The position numbers and the translations under genes are program-made. Shown piece after piece: positions 1 through 64,000 of a stretch of DNA of 64,000 nucleotides (positions are counted from its first letter, which is position 1; each line of letters begins with the position of its first letter). The stretch spans positions 18,476,001 through 18,540,000 of the forward strand of contig NC_134470.1 of the NCBI RefSeq assembly GCF_964194025.1, in the 5' to 3' direction. This DNA is from Convolutriloba macropyga. Its lineage: Eukaryota. The notes beneath the pieces were generated by a model. The model was given only the letters and a program-made list of their open reading frames with translations, searched no databases and was not told the DNA's origin.

Positions 1-398
1 GTGGGGGCAACTGACCATACTTACTGACCTGATGCAACGCCTACTTATTTACAAAACTTTTTTAACAGAAAGAAAAACATACCGGAAAGAAATAAACTGA
101 CGAAAACAAAAGCAATCTTATAAAAATTACAACAAGGTGCGACTCGAAAAGTACAAGTAAGATCTGTTAACAAAGAAAAACATACAATCAATTCATAAAC
201 AAGGTATCAGGCTCAAAAAAACAGCAAATGAAAGTTCATGGCGAAGGAAAAATTGAAAAAGCAACATTCTCTGTAAAGTACAAACAAAATTCTCCAAAAA
301 ACGATAAAATGCGATCCTTCGAACAATATTTGGACAAAACTTAATTAAATCTTCTAATAGCCGACCAATAATTTGCAGATAAAAAATAAAAACAAAAG

Positions 399-1595
399 AC
401 CAGCAGATTGACGGAAAATAGCCGCCGTTGACGCACATCGGGATTGAAACAGAAAAAGAAGCAAAGATAAAAATTGAGCAACTTTTTCCCTAAGTTTCAA
501 AAAAATGCGCTTATTTGGTGTGCAGATTCAGTTAGATTTTAAAACCAAACATAATTCAGCTTCTAAACTAAAAGCTACTAAGCTCAATAAAAATGTCAGA
601 GAACGAACTTCAATAACCTAATGCACTATGACTTAATGACCACGCTGTATCGGTTAGTCCAGTTTCATTTGCTCTTTTGACTTTGACTGTATTCACATTT
701 CGTAAATCAATACGCAAAAGATTTTAAAATCCATTCAGTTGAAACAGTGACCGAGGTAAGTCAGAGGTCAAGCGTGAAAACCGTGACTGATGTAAAACGA
801 AAAAAGTGATCAAAAGGTAAAGTGAATTAAAAAAAGGAGAGAGCCTAAATAAGAGCCACTGAAGAAATAGGCAACAAACTTAGAAAACATACAAAAATCT
901 GCAAAAATTTCACAAAATCACGCAATTTTCTTTCCCAAGAGAACTCAAAGTCAATACTTATCAAATTGAGAGACAACAAAAAATGCTAGAACAACACTGA
1001 TTTTAATCACAAAACTCCCCAAATGCTATCAAAAATTGAAAAAGAAAATCGCCGAAAAATCTTAAAACGAGGCAAAATAGTAAAAATAATTGAAAATTGA
1101 AACCAAAATTAAAAAATACTCTTCAGATGGTCAAAAAACGCTTAATTACTAGCTTAGAGAATTGCGCGAAACACTTTTTACGGTAAAAATTGGAGTAAAA
1201 ACAAAAACTGCTTTCAAAAAGCCGCACGCGATCAAAAACTTCAAATCGCTCAGTGAAAATTTATTCAAACCTGCTTTTATCGCTCTCTCTCTCTCTCAAT
1301 AAGCGAGGAACAAAAAACACTCTCTTCTCTAAGCAATTTGACATTAACTCTTTTTTCGTGCATTTCAATTCCTTTTTTAAATACACTCCAACAAAATTAC
1401 CGATAAAAGACGCTTCACCAATACCCCTCTTCAAGTCGTAAAAAACAGCGCTCCAATACAATGAAAGATCTGTGAATTGTAAAAACTAGGAGCGCAATAT
1501 TGGCCTGCTGAGAAAATGAGGTTGCCTAAAAAACAAAAGCAAAAAAGGTCACCGCAATATAGCTACGCTCAGTGTACAACTTCGCAGTTATAATA
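399..1595 (-). mobile_element. Degenerate Helentron-associated non-autonomous element (HINE/DINE-1-like), copy E
   Basis: The left end ccagcagattgacggaaaatagccgc matches the family end motif. 1205-1500 is similar to 6250-6505. A decayed terminal palindrome lies at ~1556-1591. Boundaries are approximate. Confidence 0.45.
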
Positions 1596-1813
1596 ATTGA
1601 CCCATCTTTGGAAGAAAGAATTTACGGATCTAGAAACTAAAAATCTTTGCCGTTTTAGGGTTTCGAGTAGTCAGAAAAAACGAAAGCGATATTGAAGCTG
1701 AAGACGGTTGCAACAGCGATAAAGTATCAAACACGTGAGTGACAAACGAGATGGTGTACAGAAAAATCTCTTTACCGCACAAGCAAAATCTCAATATCTG
1801 CAGACAAATGAAA

Positions 1814-3390
1814 CATAATTGGCAGACTGCCGGAAAATAGCCTCGATAGACTCTTGTGGCCTACCATGAATTGAAACAACTAAAGAAATAAGATTGACAG
1901 ATCGACTACCAGTTTTTTAATAGACGGTTAGATTTTCTGGGTTAGATTCGGACTGTCACTTTTATGAGACACATTCTCTCAACAAGGAAAAAGCCCTAAT
2001 CGAGATTTTTAAAAATTAATGTTCGATATTAAAACCCAAGACTCTTAATCAGGAAATATGGCATATAAGTTTGGCACTAATTAGATGCACACTATTGACC
2101 TTTAATTAGTAAATATTACTAAAATTTAAAGTTCCATAAGTGAATTCAAAAGTAAGTTTTTTGAGTGAGGTTAGTCACGCAATTGACCTAAAAGCAGAAA
2201 TGACGTCACGAACACAAATTTTAACTGCAAAGCAGTAGAAGTCACTGAGGTCATTGAAAGTCAATTCCAAGATGTCAGATTAAGACGAAACAAAAATTTG
2301 TTAGACGACGTAAAAAATATAGTAGGATAAGTCCTGACGTACAATTCAAAGAAATTTGATCGACTAAACAAAAAACTAGACCTAGAACGTACTATGAGCG
2401 AATTGAAAAACCAACTAAAAACATAGCTGACAGATTGCCAGAAAATAGCCGCAACAGCTTCGTAGATCTGCAGTCTAAGAAAACACTAAGACAGACCAAA
2501 AAATTCGTCTTTTTAATGAAGGCTGATATGTTAAATTTTGGTTAAAAGTCTGTATAAGTTTTTGCTACCTCTATTAGCTGCTCTCAAATAACCTTCGTTT
2601 AGAGTGACACACCCCCATTTGACCTTATCTCTTTGAATTAAAGTAAACAAAAGTCACTTTCAAAGCGAGGAAGTCATTTTTGAGAGTGAGGTTAGCCAAG
2701 TGTGACCCATCGCGCGAATGAAAAAAACTCGCTCCACTAAGAGCGAAAAATGACGTCACGCACGCACTTCAGTTAAAATTGCATGAACGAATGAACAAAA
2801 CGCAGATTTGAAGTGGTTGTGACGTCACATGGTCGTAACAAAAATCGCGATGACGAATAAAAAAACCAAGAGATGGTCAATAATAGCCCCAGCTATCGCT
2901 GTGCGGCTATTAAAAACAATCAGATAAAAAAATCTTCAAAAAAAAATCAATGTCGAAATGACGCATGTAAACGAAAAACAACTAGCGAGACATGGAAATT
3001 TGGTTCAAACAAAGAACTAGGCCTATAATGAACTATAAATGGATTGGGAAAACTCCGATCCAAAAAATCGAAAAAACAGTAAACATGAAAACATGTAAAC
3101 AGTAAAGTGAAATTGCCGCATATGAACAAAAAACCACTAGCAAAAAATGGAATTTTTGTTCAAAGTCACCCGTTTTCTGAAAAAAAATTTACGCCGCGAA
3201 ACCATTCGCTTTTTCGCTCTACTTTCTGTTTCGGTGTGACCAAGATCACTACTCCAATTTGACTTCAAATTTCATGAAAATGTGTAAACAGATCTTTAAA
3301 AAAAGACAGCGCCCCAATACAATTCAAATTTTTTGAATTGTAAAACAGGAGCGCTATAATAGCCGCCTGGAATTTCTGACGCGGCTATTA
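1814..3390 (-). mobile_element. HINE/DINE-1-like element, copy A (contains nested copy B)
   Basis: The left end is cataattggcagactgccggaaaatagcc (small hairpin plus subTIR). The right end is aatagccgc...gcggctatt (subTIR plus inverted partner). The body is paralogous to 4696-5606. Confidence 0.6.
2422..2911 (-). mobile_element. HINE/DINE-1-like element, copy B, nested in copy A
   Basis: Runs from catagctgacagattgccagaaaatagccgc to aatagccccagctatcgctgtgcggctatt. It is flanked by A runs (TT target on the minus strand) and is absent from the paralogous position near 5300. Confidence 0.62.
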
Positions 3391-3519
3391 ATAGGAGATT
3401 GTATACAGAAAACTGCTGAGACAGCAATGATGGGACTTTCTCAAATAATTTGACGTCAAGCCTTTCCAATACAAAACTCCATATCCATACAATGCATCTT
3501 TAAATCATTCGATCATTAC

Positions 3520-3699
3520 CTTTCGAGCACAGCTGCAGCAGTTCCCGATTTACTATTATTGAACAAATCGGCTTGCACTGTCTGGAAATCCGAGGTCGAG
3601 TTGGAAAGCGGGCTGGCGTATCCTACACTAGTGAATGCAACCGAGTAGGCAGGTGGCGACTTCATTGCTGTAGACGTTGGCATCATTTCCAGATTACTT
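3520..3699 (-). CDS. Exon of unknown Ser-rich protein (180 nt, phase 2-2, repeat copy 2)
   Basis: Acceptor ttttttccag and donor gtaatg. The open frame reads SNLEMMPTSTAMKSPPAYSVAF...KSGTAAAVLER and is paralogous to 4239-4418. Confidence 0.72.
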
Positions 3700-4238
3700 C
3701 TGGAAAAAAAACATTTGCTAAAACCACCCAAGAAGAGCATAACTTAAATATGAAGCTAAAATAAATGAGGATAGAGTGCACATAGTCGAACTATAGCCGT
3801 AAAATAGACCGCTGAGACTGTCTACTCAAAAACATTATTTAAGAAAAGACCACGAAGACCGAAGATAAAATTTGAATAAAAATAACCAAAAATGCTAAAT
3901 TATCGACTAGCACAGTACAAATTTCTAACGTCGCGGTGCCGAGTTGGATGGCGACAAAGCAACAATTGCTCTGCAAACCATGAATTTATTACTCTCAGCA
4001 GTTCGCCAATTTAGTTATTTTGGGACTAATAAGGCTCTAAGAGAACTTCACAGCAACTTAATGCAACGACGAGAGATCTCAAAAAAGTATCGGGACGAAC
4101 ATCGATCGTATGAAAAAATCGCATTAAAAACAAATTGACTAACCGATCGCTCTTAAACGACAGGCGCGTATAGCGTGTCAAACGTTAAAACAACAAACAT
4201 CGCCCCAATTTATTCATAGTACATTTTGTAAATGTTAC

Positions 4239-4418
4239 CTTTCGAGAACAGCAACAGCTGTTCCGGATTTGCTTGGGTTGAACATTTCAGCTTGCACTGA
4301 TTGGAAATCAGAGGCAGAGTTCGAATGCGCACTCGTGCAGCCAACACCATTGAAAGCTACTGAGCATGCCGGTGGCGACTTCATGGCAGTCGATCTTGTC
4401 ATAACTTTGTGATTTCCC
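4239..4418 (-). CDS. Exon of unknown Ser-rich protein (180 nt, phase 2-2, repeat copy 1)
   Basis: Acceptor ttcctttcag and donor gtaaca. The open frame reads GNHKVMTRSTAMKSPPACSVAF...KSGTAVAVLER and is phase-compatible with 8178-8586 and 3520-3699. Confidence 0.72.
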
Positions 4419-4695
4419 CTGAAAGGAACTTCTGTTTATGTTGATTTCGACCGCTATAGTTATCGAATAAAATACTTTTTAACCGTGTTCTCCACAAAAT
4501 TCTTTAATTTCAAAATGCTACTAGAAATCAGCCGAGGAGTCGATGACAAGATCAGCGAAAAACTGCCAAATTCCTTTGTCACCCTGGTATTATGGGGCAT
4601 TCAGTATTAACCAAAAATATTCAGCACATAACATGCATATGCATGCGATAAATTATATACTGAGAAAAATCCGAGACCAAAAAGCTACGCAATAA

Positions 4696-6537
4696 CATAG
4701 CCGGCAGATTGCCAGAAAATAGCCGCGATAGACGCTTGTAGCGTTACAAGAATTGAAACAACCATAGAAATAAAATAGACAGATCGACCACCAGTCCTTT
4801 AACAGACCACTAGACTTTTTGGGTTAGCTTCGGACTGTCATTTTTATGAGACACATAAGGAGAAAGCCCTAATAGGGCTTTTCAAAATTAGGATCTTTTC
4901 CGTTGTGCCCCCTCAGCTTAGTGGCCGCATATTATTTGCACCCCCCAGATGCACGTGCAATATTGGGGGGGCACAAACGGAAAAGATCCCAAAATTAATA
5001 TTCGAAATCAAAAACTCAAGACTATATTCAAGAATTAGGGCATATTCTTGGCACTACTTAGATGCACACTATTGACCTTTAATAAGTAAATGTTCATAAA
5101 ATTAAAAGTTTCATAAGTGAGCTCAGAAGTCATTTTTTTGAGTGAGGTAAGTCATTGAAAAAGTCAATTCCAAGAAGTCACGGTAAGACGAAACAAAAAT
5201 CTGTTAGACGAAGTAAAAAACATAGCAGGAAAAGTCCTGACGTTCAATTCAAAGAATTTTCATTGACTTAACAAAAAACTAGACCTGGAATCAACTATGA
5301 AGGGATTGGGAAACCTATTTAGAAAAAATCCGATCCAAAAAATCGAAAAAAATAGTAAGTGAAATTGCCGCATGTGAGCAAAAAACTACTAACGAGAAAG
5401 CGAACTTTTGTTCAAACGCCGTTTTCTAACTCTACTTTAAAATTAGAGCGAAAAAAATTCACGCCGTAAAACCACTCGCTTTTTCGCTCCACTTCCTGTT
5501 TCGGCGTGACCAAAATCACCACTCCAATTTGACTTCAAAAATCATGAAAATGTGTGAACAGATCTTAAAAAAAAAGACAGCGCCCCAAATTCTTTGAATT
5601 GTAAAAACATAGCCGGAAGAATTCCGGAAACGACTCAAAGCAAAAAATTGCCCATACTTATTACTAAGCAACTAGAACAACTATTGTGAACCCTAAACCT
5701 CCACAAATACCATAAAAAAAATTAAGGAAAAAAAACGGCATTCAAAAACAAACTGAAAAAAAACTATAAAAACTTAATGAGTTTTTTTTAATAGTACAAG
5801 AAACATAACGCCGAATAAGGTTCCTTTGCAATTAGAGCAATGAGAAGCTCGCACAACAATGGGCAAGTCATAATAGGGTGGGTAAGAAACTTGTCTAAGA
5901 TTAAAAAAAGAAAAACTGCAAAAAAATAAGAAATGGTTTAAAATTTCTCAATTTTTGTGTCATTTTTCCTAAGAAAAAAATGATTCATACCAACAAAACT
6001 TTAATTACTTGGTATCTGAAGATTCCTTAAGGAACAAGCTTCTATTCAAATCCCACTTAAAGCAGTAAAACAAAAAAAAACAGGTAAAAAATCATTAAAT
6101 TTCGTCTAAAAATCAGCAAAACTGATCAGAAACTTCCAAATTAGCATTAAAAATCAACTTAACTACTTTAAACCTTCAATCCTATCAAAACAAGCCTGAA
6201 ACTAATACAATATCATAATCAAACCTCATAACCATCAAAAGTTGCAAAAAAAACTGCTTTTAAAAGCCGCACGTGATAAAAAAAATCCGCTCGCTTGGAG
6301 AAAATTTTTTCACACATCAATTTCTCGCTCTCTCAAAAACAGCGGTATGAACAAAAACCACTCTCTTTTCGCTTTTTAAGCGCCAAAATCACTCCAAATT
6401 TTATCACGCGTTTCATTTCCCGCTTCAAAAATCACTCCAATAAAATTGATTTTAAAAAAGACTTCTCCAATACTCTTCGAGTCGTAAAAAAATTAGGAGC
6501 GCTATAATAGCCGCCTTGAATTAAGGACGCGGCTATT
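4696..6537 (-). mobile_element. HINE/DINE-1-like composite (copy C 4696-5606 plus copy D from 5608)
   Basis: catagccggcagattgccagaaaatagccgc at 4696, a second end motif catagccggaagaattccgg at 5608, and the terminal palindrome aatagccgc...gcggctatt at 6506-6537. Confidence 0.6.
4891..4989. mobile_element. Merlin-like MITE
   Basis: TIRs ggatcttttccgtt(t)gtgccccc with a perfect 8-bp TSD caaaatta. The empty site is visible in the paralog near 2010. Confidence 0.85.
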
Positions 6538-7398
6538 AATAAACCATTCGAAGCAATTATTGAGGTGTCAGTTATTACTGCCGAAGGGAAGTCGAAGGAT
6601 TTTTGCCATCTCAATTCGCCTTAGAGCTCACGCTATCAATGGTCCATGTGCAAATATACGGTGCGGGCGTCGCCTACAACCTCCACACCAAGACTCAAAA
6701 ATTATCCAAGACCAAACAGGCATTACAAATTTTTGTAAGGAAAAACTGAGACAACTTAACTTTTCCAATTAAAATCTTTGAACGAACCTCACTACCTAGC
6801 CTTATTAGACAACAAGATGTAGATTTTTTAACATTAACACTTCAAAATAACGGTTGCAAGACATTCTAAATAAAGACAAAATCAATGACATCCCACATGC
6901 ACCGTTTATTGAGCCTCAAAAATGAAGATTTAGCTCGCTCAGTGCAGTCCTTTGTTCCTTCCGACTAGAGGTCCAACGTTAGCTATTAACATAGATTGGG
7001 TACTGCATTGCAAACAGAAGGAAGCGCGGGACAAATTAAGACACACCAGGCAAGTAAGATAACACAAACGCGCGCACACACAAACACGAAATCACTGCAC
7101 ATACAATTACACAAAAACGCATACTTACACGCGTACCGAAACACTCACATACACACATACACAAATTCACGTAGACACATTTCAGAGACTTATAAAGCAC
7201 TTAGATATTTCTTCTCTAATTTATTTGCCAGACTGTCTATTCGTCCCATTTCTGAGGACTGTGGAAAAACTGAAACGGTCAGACAAAAAATTGAATACAA
7301 GACTACCAGGACTACGATAATTGCCAATTTTTTTTGGATTAGAACAAATCATCATACTAATGGCACTGCCCTGTTTAACTATGCCGATATAAACAGTT

Positions 7399-7560
7399 GG
7401 ATCTTTTCCGTTTGTGCCCCCCCAGTACGTTATGCGCCCCCCAGTTGCAAAGCACGTGCCATTACATAGTAAATCATTATGTAAATATATTGCACGTGCG
7501 TCTGGGGGGTGCAAATAATATGCGCCCACTAATCTGGGGGGGCACAAACGGAAAAGATCC
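7399..7560. mobile_element. Merlin-like MITE
   Basis: Perfect TIRs ggatcttttccgtttgtgcccccccag and a perfect 8-bp TSD aaacagtt. Confidence 0.9.
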
Positions 7561-8177
7561 AAACAGTTATATAAATAACTGAAGCAAACTTTGCTGGGCG
7601 AGGGCAAAAAGGATGGGAAAATATGCGGAAAATAGTGTAATGTAGTACAGGCGGTTTTTATAACTATTATCTGTTCATTTTCTATTCACTCCCATTGCCA
7701 TGGGACCTTATATTTGACATTGGTATTCAAGTGTTTTGTCACCAAATCAATTTGTTAAAAAAATGTTTGGAGGTAACTAAAACAATGTTTTCGAAAGCAT
7801 TAGTTTGATATTGTTGAACGAACTGACATTTCCTGGAAACTAATGCAAATGGGTAGTCTAATTGCTTTAGAAGTTCCAATATAACCGATACATTACCAAA
7901 CTGGTTAGATCTCTCCGTTCAACATTCCTTAGTGATCAAACGCTATCAAGGACGCTAGCTACCGAAAATTACAACTATCCGGCCAAATCAACTACTTTCC
8001 TTTTTCGATTTCAACACTTATCAAATCATAGCCGAGTCATTATGATAAATTATAATTAGAAAGCTTTAAGTTCTGTCCCGACAATGCATGAGTTATTAGA
8101 TCAAAGAGCTCGTAAATTCTCGAGGCCGCAACTCGACGCTTCTCCACAATACTACAGGCATACATAGAAAAGCTTAC

Positions 8178-8586
8178 ATCACAGGATCAGGGTTCAATCT
8201 ATTGTACGAGGCCAAAGTGTCCGCCATGTGAAAAAATTCCCCTAGCTCTGCTGCTGTATGGAAGGCCAGACCTGCAATAGTTTCATCTGCTGGATTGCCA
8301 ACTTTGCTTTCATTCCAGTTACACGCACTCCGGTTCATCGAAGCATTCGTAACAAAAGAGAAATTTTCAAAACTCTCGGAGGATTCGGTCACCTCGTCGT
8401 CATCTCGACTAGCCATCCCATTATCCAAAGACATGTTGTCTCCTCGATTGTGGGAGGACTCGTATCCATTGTTTGGGTTGCCAAAAGCGACGTTGACAAT
8501 GGAATAAGTGCTGTTCTGGCCAGCCCTTGGAGTGACATTTGGAATATCGGTGGGTGACGAGACTCCATCAGAGCCAATAATATCAT
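8178..8586 (-). CDS. Exon 2 of unknown Ser/Asn-rich protein
   Basis: Acceptor tttcttttag (phase 1) and donor gtaagc (phase 2). The 409 nt are open: DIIGSDGVSSPTDIPNV...YNRLNPDPV. Confidence 0.7.
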
Positions 8587-9120
8587 CTAAAAGAAACCAT
8601 TATATGAGCATTCAACTTATGACGTACATTTGAATTGATCTATTTCATCCTATTTTAATGATGCGGATATTAGTTCCATACACGGAACTCTCACCCCCGA
8701 TGGGGGGGGGCTATTATGGGAAAGACTCCAAACTATGTCACGGCTAGAGCCACCTCTGCAAACCAATCAATGCTGAAACACTCATTATTAGTTTGTTTAC
8801 AGACTTACGATTTTTTTCATTTATTGCTTTATGTCACCATTAATCGTGGGATGATTATAGCAAAGACATCATTTGATTGACGCCGAACCGGGTTATGATC
8901 GAGTGCAGCTCTACAATCTGCAGAGTCACCTCAATTTTTAAATTTATTTCCTGCCTCTCACAGCCCAAAAACAAGTATAATTAAAAATTGTTTCTGCGTA
9001 ATTGCAGCGGAACAGCATTAGGCTTTAGTCTGCAGTGCATTGGCATATTCTCAGCTGCCCCTGTTGTACTGAGGACTGCGAATTAGTTTTGATACGCTGA
9101 ACACATGGAATCCGACTAAC

Positions 9121-9310
9121 CCTTCGAATTCTTCTCCACATAGCCCCGGGCTGTCATCGGGACCAGCAAACTGGCGCATGACTCTACTACTCCTATTGTA
9201 CCAACTTTAGACTCATTCAGCACAATATTCGATGCCTGGCCTTCTATAACCTCGAAAGAAGTTGCCAAGTTTTGAATTAAAGAGTTGCTAATATTCACTG
9301 TTGAAGACAT
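9121..9310 (-). CDS. First coding exon of unknown Ser/Asn-rich protein
   Basis: accATG start with an upstream in-frame TAA. Reads MSSTVNISNSLIQNLATSFEV...KNSK. The phase 1 donor G|gttagt matches the next exon. Confidence 0.65.
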
Positions 9311-10378
9311 GGTAAATCGTTGCTCATTTCTTGTTTAAAACGTAGGAGATGTTACATCAGTACATCTACATTTGTAGCGACTCCTATTATTAATTATTCG
9401 GCAAAAAACATCTATTGCAGTTTTAATACGAAGGGAGCATGCATTTGCGGGGTTACATGACCTTTTACTCAATGCCAAAATTTGCAAAGTGCTAAAATAA
9501 TCCATCAACTCGGTTCGATCGTTACGTCCAGTTGTCCGATTACAAATAAAAGTTACAAATTAAAATGCCAGAAATTTCTATATACTTAGCCAGATATCAA
9601 AATTACGTGCCTCTGCAGAAGCCATTTTGAAATTCTGGCGCAACATCTCCAACCGCTTCGCGGTCCTCGATAAGCGCCCGAAATTCTCAATAGGGTATCC
9701 ATTCCAAAAACCAAAAACAAACATCCGGAAAATCTATAACCGAATAAAATTATCGATTAGCACTAAACGTTTTGACTCTCTCAGTTTGGATCATTACTGT
9801 TTGTCTCCCAGCTCAGTGGCTATATAACTCTTCAACCCCCCCCCCCAACCATCCGCAGCCGCAAGTACTATATATACCAATACATAAATCGTAACGCGGG
9901 ATCCAAAGCACTGTCAGGGGATCTGGTTTTCAAATACAGGGAACACCGGAAAAACTCTTCAAACAGCAATAAACAATTAAAATTTGGAAAATATTTGCAT
10001 TCTGAAGCTGGAAGCGGTATCCGTTATTTAAGTAATGGAGGAGGCGCTACAAAACATCAGCTGATTCTTACAATGCAAGGTTTTTATTTGGTTTCTGCTT
10101 GGAAGGAACGAAAGAAGAGGACGCTGCTAAATAATCACAGCGATCCTATCTTGGTTACTTAGTTGTGTGATCACTTGAAATTTGCGTACTCTCATACGGC
10201 AATTTGAAGAAGTCATGCGACTTACTAGAAATTTAAATCTGCACGTGCTCTCCATAACTGGATTTTCCTTTGACACTTTCGCGCGCTTCGAAATCTATCT
10301 CCAGCGTTCATTTGACTCTTCCTAATACTGTTAACATAACGCATTGATAGATATCTTTTATCACAGGAGGAAGGATTT

Positions 10379-10686
10379 GGATCTATTTTGGCCCCCAGCT
10401 TAGTGGGCCTATATTTTATACGCCCCCAGGCGCACGTGCTATTTTTTTACATAGTAACGTGGGATCTTTTCCGTTGATGCCCCGCCAGCTTAGTGAGTGC
10501 ATATTATTTGCACCCCCCCCCCCCGACGCACGTGCCATATTTTTACATAGTGAATGACCATGTAATGACACGTGTAACTGGGGGGAGCATAACGTATTGA
10601 GGGGGGCACAAAAGGAAAATATCGGTAACATTCTATTTAACATATAATTTTAAACTGGGGGGGGGGGGGGCAAAACAGAATAGATA
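10379..10686. mobile_element. Degenerate Merlin-like MITE containing a nested copy (10462-10624)
   Basis: Outer ends ggatctattttggccccc and ggggcaaaacagaatagatat, with TSD aaggattt/agggattt. Inner ends ggatcttttccgtt and gggcacaaaaggaaaatatcg, with partial TSD gtaacgtg/gtaacatt. Confidence 0.7.
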
Positions 10687-10880
10687 TAGGGATTTAATGG
10701 GAAAGCTCAGAAAACTTCGCACGTCGGTTCTTGGAAATAATTTTATACCCATTAGCTTGCATTTCCACAAGCTCTAAATTGCATTCAAACAATTGAAAAT
10801 GTCAGATAAAAAACTTTCTGTCATGGAGATGATAGTCGAATTGCATGCTGCTATTCTGAGCTAAACGAAACTAAGAAAAC

Positions 10881-10961
10881 GGATCTTTTCTGTTTGTGCC
10901 CCCCCACCTGTTCGGTAATTGGGGGAGCATATCGTACCGGGGGCACAAACGGAAAAGATCC
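10881..10961. mobile_element. Short Merlin-like MITE
   Basis: TIRs ggatcttttctgtttgtgcccc and ggggcacaaacggaaaagatcc. The TSD is imperfect. Confidence 0.8.
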
Positions 10962-11011
10962 AAAAACAAATCAAACTGCAGAAACTACTCAGATGAGTGG
11001 AAACTAAAGCC

Positions 11012-11168
11012 GGATCTTTTCCGTTTGTGCCCCCCAGACGTTATGCAACCCCCAGTTACAGAGCACGGGTCAGTTCATAGTGAATAATTGCGTAAAAATA
11101 TAGCACGTGTGTCTGGGGGTGTAAATAATAAGCACCCACTAAGCTGGGTGGGGCACAGACGGAAAATC
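11012..11168. mobile_element. Merlin-like MITE
   Basis: Same TIR family, with TSD ctaaagcc/ctaaagtc. Confidence 0.8.
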
Positions 11169-11599
11169 CTAAAGTCAAACATAGCAAAAAAACATTCAAT
11201 ACAGCCAAAATATATGTCTACTGAAAACCTCAGTGACTAAAGGGTCGCAAGAATGCGATAAACTAAAGAGGAGCTACATTGTGCGATATAGGAGCAGCAA
11301 GTACAACATCTCAGTATATGAAGATACATTGTTTATACAAAACGTTTGTCATTTATTTCACGTAAACATGTAATGCAGAAAAATTACAGCTCTTTTTAAG
11401 ACTAGAAAAACGTAGAGCTTGGTGCTGAATTTTTCAAAACCAATTAATTGATCCTTCAATTTTGTAAACGGTTAAATGACTTAGGTGTGAAAGCATTTCA
11501 TAGACCGATCGTATGTCCTCAATAAAACTTCAATCGATGATTTCAAAAGACATATTATCGAGTGACGTAAACCACGCGTGATAAAAATTACTTAATTCT

Positions 11600-14500
11600 C
11601 TTTTAGATAATCTTTTCTGATTTACTGCCACTCTAACTCTACTGAACTTTTAGATATACCCATTTGTTTTCCAAAATGTCGAAAACAGAACACCTTGGTA
11701 GCTCTTGAGCTTTCAATCATCAGCTCGTTGCTACCGCCGGTATTCTGAATTACAAATTCAGTCGAAGTCGAAATATGAGCTCCTCTAATTTGAATAATGA
11801 TAAAAGTTGGAATAAAAATGAAAACGAATGCCCCCACTCTATCATATCTTGGTCAAACACCTCTAATGAAAGGGGAAAAAGAACTTGTCTACTATTAAGT
11901 CCTGATGAAAATGATGCAAAACCTGAACATACCAAAGTTAACGAAAAGGTTCCTAATTTGGATATTTCCGAAATAAATAAAAACAACTTTCAGATATCTG
12001 CTGCCGACATACTTCCTGAAATAATGAAAACTGTAAAATCGGAAATGGAATCAATTAAAACTGAGCTAAAAAACGAATTGAAAACGAATTGAAGTGAAAT
12101 TGTCGATGAAAACATTGATAAACTTAAGTCGCAGTTGCAACTAAAAATAGACATCGAGCAAGGAAAAAGAGCTAAACTTAAAACATTATCTGAATGCAAA
12201 CTGCTCAAAACTTATAATCGCCGTGATAACATTGAAATACTAGGTCTCGAGCAAAACTTAGCTCATGGCCAGAGAGAAACCTATCAAACAGCCGAAATTG
12301 TACAGAAGGTTGCACAAGAAAAAAATGACATTTCAATTGCTCATAGGCTGCCATCTAATAACGGAACACCTAAACCAGTAATTGCTAGGTTTACCCGTAG
12401 AGTGACTTAAATTGAGCTCTTAACGAAAAAGAGAAACCTACACGGAAATTCTCTTCTAGGGAGCGTAAGGATATATGAAGATGCCACAAAAGCTCGCGTA
12501 AATTTCATGAATTTGCTCAGAAACAATGAACGGATAAACGAAGCTTGGATTAGAGTGGGGACAATATTTTTTGAGTGGAAAGATAATGAGAGCATAGAAA
12601 AAAATACATGGCCTTTATGAAGGAGCTGAATTGGAACAATACAGTTATGAAACGGTTACAAAGTGCTTTGAAACAAAACTGACTAAAAGAACAAACGAAA
12701 GTAGACGAAAGTGAAAGTAGACGAAAGTGAAAGTAGACGTGAAAAGTTGCGTAACGAAAGGCCTGAGCAACAAAACTCGAACTTTGAAAACTTTAAAAAT
12801 TTTAAAAACAGAAATAAAAATTACAAAAAAACAAAGTTACCACCCACGGATGCAATTTTACTCAGACTATCAGACTCCACACTATCCAACAAATTCCTTT
12901 GGCTTCCAAAATCGTCGCTTCTAGCCATACTTTAAATATTCAAATAAACGTACGGTCTCTCAAAAAGAATTTCTCAGACCTAGAGAATCTAAATCAGATA
13001 TTCTATGTCAGTGTGAAACATGGTTAAGTGAAAATGACGAACCGTCAAAATATGTTATACCTGACTTTAATAACTGGGCAATAAGAAACAGAAATTCACG
13101 AGGAGGTGGAATTATGATTCAATATAAAAATACCTTAAACATTGTGAAAGAAATTCCTAATCTTTTTAATGAAGAGTTGTACTTAAAATTAGAGATGCAA
13201 AATTTCAACTTCAAACTCATGGCTTTATATAACCCTCCACGATACAACAAAATGACCTTCAAAGAAACCCGTGATAAATTTTTAGAAAATGAAAACAACA
13301 CGAATACCCAACAATAATTTGTGGTGACTTAAATATTGACATTGAGAGCAAAAACCTAATGGTAGATACGCATTTAAATTGCATCGCTGCTAACGGTTTT
13401 GAATGTTTTTGCCATAATCCAACCAGGGTAACGGAAATATCATCCAGCTCAGTAGATCATTTTCTAAGGAGAGAGGCAAGTTCTTCAACACAAAAATTTC
13501 AGTGAGCACTATCCAATTCAATTCAAGTTTAAAATTCACAAAACAACGACAAATAATGGAAAAGTGTATAGATAAAAAAATTTTAAGTTGCCCTGAACGA
13601 GTGAAAAAATATGTCAATGACTTGAATCAACATCTGGAAAATAACGAACGATCAATTTTTAGTCAAAGCAATGTAAACGAAGCCTTTGATATTTTTAATA
13701 GAATTTTCTTAGAGGTGACAAATGTCTATGCACCAATGACAATCAGTAAAATGAAAAGTAAATGTCCACAATGGTTTTTTAACAAACTGAAGAACTTAAA
13801 AACAAAACGAAATAAAGCTCACAGAAAATGGAAAAAGAACCAATGTGAACCAACGCTTGCTGCTTTCACGAAAGCGAGGGATAATCTTAAAAAAGAAATC
13901 ATAACAACCGAAAAACAATTTTACCATAATAAATTTGACAAATGTATTGCCAATTCAAGACAAAGATACAAACTTCCTAATGAACTCAAAGGTAAAACAA
14001 ATGCTTCCGAAACTTTTCCTATTCTAGCCAGTTGTCAGAAAAATATCGAGGAACCCAGTCATGCAGATAATGCAAACTCTTTCAATGACTTCTTATCAAT
14101 ATTGGATCAAACTTAACAAAACATCTAAAAAAGAATACCGGACCCAGATTAAAGAGCAATGCGTATTCCATGTTTTTATAAAAATCAAATTCGTCTGAAA
14201 TTCAGAAAATCATGCAAGACTTAGACAACAAGCCATCGTCAGGGGACGACAATCTCAGCAATGTTTTAATCAAAACTTCGGGTTCGGTAACAGCAGTATA
14301 CTTAGAATACCTAATTAATCTTTCATTCAGTACAGGTGTTTTTTCCGATGCACTATCGAATGCTAAGGTTTTCCCGCTTCACAAAGAAGTCTCCAAAGTC
14401 GATGAAAATAATTTTAGGTCAATATTCCTTTTAAATGTATGGAGCAAAATTTTCGAAAGAGTCATGTACAACCGACTATATTCATTCATCGAATGTTTTA

Positions 14501-15911
14501 ATCTATTGCAAATTAACCAGTTTGCTTTTAGAACAAAACAGCACTATTGATGCATTGATTCAACTAACAGAAACAATAAGCCGAAATCAGAACTAAAACA
14601 GTTTCTTCATCAGTTTCTTCCTAGACCTCAAAAAGGCGTTTGATACAATAAATCATGACATCTTAATAAGTAAATTGGAATTGTACGGGATACGAGGAGT
14701 GTGTCTGTCTTCGTTTAAATCGTATCTTGGGAACAGAATGCAAAGAGTAGAACTAAATGCAATAAGCTCCTCTTGGAAAAGAGTAAAATGTGGTGTTCCC
14801 CAGGGCTCAATATTAGGGCCTCTAGTATTCATAATTTACATAAATGACTTGCCGAACGTCTGTAAAGACGTTGAAATTATTTTGTTTGGAGATGATACTA
14901 ATATTGAAGCAATTGGTTGTTCTATTAACGACGTAGCATCAGATCTTAAAAACATAAAAGATTGGTTAACTGAAAACTTGGTTGTTTTAAATCTTGAAAA
15001 AACCATTCAATTGAACATTAAAACTGATAATTTGAACCCACGCTTCGAGGTAATTTGAACCCACGTAAAAGTTGACAATACATGTTAATATCTTGGTTTA
15101 CGTTTGGACACAAAACTAACTTTAAAACTCACATTTCACATGTAATAAAAGTTTAGCAGGCAGTGTGGAATTATTTCAAAATTCAGACACAGTGTTCCCA
15201 GAAGTAAATTATTAAACTATTACAATACAAATGTAAATTCAGTAATTCAATATGGCATACTTGTCTACGGATGTTGAAGCTATTCTTCACTCTTTCCCAT
15301 TTTTTGATTACAAAAGAAAATATTGAAAATAATACACTTCCGAAAAAAGCGGGACAGTTGCAATGACCTGTTTATAAACAATACAATATTCTCTGTTTAC
15401 GAATTGCATTTATATGAATTGCTAAAGTTTCTCCTCAAATCTCTAAATGGATATCATTGTATTAAGTTTTGTAACGGTTTAATACACGAAATAGTACATT
15501 GAATTTGCTTAATATTGCGTTTAAAAAAGTAAAGTTGAGAGAAACTCAGTTGATTTTAGAAGTTCTGTTCTATATAATAAGCTTAGATTAATTGGAGTGT
15601 TACCTGATAATGTAGAAAATGGCACTAGGAACAACCTTTCTGATATTTGTCACAAACTGAAATATTCTTATATGTGCAATAACTCTGAACTTGTTGAATA
15701 TGTTTATGGCAACCGCTCCAAATAGTCGATCTTCCGTAATTTTGTCTTTTGTTCTGTCATGTGTATAACTGTCTTGTGTTCTGCAAAGTATATTATTGTC
15801 TTGTGCTACCATCATGAGAGGGTGATCTGAAAAGAGGAACTTGATGTCCCCGTTGATCATCCTTGCTTTATTGTATATATACGAAAAAGCTAAATAAATC
15901 TCTCTCTCTCC
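11600..15911 (+). mobile_element. Decayed full-length non-LTR retrotransposon, CR1/L2 group (ORF1 + APE-RT ORF2)
   Basis: ORF1: YNRRDNIEILGL..DISIAHRLPSN..PVIARF. APE: ETWL, YNPP, CGDLNID. RT: FLDLKKAFDT, GVPQGSILGP, LFGDDTN. Ends in aaataaa(tc)n. Many stops and frameshifts; the 5' boundary is approximate. Confidence 0.92.
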
Positions 15912-16602
15912 CCCATGATCAATTAACGAAATACAAAAAAACAGTACTGGAAAATAACCAAAGCCCTGTACTAAGCTAAAAACAAAATTCACAACCCCCA
16001 CTCGGAAATAGATTTAATTTATCAATTGAAAAATAAACGAGACTTGAAAATTTCATTGAGAAACAGCCCCTAGATAAAGCCAAACTAATGCTAGTGGGAT
16101 TCAGTTAGGTAGTAAGTGGGGAGGTGGGTAGGATGTAGTGTGGAGTTTTGTGTTAGAGTACGTAGAATTAGAAAATATGCCAAAATGGGTCAAAAGCCTC
16201 TGAAACTAACCTTTCTAACTCAAATATTACTCACATTGGAACCTTAATTCACTTCAAGTAGACAATTTTGTGAACTACAATAGAATTTAACTGCCAACGA
16301 AAAATGAAGTGCAGGTTGTAAAAACTTAAAAAGAACTCACAAAAAACCTCTGAAACCGTAAAAAACGTTCGCAATTAAGTCAAAATGTCTAATGTATGCT
16401 TAGGATGATCAAAAATAATGTCAAACGTTTAACAAATCTTTCATGAATGGGACAAAAAACACTTTGCTTTAAAAATTTAGAGTTAAACAAAAAACCCACA
16501 ACCAACGTCGAGCGCATTGCTCACTCAGACTACTGTCAAACGGTTGGCTTCGTCAGCAGCTACCCGGGGATTATGGAGGCTATCTAAAACTTAACTGAGA
16601 GG

Positions 16603-19600
16603 AAGAAGAGTGAGAGAGAGAGAGAGAGTTAATTCCTCTGAGTATAAATAAACATCAAAATATAATACATGACAAAATTTTCTACTTTTAGAGTTCAAGA
16701 TCAGAAAGCGTCAAGTTATCATTGCATTATACATAAAACCATTGTACACACAGAGAGGACAGTTTACGGATCCGACTGGATCACTGAGCACTGCCCTTAA
16801 TTTTTTTTTACAATTAGATATGACTATTCAAAAAGGAAAAAAACCACTATTGAAAGATAATAGATGAAATTCTCAATTTATTTGATGGAATTTTCAATTT
16901 TTGACAAAATTTTTTACCCCTTTAGGAAACCCCGGCGACCGTAAATTGAATCATTTTGTGTTGTCTTTTTAAATTTTAACTTCATAAAAAAAAATTCCGC
17001 GAAAGGTGTACACAAAGTCGCAATTAGGAGAAGATTGTTTTTGTTAATTCATAATTCGATCAAATGTAATTGTCTAATCTTTTGCACCAGACTGACAAAC
17101 GAAAAACTAGAAGGCTAAATATAGTTTGATGGTAACACATTGTTTTCAATAAAAAGATTAATTAATTTGGCACCTCTGTATCTCAATGAATTCCTTTCGA
17201 ACTTTCGTTTACACTTTGGTACTTTCAAAAACCATTTCAATGATCTTCCAGTGGAATTGTTTGATCGGAATTCGAAAGAAAATAACTCATTAAGATATGT
17301 ATCTGTGTGCATTTTATTTACTGATTTTATTACAAATTTAAGAAGTTCGTAAATATGCAATTCGTGAGCAGTTAAGACCTTGTATTTCTCAAAAAACTGT
17401 GTTACATTTTCTGTGTATTTCTGGAACAAAATGAGTCTGAGAATTTTTTTGCAATAGAACTAAAGGTTGAAGGGAAGTAAAGCTTACACATCCATACATC
17501 AGCACACCATATCGAATGATTGGTTTGAGTAAAACACGTTTTTGGTACATAATGCCTTAATTTTGACACTATTCCGCACTGCATTGCTAACTTTTTCTTC
17601 AAATCCTCAATGTGCTCTTTGAATTTCAATTTTTAACCAAACGCAATCCGAGATACTTGCAGCTTTCTGACTCAGGTATATAAACAGAATTTAATTTGAA
17701 TATGGAAAACTTATTGACATTAGAGGCATTGTTTCTTATTTTAATATTCATTTGACAACTTTTTTCAGGATTAAGAGACAGCTTGTTGGCGTTGAGCCAT
17801 TTCTCTACATTGACCAAATCCTTTTGCTTTGATTCAAAATCACTATTGACTGCTGTTAAGTTGGTATCATCTGCGAAGAGAAAAGTTCTGAAGACTTGGC
17901 ACACGTCTGGAAGGTCATTTATGTATATTAAAAATAGTGGGCCAAGAATCGAGCCTTGTGGAACACCACAGTTTAACTTCAGCCAGCTGGAGTTGCAATT
18001 ATTGACTGAAATACATGGCTGTCTTTTCGATAAATAATCACTAAACCATCTCAGGCAAACTCCTCTTATACCATATAGTTTAAGCTTTTGTAATAGGATT
18101 TGGTGGTCTACCGTGTCAAAAGCCTTTCTTAAGTCAATAAAAAATGTGGCTACCTGACAATTGCGGCTCTCATGAACTGTTTCTGTTAATTTTGCAATGG
18201 CATCAATAGTGCTATCTTTTTTTCGAAAACCAAATTGATTGGGATGGAACAAACCGAAAGTTTCAAAGTACGTATAAATTCGATTATACATAACGCGATC
18301 AAAAACTTTACTCCACGCAGTGAGAAGCGAAATTGGTCGGTAGTTATTTATCTCGTATTTCGCCCCTGCCTTGTGCAGAGGTACAGTTTTAGCTTGTTTT
18401 AGAATACTTGGAAATTTACCGTCTTTAAAAGATTTATTTACGAGATGAACAAGATGCTTGCAAATTATGAAACCTGTTTTCTTAATCAAAATCTAAATCA
18501 TACTAATATCATCAACTCCCGAAGATGAATTTTCTTTGAGATCCTCAATTATTTGCAAGATTTCGTTGCAGTTTGTTTCATAAAGCCACATACTCTGCAA
18601 AATATTAACCTCAGGATTAACAAAAATCTCATTTGGGATGTCTGCCTTTTGTTTTTGTCCTATACCTACAAAAAAAGTGTTGCGCTCGTTTGCAACATCT
18701 AGATTATCATCAATTCTTCTACCATTTTTTATTATGTAAGGAACTTGAGAATTTTTTAATAGTAACTCCCTTAAGCTCATTTAACAATTTATAAAGTTGT
18801 TTTGAGTCTCCGATGCATTTTGAGAACTTTTGCTCATAAAAAATCTTTTTGGCTTTGATTGTTTTCTCCACTTTAGTTCGTAGTGCTTTAAATTTCTCTA
18901 ATTTTTCGTTGTTCTGACGGTCCATTTTCCATGACTTGTGTGATTGGTTTCTTTTGCAAATCAAATTTTTCATATTTTTATCAAACCAATTAGGTTTTTT
19001 GATTGTATTCCTGCTTGACCTCCGATATGGTGCAAACATTGCTAATACTTCTTTAAAAGTATTATCAAATCTGTCAGAAGCACAGTTTATACTTTCCGTT
19101 TCCTGGTATCTTATTGTAGCTAGTGATTTAGAAAGGTTATCAAGAAAAGAAGACATTCTACTCAACGATTTTAAAAAACTGGTTTCACGAACACCAATTT
19201 CTGATGAACAACTTTTGCTAATCTTCTCAAATTCCAACACAATAGGAAAGTGATCGCAATAATTGTGATCCTCCATTACAAAAGTTTTCTGAATCCTCAA
19301 ATTTTTTACGAAAAAGTGATCCAAACAAGTCGAGGTATTTCGGATGATGCGAGTTGGCTCACAACATAGTTGAAAACCATTTGATTGGATAGTCGATAGA
19401 TATGATGACGTCATCAGATTTTTATCTAGCACGTTGATGTTGAAGTCCCCACAAACAATTATTCTGTCATAACTTTCATTGATGTTTTCCAATGTTTCAT
19501 CGAGCTCAAAAATGAAATTCTGCTTGTTAATTCTGGGGGGATTATAAACCACTAACAGAGCAATCTTTAACTCTCCGAATTTCAAATGAACCAAAAGACT

Positions 19601-20960
19601 TTCATGCAATTTGCAATTCAGCTCTTCAATCAAGTTCACCTCATCACTTATTTGGATCATAATACCTCCACCCCTACCACTTCTTGATTTCGACAAGCAA
19701 TTATTGTAATTTGTTACCTTGAATAAATTCGGATCCTCATTAACTGTTAGCCAAGATTCTGTTAAACATATGACGGAAGGCGGAGACTCAAAACAAGATA
19801 TCAGTGCCTCTAATTCTTCATGATGTTTTTTAATGGATCTAGTATTTAAGTGTAAAATTTTGAAGTGATTTGATGCAGATCTAATTTTGGTCGCTTTATT
19901 TAATCTAAGAGGTGAACTCTTATGTTCCAGACTCTTCACAGCACTCTTCGCTCCGAAACGGCTGTTCCTCAATATCAGCAAGAATTGTCTCTTTGGCATT
20001 CGGCGAACCACTTATGAGACCCATAACAAAATCAAGCAATTCGTCTTTATCAGCTCTCCTGCTTTTTAGTTCCTCCATTAGATTGGTATAGTCGCTGTTC
20101 TCAAAATTGTCACGCATACGCTTTAGGGAAGGCAGTTTGGTCGATAAAGGTGTACCAGGCGCAAAAATGGGCTGTTTTGTTAGCTTTGGAACAGGCGTGT
20201 TATAAATAATTTCATTGACTTCCATCGAACCTGCTGTTGTCGTGTATACTTGGCTTTGCTTTTGTGGTAGATTCTTTGGATAATTGAACTTCTGTTCAAT
20301 TTTACTAGCAACTGGTTGCAATTCAATAATATCTTGATAGAATTCAGTTCAAGATATCGCTTCATCCCATCTGACTCGATCTGAACAAGTGGTGCCGAAT
20401 TCTTAGTAGTAAGCTTTAACTGTTTTGCTTGAGCCTCCTCTTTCAATGACTTGTCGTAGTTGCTCAATCGCTCGAGAATAAAAACCGGTTTTCCATTATT
20501 TGGATTCCTATAATTCCGTAGCAAACCCTTCCTGGTCCAGATTCTTTCCTTTTGGTCAAAATAGACGAACTTCGCGATAACTGGTGGTGGAAAAAGGGTG
20601 CTTCAGTGTGTGGGGGGGTGGGATGAGCGGAGTCGGATCTCAAAGGGAGTAAAGGTGGAGGTGGATTGAGGGGATCTTCAGCGGGGGGGGGGGAGGGGAG
20701 GGGGGTTTGTGGGCGGTTAGAGGTGTAATGAGTGAAGTGGGGGTTGTTTTGAGTGGAGTGAGGGAGGGGGTGAAAAAGGGTCTTAACATAAAAAACTGCC
20801 CTCTCACACCATGATTTTGCTCCGATCATTGTACACTTGGAGACTACTTCAGCTCTAACTGCTGAGCAATTTATTGTCCTCCGCAATTGAACACTTTATC
20901 CTGCTTTGGGAGCGAAAAATCAAATGGTAATAAAAAATATCACGAAAGTCGATAGTACGA
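16603..20960 (-). mobile_element. Decayed full-length non-LTR retrotransposon, CR1/L2 group
   Basis: APE at 18719-20011 (LNTRSI, TESWL, CGDFNIN, CDHFP). RT at 17626-18489 (IDLRKAFDTV, GVPQGSILGP, FADDTN). ORF1 fragments at 19920-20886. (ct)n 3' tail at ~16612-16628. Confidence 0.93.
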
Positions 20961-21529
20961 AAAATAGCATAATAAAGACTTCTAATTGACTTCTAAATCC
21001 TGTTCCCTGTTCCAGTGACACGTCACCGATTAATAAAATCTAAGATCACCATAACTGCTCCTCATGTCACTAAAGAACCGCTAAAAACCAATACTTGCTT
21101 ACGGTTAGTTAAAACCTATACTCACCTTTGGTTACGTAAATCCTTAAGTACTAAAATCCTGAAGACCTACGCTCAGCTTACAGCTTCACCTAAACTTAAC
21201 GCAACCTTTCCTTTCAATGTTCTATTTGCTCAAGGGCATAGTTTAACAGTGCTTTCAGCTATCTGGTACAGCCACCGCAAGCAGTTGTGTTTTTATTGCT
21301 TCAGAATTTTTAGTTAAGCTAACTTTTAATTTGGATGCCAAAATTAACGTGTCGACCAAAGCAATGCGCGCAAAATGACAATTTGAGCAATTTGCTCTAG
21401 TAAAAACATGGGAGTTAAGACAGGGGTTTCAAAAGACGACGGGTAAAGCAAATCAGGTTGAGCAGTTTAATCGAAGTAAACATAAACCGACTAATGTTGG
21501 AAGAAGTGCTCTTCAACGACAGGCGGGTG

Positions 21530-21603
21530 GAAAAACACCGCGATTCGAACCGTTGACCTCCCGATTCATAACCAAATGCACTGACGACTGTGCTATTCGG
21601 GCC
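21530..21603 (-). mobile_element. tRNA-derived SINE head or tRNA pseudogene
   Basis: The minus strand ggcccgaatagcacagtcgtcagtgc...gaggtcaacggttcgaatc has A-box-like and B-box motifs at tRNA spacing. The acceptor stem does not close. Confidence 0.55.
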
Positions 21604-22327
21604 TTATTGTTGCTATGCTGCAACCGAATTTATATTAGCAGCCAGCTTTACTTCGGAGTGAGAGCAATAGATCACTCAAAAATGAACGAAAGCGTGAAAA
21701 AGTCATTTGAGAAGTCAAAATATGTTCTAGAAGAAAAGCGCAAAATGGTCAAGCGAAAAATTTGCATAAAAAGACCAATACGTTTACAATAAAGGCTATG
21801 AACTTCGTTCAAGAGCAATTAAAAAAATAAGTAATAAGAAGAAAGCTGTGTCCTTAATGTGAAGTACATAAAACTTTAACGAAAACATTTCACTTGGAAC
21901 AATAATTTATCAATCAGATCAGCAAAATATCCTGAGTTTAGAAATCATGATTTTTAGCTAGCTGTCTTTCAACTGGGCGGATTCTCCATCGCACCTGGTG
22001 TTGAAACCAGCAAACTATCTGCTGAAGATATTAAATTTGGTGTAAAAACACTTCGAAATTCGACATTTTTAATTCTATTTAGCATGTTTGGCTCCCGCAC
22101 ACATTCCTGTTTTCCCGCGAAAAATTTTTCCACCGCAGTAATCGCTTCGGCCAGTTCATACTGACTACCGTAATCAGTTCAAGACGATCGTAATTAACAA
22201 TTTGAAATCATTAGCACAGCTAATTAAAATATCATGGAATTATCTTCATCTGAATGCCTTGAAAGGCGAAACAAAGAATCAGCAATATCTTGAAGCTTGC
22301 TAACAAAATCGAAACATCGTAACCGCT

Positions 22328-22612
22328 TCAACTGGACTCCTCCACAACCCAGTCCTCGTTCACAACGGAAACTCCTCTCATGTACGTTTTGGTAGTCTTC
22401 ACAAGTTCATTATAAACCACAGCTGCTGGTAACTTCTTGTGTAAAACTGATGAGGGGTGAATTTCAACTTGGACATGACCGACACTAGTGTAGTACTTCT
22501 TTTCACTTCCCAGTACAGCGAGACGTAATCTGAACGCTTTATAGAGACACAAACGGACTTTGTCAAAACCTGAGGAGCTGCTGGTAGATTTCCACCCCAA
22601 AGACACGCATAT
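22328..22612 (-). CDS. DHX33: DEAH-box RNA helicase DHX33, last coding exon (OB-fold)
   Basis: Phase 0 acceptor cttttccttag. Reads ICVSLGW...IHPSSVLHKKLPAAVVYNELVKTTKTYMR to a TGA stop. Confidence 0.9.
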   Translation of the reverse strand: MCVSLGWKSTSSSSGFDKVRLCLYKAFRLRLAVLGSEKKYYTSVGHVQVEIHPSSVLHKKLPAAVVYNELVKTTKTYMRGVSVVNEDWVVEESS

Positions 22613-22835
22613 CTAAGGAAAAGAAAAGCATGTTTCAACATTTGAGACAATATAACAAACTTCACAATAAAATTACAAAATTGAACTACCCACAGCAAGA
22701 AGGTAACTCAAAAAAGTTAACTCTAAGGATGCATGGCTGCTATTTTAAATTCAAATCACGTTGCCACTCTCAAATTAGTTCTAGTTACAACGTGTTGCCT
22801 CAAGTCATGCTCATTGAAGTACGTCAAGAAATTGA

Positions 22836-23139
22836 CATAACAACGCAGAGGTATACCTAAATCGAATTTGAACTTTGTTCCGTTTCGCTGTTAACATGGG
22901 ATTTACAATAAATTTGAAGCAAAGCGCTAACATTTGGAAGTTCTGCCATTTGTGAAAGTAAATCCGTTAATAATTTCCCCAAAATTAAACTTTGGATTCT
23001 ATATATTGGGAGCGATACCTTTGTGGTAATTAGGCTACAAGTGATGTTACCTACTTTCACAAATTGTTATGTTACCTAACCAAAATACGCGAGGGCGAAA
23101 TCAGCTAATTTACATCTAGGTATACCTCTGCGTTTTGTG
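22836..23139. mobile_element. MITE with CA(C)-starting TIRs in DHX33 last intron
   Basis: Inverted repeats cataacaacgcagaggtatacctaaat and atctaggtatacctctgcgttttgtg, with tga on both flanks. Confidence 0.6.
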
Positions 23140-23273
23140 TGACAACGTAATTTTGGTCACAGACTACGACGGCCTTTTATATACAAATTTAGATTGCACA
23201 ACTTTACTTTCAGGCAATTCCAAGTCATCCAATATTCAGTTCACTATTCAATCAATGAGGTTCAAACTCTCAC

Positions 23274-24233
23274 CTTGGAAAGTTGAGATCTGATTTGCAT
23301 AGCCAGCTGCACGCTCTTCGGGTTCAAAAAATTCTCATAGCACACTTTAGATATCGTCATTTTCTTCGCAGCATGGTTCACAAATCTATACATCAACAAA
23401 AGCCCGACCATATCTCCTGTATAATGCTGGAACTTAGACCAACATTTAGAAGCTTCACTATTTTGGGTATCGTCTGAATCCAGATGTTGATTAGCACGTA
23501 TTGATTGCTGAGCAGCTCTTCGGTTGTATAGGTTCTCAACACTCAACATGCTTACTATGGACAGCATATCATCAAGGCATCCATCTTCGTTACCATACAC
23601 GAGCGCCAAGGCATATTCAGGTCTCAAAGGGAACTTACAGACAACCTTTCCCAATCTTGTTAATTGAAATCCACACTCGGTTTTCTCTGTTTCTGTTTTC
23701 TCACATATCGCCTCCAAATCTAGTAACAGTTTAATTGCAGCCTTTACCGAATCCGTCGGAGGCTTTTCAATAAAATCGAATTCAAGAACGTTTGAAATTC
23801 CAAGCGATATCATAAGCAAAACAACATTTTCAAGGTTTGATTTTAAGATCTCCGCTTCTGTCATTTCGAGAAAATTATTTTCGAACTTATCTTTTGAAAC
23901 TAAACAGTAGCATTCACCGGGACCCAAACGACCAGCTCTACCCGAGCGCTGCTTCGCTTGCGCTTTCGATTCGTTAATTACTGTCAAATACTCAACGCCT
24001 GTTTTAGGATTGTAACACTTCTGTTTAACTTTTCCGCTATCAATAACGTATTTGATGTTAGGTATTGTTACTGAGGTTTCTGCAATGTTAGTACTAATAA
24101 CGACTCTTCGAAAACCAGCTTCGATTTCTCGTTTGTCCTTTCGTTTGAATACCACCATTTGAACTTCCGGAGGCAACGCTGAGTATAAGGGGACCACATG
24201 CAAGCCACTACTGTCCGGATCATTTTGGAGGCT
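23274..24233 (-). CDS. DHX33: DHX33 exon 3 (RecA2 domain, HA2)
   Basis: Acceptor attttag and donor gtgaga, both phase 0. Motifs PLYSALP, STNIAETSVTIPNIKYVIDSG and QRSGRAGR. Confidence 0.93.
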
Positions 24234-25329
24234 CTAAAATTGAGATCGAATGACTTACAACCGAACGACTTGCGCATTAAAATTTGTACATTACAAATAA
24301 TATATTTCTCCTCTGAGACAATAAATGATCCGCATCGGTAAAAACCACAAACTGATACCTACGCAGCACATTTGATTAAACTACAGAGCCAATTAGTTAA
24401 ATGCATTTTTTAAAATCTGAAGACAAACACTTGCAATTAAGGCTGGAATCAATAACGCAAAAAGCTATATTTACGAAAAAAACAGAAGTTATTTTATTTC
24501 TTGTGAATGTTTGTGAATATGCATTCATTCGATTAGTATGTTAGATTATAGTTCTGTGACGCTTAAGGCCAAGGCTCAAACTCGAGGCACCCTTTGGTTT
24601 AACCCAAGCTCGGTTAAACCAAAGGGCTTTTAAAACTATAGGGTGACTTAATCAGACACAAGTTGTTTCAGGATCCAAATGTGCAGACTAAGATATCCAG
24701 TTCTACTCGTTGCTTTTAGAATTCCGACAGCAATAAATTCTGATGATGGCAACTACTATTTTAAGAAGTCAAACGATGATGCTTGCTTGCATTGGCGTAT
24801 ATTTAGTTTTCAATAAAACTTCTCAAGAATTCAGGAAAATTTGAAATTTGTTATAATTCTGCAACTGATCTTCAAGAAATTTTCCAAGAAACATACTAAG
24901 AGTATTCCAAGATTTCAACCCCAATTTCTAAGTTTATTCTATCATGCAGCAGATCCATTTCCTGAAAGTGTCAATGAGTGTGATAACTATAGTGAAAAAT
25001 AGGTCAAAACACCTATCGTGACTTCTATAATTCGTGCTCAAGATCCACTTCATTATTGCATTTTACGAGGAGCGACTACGAGTCTACGAAAATTTATCTG
25101 TATTGTGTAACACTTAGCACCCAAATTTCGGTACTAAAACTTGTGATTATTACATACTTTCGTCACCAACATCCAGACAACATTGCTATTTAAAATATGT
25201 GAAATGTTTTAGGGATTGACTCCATGGTGCGATAAGTAAAGTTTATGAAACGCTCAACAATAGTGAATGCTTCCTCAGTAATTCGATATTTTGCTTAATC
25301 AGCACAGGCAGTTTTTGAGTTTTAGATAT

Positions 25330-28300
25330 CTTGAAGCTGCTAAAGGCAATGAAGTTTACATTCTATTCGACTGAAGTGTAAATACTAAATACTACTATTC
25401 TGCATACTGTTCGTGTTAATTCTGCATACATTTTTTTGTTCTTTGATTTTGTAAATTTATGTGATCTGTCCTTAATTTTTAACTTCGGTAGTCGACTAAA
25501 ATTCCTCTAATGCTGTCAGAAGCTACAAATTCTGTTGGATATGAAGTTCAAATGGATGGGAGCGCCATCAATGGTACACGGAATTCGACAGTCCTGGAAG
25601 GCAAAATTGCGCAAAATTTCTCTGAAGCAATGCCCGAACTCAGATTTCATGGAGAAACACCAAATAGAAATGGTAAAGACCTTGATACTCCCGTTGCAAA
25701 AAGTGTTAAAAGGAGCTGTGCTGTTCTTAGTCCGGTGGAAGAGGCAAATCCAGATGTGAATTTAGAGAAGAAAGTAGAATCAAGCATTAAAAGATCAATT
25801 GATAACATAGTTCCGTGTATACTTGAAACGCTTAGGACCGAACTGCGCAATACTATCAGCGAGATTGTCGATTCCAAAACAAGTGATCTAAGAAATGAAC
25901 TCGATGGCAAAGTCAACTTGGAAGCTACCAAATCTAAGCTAAAATTTCTGTCTGAATCTGAGCTCTTGGAAACTTATAACAGAAGAGATAATATCAAAGT
26001 GCTTGAGTTATCTTCATGTTCCACTGATGGTAAAGAAAATTATCAACAGACATCGAAGTTAGTTGTTGATGTTACAGCAGAAATCGGTATGAATTTGAAG
26101 GAGGAGGATATCTCAATTGCGCACCGTCTGCCGTCAAATTCCGAAAGAAAACCAATTATAGCTAAATTTGTGCGCAGGGTAACAAAACTTGACTTCATGA
26201 AAAAGAAAAGAAACTTGGCGCAATCGGAAACTTAAAAAAACGTCAACGTATTTGAAGACTTGAGTAAAGCGAGAGTTATTTTTATCAACTTGATAAGGCA
26301 GATGATAGAATTAATTCAGTATGGTCAAGGGAGGACACTTTGTTCTATGAGTGGAAATACGACTATTTAGCCTACAAAATTCATGGTTTCTACGAAGGTG
26401 GAATTGATCTCAATTAAAGCATAGAAAGTGTACTAAATCGTTTCAACTCCTTTATTCCACCACCAAGCGCAAATATCAATAATCACACTTTTCGTCAGCC
26501 AAATTTCTCACACGACAAACAGCAAACCCAACATCTTTCAGCGATGCCCTCAAACTGTCCAAATTTCAGATTTCCGGACCAAAGTTCTGGACAAAGATCT
26601 TTTATTCGTCCCCAATACTGAAAGTTCTATACATAAAAGCAACACAAAACTTATGACTATCCTCAATGTAAATGTTAGATCTCTTTGAAAAAATTTGTTA
26701 AACCTAGAAGCTTTTATTTATAGTCTGGATGTACAACCTGATGTAATTTGTTTAACTTAAACCTGGCTTTTGGAAACAGATGAAATTTCCATCTATCTTG
26801 TTACTGGATACAATGGTTTTGTAGCCACGAATAGGGATTCTAAAAGGGGTGGAGTCATGTTGCAATGTAACAAATTTTGCAATATTACAACGGAAAGTAA
26901 GATCGACTTTCAGGAAGCTCTTTGTGTAGATATTTGCAAAAAAAACCAAACGTTTAAAACTATAGTTGTATGTAAACCACCACGCTCGTACAAAGTTGAA
27001 TTTGTCAATATGATGGATAAATTGTTAGAAAATCTAAGTTCGAGCAACAGGTCAGTCAATATTTGTGGTGATATGAATTTGGATATTATGAAAAATAATT
27101 TGCTGAGCAGAAATTACTTGAACAGCATTGCAGCAAATGGTTTCTGTATTTCCTCTCCCGAACCAACACGTTCAACTAATAAGTACAGTTCTTGCTTGGA
27201 CCATTTCATTAATCAAAATTTGGGTAAGTATGTTTCTGTAGAAGTTCTAGAACATCAAAATTTTACTGATCATAATCCCGTTATTTTGACGTGGCGAACA
27301 AGTGAAGATATAAATAAAAATGATTTAATACTCCGAGATACTAGCTTTGTAAAAAATCAGGATGCTGTGAGCCGTTATAAAATGGCATTGGAAGCAAATC
27401 TTAACAAAAACAGTGGCATTATTTACAAAAGTGTCGATCCTTGCAACGCTTTTTCCACATTTAACTAACTTTTTCTAAAGTGACAGAAGACTTTGCTCCT
27501 TTAAAAAGTGTCGATAATAAACAAAAAGTTCCGAAGTGGTTTGATAATAGGTTAAAAAATTTACGTCAAAAAAGAAACCATGATTATTATAAATATAAAG
27601 GAAACAAAAATAACAATGACCTGCTGAAGAAAATTAAAGAGTGTAGATTAAGGCTGGAAAAGCAATTAAAATTGCGCAAGAAACAATTCTATCTAAATTC
27701 TTTCCAGAAATGTTTAGGAAACTCTAGACAGACTTTCAAACTACTCAATGAGCTGAAAGGCAAATCATATAAATCACAGAATTTTCCAATCCTATGCAGC
27801 TGTTATCAGACGTTTGATGAACCTTCGGATAAAAATAATGCAAACAATTTCAAGCAAACATTTTCGAGTTCAACAATTTTTTTGCTTCCATAGGACATCA
27901 AGTCAGTAGGCACCTAAATAATAGTTTCCAACCTTCTTTTCCTAGACACCAATGCTCCATGTATATTTACAAAACTACTGCGAGAGAGGTGGGGGATATC
28001 TCAACTAATCTTGACAACAAGTCATCCTCAGGTGTTGATGATATAAGTAACATACTAATCAAATTATCTTCAGATGTCATCAACCCCTACCTAGTGTTTC
28101 TGATAAATTTTTCATTCGACAAAGGTATTTTTCCTAAAGAACTGACTCGAGCAAAAGTTCTCCCACTGCACAAAGAGGGGTCTAAACTTGACCAAAATAA
28201 TTATAGGCCAATTTCACTTCTTGTAGTTTTCAGTAATATTTTTGAAAGAGCTATGTACAATCGCGTGTACCAATATTTTGAGAAATTCTCTATATTTTAT

Positions 28301-29769
28301 AAGAAGCAGTTTAGTGTTAGATCTAAGCATAGTACAATTGATGCACTAGTTGAGTTAACCGAAACTGTTCGCATGAGACAACAACATTCGACCATAGTTA
28401 GTTTCTTTTTGGATTTAAAAAAGGCGTTTGATACTATCAATCATGCATTTCTTTTGGAAAAACTAGAGAGATATGGAATTAGAGGCAACTGCTGGAAATT
28501 GTTTAACTCTTATCTGAGTGATAGAATTCATCATGTTGTAATTAATGAATTAATGGTACTTCATCTGATTTGTCCGAAATCAAAAACGGTGTTCCTCAAG
28601 GATCGATTTTGGGCCCTCTTTTGTTTTTAATATATATAAACGACCTTCCTTTAGTCTGTAAAAATGTTGAAATTTTACTTTTTGCTGATGTCACTAACAT
28701 AGAAGCAGTTGGGTGCTCTGTTGAAAATATAAAGTCAGATTTAGATAGCATAAACGTTTGGCTTCAGAGTAACAAGCTTGTCCTTAATCTTAGTAAAAAC
28801 AATTCAAGTTAACTTGAAAAAATGACCGGCAAATCTTAGTTTCCAATTGAACAAAACTGACATCAAAGTTGAGCATTACTGTAAATATCTTGGGGTAAAA
28901 ATAGATAATAAGTTCTCTTTTCGGGATCATATCGATCATGTGCAAAGTAAACTAAGTAAACAATGTGGTATACTAGCAAAACTCAGACATTATGTTCCTC
29001 GGAATCAACTCATTTCTTACTACAATTCGAATGTGACACCACTAATTCAAAATGGTGCCTTGATTTATGGTTGCTGTACCTACTCAGCGCTTCTACCGAT
29101 CTACCTATTGCAGAAAAAAATTTTAAAATTAATGTATGTTAGAAAAAAGGCGATCACTGCGATGATATTTTTATGAGGCACTCGTTGTTGACTATCTACG
29201 AGTTACACATATACGAATTAATTAAATTTGTTCTGAAATCAATCAATGGTCTACACTAGCAATATTTCAGCAATAATTTGTTTCAATTTAAATCGAACGA
29301 CCGGAAAACCAGAAGTGGGATTCTTAAGTTGCTAAAGGAACCATTTTGTAAAAAGAAGTTGGAGCGCAATTCAATACGTTTTAGAGGTGCTAAACTAAAT
29401 AACAAATTAAAGATAATGCAGATAATTCCCGGTAATTTAGAGAATGGTAGCCAAGCTGAAGTGACAAGTTTCTGTCATAAATTGAAAAACTCATATCTGG
29501 TGTCGAACTACGAGCTAATTAGATTCGTTTTTAACTGAAGCGAACAACAATATTGAACATGTGCTACTCTAGTTTGTTGAATTGATGTCCTATCTGAATA
29601 ATTTGTTAATTTGTGCTATATTTTGCATGTATTGAACGAAGGTTTATCAAGTAATCGTTGTCAGTAATTTATTGGGCAAATTGAAAAAGAAGATCGCTCT
29701 GATCTCGTTATTTGTCCACGTTGCTTGTTTATTATTCAACAACGAAATTAATTCTTTCTTTCTTTCTTT
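25330..29769 (+). mobile_element. Decayed full-length CR1/L2-group LINE in DHX33 intron (same family as 11600-15911)
   Basis: ORF1 at 25510-26235 (LLETYNRRDNIKVL..DISIAHRLPSN). APE (NVRSL, CGDMNLD, TDHNP) and RT (LDLKKAFDT, GVPQGSILGP). Ends in a (tttc)n tail. Confidence 0.93.
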
Positions 29770-30296
29770 AACCGTCTCCGACCTCTACCGTAAATTTGCA
29801 TTGAAACCTTGTCTAATGCATGATTTGTTTTGAGACTTGCCCTCCAGTAATATTTAATTAGAGGCTGATGTTCTTTGTTGAAGATCTCTGATTAGACTGA
29901 TCAAATCATTTCGAGTTTGCCTTGCGCCATTTCTGCTCTGCCTAACCATTTATTAATTAGGAGATAAATAGAAGCTTGCTTCAGTTATCGTTGTTGAAGC
30001 TATAAAAAAGAAAAACAACTATTTCTAGAAGCCAAACCAAATTCTTTGACTAAAAATCAAGAGAAACCCAGTATAACTTCATTCGGTTATCACTTTTCAG
30101 ATATAAAAAAAACATGACTTGCATAAAGCTTGAAGGTTAGAATGCAGCAGTTAATGACCTTTAGTTTCCTATGGATTAAATCATATGCAGCCAAATGATC
30201 TGTAAAATCTGGTTATTCTACACATTTGAGCAAAGACCATTGCATATAAAATTTGATGTGAATGTCACTCCACAAACATAACGAACACAGACTGAC

Positions 30297-30835
30297 CTTT
30301 GATACTGTTCGCAAGGTTCTCACTGCACTCTCAATTTCCTCTTCACCAGTCAGAAACACCAGAATGTCACCATCATTGGGGTTAGCTCTGTGGACTTGAA
30401 TGACAGCAACCATCGTCCTCCAAAGGTAGTCTTGCTCAACTTTGTCCTCTTCTTCGGACAAAAAGAATGACGTCACAGGATGCGACCGTCCTTGCACGTA
30501 TAAAATTGGCGCATCCTCAAAGTAAGAAGAAAACAAATCAACTGACAAAGTCGCAGACATAACAATAACTTTCAAAGACATCGCCGAGCTGTATCCAAGC
30601 GATTTCCGTTGTTTTTGAGCTTTCTTTACCACTCCTAGAAGAATGTCTGTTTGCAAAGATCTCTCGTGAGCCTCATCTATGATTATAACTGAGTATCGTT
30701 TCAAAAGGGGGTCGCTCATAGCTTCTCGTAGGACAATACCATCAGTTGCGTATTTGATTTTAGTCCCTTGACTGGAGACATCCTCAAAACGTACAGAGTA
30801 GCCAACCACATCGCCAATTTTGCAATTCATTTCAC
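30297..30835 (-). CDS. DHX33: DHX33 exon 2 (RecA1 domain)
   Basis: Phase 1 acceptor tgtttag and phase 0 donor gtcagt. Motifs GYSVRFED, TDGIVLRE, DEAHERS, MSAT and FLTGEEEIE. The segment GVVKKAQKQRKSLG..LKVIVMSAT..VDLFSSYF resembles DHX33 specifically. Confidence 0.93.
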
Positions 30836-31499
30836 CTAAACAATAACAAACCAACTAGAAACTCATTTTAGAGTTCAACAGTTTATATTATGTTCGAGGA
30901 AATTGAACACTTGGAAACAACAACAGAAATTTGTTACTGGACAAAACTTAAGTGTTATTAAAAAATCCTCAGACTGCGTTCTAAGCCAATGATAGTCCTG
31001 GTATCCAGGCTAAAAATTACGTATTTGCAAAGCTGCTATTGCAAACAAATGAATCGAATGCAACCAAACAAAAACAGCGGAAGCTTAACAGCACTAAGTT
31101 CCTATGTAGTTATTACAGCATAAAAATTTTCCATAATCTTGACAAGAAAGATTGCACATTCTACGCAAGGCCTCCACTTACGCGGTGGCGATTGCTTCTT
31201 AGGATTACTACTGAGTGTACAATGAGCTTTCAAATATCGGTAAAAAAATAAAAAAAGGGCATTCTTGCTAAACAGTTGGTTGTTCTTTTAGCTTTCTTGC
31301 TTGAACTTTTGCTCATTTAAAGCGAAAAAAAAGCCATTTCTCATTGATCTTTTAAAGCAGATTTCAAGATTTAAACATTCAAACCTTTTCTTTTCCGTCT
31401 AAATTAAAAAGTTAAAGATTGTAACAGCTATTATTTATATACATTTAGAAATCGTATGAAGGCCTAGATATTATATTCTGACAGAATTGCGCCATTCCA

Positions 31500-34400
31500 A
31501 AAGAAATTAATCTCAATTTACACAGTAAATCATACTTTTTCGGACTTTATTACTACTTTATTTCCAGATTATTTTGTCAGGATGGATGCCAAGTTATTAC
31601 AATTAGTGGAGACTATCCAGGATGAGAGTACGAAGCAGGTCGTGAGTACCATTATAAGCGAATTAAAAAAAACCCAGAGCGAGGTTAGTGTGCAATTCAA
31701 AAACATAAAGGATTTTTGCTCAGAGTTAGAAATGCGTGTTCGGGAACAAGAAAGATACACGAGTAAGGACTCCATCATTACTGATAATCCACCGTTTGAC
31801 CCAAACGTTGATGATGATGCATTACTGGAACTGATTGTTTTTTTCATTAAAAAATTTCTGCGTTACGAACTGGAACCGAGTAAAATCAAAGCGTGTCATA
31901 TACTACCTGGTCGAGCCGAAGAAAAGGTCTGATGGCTTCTGTGATCGTCAAGTTTTTGTACTTTCGTGATAAAAACCAGATATATGCGAATCGAAGGTAT
32001 CTCAAAGGACAAAAAAACGAAATAAATCAAAAGAATATTTACGTACGAGAAAGATTACCTGCAATGGATGCTTATATCAAGAAATTCGCAGAAGGCAAGG
32101 GACTCATAACAAGCACTAATAACTGCACTGTGTCCGTATTGTGTGATCAAGGAGATGGGAGAAAAAAACTTGTAAAAGTAAATGATGTTACCGAATTGGA
32201 AAATGTAAAAAATCCAATTGTGCGAGAGCAGAATCGTAGACCAGACCAAATAACTGGTTTCCGTAAACCAAAGCGACCACTTCGATTGACTGATGATGAA
32301 CGTGCTGATCGGCTATTTGCATCATTCTCTCCTGAACAAAAGAAAGCTATCTTCGAAATTGGAAAAGCCAATTAAAGTGCTGGAAAAAGTTTGAACTGAG
32401 AATAACTCATTAAAAATTTTTGTTAACGTCTGAAGTGTTGAAGACACAACACATGTGTGCAAAATTATCTGTGTTTTGTTATACAAGTTTCATCTAAACT
32501 TACTTCTCAAAGTTGAAACAAGGATAAAAAAATTAAAAGTTAATTTTTAACTAAAGTTTCTTAGTTTTTTATTTAGCTTATTTTTATCTGTTTAAGTTTT
32601 CCGTGCTATTGGTTTTCGTTTTTTCAAAATTTACTGCATGAGGTTCTGCGATTTCCGCGGATTCAGGCATTATTGTAATTATATATTTTATATATATGTT
32701 TTTCTTTTTACTTCTACATAAACAAAAACTTGCATCAGGCACTGCGATTTGCGCGACCTGTTGCAAGCTGAGTGAACTTTAAAAATTTGTTGTGTCACTA
32801 ATAGAACTTGAGCTCAGAATACAATTTAGTCTGAAGTACTGCAATTTCCGCGGCTAGTTTACTCTTTTTTTTCTCAATAAATGCTTGAGTTTTTCTGGTC
32901 TGCACTGCGATTCCGCGGCAGCAGGAAAGACTGAATCGAAAAAAGACAGAAAAAAAAGAAAAACAATGGTTTATGGCTGCAATTTTGTCAGAATACTTAT
33001 TGGACATATATGACTTTTAGAATATTACTTCAAAATTTAAGATCAATTCATAGAAATTTTAATGAGCTCGATCAATTTATAAACCAAGAGAAAGCAAAAC
33101 CTGATGTGATTGCATTAACAGAAACCTGGTGCAACCAGTATGCTTTCGAAAATGCTTACCAGTTGAATGGATATGGCCAGTTGTTGAGGAGTGACAGAGA
33201 AAAAAGAGGTGGAGGTGTAGGATTTTTCATTCGGAAAGGCATCAAAGTTCAAATTAAAGCAATAACAAACAATGAACACGTACAATTGTTGACAGTTGCG
33301 TTGTTAGGATATCAAAATGAAAAATTGATAACTGTTGGTTATAAAACTCCAAATTATGGTATAGATGAGTACATAAACGTTTGTCAAGAGCACCTTAATA
33401 AATTCACTATCAAACCGGAGAGTTTGCAAGTTTTTGTGGTGATTTCAACTTAAATGTAATTGAACAAACGAACAAAATCGCTAAGGTTTTGGATTTTTTT
33501 CTCTTGTACAGGACTGCAAATAAAGAATAGATCAGAACCGACAAGAGTCACTTCTTGTACGGCAACATGCATTGATATTTTTTTCGCAAATTTTGAAGCC
33601 TCAGTAAATGTGAAGGATACCATGATTTCTGACCACAGAGGAGTAGAATTGAGCTGCAAGGAAACAAGGGTTGATCCGGAAAAATCAAAGGAAAAATTTC
33701 CTTTTAGGCCCCTAAAAAACTTCAAAATAAGGAACTCAGGTTAGATTTAAATTAGTATTGCAAAAAAACTGGGAACGAAAAGTAAACTATATCTATCTTC
33801 TGATTTGGATTTCAGTTTTACGGATTTAATGAGGGTGATAAACGAGGAGTTGGATCGTCATGTACCCTTGCAACAGTTCAAAAAGCACACTAACAAAAAA
33901 TTCAAACAGGTTCAAAAGCCTTGGTTGAATAACCAGATCAAAAATCTCAGTCTTAAAAAGCTTGAAGCCTACCAAAGATTGAAGAACGAACAGTCTGCCG
34001 AAAATAGAGAAATTTAATAAGCTGCGTAATCATTTAAAAAACCTAACGAAAAAAGCAAAAGTAGAATTTTACGAACAAAAAATTGAAGGAAAGGCTAACA
34101 TAAATAAAAGTTTGTTTTCAATAATAGACGATATTAAGGGAACGAAAATAAAAAAATATTGACAAACTGAATGCTGATGAAATCAATAAATATTTTGTTG
34201 AAATAGGAAAGAAACTATCTGAAAGTTGTAGTCTGCCGCCAGATCTAAGCCGGGTCAGAAAGTTAGAAAATTCCATGTTCTTAACTAACGTCACAGCCAA
34301 AGAAGTTTTCGACATTATCAAGCAAATGCCCAAAAAAACTTCCTCTGATTTGCATAACATTTCAAATCAACTGATTAAGTTCATCAATCCAAGCGTGTGT

Positions 34401-36085
34401 GCAACATTTGCAAAATTAATTAATCGTTGCTTTGATGAGGGCCATTTCCCTAGAACTCTGAAAATTGCCAATGTTATACCTCTGTACAAAAATGATAACG
34501 AAAACGAGTTCGGTAATTACAGACCAATATCACTGCTCCCAGTTATTTCAAAAATTTTCTTTTTTGTCCAAATACTCAGTAATAAACAAGGCTCAGTTTG
34601 GATATCAGGCAAAGAAAAACACAATTGATGCTGTGTCGGAGGTTGTTGAAACAATAAGGATTTCTTTGTGTTCGAAAGAAAGTTACTATGGAGTTTTTAT
34701 TGATTTATCGAAGGCTTTTGATACTGTGAGTCATAAAATTTTGCTCCAAAAATGTTTTGCGTATGGTTTGAGGGGGAAAATTTATGACAATCTTAATTCA
34801 TATTTGACCAACAGACAATGTGTTTCAGTTAGCAAGCAGCGATCATCATTTGAAAGCATTTTTTGCGGTGTACCGCAGGGTTCTGTTTTAGGGCCACTTC
34901 TGTTCTTGATTTACGTAAACGATCTGCCTGCTTTTTGTACAAACTGTAATGTAACTATGTTTGCTGATGATACAAATATTTACGGAAAGGTGGATGATGG
35001 AATTAATGATACAATAGAAAATGTGTCAGTTTGGATGGAATCAAATAAGTTAGCAATCAATAGAGATAGATGCAAGTCTATAAGTTTTGGTGCTACTAAT
35101 GAGACACCTGAAATAAAAATTTATGATTACAGCATCAAATTTGTCGACCACATTAAGTACTTGGGTGTATACATAGATAGTAAACTGAGCTTCAAATCAC
35201 ACATTGAGAAAATAATTAGTCGGATGGATTCATTAACAGCGGCAATCTATCAGTATAAAAATTTTTTCAAAAGACACATACCAGTCCGATTATACAAAGT
35301 TTACGTTCAACCAGTATTACAGTACGGGGTTTTGTTGTATGGAGTGGCCAATACAAGCGAGCTTCAAAAATTAGAGTGGCGGCAAAGCAGAATTTTTCGT
35401 TTGTTATTTTCAGCTAAGAGATTCCAAAGCATTGACGAACTGCGATGTAAACACAAGTTGTTTTCTGTTAAAGAGTTACACATATATGAACTGATAAAAT
35501 TACTGTGAAGAATTCTCCGCCATGAACATCCAAGCAAATTATTAAATAACTCATTTCCGGAATTAATCGAAGAAAATATCCAAATAAATGAAAGAACTCA
35601 TCTAGTCAAAACAAAATATTTGCAAACGAAGCAAAGAAACAAGTCACTCATAAATAGCTTAAGACGCTTATATAATGTTTTAACTAAAATGGATGAAAGT
35701 ATTATTCAAAAATTATGCTCATTTAGTGCACAGGATTTAGCAAACTTTTTACATTGTTTTAGAGACTCATTTATTATAGATAACAGATTTTTAACCTTTT
35801 TTGGTAAGGAATAAAGCGAGCTGCATTTTTTTTGTAAAATTGGCATTCTTATTAAACATTTTCTTAGGGGTTTCTAAGTTTGATTGGAAAGTGGTATTAC
35901 CAGGGTAAAATATGATTTTAGAGGGTTTGAATTAACAAATAAGTAGACTTTGAGAAGAATTAAAAGGCATCACTTGACAGGTCTAGCGACCTTTTGATGT
36001 CCTTTCGGGTTATGTTTTGTTGTTTGTAAATTTATAAATGCAAGCAATGGAATAAACTCGAGAACTAATTTATTATTTATGATTA
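31500..36085 (+). mobile_element. Decayed full-length CR1/L2-group LINE in DHX33 intron
   Basis: ORF1 at 31582-32375 (EQERYTSKDSII, IKACHILP, VIVKF). APE from 33010 (QNLRSI, TETW, SDHRG). RT at 34465-35508 (IDLSKAFDTV, GVPQGSVLGP, FADDTN). aataaa near 36051. Confidence 0.93.
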
Positions 36086-37789
36086 AATGGGGATAGGGAA
36101 AAATGCTGTCCATTTTTGAGAGTAACCAGTCGTTTCTTTTTAATTAATACAAACTCGACGAGACTGCGATTTACGCATATGCGTGTAGATTTATGAAAAA
36201 ATTTTCAGTCATAAAGAGAACAAACACTCAATTTTGCTCCTCTAGCTCTTTAAAAGGCTATTTAAATTCACAGCGGTAAAAAAAACTTGAAACTTTGTAA
36301 CTTGTGTATTTCGGTTTCAAAGCTTTAAAATCAATTTCGAGTTATGTTTCAAAAAATGGGATCGAAAAAAAACCGGATTAGTAGATAGTGTAAGTGTAAA
36401 ACAACTAGAACTTTCAATCAACTACATAATGGAACGTATGTTACAAAGCAATCGTAACTAGGACCAAAATTACTGCATGGGAAACACGATGCAAGACTGC
36501 TACTGTCCGCAATTTTTACATAATTACCAGGAGGCTCGGAATGGTGCGCCGTACATTGTTCCTGCCCCTCTCATCACAACTACTGAAACCAAAAAATGTT
36601 TCCAACTTTTGAGAAACATTGCAGTCAGACTGTCAAAAATAGCCAAGAGACAGACATGAATGCCGTAGAATCCAGATAGATACATCTACAGAAATGCGTC
36701 GCTGAAACGCCACTTTCGAAAAACACTGAGTTCAAATGATATTTCTTGGTTCATTTCATTCCGCTGAAACCTTTTCATCACGGATCATAACAACAAAAGG
36801 GTCTTAATGACCTTGAATTAACTTCATTCGAACTTAAGCTTTAACGTGTAGATCATAAAAAGTTCATACAGTTGAAAAACAGTCGTGAAAAGAACCTGAA
36901 ATTGAAAAGGGGATAACAATAAAAACAGCACTCAAAGCACGTCAAGTCATCAAGAACTCGCGAAAATCTAATTTCCCTCTTATCTAAAAAATAGCTGTTT
37001 CTGGCTTGAATCTTAATGTTTTTGTTACCTGTGCTGCCTCAGGGTGATTAACCGTTCTGATGTGCTATCTCAAACTTGGACTTCCAATTGACCTCGAAAT
37101 CATGAAAAATCGTGAATACTTCCTTAAAAAACAGCACCTAAAATAATCTTAAATATGAAATTGGACCACAATAACCGCTGAATGAGTACATGAAGCTTCC
37201 CCGAAAAACTCATATTTGCTAATGTTTAGGTGAAAGACACAATTATATGGAAACATTTCAATATTCGCGTAAAATTTGATCAAAAATTTAAAAATCTAAT
37301 AAAAATCTCGTTTCTTTTCAAATCTCAGTGTTGTCCAAAAGACAAAATGCAGACTGAGCCATTATTGATTGGTAGCCAGTCAATTGTGCATGCGCGCACA
37401 GTGCATGATAGCACTAAAACATCAAACTTCTCTGGTTTTCCAGGTTTGATAAAAAAAAGATTTTGGTTTTGAATTTTTTTAACATTTAACCATTAAGACA
37501 GATCAATTTACTTTCACTGATTCTTAAAACTTAAGCGAAGATTTAAAACAAACAGAAAACTGGATTAAAAATGAGGTTAACATAGGCGAATGACAGGTTA
37601 AAAATTCATTAAAATGTCTGAAAATTTATCGCATGTTCTGCATTTCTGTACTACATTGACAAAACAATGATATTCTTATATTCCAAAGATAAACTCGAAA
37701 ACCACTAGTTAATGTAAATGATATTTTAACAAAACTTTGACCAAAATTAAACATTTTGAGGTGAAACATGGGCATGAACGGCCGACTTT

Positions 37790-39690
37790 TTTTAAACGAT
37801 TTCTGCTGCTTGAGTAACATGACATTTGGTAAGATGTTAACCGAAAGCAGGACCATGTTTTTTCAATGAATCAAAAAGTTTTCTCAGTTTTACAAGAGTC
37901 GACAGCGATACCATCGTCCGCATACCAATTTTGAACTGTGATGCAATCGTCAAAAATTCAGTTGAGGGGAAATTGCAATTCGATACATCGACGAATTACA
38001 TATGGAATGATATAGAGAAGGGCATTTCTCAATGTTTCATAAGATCACTGTTGAGACTACTGAAAGCATTTTTTTGCTTCGGTAAGCCGGATCGCTTCCG
38101 AATTTTAGTTTATTAAAAACAGCTCTCAATTAATGAATGGCAAGTTCAATTTCTCCCTTTTAACCCATACAGTTGTTGATCAACAAATATCTTCAGGTCG
38201 GTTTTACTACAGGTGACAATAATTCTTCCAGTAACTCGCCTTAAGAATTCCACAATTCCTATCGATCGTACACCAGGGCATGTATCAAGAGCTATCAACC
38301 CAAATGAATTGTACGGAAGGGAAGTCAAACGAGAAGTTACTAAGCCTATTGATAGTATAACAATCGTTTTGCATAGATCAGTCGAGCACGCCTTAAGGGA
38401 TGTCAGAAGCCATCGCCATTCGTTGGCATCCGTTCGTTTCTTTCAAGAGTCTTCATGACAGATTTTCTATCCATTGAGTTTTTCAAATATAGACTGTTAT
38501 GCTAAAAGTTTGGATGTTCATTGCCCACTAGATAACTCAAATTTAATTGCGTGGTTCCGGATGTTTTTCGCGTAAGACATTAAGGACTGTTTTCTTGTCA
38601 ACTTTGACAGTTAAAGAGGGGACGCCAACTTTCGCTTCTTCATTAAGATATCGAATGGTAGTGGCGGTTTTTCCTGTTGACATGTATTTATCAAATTCTT
38701 TGTACTCATCGACGAATCGTTTTGCTTCTATTCCGCTCATACGTTCCTGGATAGCTTTTTCTTTAAGAAACAGTGAACCTATGTCTTAATTCATCCATTG
38801 GTCTCAAACCGTCTTTGTTATTTGAGGCGTTATCCTCCGTTAGTGTTCCTGCAAGAATGGGATGAGGCATCATCATTGCACAGTAAATTGCCGTTCCCGC
38901 GTTAGAAAAATTTAAAGTGGCGGACAAGATTTCATTCAAGGTATTGGTTAACTTAAAATTTGTCGTGTTTCTTGGGAGCGTAAAAAAGACTGCTTTCCTG
39001 TGAACAATTTGTTTGTATATGTTCTCGATCTCTTGTTTGCTTTCCATGAGGTTAGGCCATTAGCCGTACGGTTCAGAACAGGCTTCCTTAGAGACGCTTG
39101 GAATGTCTTGTTATCGACTACTGCGTGGCTTAAGAGTTGTTTCCGCTGCATGGCTGAGAGGAGTTTAGATATTCTTTGGTTTCGCAGCAAAAGTTTTCAT
39201 GGTGTTCTCGCCCAGCGCTGAGTCCGCTACACTTAACGTGCTATAAGTGGCGAACCCCTCCACCTCTTAGATGACTTGAACATTTTCGGCAAGGTGACTG
39301 CTCGGACATTAGTGGGAGAGATATAAATAATTTAGGCTGTTGGTAGTCTTGAAAAAGTATCGTGGAATATACAGGTTTAATATTGTGGAATGCGGTCGAT
39401 TCTCGAATACAGTACAATTTTTGAATACCTGCACATGGAGGATGCATCCCATCGTTGCAAAGTTTTCTCTATTTTCGCTTCTCATCGAGAATCGAGCTTT
39501 GTTGTATTCTTTTCAGCCAATTCGTCAATCGAATGCTACAAGAATTTCTAATAGATGCACGTTGAATCCAGTAACCAGTTCTTGTTCACTCAATCAATTG
39601 GGTTTTTTCGAGCAATTGAAAATATTTTGACAAGTTTGTGGCAGATTGTTTGGAAAAAACCATTCATAATCATAATGAAATGATGAGATA
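37790..39690 (-). mobile_element. Decayed CRE-like (RLE-clade) non-LTR retrotransposon, 5' part (copy 1)
   Basis: RT motifs LREKHP, LIALDTCPGVRSIGIVEFLRR, WYADDG (~37909-37926) and KHGPAFG. ORF2 starts MSEQSPCRKC at 39309. Upstream is an SGNH-like LCNDGMHP. Confidence 0.8.
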
Positions 39691-40910
39691 TTAGTAGTAG
39701 TAGTAGAGAATTCGAGTAAGTTTCCCGGGGCTTCAATTTGTTCCCCTGTGTCAGTCCAGTTTCAGTTGTTAAGTTTTTACCAATTGTTACAATTGTCACA
39801 TCTGCAAATGATACGCCAAGAGCGTTTGTTTGTTAGGCTGAATTGAGTTGTGAGGAAGTGCCAGTGAGCTTCTATGATAGTGTGTTTGCTTAATCTGCCT
39901 TGAAATTTTTTAATATTTATTTAAAGCGTTGTACAGTTGTTTCGTTCGGTGGAAGAAGTTTTCATCGGATTTGACAAGTCGGTTATTTTCAATTTTCAGT
40001 TCACCTCTACGTGTTGCCTTGTCCTATCGACTTCAAGGGTTATAAAATTTGTCGGCATACCAAATTCATTACGTGTAATAGCCAGGAAGAGAAGAAGATC
40101 ATGCAGTCCAACTTAGTGACAGTGGAAGGAGTTTTAGGCTAATGAGACGTTTTTAGGCTAATGGTTGGAACAATAAAACCAGTATAGCACTTCATTTTGG
40201 TTGACGTTGAGCTGATTGCTGACATACTTCGTTTTATTCGGAGAAAGCACTAGTCGCTTTTTGCACTCTGTAGTTGCAGTTGCCTTGCCCTGAGAGATTT
40301 GATGTAATTATTAAACCAAGGTCTTTTTGGGATTCAGTTGGTTTTATTTCCTGGCCACACATAGAAGTCGTGAGATTACCCCCTAACATTTAACAACTTG
40401 CATTTGTTCGCATTTAACTCCATTCCATTCTCTCGGCACCAGTCTTCAAGATTTTTTCGGCTTCTGTCCAGTTTTGCCTGACCATGAACAATGAACTTAT
40501 AGTCGTCTGCAAATCAAAAATCTTCAATACCGGGGTTTGCATCTGGAAAGTCAGATAAAATTAAACTCTATACAAATTAAGAACAGTAGTGGTCCAAGTA
40601 TGGAACCTTGTGGGACTCCACTTGTTACGTTCTCCAAACTTGAACAACAATTTCCAACTTTGACAAATTCTTTTCTATCTTCTAAGTATGAGTGCAAGAG
40701 TACTAATATATTCCCTCCTACGTCAAAACTTTCCAGTTTCTTATTGAGAAGGTGATGTGGTACTTTATCAAAATCTAAGTAGAGGATACTAATGTCGCCC
40801 GATGAAATTGTGTCAAACATGCGATATACTGTGACGAGAAACAGTAGAAGCTGAGTGGTTGCCGATCTGTTCTTTCGAAAGCCGAATTGATTTTCGTTTA
40901 ATCTGTGACA
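39691..40910 (-). mobile_element. 5'-truncated, internally deleted CR1-like LINE with (cta)n tail
   Basis: Motifs NQFGFRKNRSATTQLL, YLDFDKVPH and SGVPQGSILGP. C-terminal SWRIICRCDNC. tagtagtagtag at ~39692. Confidence 0.82.
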
Positions 40911-41324
40911 ACAATGAGAATATATTGATGATTGAGCTAAGGTACTTGAAATATCGTTTATCGTTTGTCTTCCTTGTCTCAATATTCCCTTGTCTCAACT
41001 CCTCAGTCGCTAAATACACTTCCTCAGCCGAATTTTGCTGAACGCCTCTTCAAAATCTTCAGCATAAACAAAGGTGCTTCCGGTTGCGAAGTATCGTTGC
41101 GACAATAAGCAACTCAAGGTTGTTCTTTTTAAAAACCGTCAACTAAAAGAGGCCCCTCCCCTTTTAGAGGGTAGGCGATCAACAGGGGGCATCAAATTTT
41201 GGGCGCAGGGCAAAATAAATACTCGATAGAGTTTAAAATAGCCTCCCTTCGTCCACAATGGTTCCTTTTAATGCTCCTATAATGTACATCATGCTATTTT
41301 AATACTGGACATCTGCACACATAC

Positions 41325-41550
41325 CTGCCATGTAATTAGCTACCGTTATCGCCGCAACTCTTCGAGGCTGTGTGCAGAGTATACATGAGCTGCTTCCAAT
41401 TCCCGCCTCAAAAAGAAATTCCGGTATTCGCGTAGTCTTTCCACTAGCCGTTTCACCTATTACTACGCATGTTGGTGATTTTGAAATATATTTCACTAGT
41501 TCATCTTTAGCTGAGTATATTGGCAGTAGCTGCGAACCAACAGGAGGCAT
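41325..41550 (-). CDS. DHX33: DHX33 first identifiable coding exon (Walker A, motif Ia)
   Basis: Reads LPIYSAKDELV..GETASGKTT..TQPRRVAA. Phase 1 donor G|gtatgt. An acceptor tttcag lies 4 nt upstream of the ATG, so a further upstream exon is possible. Confidence 0.9.
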
Positions 41551-41725
41551 AGCTCTGAAAATAGGTAACCAATGTCGAACGAATTCAATGGGGCAAAAAA
41601 AAGATGTTTTGGTGTTAAATTTTGCTGCCCTTGACAGAATGATTTGCTTGAAAGAGCTGCAAACGCCAGAGCTAAAGAAAAAAGAATTGATTTAAATTAG
41701 ATAGGAACAAACTACAATAGAATAT

Positions 41726-44700
41726 AGACAAAATGTAGTTTAATCAGAACAGTTACAGAGAGTTCAAGAGCAGTATTTACAAAAATGATGACAAAAATTA
41801 TTTCTATCAGTACCAGTCAAGAAAAAGAACGAATTTAAATAGGAGACGAGAGGTTGGATACAGCGAAGGGTTTGCTACAAACCAGCAATCAACTTAAACG
41901 AGATAAAATTATCAGACCGTAAGTCTTCTATAAGAAAATCAAACAACTTTAAAGTCTCCCTTCCTCGACAACAGCCCCCATGGAAGCCTCGACTGGCTGC
42001 AGTCGTCGGCGCGAGCGGGAACCGCGCAGTCAGATTACGGAGCCCTGGAGCAGCGCAGAGCTAATTTTCGTTCGGATAAACATGATGTTGGCGTAGTTGT
42101 CGTTCTTAAGGCTGTTTGCTGGCAACTTGCGTTATCACCCTGCACCTTGCTGAAGGTCCCTCTCCTTCTGTGCAAGAAAAAATCAATGGACTGAAAGTAC
42201 CCTTCTCATTGTTGTTGTTGTTGTTGGGGATTTTCTTTACAGAACGGATTTCTCCCGATCAAAACATTTATAGAAAATTAGTCCAAGTCTCTCTGCAGTG
42301 TTGACAGTCACAACAGATCTGCCACGTGCAGACGTTTTCTGGTTTGTACCACATCATGGTATCATTCCAGATTTGCTTTAGAATTCTGTGCTTTAGTCCG
42401 TGTTGATTTCCGAAGACAATGCTGTGATGAAGTCTGCTGCCTATCCTTTGGGTGCGAAAGAAAAATTCGCCGCAAGATTTATCGAGTCGTTTTTTCGTAT
42501 TATTTATAACTCGAGGCTCGTATTTCAATTTTTGATATTTTCATGGTAGCTATACGCGTCTTCAATTTTTTCGTGCAGCTTTTCGCAAAGGGGTTGAAGA
42601 TTTTTACATCGAAGAACGTTTTCGTGAATCTGCTGTCCCAGAGGCCATTGGCTTTAATATCCAATCGTTCGTCATCTTCATTGCTTGAAGTTATATTTCC
42701 AAAGGACTCGCCTTGCAACGGCAGAAGATTGGGCTCGATTTCGACATCAAAATAAAAGTCCTCAAGCAGATTGGCGACAGAGTCACTGATGTCGTTATGT
42801 CTAAAGTGGGTATACCACCCTCTTGGACAGTGAAGGGCATGGGCAACTGTGAACGGCTCGCCACTAACACAGTTTGACAAAAGTTTGGGGGCTCCCAGCC
42901 ATACAGAAGGGCAATAATATCTCGGAATTCAAACTTGGACAGATTCAAGTTATACTTTTTCAATGGCATGGCAATAAGCCAAAACGAAGCTCCTTTTTTC
43001 AGAGGCTAAACCAAATGCATACATTTTGTTTGCATTCAACCAATTCTTAAAGCTCAATTTTGTCTCATTCATTTTCACTCGTTTATCTTTTCTGATCTTC
43101 TCAACTCTTCGGATTCGTATTTGATAAGTCCCCGAGGGATAGCGGCTCTGAACTGGTTTTGAACGTTCATGTTCGAGAAATCTATCTTCAGGGTGAATGA
43201 TGTTGAGTCCAACTTCGCGTTCGGGGAGTGAAAATATCTCACGATAGTTCTCGTCATAATTGTTGTTAGATACAAGATTAGGGATTAGGTGATCATTGAT
43301 AACTCTCTCGGCTTCTTTCAACAAGTCGAATGTGTCTGTCGTTGTCCTCGATAAGAAGGTTAATTTATGCTGCACAGAGTTTGTCAAGCTAAATCTTTGT
43401 TCAAACTGTTGACGACATTTTTTGCACCAAAAAGAGGACGGCCTGTGTCTCCAGTTGCTCGAAGGCTTCATGTAGAGAGTGAATGGCATGTTCAATTCCG
43501 CATCTTTGACCAAGGCAAAGTTGGAGATTACCTCCGAGGAATTTGAGGTCGTTTTTGACGCATGAAACAATGGCCCTACAAATGATGCGTCAGATTACCT
43601 CACCAACACCAATGGGCCGTAAACAAGGGCATATTATAGAGTGGTATCAACCTAGAACTATTCTTTGCAACAAGAAACCCTAACTAGTGTGTCGCAATTA
43701 AAATAGTCAACTTTGTCAATAATTTCCATATACAGTTTGACGAAGATATGAACGACGTGAAGATGCGTTTCCATACATTTGCATCTAATCCTGAGGAACC
43801 ATGGCTGCCGTATACTTTCATGGCCGATCTACGTACTGCAGTTGCGTTAATGCGATCAGATACAGAGTGGTGATAGGGTAGTGTTATTAAACGGGGGTCG
43901 TTTACAATGTAGTCAAGATTTGCAGTCTGTGGGGCCGGGTGCTTTTCAAATAATGTGTCCATTACTGTTTTCGTTCCCAGTTTCTGATTTAGGGGTTGGA
44001 CACCGCCCTTCGATTCGTGGGATAGACATCAAAACGCCTTCGAGACTTTTCCAGTTTCCATGTTTCTGTCGAATGATTTGAATTCAATTGTTTCATGTTA
44101 AGACTTCGATTTTGTAAATTTGTCTTGTAGTGCTTTCGCCTCTAGAAATAATAATTCTTTTTTGAGAACATTGTGAGAAATAGAAAAATTAGATGGGGTC
44201 TCTTAGGAGTTCGATAAAACCAGATGAAGAGATGGACAAAGGAGTTCGATGTTTATAAGGGTTAAGTCTCTGTTCAAACTGTTGAAGGCATTTTTTGCAT
44301 CAATAAAGAGGATAGCTTGTGTCTCCGGTTGCCCGAAGATCTTAAGTAGAGAGTGAATGGCATGTCTAATTCCGCTTCTTTGACGAAGACAAAATGTAGT
44401 TTAATCAGAACAGTTACAGAGAGTTCAAGAGCAGTATTTACAAAAATGATGACAAAAATTATTTCTATCAGTACCAGTCAAGAAAAAGAACGAATTTAAA
44501 TAGGAGACGAGAGGTTGGATACAGCGAAGGGTTTGCTACAAACCAGCAATCAACTTAAACGAGATAAAATTATCAGACCGTAAGTCTTCTATAAGAAAAT
44601 CAAACAACTTTAAAGTCTCCCTTCCTCGACAACAGCCCCCATGGAAACCTCGACTGGCTGCAGTCGTCGGCGCGAGCGGGAACCGCGCAGTCAGATTACG

Positions 44701-47049
44701 GAGCCCTGGAGCAGCGCAGAGCTAATTTTCGTTCGGATAAACATGATGTTGGCGTAGTTGTCGTTCTTAAGGCTGTTTGCTGGCAACTTGCGTTATCACC
44801 CTGCTCCTTGCTGAAGGTCCCTCTCCTTCTGTGAAAGAAAAAATCAATGGACTGAAAGTACCCTTCTCATTGTTGTTGTTGTTGTTGGGGATTTTCTTTA
44901 CAGAACGGATTTCTCCCGATCAAAACATTTATAGAAAATTAGTCCAAGTCTCTCTGCAGTGTTGACAGTCACAACAGATCTGCCACGTGCAGACGTTTTC
45001 TGGTTTGTACCACATCATGGTATCATTCCAGATTTGCTTTAGAATTCTGTGCTTCAGTCCGTGTTGATTTCCGAAGACAATGCTGTGATGAAGTCTGCTG
45101 CCTATCCTTTGGGTGCGAAAGAAAAATTCGCCGCAAGATTTATCGAGTCGTTTTTTCGTATTATTTATAACTCGAGGCTCGTATTTCAATTTTTGATATT
45201 TTCATGGTAGCTATACGCGTCTTCAATTTTTTCGTGCAGCTTTTCGCAAAGGGGTTGAAGATTTTTACATCGAAGAACGTTTTCGTGAATCTGCTGTCCC
45301 AGAGGCCATTGGCTTTAATATCCAATCGTTCGTCATCTTCATTGCTTGAAGTTATATTTCCAAAGGACTCGCCTTGCAACGGCAGAAGATTGGGCTCGAT
45401 TTCGACATCAAAATAAAAGTCCTCAAGCAGATTGGCGACAGAGTCACTGATGTCGTTATGTCTAAAGTGGGTATACCACCCTCTTGGACAGTGAAGGGCA
45501 TGGGCAACTGTGAACGGCTCGCCACTAACACAGTTTGACAAAAGTTTGGGGGCTCCCAGCCATACAGAAGGGCAATAATATCTCGGAATTCAAACTTGGA
45601 CAGATTCAAGTTATACTTTTTCAATGGCATGGCAATAAGCCAAAACGAAGCTCCTTTTTTCAGAGGCTAAACCAAATGCATACATTTTGTTTGCATTCAA
45701 CCAATTCTTAAAGCTCAATTTTGTCTCATTCATTTTCACTCGTTTATCTTTTCTGATCTTCTCAACTCTTCGGATTCGTATTTGATAAGTCCCCGAGGGA
45801 TAGCGGCTCTGAACTGGTTTTGAACGTTCATGTTCGAGAAATCTATCTTCAGGGTGAATGATGTTGAGTCCAACTTCGCGTTCGGGGAGTGAAAATATCT
45901 CACGATAGTTCTCGTCATAATTGTTGTTAGATACAAGATTAGGGATTAGGTGATCATTGATAACTCTCTCGGCTTCTTTCAACAAGTCGAATGTGTCTGT
46001 CGTTGTCCTCGATAAGAAGGTTAATTTATGCTGCACAGAGTTTGTCAAGCTAAATCTTTGTTCAAACTGTTGACGACATTTTTTGCACCAAAAAGAGGAC
46101 GGCCTGTGTCTCCAGTTGCTCGAAGGCTTCATGTAGAGAGTGAATGGCATGTTCAATTCCGCATCTTTGACCAAGGCAAAGTTGGAGATTACCTCCGAGG
46201 AATTTGAGGTCGTTTTTGACGCATGAAACAATGGCCCTACAAATGATGCGTCAGATTACCTCACCAACACCAATGGGCCGTAAACAAGGGCATATTATAG
46301 AGTGGTATCAACCTAGAACTATTCTTTGCAACAAGAAACCCTAACTAGTGTGTCGCAATTAAAATAGTCAACTTTGTCAATAATTTCCATATACAGTTTG
46401 ACGAAGATATGAACGACGTGAAGATGCGTTTCCATACATTTGCATCTAATCCTGAGGAACCATGGCTGCCGTATACTTTCATGGCCGATCTACGTACTGC
46501 AGTTGCGTTAATGCGATCAGATACAGAGTGGTGATAGGGTAGTGTTATTAAACGGGGGTCGTTTACAATGTAGTCAAGATTTGCAGTCTGTGGGGCCGGG
46601 TGCTTTTCAAATAATGTGTCCATTACTGTTTTCGTTCCCAGTTTCTGGTTTAGGGGTTGGACACCGCCCTTCGATTCGTGGGATAGACATCAAAACGCCT
46701 TCGAGACTTTTCCAGTTTCCATGTTTCTGTCGAATGATTTGAATTCAATTGTTTCATGTTAAGACTTCGATTTTGTAAATTTGTCTTGTAGTGCTTTCGC
46801 CTCTAGAAATAATAATTCTTATTTGAGAACATTGTGAGAAATAGAAAAATTAGATGGGGTCTCTTAGGAGTTCGATAAAACCAGATGAAGAGATGGACAA
46901 AGGAGTTCGATGTTTATAAGGGTTAAGTCTCTGTTCAAACTGTTGAAGGCATTTTTTGCATCAATAAAGAGGATAGCTTGTGTCTCCGGTTGCCCGAAGA
47001 TCTTAAGTAGAGAGTGAATGGCATGTTTAATTCCGCTTCTTTGACGAAG
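41726..47049. repeat. Near-identical tandem duplication, unit 2661 bp (41726-44386 / 44387-47049)
   Basis: All ORFs repeat at offset 2661 with only a handful of substitutions. Junction microhomology is ag(a/g)caaaat. Confidence 0.97.
42209..42500 (-). mobile_element. 3' end of CR1-like LINE inserted in the CRE C-terminus (second copy 44870-45161)
   Basis: CTWQICCDCQHC...stop followed by a (caa)n tail. It splits the CRE reading KYEPRVIN|EKGTF. Confidence 0.75.
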
Positions 47050-48309
47050 GCAAAATTGGAGATTACCTCAGATGAACTTGAGGTCATTTTTACGCACGTA
47101 ACAATGGCCCTACTTATGATGCGTTGCATTACCTCATTAAAACCCATGGGCCGTACACTAGGGCATTTATTGAGTGGTATTAACCTAGAACTATTATATT
47201 TATCAAGAAAGCACAACTCGTGTGTCGCAATCAAAATAGTCAACTTTGCCAATGACTTGCATATTTCGTTTGACGTAGATTTGAACGATGTGAGGATGCG
47301 CCTCCATTCATTTGCATCTATTTCTGAGGAACCATGGCTGCCGCGTGTCTTCATCGCCGATCAACTTATTGCAGATGTGTTAGTGCAATCATTTATAGAG
47401 TGGTGATAGGGTGATATATTTAAAGGGGGGTTTTTCACAACGTTATTATGATTTGCAGTCTGTGCTTGTCAACTAATATGTCCATTACTGTTTTCGTTAC
47501 CAATATGAGGTTGAGGGATAGGACACCGCCCTTCGATTTGTAGGTTAGACATCATAGTGCATTCGAGACGTTTCCAGTTTCCATGTTTTTGTCGAATTAT
47601 TTGAATTCATTTGTTTGATGTTTAGACTTCGATTTCGTAAACCCATCTTGTAGTGCTCTCACTTCTAGAAAAAAATTCAAATTCGCAATGTATCCAGAGG
47701 TGCAGTCAGTTATCTATGATTTTCGTTGCCCATTTTTGTTCTAGCGAGGATGGGATGGAGCATGACCATAGCGGCTAACATCTCAGCTTCACTGTTATAG
47801 TTAATAGCCTCACATTGTGACACTGCAACGCTGAGCGCCTCAACAAAGCGATAGCCAACTTTATTTTTGCTCAATTGGAGAAAGAGTGGTTTTCAGTGAA
47901 CAATTTCTCGGTAAACGTTTTGGAGCGTTTTTTTCTTACCGGTGGTTAGATTGGACCAGAAGTTGGTAGTGATGAGAAAATCAGGGATATGGGGGCAGGG
48001 GTGTGGTTTGACATGGGATGGGTATGGGATCCATGGTTAAGAGGATCTGCAATTTTTGCATTCGCGCTTGCTGGTGTCTCGTTGATTAATGCTTCGTGGG
48101 TGCGTGAGCTGGGGCAGTTTTTGCATTCGAAGTTGCCATGTTGTTCGCGCGCAAATCGATGTCCGCTACATTGGACATGCATATAATTACCGCATTAGTA
48201 TCACCATCTATCCCTATTCTTGAGGAACTTGAGACACTTCGAGCAGTGCGTCTGCTCGGACGTGGGAACAGTTTGTCAATGAAGGGAGGATAGATGCGTG
48301 TGATAGTTA

Positions 48310-48833
48310 ACGAAATCTTTTAAGGAATGTAGTAGTAGACGAGAAAACTTGATTACCAGTATAAGAAAAATGAACAATCATAAAAAACATGAAAGACGAT
48401 AGAGTAAATGAGGGGGAGATAACATGAGGGAAACAGTAATGTAACAATTTATAAATCGCGCAATTTTTCAAACAAAGCTAATGGTTTATCAAACGATTGT
48501 CTGTTGATGGGGTGATTTTAGAAGCTATCAGGACTGATGGGTTGAATTTGTTCTAACAAGATCAATTAGGAGTCGATAACATTCAATGACATAAAAATTG
48601 GATTTAGAATGATCATTGAAGCCAAAAGTTATGATCACACAGCGAATACTCAGATGGTAGTAATGTTGGACAACGTCAAGGAGGTCCCCGTATATTTGCA
48701 CCGGGAAAAGAAAATATTGTCGCGCCGATGTCACTGCCCTTAAGATAGAATTAAACAATACAAAATGTTTTATGAATACATAGTGCTGGGAGGGCCCCGG
48801 AGGAGCCAATATTGACCAAGCGTTGGGGAACAT
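48310..48833 (-). pseudogene. SGNH hydrolase/esterase ORF1 of CRE-like element (frameshifted)
   Basis: Block I-like VLFNSILR, block II SFPGANIR (adjacent frame), block III VIITFGFND and block V-like VHFSYTGN, in the canonical order. Confidence 0.65.
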
Positions 48834-48870
48834 TTCTTAATTTACATTTTTTTGGTATATAATGATTTAG

Positions 48871-48988
48871 GTGTCTTTCCTATTATAGCCCCCCCACCTA
48901 CTAGTCAGATAACCTATACACCCCAATACTGTTAAAAATACAATAATTAGGGGCTATAGTTTCATGGGGGCTATAATAGGAAAGACCC
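48871..48988. mobile_element. MITE (second GG-ended TIR family)
   Basis: TIRs gtctttcctattatagccccc and gggggctataataggaaagac. Related ends occur at ~8702-8727 and ~49119-49140. The TSD is unclear. Confidence 0.7.
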
Positions 48989-49199
48989 GTTATTTGTGCG
49001 GTTAAAGATTCAATTCCAGATTTTCCGAAAATTCCTGTTACGAATGACGGTGTTTTCTCTAGGCAGCCAGTTAGAGCGTGATTGACATGCTTGAGATGAT
49101 ACTAGTAGGTCAAAAATAAGGGGCTCTATTAAGGAAAACTATTTAGCCTGTAGTCTTCCTTGAACGAAAAAATTTTTGCTCATTGCTAGCAAAAATGTT

Positions 49200-51400
49200 A
49201 AAAAGAATGAATCAATAGCCTGAAAAACTGTCGCTTCGTCCAGATAGACCTCTAAGAGGAAACGACCGATTACTACTACCAGTTTTTGTCAAAGAAGTTC
49301 TATATCTTACGGGCCAAAACACACAATTAGGGACAAATTTTTTGAAACCCAATTTTCGCAGGCAAAAACAAGTTAGTGAGTAGTGAGAGAAAACGGAGTG
49401 TAGGTGAAAACCTTTGTGAGGTAGAAGCATCCGCCAAATGGTACGCTAAAAACTTAAGAGAGGCACCAAGTATATCAAGGTTAGCAAATTTTCTTAAAGA
49501 GAATAAATTTTCAGCTGTACATTTTGATAAAGTTAATGGATTTTCTGTCCTGAAAAAACATCGTATCAATCAAACATGCAAAAAACACTCGACTGCCACA
49601 TCCCAACCCTCCCCTAAGGATACGAACACGAAATTGCGAGATAATCGTCAAAATAAAAGACATTAACAGAGCGTTTACTTCGCATGAAAAAACAAGATCT
49701 CATTACAGAAAAATATCAAAAATTACAAAAGAGTGGCGCAAAACAAGCACAACTGCGATGTCTTTACTCTAGTGAAAACCCTCCCGATTATGAAAGCTCG
49801 AAACCTGAGGTCCTACTCAAAGTGTCTAGTTTAAAAGTAATGGTAACTGGAACTGTAAAAAAGACGGGGGGCTTCACTGACAATTATCTTGGCAACATTT
49901 CGGACACAATTTTTATAGGAAAGAAGTGCTGAGAATAAGAAAAACTCGGGAGAAATAACAACAATTTCTAAACAAAAATGCCGCTTCTGTCATGAAAAAA
50001 ATTATGGGATAGCAGGCCGCCGGGTGCGAAAAATGTGACAGCTTGTATTACATAAAATTTCAATATATAAATTCAGAGCAATACAAAAAATTCGGGGATG
50101 TTGTTTGGAAATACTTTGAACGTTTAAACTCACCAATTGATAATCAAACTAGAAAACGAAATTATTTGAAAGATATGTAGTTGACATACATTGCACTCTA
50201 AAAGACAAAACCAAAAAATTGCTTCAAATGGAAAACTTTTTGACATAGAAATTGGGAGTTCACAATTAAAGGAAAAGGTTGAAGAACTGGAACCAGCCTT
50301 CCTGGATATGGCAGTCTACGTTGATAACCAAAACAAAGTCTTTCGTAAGTGGTACCAAAAATCGACCCACAGACACTGGGAAAACTCTAAATTTCTGTAA
50401 CTGCGCTGCCCTTTTTTAAAAAAAGTTTGGTAGAGAATACTATCCATAGGCATTTTTGATCTACAAGCAACTTTCATCACTTTAAGGTAGCCCTAGAAAT
50501 CAACAAAAGCGTTTGCCAAAAAAGCAATACCGGAGAAATTTGAAGTGAGGCATTGTAATTGAGACAACTGATCTTTAGGTGAATGTGAATCTAAAAGGAC
50601 AGCAAAAAAACAACAAAATCAAAATAAAGCGATAAAAGAAAGCAGAAAAATTGATATCCAATTTTCATTATAGAGGACATTTAAGCGTTGGAGTTACAGA
50701 AAAGCTATAAAAGATTGGGCATCTTTCAGCGAAATTCACAACACGGAAATTAATAACTTGATGACCATATTTGGAGTCCAGTTTTGACCAGCATCTAAAA
50801 TTGCACGTGGTTTAAAAGTAATTTATATTGGGTGCAATTCCTTTTCCGTCGGGCAATTTTGCAGACAAATAACTACGCTGATTGCAGAGCTTCGAAAAAG
50901 AACTCACCGGTAGGTCAGCGTGTAAGCAAAAGTTGTGGCATATCATTTGGGTTTTATTGGCGTATAATAGATCAAGGTAATATGCCACAAAAACTCAAGG
51001 TTTCCAAACAATACATATGGCAACAAGGATACCGTTGGTGAACACGCGCAATGAGTCTCGAAACCCGGAGTTGACACTGAAAACATAGTTAACAAATGTT
51101 AATTTGCCTAATTCGAAAATTTTAGTTTAACCAATCAAAACCTTGATGAGCCGAAATGTTACAGAAACGTTAGGAACTTCAAAAATCCAAATTAAGAGAT
51201 CTTGAATAAAAGAATTAAAACGAATTGGAAACAAATTTTTGGAAAATTTTTTGTTTTAATGATAAATTAAGTTCCAAGAACTTCCTATTTGACTGTTTTG
51301 CTTTTCAATTGAACTGAAAAAATTTTAATTGTAAATAGAATAACTTCAACTTTTATTTTATCTGATGTTGCTAGTTATAGTGAAAACGTTTGTAAATTAA
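49200..51400 (+). mobile_element. Decayed Penelope-like element (RT + GIY-YIG)
   Basis: HFDKVNG (ADKG-like motif) and FLDMAV..KWYQKST(DTG) thumb motif. A GIY-YIG-like region (GCNSFSVGQ..KKNSPVGQ) lies at ~50800-50930. Hammerhead-like motifs occur in the 3' region. Confidence 0.8.
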
Positions 51401-53609
51401 GTGTTAAAATTGATATAGTTTTTAGCAACTAAAAAAAACAAATTTAAAAGGGATCAGTGATTGTGTTTACGCGGATTTTGATATTATCTAATCAGTTACA
51501 TCACAGACAAAGCTTATTTACAACTGTGCATAAGAACATGCACATGAAACAATAACTTTGTTATACTGCTTGATGCCCTCATAAGAAGAGTAATATCAGT
51601 CTAAATAAACTCAACAAGCAACCATCCAGTTTTGTATCAAAACAAAAGGAACCATCGTACGCAAAATTTAACTTGAATGATTTGAATTTCCAAATAAACA
51701 TGAATGTATTAACTACTGCAGCCTTTTCCTCCTTGAAGACAAAGTTAAAGCTATCGTAAAATTGCTTCGCAGCAATTTGATGTAATTAAATATCGAAATA
51801 AGCGATTTCGTTATATCTATGCAGCCAAAACAGAAGGGACACAGGGCCTGGCCAAGACGATGTATCTCATTTTCAGAACTATGTCCCATAACGCACTATT
51901 TGGAGAAAGCCATTTTCTTTGCAGGAACAAAGTCGAAATTCTGTCATTATTCCATTACTGAAATGCGATCATTGTTGAATTTGGTTTCTTGGGTGATCTC
52001 GAATATCTATGATATCTCAAGTTATTTTTTGATGACTTTGTTTCAAAGTTGTGACGTGCGATCAAATGCCGCAACATGTTTCTAGTAAATCTAATTAGGC
52101 AAAAAAATGCCAATAAGTTTAAAATTTTCCATGTTTTCGCGCAAACTATTTTTGGGAGATACAACTCATTTAAAAGTCTCTCCCAGGCTATGGAGAAAAA
52201 ACAATTTTTGGATTAAGTGCCTCGGGGTAAACTGGAAAAAGTTCAACTAAGTTTTGAAGGTTTTAAACGATACTCATGTTCTTTTCCGAAATAGACCACT
52301 ACAAAAAAAAACAAAAGATGTTTGTGTTACTTGTTCCAAAGGTACCAGCAAAAAAGAAAAGTTCTGATTTTATCATAATTGACGCAAAATTGTGTGAAAC
52401 GAGTCAGGTTGGTTGGATGCAATTTTTTAAATGGCAGTCAACAGAAGTTCGAATACTTAATAAAACAACGGTCATGCAAATTCGAATACGCCGCTAGGCA
52501 ATCCTAAACGCTACTTGAACTGGGTTACTTTAACCTCAATTTTCTAAATGGAGTTAAAAAAATCAATTTGAAAAGAATCGTTACAATCTCAGGTCAAAAA
52601 TATTGTGACGCACATCAACCCAAAAAATTAGCACGGAGCTCAAAAATAAACATTGATTACAATTTGACTGGAAAAATAATGTTTTATTGAAATCATTTAG
52701 CGTCCCGTGTGAAAATTGATATAAAAATGCAAAGCAAACGCAAGCAAATATAAAATGCAAAGATAGATTATAAAGAAATAATGCAAAGAAAATGCGAAGA
52801 CAAAATCTTTGATAAGAAGCAGTAAAATGCAATTGAGTTTGTTATAACCTTGTTTTCCCCCGGGGCACAACATCTATGAGTACAAATGAGATTTCTACGG
52901 AAGTGAGTCAAATTCAATGACAAAAAAGGTCTAAAGGATAGTTGCTTTATATTAACTCTGATTACTTTGAGAGACACCAGGCAAAAAACATTGAACTCGG
53001 AATTTTGTTTGTCTGTGTAAAACCTGTCATGTCAAGCTGATTCTATGAATTCCGTGGTTGAAAAACTAGTGGAAACCTACCAAAAATTTAAGGTAAAAAC
53101 GTTGAAACANNNNNNNNNNNNNNNNNNNNNNNNNNNNNNNNNNNNNNNNNNNNNNNNNNNNNNNNNNNNNNNNNNNNNNNNNNNNNNNNNNNNNNNNNNN
53201 NNNNNNNNNNNNNNNNNNNNNNNNNNNNNNNNNNNNNNNNNNNNNNNNNNNNNNNNNNNNNNNNNNNNNNNNNNNNNNNNNNNNNNNNNNNNNNNNNNNN
53301 NNNNNNNNNNNNNNNNNNNNNNNNNNNNNNNNNNNNNNNNNNNNNNNNNNNNNNNNNNNNNNNNNNNNNNNNNNNNNNNNNNNNNNNNNNNNNNNNNNNN
53401 NNTAATAATTTAAATAAATTTAATAAATACAAACAGTCTAACGTTGTCAAAATGTCTACACAAAGTCCTGATTCATCAATTGAAAGCTGGGATTTTTCCC
53501 ATTTGTGAACCCATTAGTGGGAGTCTTTGATTGGAGTCTCCAACGCATGTGCTATATTTTGACCTAGCCGTTTACTAAGCATTTGTTCCCTAAAATCCTC
53601 ACATTCTGT

Positions 53610-54710
53610 TTTAAGAGGGTGGGGTTAATTTTTTCAGAGGGGGTGAAATTATGTAAGAGATGGGCTGCATTCGGAGGATTTTTAAGGAATTACCCCCTGA
53701 CTAAATTTGCCATGTAAGAGTGGGCTGCAATGGGCTGCAGTGGGAGGATTTTTGAGGAATTACCCCCCTCCCTGATAAAATTGCCATCTAAGAGTGGGCT
53801 GCAGTGGGCTGCAAGGGGGTAAATTGAATTAAGAGTTAGGCTGCCAAGAGGGTAAAATGGTGTAAGAGTGAGGTGGTAATTTGTTCAGAAGGGGTAAAAT
53901 GATCTAAAAGTTGGGCTGCCAAGCGGGTAAAATGGTGATGGTGTAAGAGTGAGGTAGTAATTTATTGAGAGAGGGTAAAATGATCTAAGAGTTGGGCTGG
54001 AAAGGGGGTAAAATGGGGTAAGAGTGAGGGGATACCTTATTCAGAGGTGGTAAAATGAGCTAAGAGTTGGGCTGCCAAGTGGGATATAAAGGTGTAAGAG
54101 TGAGGGCTTAATTTGTTCAGAGGAAATAAATTGATCTAAGAATTGTGCTGCCAAGGGGGTAAAATGGTGTAAGAGTAGGGGGGTAATATGCTGAGTTGGG
54201 GCAACTCTAACAAGTATTAATGATATATACGGACCACCAAGAGTTGAAAAAGCATTGGTGGTCTGGAGTTTAAGGAGAACCAGCTGAGGGTAACTGAGAG
54301 GTTGTGGGTTCAAGACTGACAGTATTCAAAAATGGGGGCTAAAACAATGTAAGAGTGAGGGTGTAAAATGATGTAAGAGTTGAGCTGCCAAGGGGGGTAA
54401 AATACAAATTAACCCCCCACATCTTTTTGATCTGTCAAGGGGGGTAAAACGATGTGAGAGTTCGGAACAATTTCTTCATTACCCCCGAACTCTTATATCA
54501 AATTACCCAAATTGACAGAACAAAAAATTGTAGGAGTGGGGTGTTAATTTGTTTTTTACCCCCTCACTCTTTCATCATTTTACCCCCGTTGGCAGACAAT
54601 GCAGCCCAAAACAACGTAAGGTTTTTGAGCTGCAATTTTTCTTCAAAAAATCCTCCCTCAGCAGCCCCACTCTTACATCATCTTAAGCAGAAAAACTCAA
54701 CCCGTGGGAG
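53610..54710. mobile_element. Foldback-type element built from ~60-70 bp degenerate tandem units
   Basis: aagagttgggctgccaagggggtaaaatggtgtaagagtgagg repeats on the + strand in 53650-54460 and recurs reverse-complemented in 54470-54710. Confidence 0.65.
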
Positions 54711-55070
54711 GATGATGTACGTAGAGGCGTTTCGAAAACTTTGACAAACAAAGAATTAGGTAACCACGTCAGTTTCTATTTTAATTTAATTTTTAATTTA
54801 TAATGACTAATAAGTTGCAGTTGGGTATCTATCCAATTCTACCCACGGGAGAGTTCACCACAAATGGAACTACAAAATAAATGCTCAATTTGCAAAAAAA
54901 ACATTTAGCTGAAAATAGGCTTGTGTTTTTGTTGTCAGTGTTTTGAAAAAAAAACCAGTTAAAAATTATGATTATCTTCAAGAGAGGCCTTCTAATTGAG
55001 CCGCGCAACAGATAAAAACAAAAGTTCGAAGTAACAGCTCAAGATTCATAATTGCATCCTCTACTGTCTT

Positions 55071-55072
<2 letters not shown>

Positions 55073-55155
<83 letters not shown>
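55073..55155. repeat. (TA)n microsatellite
   Basis: Uninterrupted AT dinucleotide run. Confidence 0.99.
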
Positions 55156-55159
<4 letters not shown>

Positions 55160-55229
55160 CTCTGGAAACTTTCGTGCACTCCTTTCTAGCTCTCTTTTTT
55201 GCAGATGCCCTAATAATAAGATTGATGGC

Positions 55230-58200
55230 CCAGAAGGGTACTGAGCAACTTACTTTAAGACCCGAAAAATTTGCATACATGGAGCTTAAAAAAAATTCTG
55301 AATTCAAATACAAACGTGATCGTTAGCAAACACACTGCCACAAAAGTGAACAAAATATAACATTCTAGCTAGGTTTAGAAGCTATTGAAATAAAAAAAAC
55401 AGCAAGAGATGCTGATTTGTATTTACAGGCTCATTTGATGGGTCCAAATATGCAAAATGACCAGTTGGAAAGACTATTGAAACCCAATTCTTGTTTAGAG
55501 TTTACACGCATCATTGCTAGTCAACACCAGCAGCAGAGTGAGTCTCGTTTGAGCAAAGGAAGCTCATGAGAATCGTGATAGAAAGTGTTGGATCAACACG
55601 CAGTCGAGAAACAACGGCAGAATGAGCAAAATTATTGTCTCAACGGTCACTATCTACAGACTATGTTGTCGATCTTCTCAAGATTGACACACAAGATATA
55701 GGCGAAAAAAGTTTCAGCTGGTATTCGGAAACTGCCCCTCTATTTCAACCTATTATAGGACATTTTCGGCACCATTGAATGAACCGAGCATTCTGTAGAA
55801 GCCAGAAATCAATAAAGCAATTAAAGTGTCTGACCCCCAAAAAGCAGTTGCAAAGCAACTCCACAATTTATATATCAACCAGTAATGATCAGTGGCTTCG
55901 GGAGATTAACAAAACACAAGTTAACTGAATTTTTAGGAGATCCACTAGAGTGATTGGAGTGGTTTGAGTTTTTTGATAGCACAGCTCATCAAAAGCAGCT
56001 AAGCAATACCGAAAAGATGCAATGCCTGAAAACCGGTCTCAACGCTCAATTCTTGAAGATTACACGCACCATCCAGTGAGGCACGACGATTCTAGCTACA
56101 TCGTCAAATTTGAAGACTTGGAAATAAATGGGGTTGATAATTTAAGTCAACAGGGATACATATACGATCTGTAATCAAAAGAGATTTTAGTTCTACAATC
56201 AGAAAAGTTTCCTACTAAATGAAGGAACCGTGGATGCAGTTTCATTAAGATTGCACCTCGACTACGTCCTGCAAACCTGATTATTTTTGTAGCTTGCCGC
56301 CAGAGCGCGACAAGCCGCGGTAATTCAAAAACAAAAAATTTTCGAAGCCACGAACAGCCAAAAACAAATGAACTGCGTCAAATACTGTCGAATCAGAGCA
56401 AAACCAAAGAATTTAATTTGTCCATTTGAAAATGGACCGCTAGCTGTCTAGGTTAGCGAAAAATTTCATTCATTGAGGCTAAATGAACGACTAGAATATG
56501 TGCAAATTTTAATTCGTGTTAAAATTGTCTAAGACCTGCTCATCGCTCAAAGGATTGCAAAAGCGGAACTTGCAGTGTGCCCAGTTGCAGCAGACGAAAA
56601 AACAGACTTTTAAGCAGCGACTTCCCGAAAAGTGAAGCTACAACAAAAGTATCAAATGCTACCACTGCAGGATCAGCAAACGTCACAGAAGGAGGACTTC
56701 GAGTGGTTCGGATTAGGCTGACAAACGGAGACTTATAGAACAATCAATAATAAATAATAGTCACCTTAAATGTTGGAAAACGTCTTTGTCAGTAGCAGAA
56801 ACTCACGGATCGCAAGACGTAAGGAAGGAAATATTGTCAAAAACTGTGCCAGCCAAAACCAGTCAGAACCATTGACAACAGTACAACTTCATTTGCACAA
56901 GAAACTGAAACTGGGAGATCAGATTGTAGATCTGCAACAACTGAAAGACCGCTACCCACATTTGAGGAACTTGCCGCATCAGAGCTATAATTTAAACGAA
57001 GTTCGTGTCATCCTTGGAAAAGACAGCTATTACATACATCACCTCCTGGAGATCGAAAAATCAGAAGAGAGAATTGCACCGCGGGCAATGAGATCAGAAT
57101 TTCGCTGGGCAAATTGTTCCATTTTGAGCGAATTTTAGGCAGAATCCCTAGCAAAAACAGCCATTTCAGTTGCAGATTACAAATTAGCGAGTCAATTTAG
57201 TAAATGGTGAGCTGTCGATCCAGCGAATCAAATTGCATTGTCACTGGTCATTTGGAAGACGGACAGTAGGCAATCAGAATTATGGAGCAGAAAACATATT
57301 TGAACTAGTGAAAGATACTAAGTTGGAGCTCTGTGGCAAGAAGATGACGCGAAGTTGCCGAACAATTTCTTCTCTGCTCTGGGACAAGTCAAATCTCTAG
57401 AGCAATGACTACAGTAAGACAAGACTCTAAAAAGGCGCTATCAGGAAACTGTTGGCACAAAAGTGAAAACAGGATATGTTCAAAAAGATAATCAAACTGA
57501 ACTGAATCAAAACTAAAGATAAAGTGCAATTGTTTTTTTCAGGTCATCCTGTCATCAACCACATAAGCTTGAGAAAGTAAGGAGAGTAGGCAACGCTGCA
57601 GCGAAATATCAAAGTTTGCTCCTCAAAGACAAGCTGTCATCTGGACCAGACCTGCCTCAGAGACTTATTGGAACTATTTGGTGCTTCCGAGAACACGAAA
57701 TCAGCCTACAGCCTTATCATACAACATAGAAGCGATGACAACCGCTGTTTAAAAGGCTGTCCCAAGCGAAGACAACCGATGTTTACAATTTCTCTGTCGA
57801 GAGAATTCAGAACAGAGGATAAACTTTATGAGAGAATACGACACGTTTTTGGGGCGAAGAGCTTGCCACCTTGTGAAAACTATAATTTGCATCAAGTGTG
57901 GGAAGATAACGCAAGCACCGACGAAAACTTCTTCCCAAAAGTCCAGCAAAGCTGTTATATAGAATATGTTCTCGGGTCATTCAAAAGACCTCAAAAAACA
58001 GTCGAGATTTGCCAGAGAGCATGGGACATCTTCAGAAAATTTTGATTTTTTTGACGAAATGAATTGCAAGTGAAGAGGAAGTCAAGTCTTAAATCCCAGA
58101 AGGAGACAGACCAACAAATGCTCCAAGAACTTTCAAATTTGAAATTCAATCCCCAATTCTTGGATAATACTGAAATGTGAATACAGACTGTCTCATAGTC

Positions 58201-60540
58201 TGTGGTATAACCAAGCAAAAGATTCCCGCAAGAATAACTCAGAGAATTGTCTTATCCTTTGTCTCTGCAGTGTTCGACGCACTTGGGATATGTTAACCCT
58301 TCAAGGTACGGATGCTGTTACTGCTTGAAAACAATTGGGGTGACTATGAGGCAAGCCTGGGACAAAAAATTGTCTTTCGAACACTCAAAACAAGAAAAGT
58401 CAGTACTTGGTGCTCTGAGTTGAGAGAAATTAGGTTATTGTGAATAAATACATGTTTTTCGAAGTTGTGACTTGATAATTTACATTTTTACAGACTTCTC
58501 GGAAAAAGCATTGTGCAGAGTGACCTTGCAAAATTAGGGGTCGTTGAGTCTGCAAAACCAAGCGTTGCTGAAATTGACCTATTAAATAGGGAAATACTGT
58601 TTAGCTCTTATCAGGCAAATGAAGTTCGAACTTAGAACCTTAAGCCGTAATATACGACGTTAGGCTCAGGGGGCTGACATTGAGTGAGCAAGATATTAAA
58701 ATTAACAAAATCTATCATAGGACAGATTTATCTACGGATATGCAATGTCTATAATCAGAACACAAGAAACATAAATTGGTCTTTTTTTTGCAAACAGAAT
58801 AGCAGAAATTCTCGACAACTATTCAATGAATTAATGGAGACATGTTAAAGGCATCAAAAACCCTGCAGAAAATGGCACAAGAGAGTTTTGCAATGAAAGA
58901 CTAAAAAAGTCCGTGCGGATGAACTGACCGGCAAGGCTCCAGAAGGATGCAGAAAGTTGGCCAGAGCAGTGGAAACATGTGAACAAAGTTGAAGCTGAGC
59001 ATGCTACAAGTAATGTAGCAATAGAAACTAAATTGGAGCAACCATTTGAGTGCAGACAACATGAGAGCATCAACTGAATTAGAAATTTCATTGCCTGCTG
59101 GTTGAGGTTCAAGACAAAACAGAAGAGATCTATCGAAGCAGACGAGATTCGAGAAGCCGAACAAATGTTGTTGTTATTGCTTCAAACAGAAAGCTTTCCA
59201 GATGATTCAAAGTCTACAACAAGCAGTAAGTTATTCTCGCAAACATTGAAAGTTGCCAAATTTTTACTATTTTTGTACGAATATGGGATCATTTGAGTGA
59301 AAGGTTGACTGAAGATTCAAATTTCGATTACAACCTGAAGCTTCCAAAAATACTGACAGCAAAACATCTAGTCGTACAACTTCTGATGGAGAGAGCACAC
59401 CGGGATAACCCACAAAAGAGCACGGAATAAGTAAAAAGCATGCTCCAACAAGAGTCTGGATCATCGGTTTAAGAAAAAGTTAAAAAATCAAGTGAAGTTG
59501 GGACATCAAAGCGCCCACCCAATTCAACCACAGATAGCAGACTTACGACAAAAGCGAGTTGATGATCACCTCGTTCACCCATACCGAAGTTGATTGCTTC
59601 GCACCAATGACGTCAAGTTCGTAAAACAATCATTGAAGAGTTTTTGTTGCATTATCACTTGTCTTACAATACAAGCAGTACACAATGAGGTTGCGCAGTC
59701 ATTAGACACCGAGTAAAGTTTAGCTGCAATAACAATATTGATCCCACGACGTGGCTATCCGAGTGCCATCCTCAGCGACAAAAGCACCAACTTTGTTGTT
59801 GCATCCAGGGAACTGAGGGCATTTATGAATGAATGGGACAAAGCGACTTTCGAAATCGTTAACATAGAAAATATCGTTTGGAATTTAACCCTTGCTGAGC
59901 ACCACACTTTGAAGGAATCCGGCAAATACTAGTTTAAATTTATTTGTACAAAAGTCATGATTGCTATCTTGGGCAATCGAAGCTTTGCCGAGGAGGAACT
60001 CAGTACAACAGTCTATCTTGTAGAGCAAACTCTCAACGCAAGACACCAGAGAGCAGTAAGTGACGATCCTGAAGACTTGACAGCACTCACACCTAACCAT
60101 TTCCTGTTAGAACAAGAAATGATAGTGCACCTTTTATGATATTCAGTGAGCACTACCATTACTTGCCAAAAGCTGTCAAAACTGCTCAAGCATATGTCAA
60201 TATGATACGGAAAATATGGATTCGTGAACATCTTCCATAATGGAAGCAGAAGTCGAAGTGGTCAAAAAATTATGTGCGAAAACCAAAAAAAGAAGAAATT
60301 ATCTGGATGTTAGAGGATTTAGTGAAACGATTTGAATACAAAGGCATCGATGGTGTTGTGCCAACTGCGCGAGTCAAAATGACACATGAAGAGCTGTACA
60401 GACCGGTAGTGTTTTAGCCCCAATATTGGTCGATGGCGTTTTCGAGGTCAAAAAAGGGCCAACAATGTTGGTGATACTTTTGAAGAGAGGAATGAGCTAT
60501 AAGTCCGACAGAAAACAAATTAGAACGCTAAAACTTAGAG
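55230..60540 (+). mobile_element. Heavily decayed BEL/Pao LTR retrotransposon
   Basis: Gag Zn knuckles CLRPAHRSKDC..CSVPSC (~56525-56610). RT motifs KVRRVGNAAAKY..SGPDL and RHVFGAKS. RNase H LHIFTD. Integrase RRGYPSAILSDKSTNF and ALTPNHFLL. The order is RT-RH-IN. A probable 3' LTR starts at tgttgg 60466; no paired 5' LTR was found. Confidence 0.88.
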
Positions 60541-60965
60541 TTTTGTCAGCACCCAATAAGGATAAAAACTGAGCAATTCTCCAATTTGTGACCAAAAATT
60601 TGTACTCCCCACAAATTTTATAATAGAAAAATGTGAGCAAACCGAGATTATAGCACAATGTTGAGCTGAATTCTATGGACACATTGAAATTTATTGCATC
60701 AAAACTACAAGTGTAGCTATTAGCACTCATATGTTGCACAAAATGCACTTTCACATCTTTTGTCGTTTTTTATTAATTTTTTTAATCGTTTCCTCTATGA
60801 TGCTTTAGGTATTTATTTATAGTCAAATTTCAAACGGATGAGCAATTTAGTGTTCTCTTCTTATCAGCATTGCTTATGTCAACAAATACGAATACTGCAG
60901 TAATATGATATTTACTATATGAATTTTGAGTTAAATCAAACAAAAAGTGACAATGATGTTCTGAA

Positions 60966-61012
<47 letters not shown>

Positions 61013-61031
61013 ATAGTAGTAGTAGTAGTAG
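60966..61031. repeat. (TAG)n microsatellite = LINE 3' tail
   Basis: Trinucleotide run directly at the 3' end of the minus-strand LINE. Confidence 0.95.
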
Positions 61032-63058
61032 CGAAGTCTTTAGGTATATACCATGGGTTTTCACCCTTTATGTCAATAGTGAGTAAGTTTGGAATGTTGG
61101 TTACAGTTTGTGCATTGACAGAGTTTCCTCCAGGTACATAGATTGGCTTCATTGAACGTTTCGAAGAATTTACAAAATTGCCGTGTTGTTAGTGCTTTTT
61201 TGTTTTTTTTTTCGTTGTTAAGTCGATATGTTTACTCAGAATGTTGTGCAGTGTTCCCCCTTCGTGTCCAGAAGTTATTGTCGGTCCTTTTGGGTATGGT
61301 TTTTGGAATGTTGAAGCTGGATTTGGTGCCTTGTCTGGTCTCTTCCTTGGTATTACGTGATATGTAGTCTGTTGTTTTTATGTCATACTTGTGGTCTGTG
61401 ATTGCGCCAAACAGTAGGAGACTGTGGAGTTCGAAGTAAATTGAGAGTGGCAATAAGTTGAGTTCTTTGAGTCTTTCTTTATTGGGAATTGTGTTGTTTA
61501 GAATACACTGTGTTGTACTTTTCTGTATTCTGTCGATGTTTGACAAGTCTGTTTTGGTGGGGTACCAGACCTCACATGCGTACGATATGACGGGTGCCAC
61601 GTATCCTGTGTATGCGTTTAGTTTGGCTTTAGTCGTTGATTTGAAGGAAATGTTACGCTTGAGGAACCACAATGATTTCAGAAAATTAGTTCGACGCAAG
61701 TTACAGTTTTCTTTCCAGGAGAGGTCGTTCGAGATTAGGACACCAAGGTCTTTTTGAACTTTAACAGGTTTGACAGCGACTTCGTTCATTTTGACAACTG
61801 ATTGTTTTTTTTAATTGTATCAGACTACATTTGTCATCATGGAGATTCATTTTTTTTGCGACACACCAGTTATGTAAACTTATTAGGTCACTTTCTAGGA
61901 GTTCATGAGATGTGCCTGACAGTTTGTAGTCATCGGCATATCCGAAGCATTTACTTTCACTTGCAACAGTGGGAGGTCATTTATGTAGATCAAAAAGAGT
62001 AGAGGACCCAGTAGGGACCCTTGTGGGACCCCGCTAGTGACATCACGGAATTTAGATCTTGAGTTGTTTATTTTCACGCATTGTTTTCTATTGTCTAAAT
62101 AATTGGCAATTAGTTTTAGGGCTGTTCCACCTATTCCCATTTTTTGGATTTTCTAAAGCAGGAGATCGTGAGGATTCTTTTCGAAGGCTTTTTCGAAATC
62201 TAAGTAGAAAACCGTTTGTTCATCAATTACCGACAACTCGTTGAGCAGGTATACTTTATCGAGGAAGCAGAGAAGTTGTAAAATGCCTGAGCGACCGCTT
62301 CTAAATCAAAATTGGGAGTCGTGAAGTTTTTGCCTTACTACTGGGTACAACCAGTCAAAGATGACTTTTTCTCGGACTTTCGGCGGGCAACAGAGGCAGT
62401 TAATGGGTCTGTATTTGGTTACGTCGCTTTCATCACCTTCTTTGTAGATTGGAGTTATTTCGCTTTCTTTCCAGTATTGTGGGTATACACATTTGTTGAA
62501 GCAGGTTTGAAAGATGACAGTTAATGATTTAGCCAGTGTGGTTGCAAGTTGTTTTAGGGTCTCGTTTCCTATTGGATCCGGTCCTAACTTTGTTTTGAAA
62601 ATGCATTTTATGTGGGTACGGTGGCGCTTTCTTAATGGATCTCAGATAGGCCTGGATCTTACTGAATTCCCTTGTTCTGAAAATCTCGTTTTCGTAGTCG
62701 GCTTGGTCGTTACAGAATTCGATTTCAATTTTGCTTTCAAGATCAAAAATCTTCTGCATGTTTAGGGTTTGGGCTTTTCTAGCTTCTTTGCGTTTGTGTG
62801 TGTTAAGTTGGTTGATCAGGTGGGAGGTAGGTTTCGAGATCCATTGAGGGAGGTAAGATCGGTGGCTAGTAATTCTTGGTACGTTTTCGGTAAACAGTTA
62901 GTTGTACCATAGGTACCATTGATTGGTGACTTCGTCTACATTGCTGTAACAGTAAGGTTCGAAGGGATTATCGACGATTGTTTGATTGAAATTCGCCAGT
63001 TAAACCGAAAGATTGCAGATTTGACAATTTTATGGTGTTTCTCCGTTGCATTTTTGAA
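60966..63058 (-). mobile_element. 5'-truncated CR1-like LINE with long (cta)n tail; 3' end repeated at 63667-64000
   Basis: Motifs [17 protein letters not shown] and QKDLGVLISNDLSW, with C-terminal CTWRKLCQCTNC. The (tag)n run 60966-61031 sits directly 3' of the element. Confidence 0.88.
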
Positions 63059-64000
63059 AGTTTTGTCAGCACTCAATAAGGATAAAAACTGAGCAATTCT
63101 CCAATTTGTGACCAAAAATTTGTACTCTCTACAAATTTTATAATAGAAAACTGTGAGGAAACCGAGATTATAGCACAATGTTGAGTTGAATTCTATAGAC
63201 CCATTGAAATTTATTGCATCAAAACTACAAGTTTAGCTATTAGCACTCATATGTTGCACAAAATGCACTTTCACATCTTTTGTCGTTTTTTATTAATTTT
63301 TTAAATAGTTTCCTCTATGATGCTTTAGGTATTTATTTATAGTCAAATTTCAAACGGATGAGCAATTTAGAGTTCTGTTCTTATCAGCATTGCATATGTC
63401 AACAAATACGAATATTGCAGTAATATGCTATTTACTATATGAATTTTGAGTTAAATCAAACAAAAAGTGACNNNNNNNNNNNNNNNNNNNNNNNNNNNNN
63501 NNNNNNNNNNNNNNNNNNNNNNNNNNNNNNNNNNNNNNNNNNNNNNNNNNNNNNNNNNNNNNNNNNNNNNNNNNNNNNNNNNNNNNNNNNNNNNNNNNNN
63601 NNNNNNNNNNNNNNNNNNNNNNNNNNNNNNNNNNNNNNNNNNNNNNNNNNNNNNNNNNNNNNNNNNATACCACGGGTTTTCATCCTTTATGTCAATAGTG
63701 AGTAAGTTTGGAATGTTGGCTACAGTTCGTGCATTGGCAGAGTATCCTCCAGGTACATAGATTGGCTTCATTGAACGTTTTGAAGAATTTACAAAATTGC
63801 CGTGTTGTTAGTGCTTTTTTGTTTTCTTTCGTTGTTAAGTCGATATGTTTACTCAGAATGTTGTGCAGTGTTCCCCTTCGTGTCCAGAAGTTATCGACGG
63901 TCCTTTGGGTATGGTTTTTGGAATGTTGAAGCTGGATTTGGAGCCTTGTCTGGTTTCTTCGTTGGTATTACGTGATATGTAGTCTGATGTTTTTATGTCA

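Follow-up and report, generated by a model that had tools for sequence, protein, structure and literature searches.

A LINE family of the restriction-like endonuclease (RLE) type in the genome of Convolutriloba macropyga carries an esterase-type ORF1 directly upstream of the open reading frame (ORF2) for its PHD-like finger and reverse transcriptase (RT), and this arrangement is well supported by the copies of the family found in the genome. The association of an RLE-type LINE with an SGNH esterase ORF1 and a PHD finger is the point of interest of this work, and it is independent of a second, divergent copy of the family (copy 2) that lies in the window (the whole stretch of DNA that was analysed, 64,000 nucleotides long). 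A preliminary description of this DNA had read an esterase remnant just upstream of ORF2 in copy 2; such a remnant is not established. We lean, if only slightly, towards the view that copy 2 is a 5'-truncated fragment lying beside intron DNA, which contains a chance look-alike of one of the esterase blocks (block V, the DxxH block).

The features of the window that enter the argument are listed below.

36861 to 37738, no strand assigned: a different old interspersed repeat next to copy 2 at its 3' break; the genome has more than 40 matches to it, 67-72% identical
37747 to about 39371, minus strand: copy 2, an internal LINE fragment, 70-81% identical to more than 40 genomic copies
39372 to 39688, minus strand: unique stretch that separates copy 2 from the LINE insertion, claimed as the ORF1 tail and holding the motif; matches only itself
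39415 to 39465, minus strand: block V (DxxH) look-alike KLCNDGMHPPCAGIQKL, with the 8-mer LCNDGMHP, 13.3 bits on the block V profile
39689 to 40926, minus strand: 5'-truncated, RT-bearing LINE insertion whose 3' end is of the (CTA)n type; represented by more than 70 copies in the genome (75-90% identity)
40927 to 41324, minus strand: intron DNA, also unique, that separates the LINE insertion from the helicase exon and was supposed to contain blocks I-III; no profile match
41325 to 41500, minus strand: DEAH-box helicase exon (motifs I and Ia), ending at an AG/GTATGT donor
48310 to 48836, minus strand: esterase remnant of copy 1, in four collinear ORF1-profile pieces (E 1.5e-11 to 0.0075)

The esterase-type ORF1 of the family

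The ORF1 of the family is about 177 aa long, contains the blocks LVIGTSRTKY, YRGA, AGFNDH and CKDGIHFSFYG, and has a stop codon that precedes the ORF2 ATG by about 55 nt. With one family ORF1 as query, a protein search returned at least 150 ORF1 loci in the genome, which include intact ORFs from several lineages (29-62% identity). When the 40 best matches to the ORF2 start were cross-referenced with the ORF1 matches and the loci were read, ORF1 was found directly upstream in at least 29 of the 40 and was absent in two. Additionally, in the upstream direction, homology among the family copies extends about 800 nt beyond the point where their homology to the window copy ends, and family pairs with 77-80% identity in ORF2 show 69-89% in ORF1. 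Measured against the first sequence of A1, the ORF1 lineages of the genome are 30-39% identical; the S, G, N and D-H blocks are conserved in 11 ORF1s, and block V is among the best conserved ORF1 segments across lineages, the tail that follows it being variable.

Pfam and PDB sequence searches gave no match for the intact ORF1 of the family. An AF2 model of one intact ORF1 (L031 1396-1926; pLDDT 70, pTM 0.74) has PAF-AH alpha, TesA and OatA as its top Foldseek matches in the PDB (E 2.6e-5, TM about 0.6), and on this modelled structure the family ORF1 is assigned an SGNH hydrolase fold (flavodoxin-like alpha/beta) and is a predicted esterase. ORF2 comprises a PHD-like finger (a weak match, E 0.0036), RT motifs and a C-terminal CCHC/PD-D/ExK-like region, where both RT and RLE were read from motifs in the family copies and not from a curated model; Pfam did not recognize the RT and RLE pieces of the family.

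The preliminary description was thus right in regarding an esterase ORF1 as part of the family design, as the other copies (at least 29 of 40), the intact 177-aa ORF1s and the fold match indicate. The independent support that it drew from copy 2 does not hold, since the flank of copy 2 has no significant esterase similarity, and this copy is not to be counted as independent support for the design.

One of the intact 177-aa ORF1s, with both ATG and stop (L031 1396-1929; G000 C16:36204590-36205123), is followed by a broken ORF2, which implies that ORF1 can outlive ORF2 in single copies.

Copy 2 and its 5' limit

The second, divergent copy that had been noted on the minus strand is confirmed; it is dead, and at the DNA level it does not resemble the copy at 42-48 kb. 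Judged by its collinear homology (37747-39355) to more than 40 copies, copy 2 is assigned to the RLE-type (CRE-like) LINE family. Its 1.6 kb comprise the spacer and the beginning of ORF2 with the PHD-like finger and the N-terminal half of the RT region; the copy carries many stops and frameshifts and lacks 2 kb or more at its 3' end, where the older repeat (one short piece of which reaches 80% identity) adjoins. The differences between copy 2 and the family are evenly distributed over the codon positions (e.g. 0.22/0.18/0.24), which indicates that the 20-28% divergence reflects neutral decay from closely related masters. With masters so closely related, the ORF1 of the master of copy 2 would be expected to be about 70-80% identical to that of the family; the flank is not.

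Protein-level similarity of copy 2 to the family is confined to 37768-39354, and at the DNA level homology ends at 39355-39371 for every copy used in the comparison, no more than a few bases from the place of the family ORF1 stop codon, with identity falling from about 80% to 40-50% across about 15 nt. Two other family copies, L012 and L002, also start in the spacer, about 5 nt from the limit of the window copy and about 15 nt further in, respectively, so that a 5' end at this place recurs in the family. The sequences flanking them bear no relation to one another, to the window or to ORF1, and the block V motif is absent from both (best scores of 5.6 and 6.8 bits).

Of the family copies that we examined, about 20 in number, three (the window copy, L012 and L002) therefore begin within a 20-nt stretch of the spacer after the ORF1 stop, their 5' limits being 39355-39371 in the window, about 1490-1505 in L012 and about 1499-1503 in L002 (element-sense orientation). 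This shared limit may represent a preferred 5' end (an internal start, with an ORF2-only RNA) or a truncation hotspot, and the recurrence of copies that begin right after the ORF1 stop offers a lead towards a possible ORF2-only transcript or preferred 5' end.

Search for ORF1 in the flanks of copy 2

Upstream of copy 2, the DNA in which ORF1 would have to lie is divided by the LINE insertion into two stretches. In DNA searches of the 1.18-Gb genome, the flanks 39356-39690 and 40911-41300 gave no second match, and neither did the 38-aa motif piece in a protein search of the same genome. An nhmmer search, for which the DNA profile was built from 12 upstream regions of the family, found no match at the locus at E <= 10; on copy 1, used as positive control, the same profile gave a marginal match (E 0.19). 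When a profile of 13 intact ORF1s from six lineages was run with hmmsearch against all six-frame pieces of the window, the copy-2 flanks contributed only 8 residues at 0 bits. No Pfam family, SGNH models included, was recognized in any stop-free flank piece at E <= 1 to 10, tblastn gave no ORF1 match in the copy-2 flanks, and a blastn-short search for rearranged or inverted homology returned only a 13-mer at E 0.41.

We also used a frameshift-tolerant alignment of the ORF1 profile to DNA, for which 400 random real segments of the window served as null (15.1 +/- 2.5). The stretch 39306-39688 scored 19.8 (p = 0.065), along a best path that bypasses the motif, and 40927-41324 scored 11.2, under the null mean; the esterase remnant of copy 1 scored 162.9. 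The joined flanks, compared with copy 1 (48200-48950), gave a best tblastx E of 0.78. Removing the insertion and aligning the joined flanks to SGNH profiles and to 48310-48833 was the check put forward in the preliminary description, and no significant similarity emerged from it (Pfam, ORF1 profile, p = 0.065, E = 0.78). The other point raised there, whether homologous copies have the upstream region, has a divided answer: they do have one, but of a different sequence that cannot be aligned with that of the window. On both of these grounds, which it had itself named, the locus-specific claim largely fails.

Neither flank aligns to profile positions 17-27, which correspond to block I (the nucleophile Ser, GTSRTKY in the LINE esterases of this genome), and no profile, Pfam or tblastn match was found in the flanks for block II (the Gly of YRGA) or block III (GxND, AGFNDH). 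A weak block III remnant had been suggested at 41090-41120; its two halves, LLIV and RND, sit in two different frames, and they lie about 135 codons upstream of the motif Cys once the insertion is removed, compared with about 78 in the family, which is about 57 codons too far. The stretch that would contain it, 40927-41324, is the one whose ORF1 profile score falls below the background mean, and a TIND at about 40958 shares just ND with block III. The flanks hold no trace of the conserved N, L and P positions between blocks III and V, and no ORF1 stop codon precedes the spacer. Out of the whole claimed remnant, only the C-x-D-G-x-H motif matches anything.

These comparisons bear directly on a reading that we regard as highly improbable, in which the flank would be the tail of the family's own ORF1 after heavier decay than in the remainder of copy 2. 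The motif would be rightly placed for it, and ORF1 is indeed present in most of the family copies that extend to the ORF2 start; against this, it takes only about 15 nt for identity to drop from about 80% to chance level, nhmmer finds no match, and family pairs of equal ORF2 divergence keep 69-89% identity in ORF1, an unevenness that neutral decay cannot produce. The identity of the flank to the family ORF1 is at the level of unrelated flanks (outside the motif, 0.49 to the family tail versus 0.50 for the shuffled null), and not the 70-80% or so seen in equally diverged family pairs, by which the family's own ORF1 was discarded as the source of the flank.

Hypermutation (editing) was also rejected as the origin of the identity drop, G making up only 13-15% of the family ORF1 region, too little to bring identity down to 49%. 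Base composition fails to separate ORF1 from intron DNA.

The block V look-alike

The DxxH loop reported upstream of MSEQSPC is present: KLCNDGMHPPCAGIQKL stands on the minus strand at 39465-39415, with its Asp codon at 39453 and the Cys codon of the motif at 39459-39457. The ORF2 ATG of copy 2, the start of MSEQSPC, is located at 39309-39307, and the DGxH lies 144 nt (48 codons) upstream of it in the same frame, in accordance with the approximately 140 nt first given. Both KLCNDGMHPPCAGIQKL and MSEQSPC are held by one stop-free frame of 75 codons (39468-39244); by an estimate from base composition, about 8% of random sequence with the same composition would be expected to be open from the motif to ORF2. 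The letters ELVTGFNVHL, described as preceding the motif, do occur at 39581-39552 on the minus strand, although in a frame that differs from that of the motif.

As a separate observation, the frame of the ORF2 ATG is open for 53 codons upstream in copy 2 and is closed about 17 codons upstream in the family copy L003.

The motif matches the C, D, G and H of the most conserved family block, plus the G five residues after the His, and its six codons differ from the family at third positions only; in the family copy L003, block V itself reads CNDGIH. Compared with 11 ORF1s, the window motif lacks the F that invariably follows the His, and it lacks the near-invariant N and L as well. On the family block V profile, LCNDGMHP reaches 13.3 bits, a score attained at 5 of the 128,000 six-frame codon positions of the window, and the block V of decayed genuine family copies, with 10-15 bits, does no better. 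DG.H occurs four times and C.DG.H once among the same 128,000 positions. The motif starts 127 nt upstream of the spacer anchor, and block V of ten family copies starts 117-127 nt upstream. Once the positional window and the choice among four blocks are taken into account, a score this high would by our estimate occur at this place by chance with a probability of about 5e-4 to 3e-3.

With the full profile, HMMER aligns LCNDGMHP to fCkDgvhF with 0 bits and an E of 0.03-0.04 for the single piece, and with the profile of 13 intact ORF1s the block V alignment of the motif piece ranks about 1330th of 2481 domain alignments. The 83 nt between motif and spacer are 49% identical to the family (shuffled 0.50 +/- 0.01, p = 0.83), compared with the 83% that family pairs keep over the same stretch. 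Anchored DNA alignments of the flank to the family do give z = 2.8-4.0, a signal that is gone once the 24-nt motif is removed and is thus due to the motif alone. Taken as a sequence match by itself, then, the motif is unlikely by chance (about 5e-4 to 3e-3), and its surroundings give it no support.

Origin of the motif

The explanation towards which we lean builds on the observed homology limits, the uniqueness of the flanks, the absence of a profile match and the intron context. According to it, the 5' end of copy 2 would lie in the short spacer just past the ORF1 stop, so that the copy never contained ORF1 or no longer does; the DNA upstream (39372-39688, and 40927-41324 beyond the later LINE insertion) would be ordinary unique intron of the helicase gene; and the C-N-D-G-M-H stretch would be a chance look-alike of esterase block V. 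We infer both that the motif arose by coincidence and that copy 2 truly ends at its 5' limit. This explanation covers all the negative results, together with the recurrent 5' limit, at the cost of a coincidence of about 1 in 300 to 1 in 2000. The value of the locus is as a caution: a catalytic motif of a few residues can occur by itself, correctly spaced, in DNA that is otherwise unrelated.

The points that speak against chance, i.e. the score of the motif and its exact position relative to ORF2, the restriction of the differences in its six codons to third positions, and the frame open from the motif into ORF2, favour instead a second explanation, which we consider less probable although it deserves real weight. 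In this case, the motif would be the block V remnant of a foreign or very divergent esterase ORF1, joined to ORF2 by recombination in the inter-ORF spacer, and the window would hold its sole surviving copy, decayed and then split by the LINE insertion. The homology break coincides with the boundary between the ORF1 and ORF2 modules, as such a junction would have it, and block V is indeed among the best conserved segments, with a variable tail, across lineages sharing 30-39% identity. Exchanges of ORF1 modules among LINE lineages have, moreover, been described (PMC3905857, discussion; PMC4120745). Against a foreign ORF1 stand the lack of a second example in 1.18 Gb, the lack of any trace of blocks I-III or of the N, L and P positions between III and V, the missing invariant F after the His and near-invariant N and L, and the lack of an ORF1 stop codon before the spacer. 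Furthermore, the ORF2 of the master is close to that of the family, which would make the swap recent, and yet no other copy of its product is found. If this explanation were true, copy 2 would be direct evidence that RLE-type LINEs swap esterase ORF1 modules in this genome, and would be the only survivor of a chimeric subfamily and the trace of a second, lost ORF1 lineage.

A third source for the motif would be an unrelated, older esterase-bearing element (e.g. one with a CR1/L2-type ORF1) that was hit by the insertion of copy 2. The HP that follows DG.H in the window fits it, being more common in general SGNH enzymes than in the LINE esterases of this genome; nevertheless, we give this source very little credence, as the flank is repeated nowhere in the genome, the Pfam SGNH models give no match, and the family-like distance to ORF2 would be another coincidence. 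Minor variants and readings that we have not covered would, all together, take up a small share.

Comparison with other retrotransposons

The SGNH-type esterase ORF1 of non-LTR retrotransposons was reportedly described by Kapitonov and Jurka in 2003. ORF1s of this type occur in the non-LTR retrotransposons CR1, L2 and RTEX, and also in Penelope-like elements (Schneider et al. 2013, PMC3905857). In the open-access literature that we searched, esterase ORF1s are named only for CR1, L2, RTEX, Penelope-like and some LTR elements, and the terms "restriction-like endonuclease" and "esterase" came up together in one paper, in its reference list only.

Like the esterase ORF1s of CR1, L2 and RTEX, the small ORF1 of the present family stands directly upstream of the RT ORF and shows the GTS, G, GxND and DGxH blocks, its model matching PAF-AH, TesA and OatA; the PHD-like finger (a weak match) is a further likeness, to CR1-like elements. 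The family differs from them in that its ORF1 is short (about 177 aa), with no coiled-coil noticed, in that ORF2 is without an APE domain in the parts seen, and in the C-terminal CCHC/PD-D/ExK-like region, as read from motifs alone. The copy-2 locus differs further, having only a block V look-alike of 8-12 residues.

Copy 2 resembles ordinary 5'-truncated intronic LINEs in its size of 1.6 kb, its stops and frameshifts, its flanks of unique intron DNA and repeat, and its sense orientation. Unlike them, it also lacks the 3' end, a loss that target-primed reverse transcription alone does not explain, and its 5' limit, immediately past the ORF1 stop, is one that recurs in the family.

A modular exchange of ORF1 among LINE lineages is the subject of Metcalfe and Casane 2014 (PMC4120745) and of the discussion of PMC3905857. 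A foreign ORF1 at copy 2 would need such a swap, with its junction in the inter-ORF spacer; in contrast to exchange as discussed there, the putative foreign module has no second copy and one short motif as its support.

Genomic context and further observations

Copy 2, the LINE insertion and the older repeat are contained in a 10.5-kb intron of a DEAH-box helicase gene that occupies 22400-41500 of the window on the minus strand (exons at 41325-41500, about 30216-30836, about 23802-24233 and about 22459). The intron is delimited by the exon at 41325-41500 and by the next exon, which begins at about 30836 behind a TTTAG acceptor and contains GYSVRFED, DEAHER, SAT and FLTGEEEI. GETxSGKT and TQPRRVAA are also present, TNIAETS and QRSGRAGR follow in later exons, and Pfam recognizes DEAD (E 2e-4) and Helicase_C (E 7e-10) in the downstream exons. 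Copy 2 and the LINE insertion are both in the sense orientation of the gene, and the claimed esterase remnant is separated from the helicase exon by only 398 + 317 nt of unique DNA, the kind of sequence expected of an intron.

The insertion upstream of copy 2, first placed at 39691-40910 and called CR1-like, is real and is a later LINE, with limits that more than 70 genomic copies set at 39689-40926: nearly all of them start at window position 40926, and the 3' end of the copies that retain it falls at about 39689. Its RT piece is recognized by Pfam (RVT_1, E 1.1e-9, 40554-40994).

Copy 1 contains a 2661-nt tandem duplication (41726-44395 and 44387-47056, 99.7% identity), which doubles part of its RT/RLE region. 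Elsewhere in the genome, family copies or ORF1 pieces recur on the same strand at a regular spacing of about 2.25 kb, 1.09 kb or about 12 kb (G000 C11:10611322/10613572/10616721; C7:2065380/2066466; C16:31651245-31664208; C3:47847566-47859032; C4682:17278/29208/41141), and these regularly spaced copies are head-to-tail tandem arrays of partial elements.

Finally, most copies of the RT-bearing LINE fragment hold about 115 nt that are missing in the window copy (query positions 1036-1047), and the fragment looks like an amplified, truncated derivative of 1.2-1.35 kb rather than a set of random 5' truncations.
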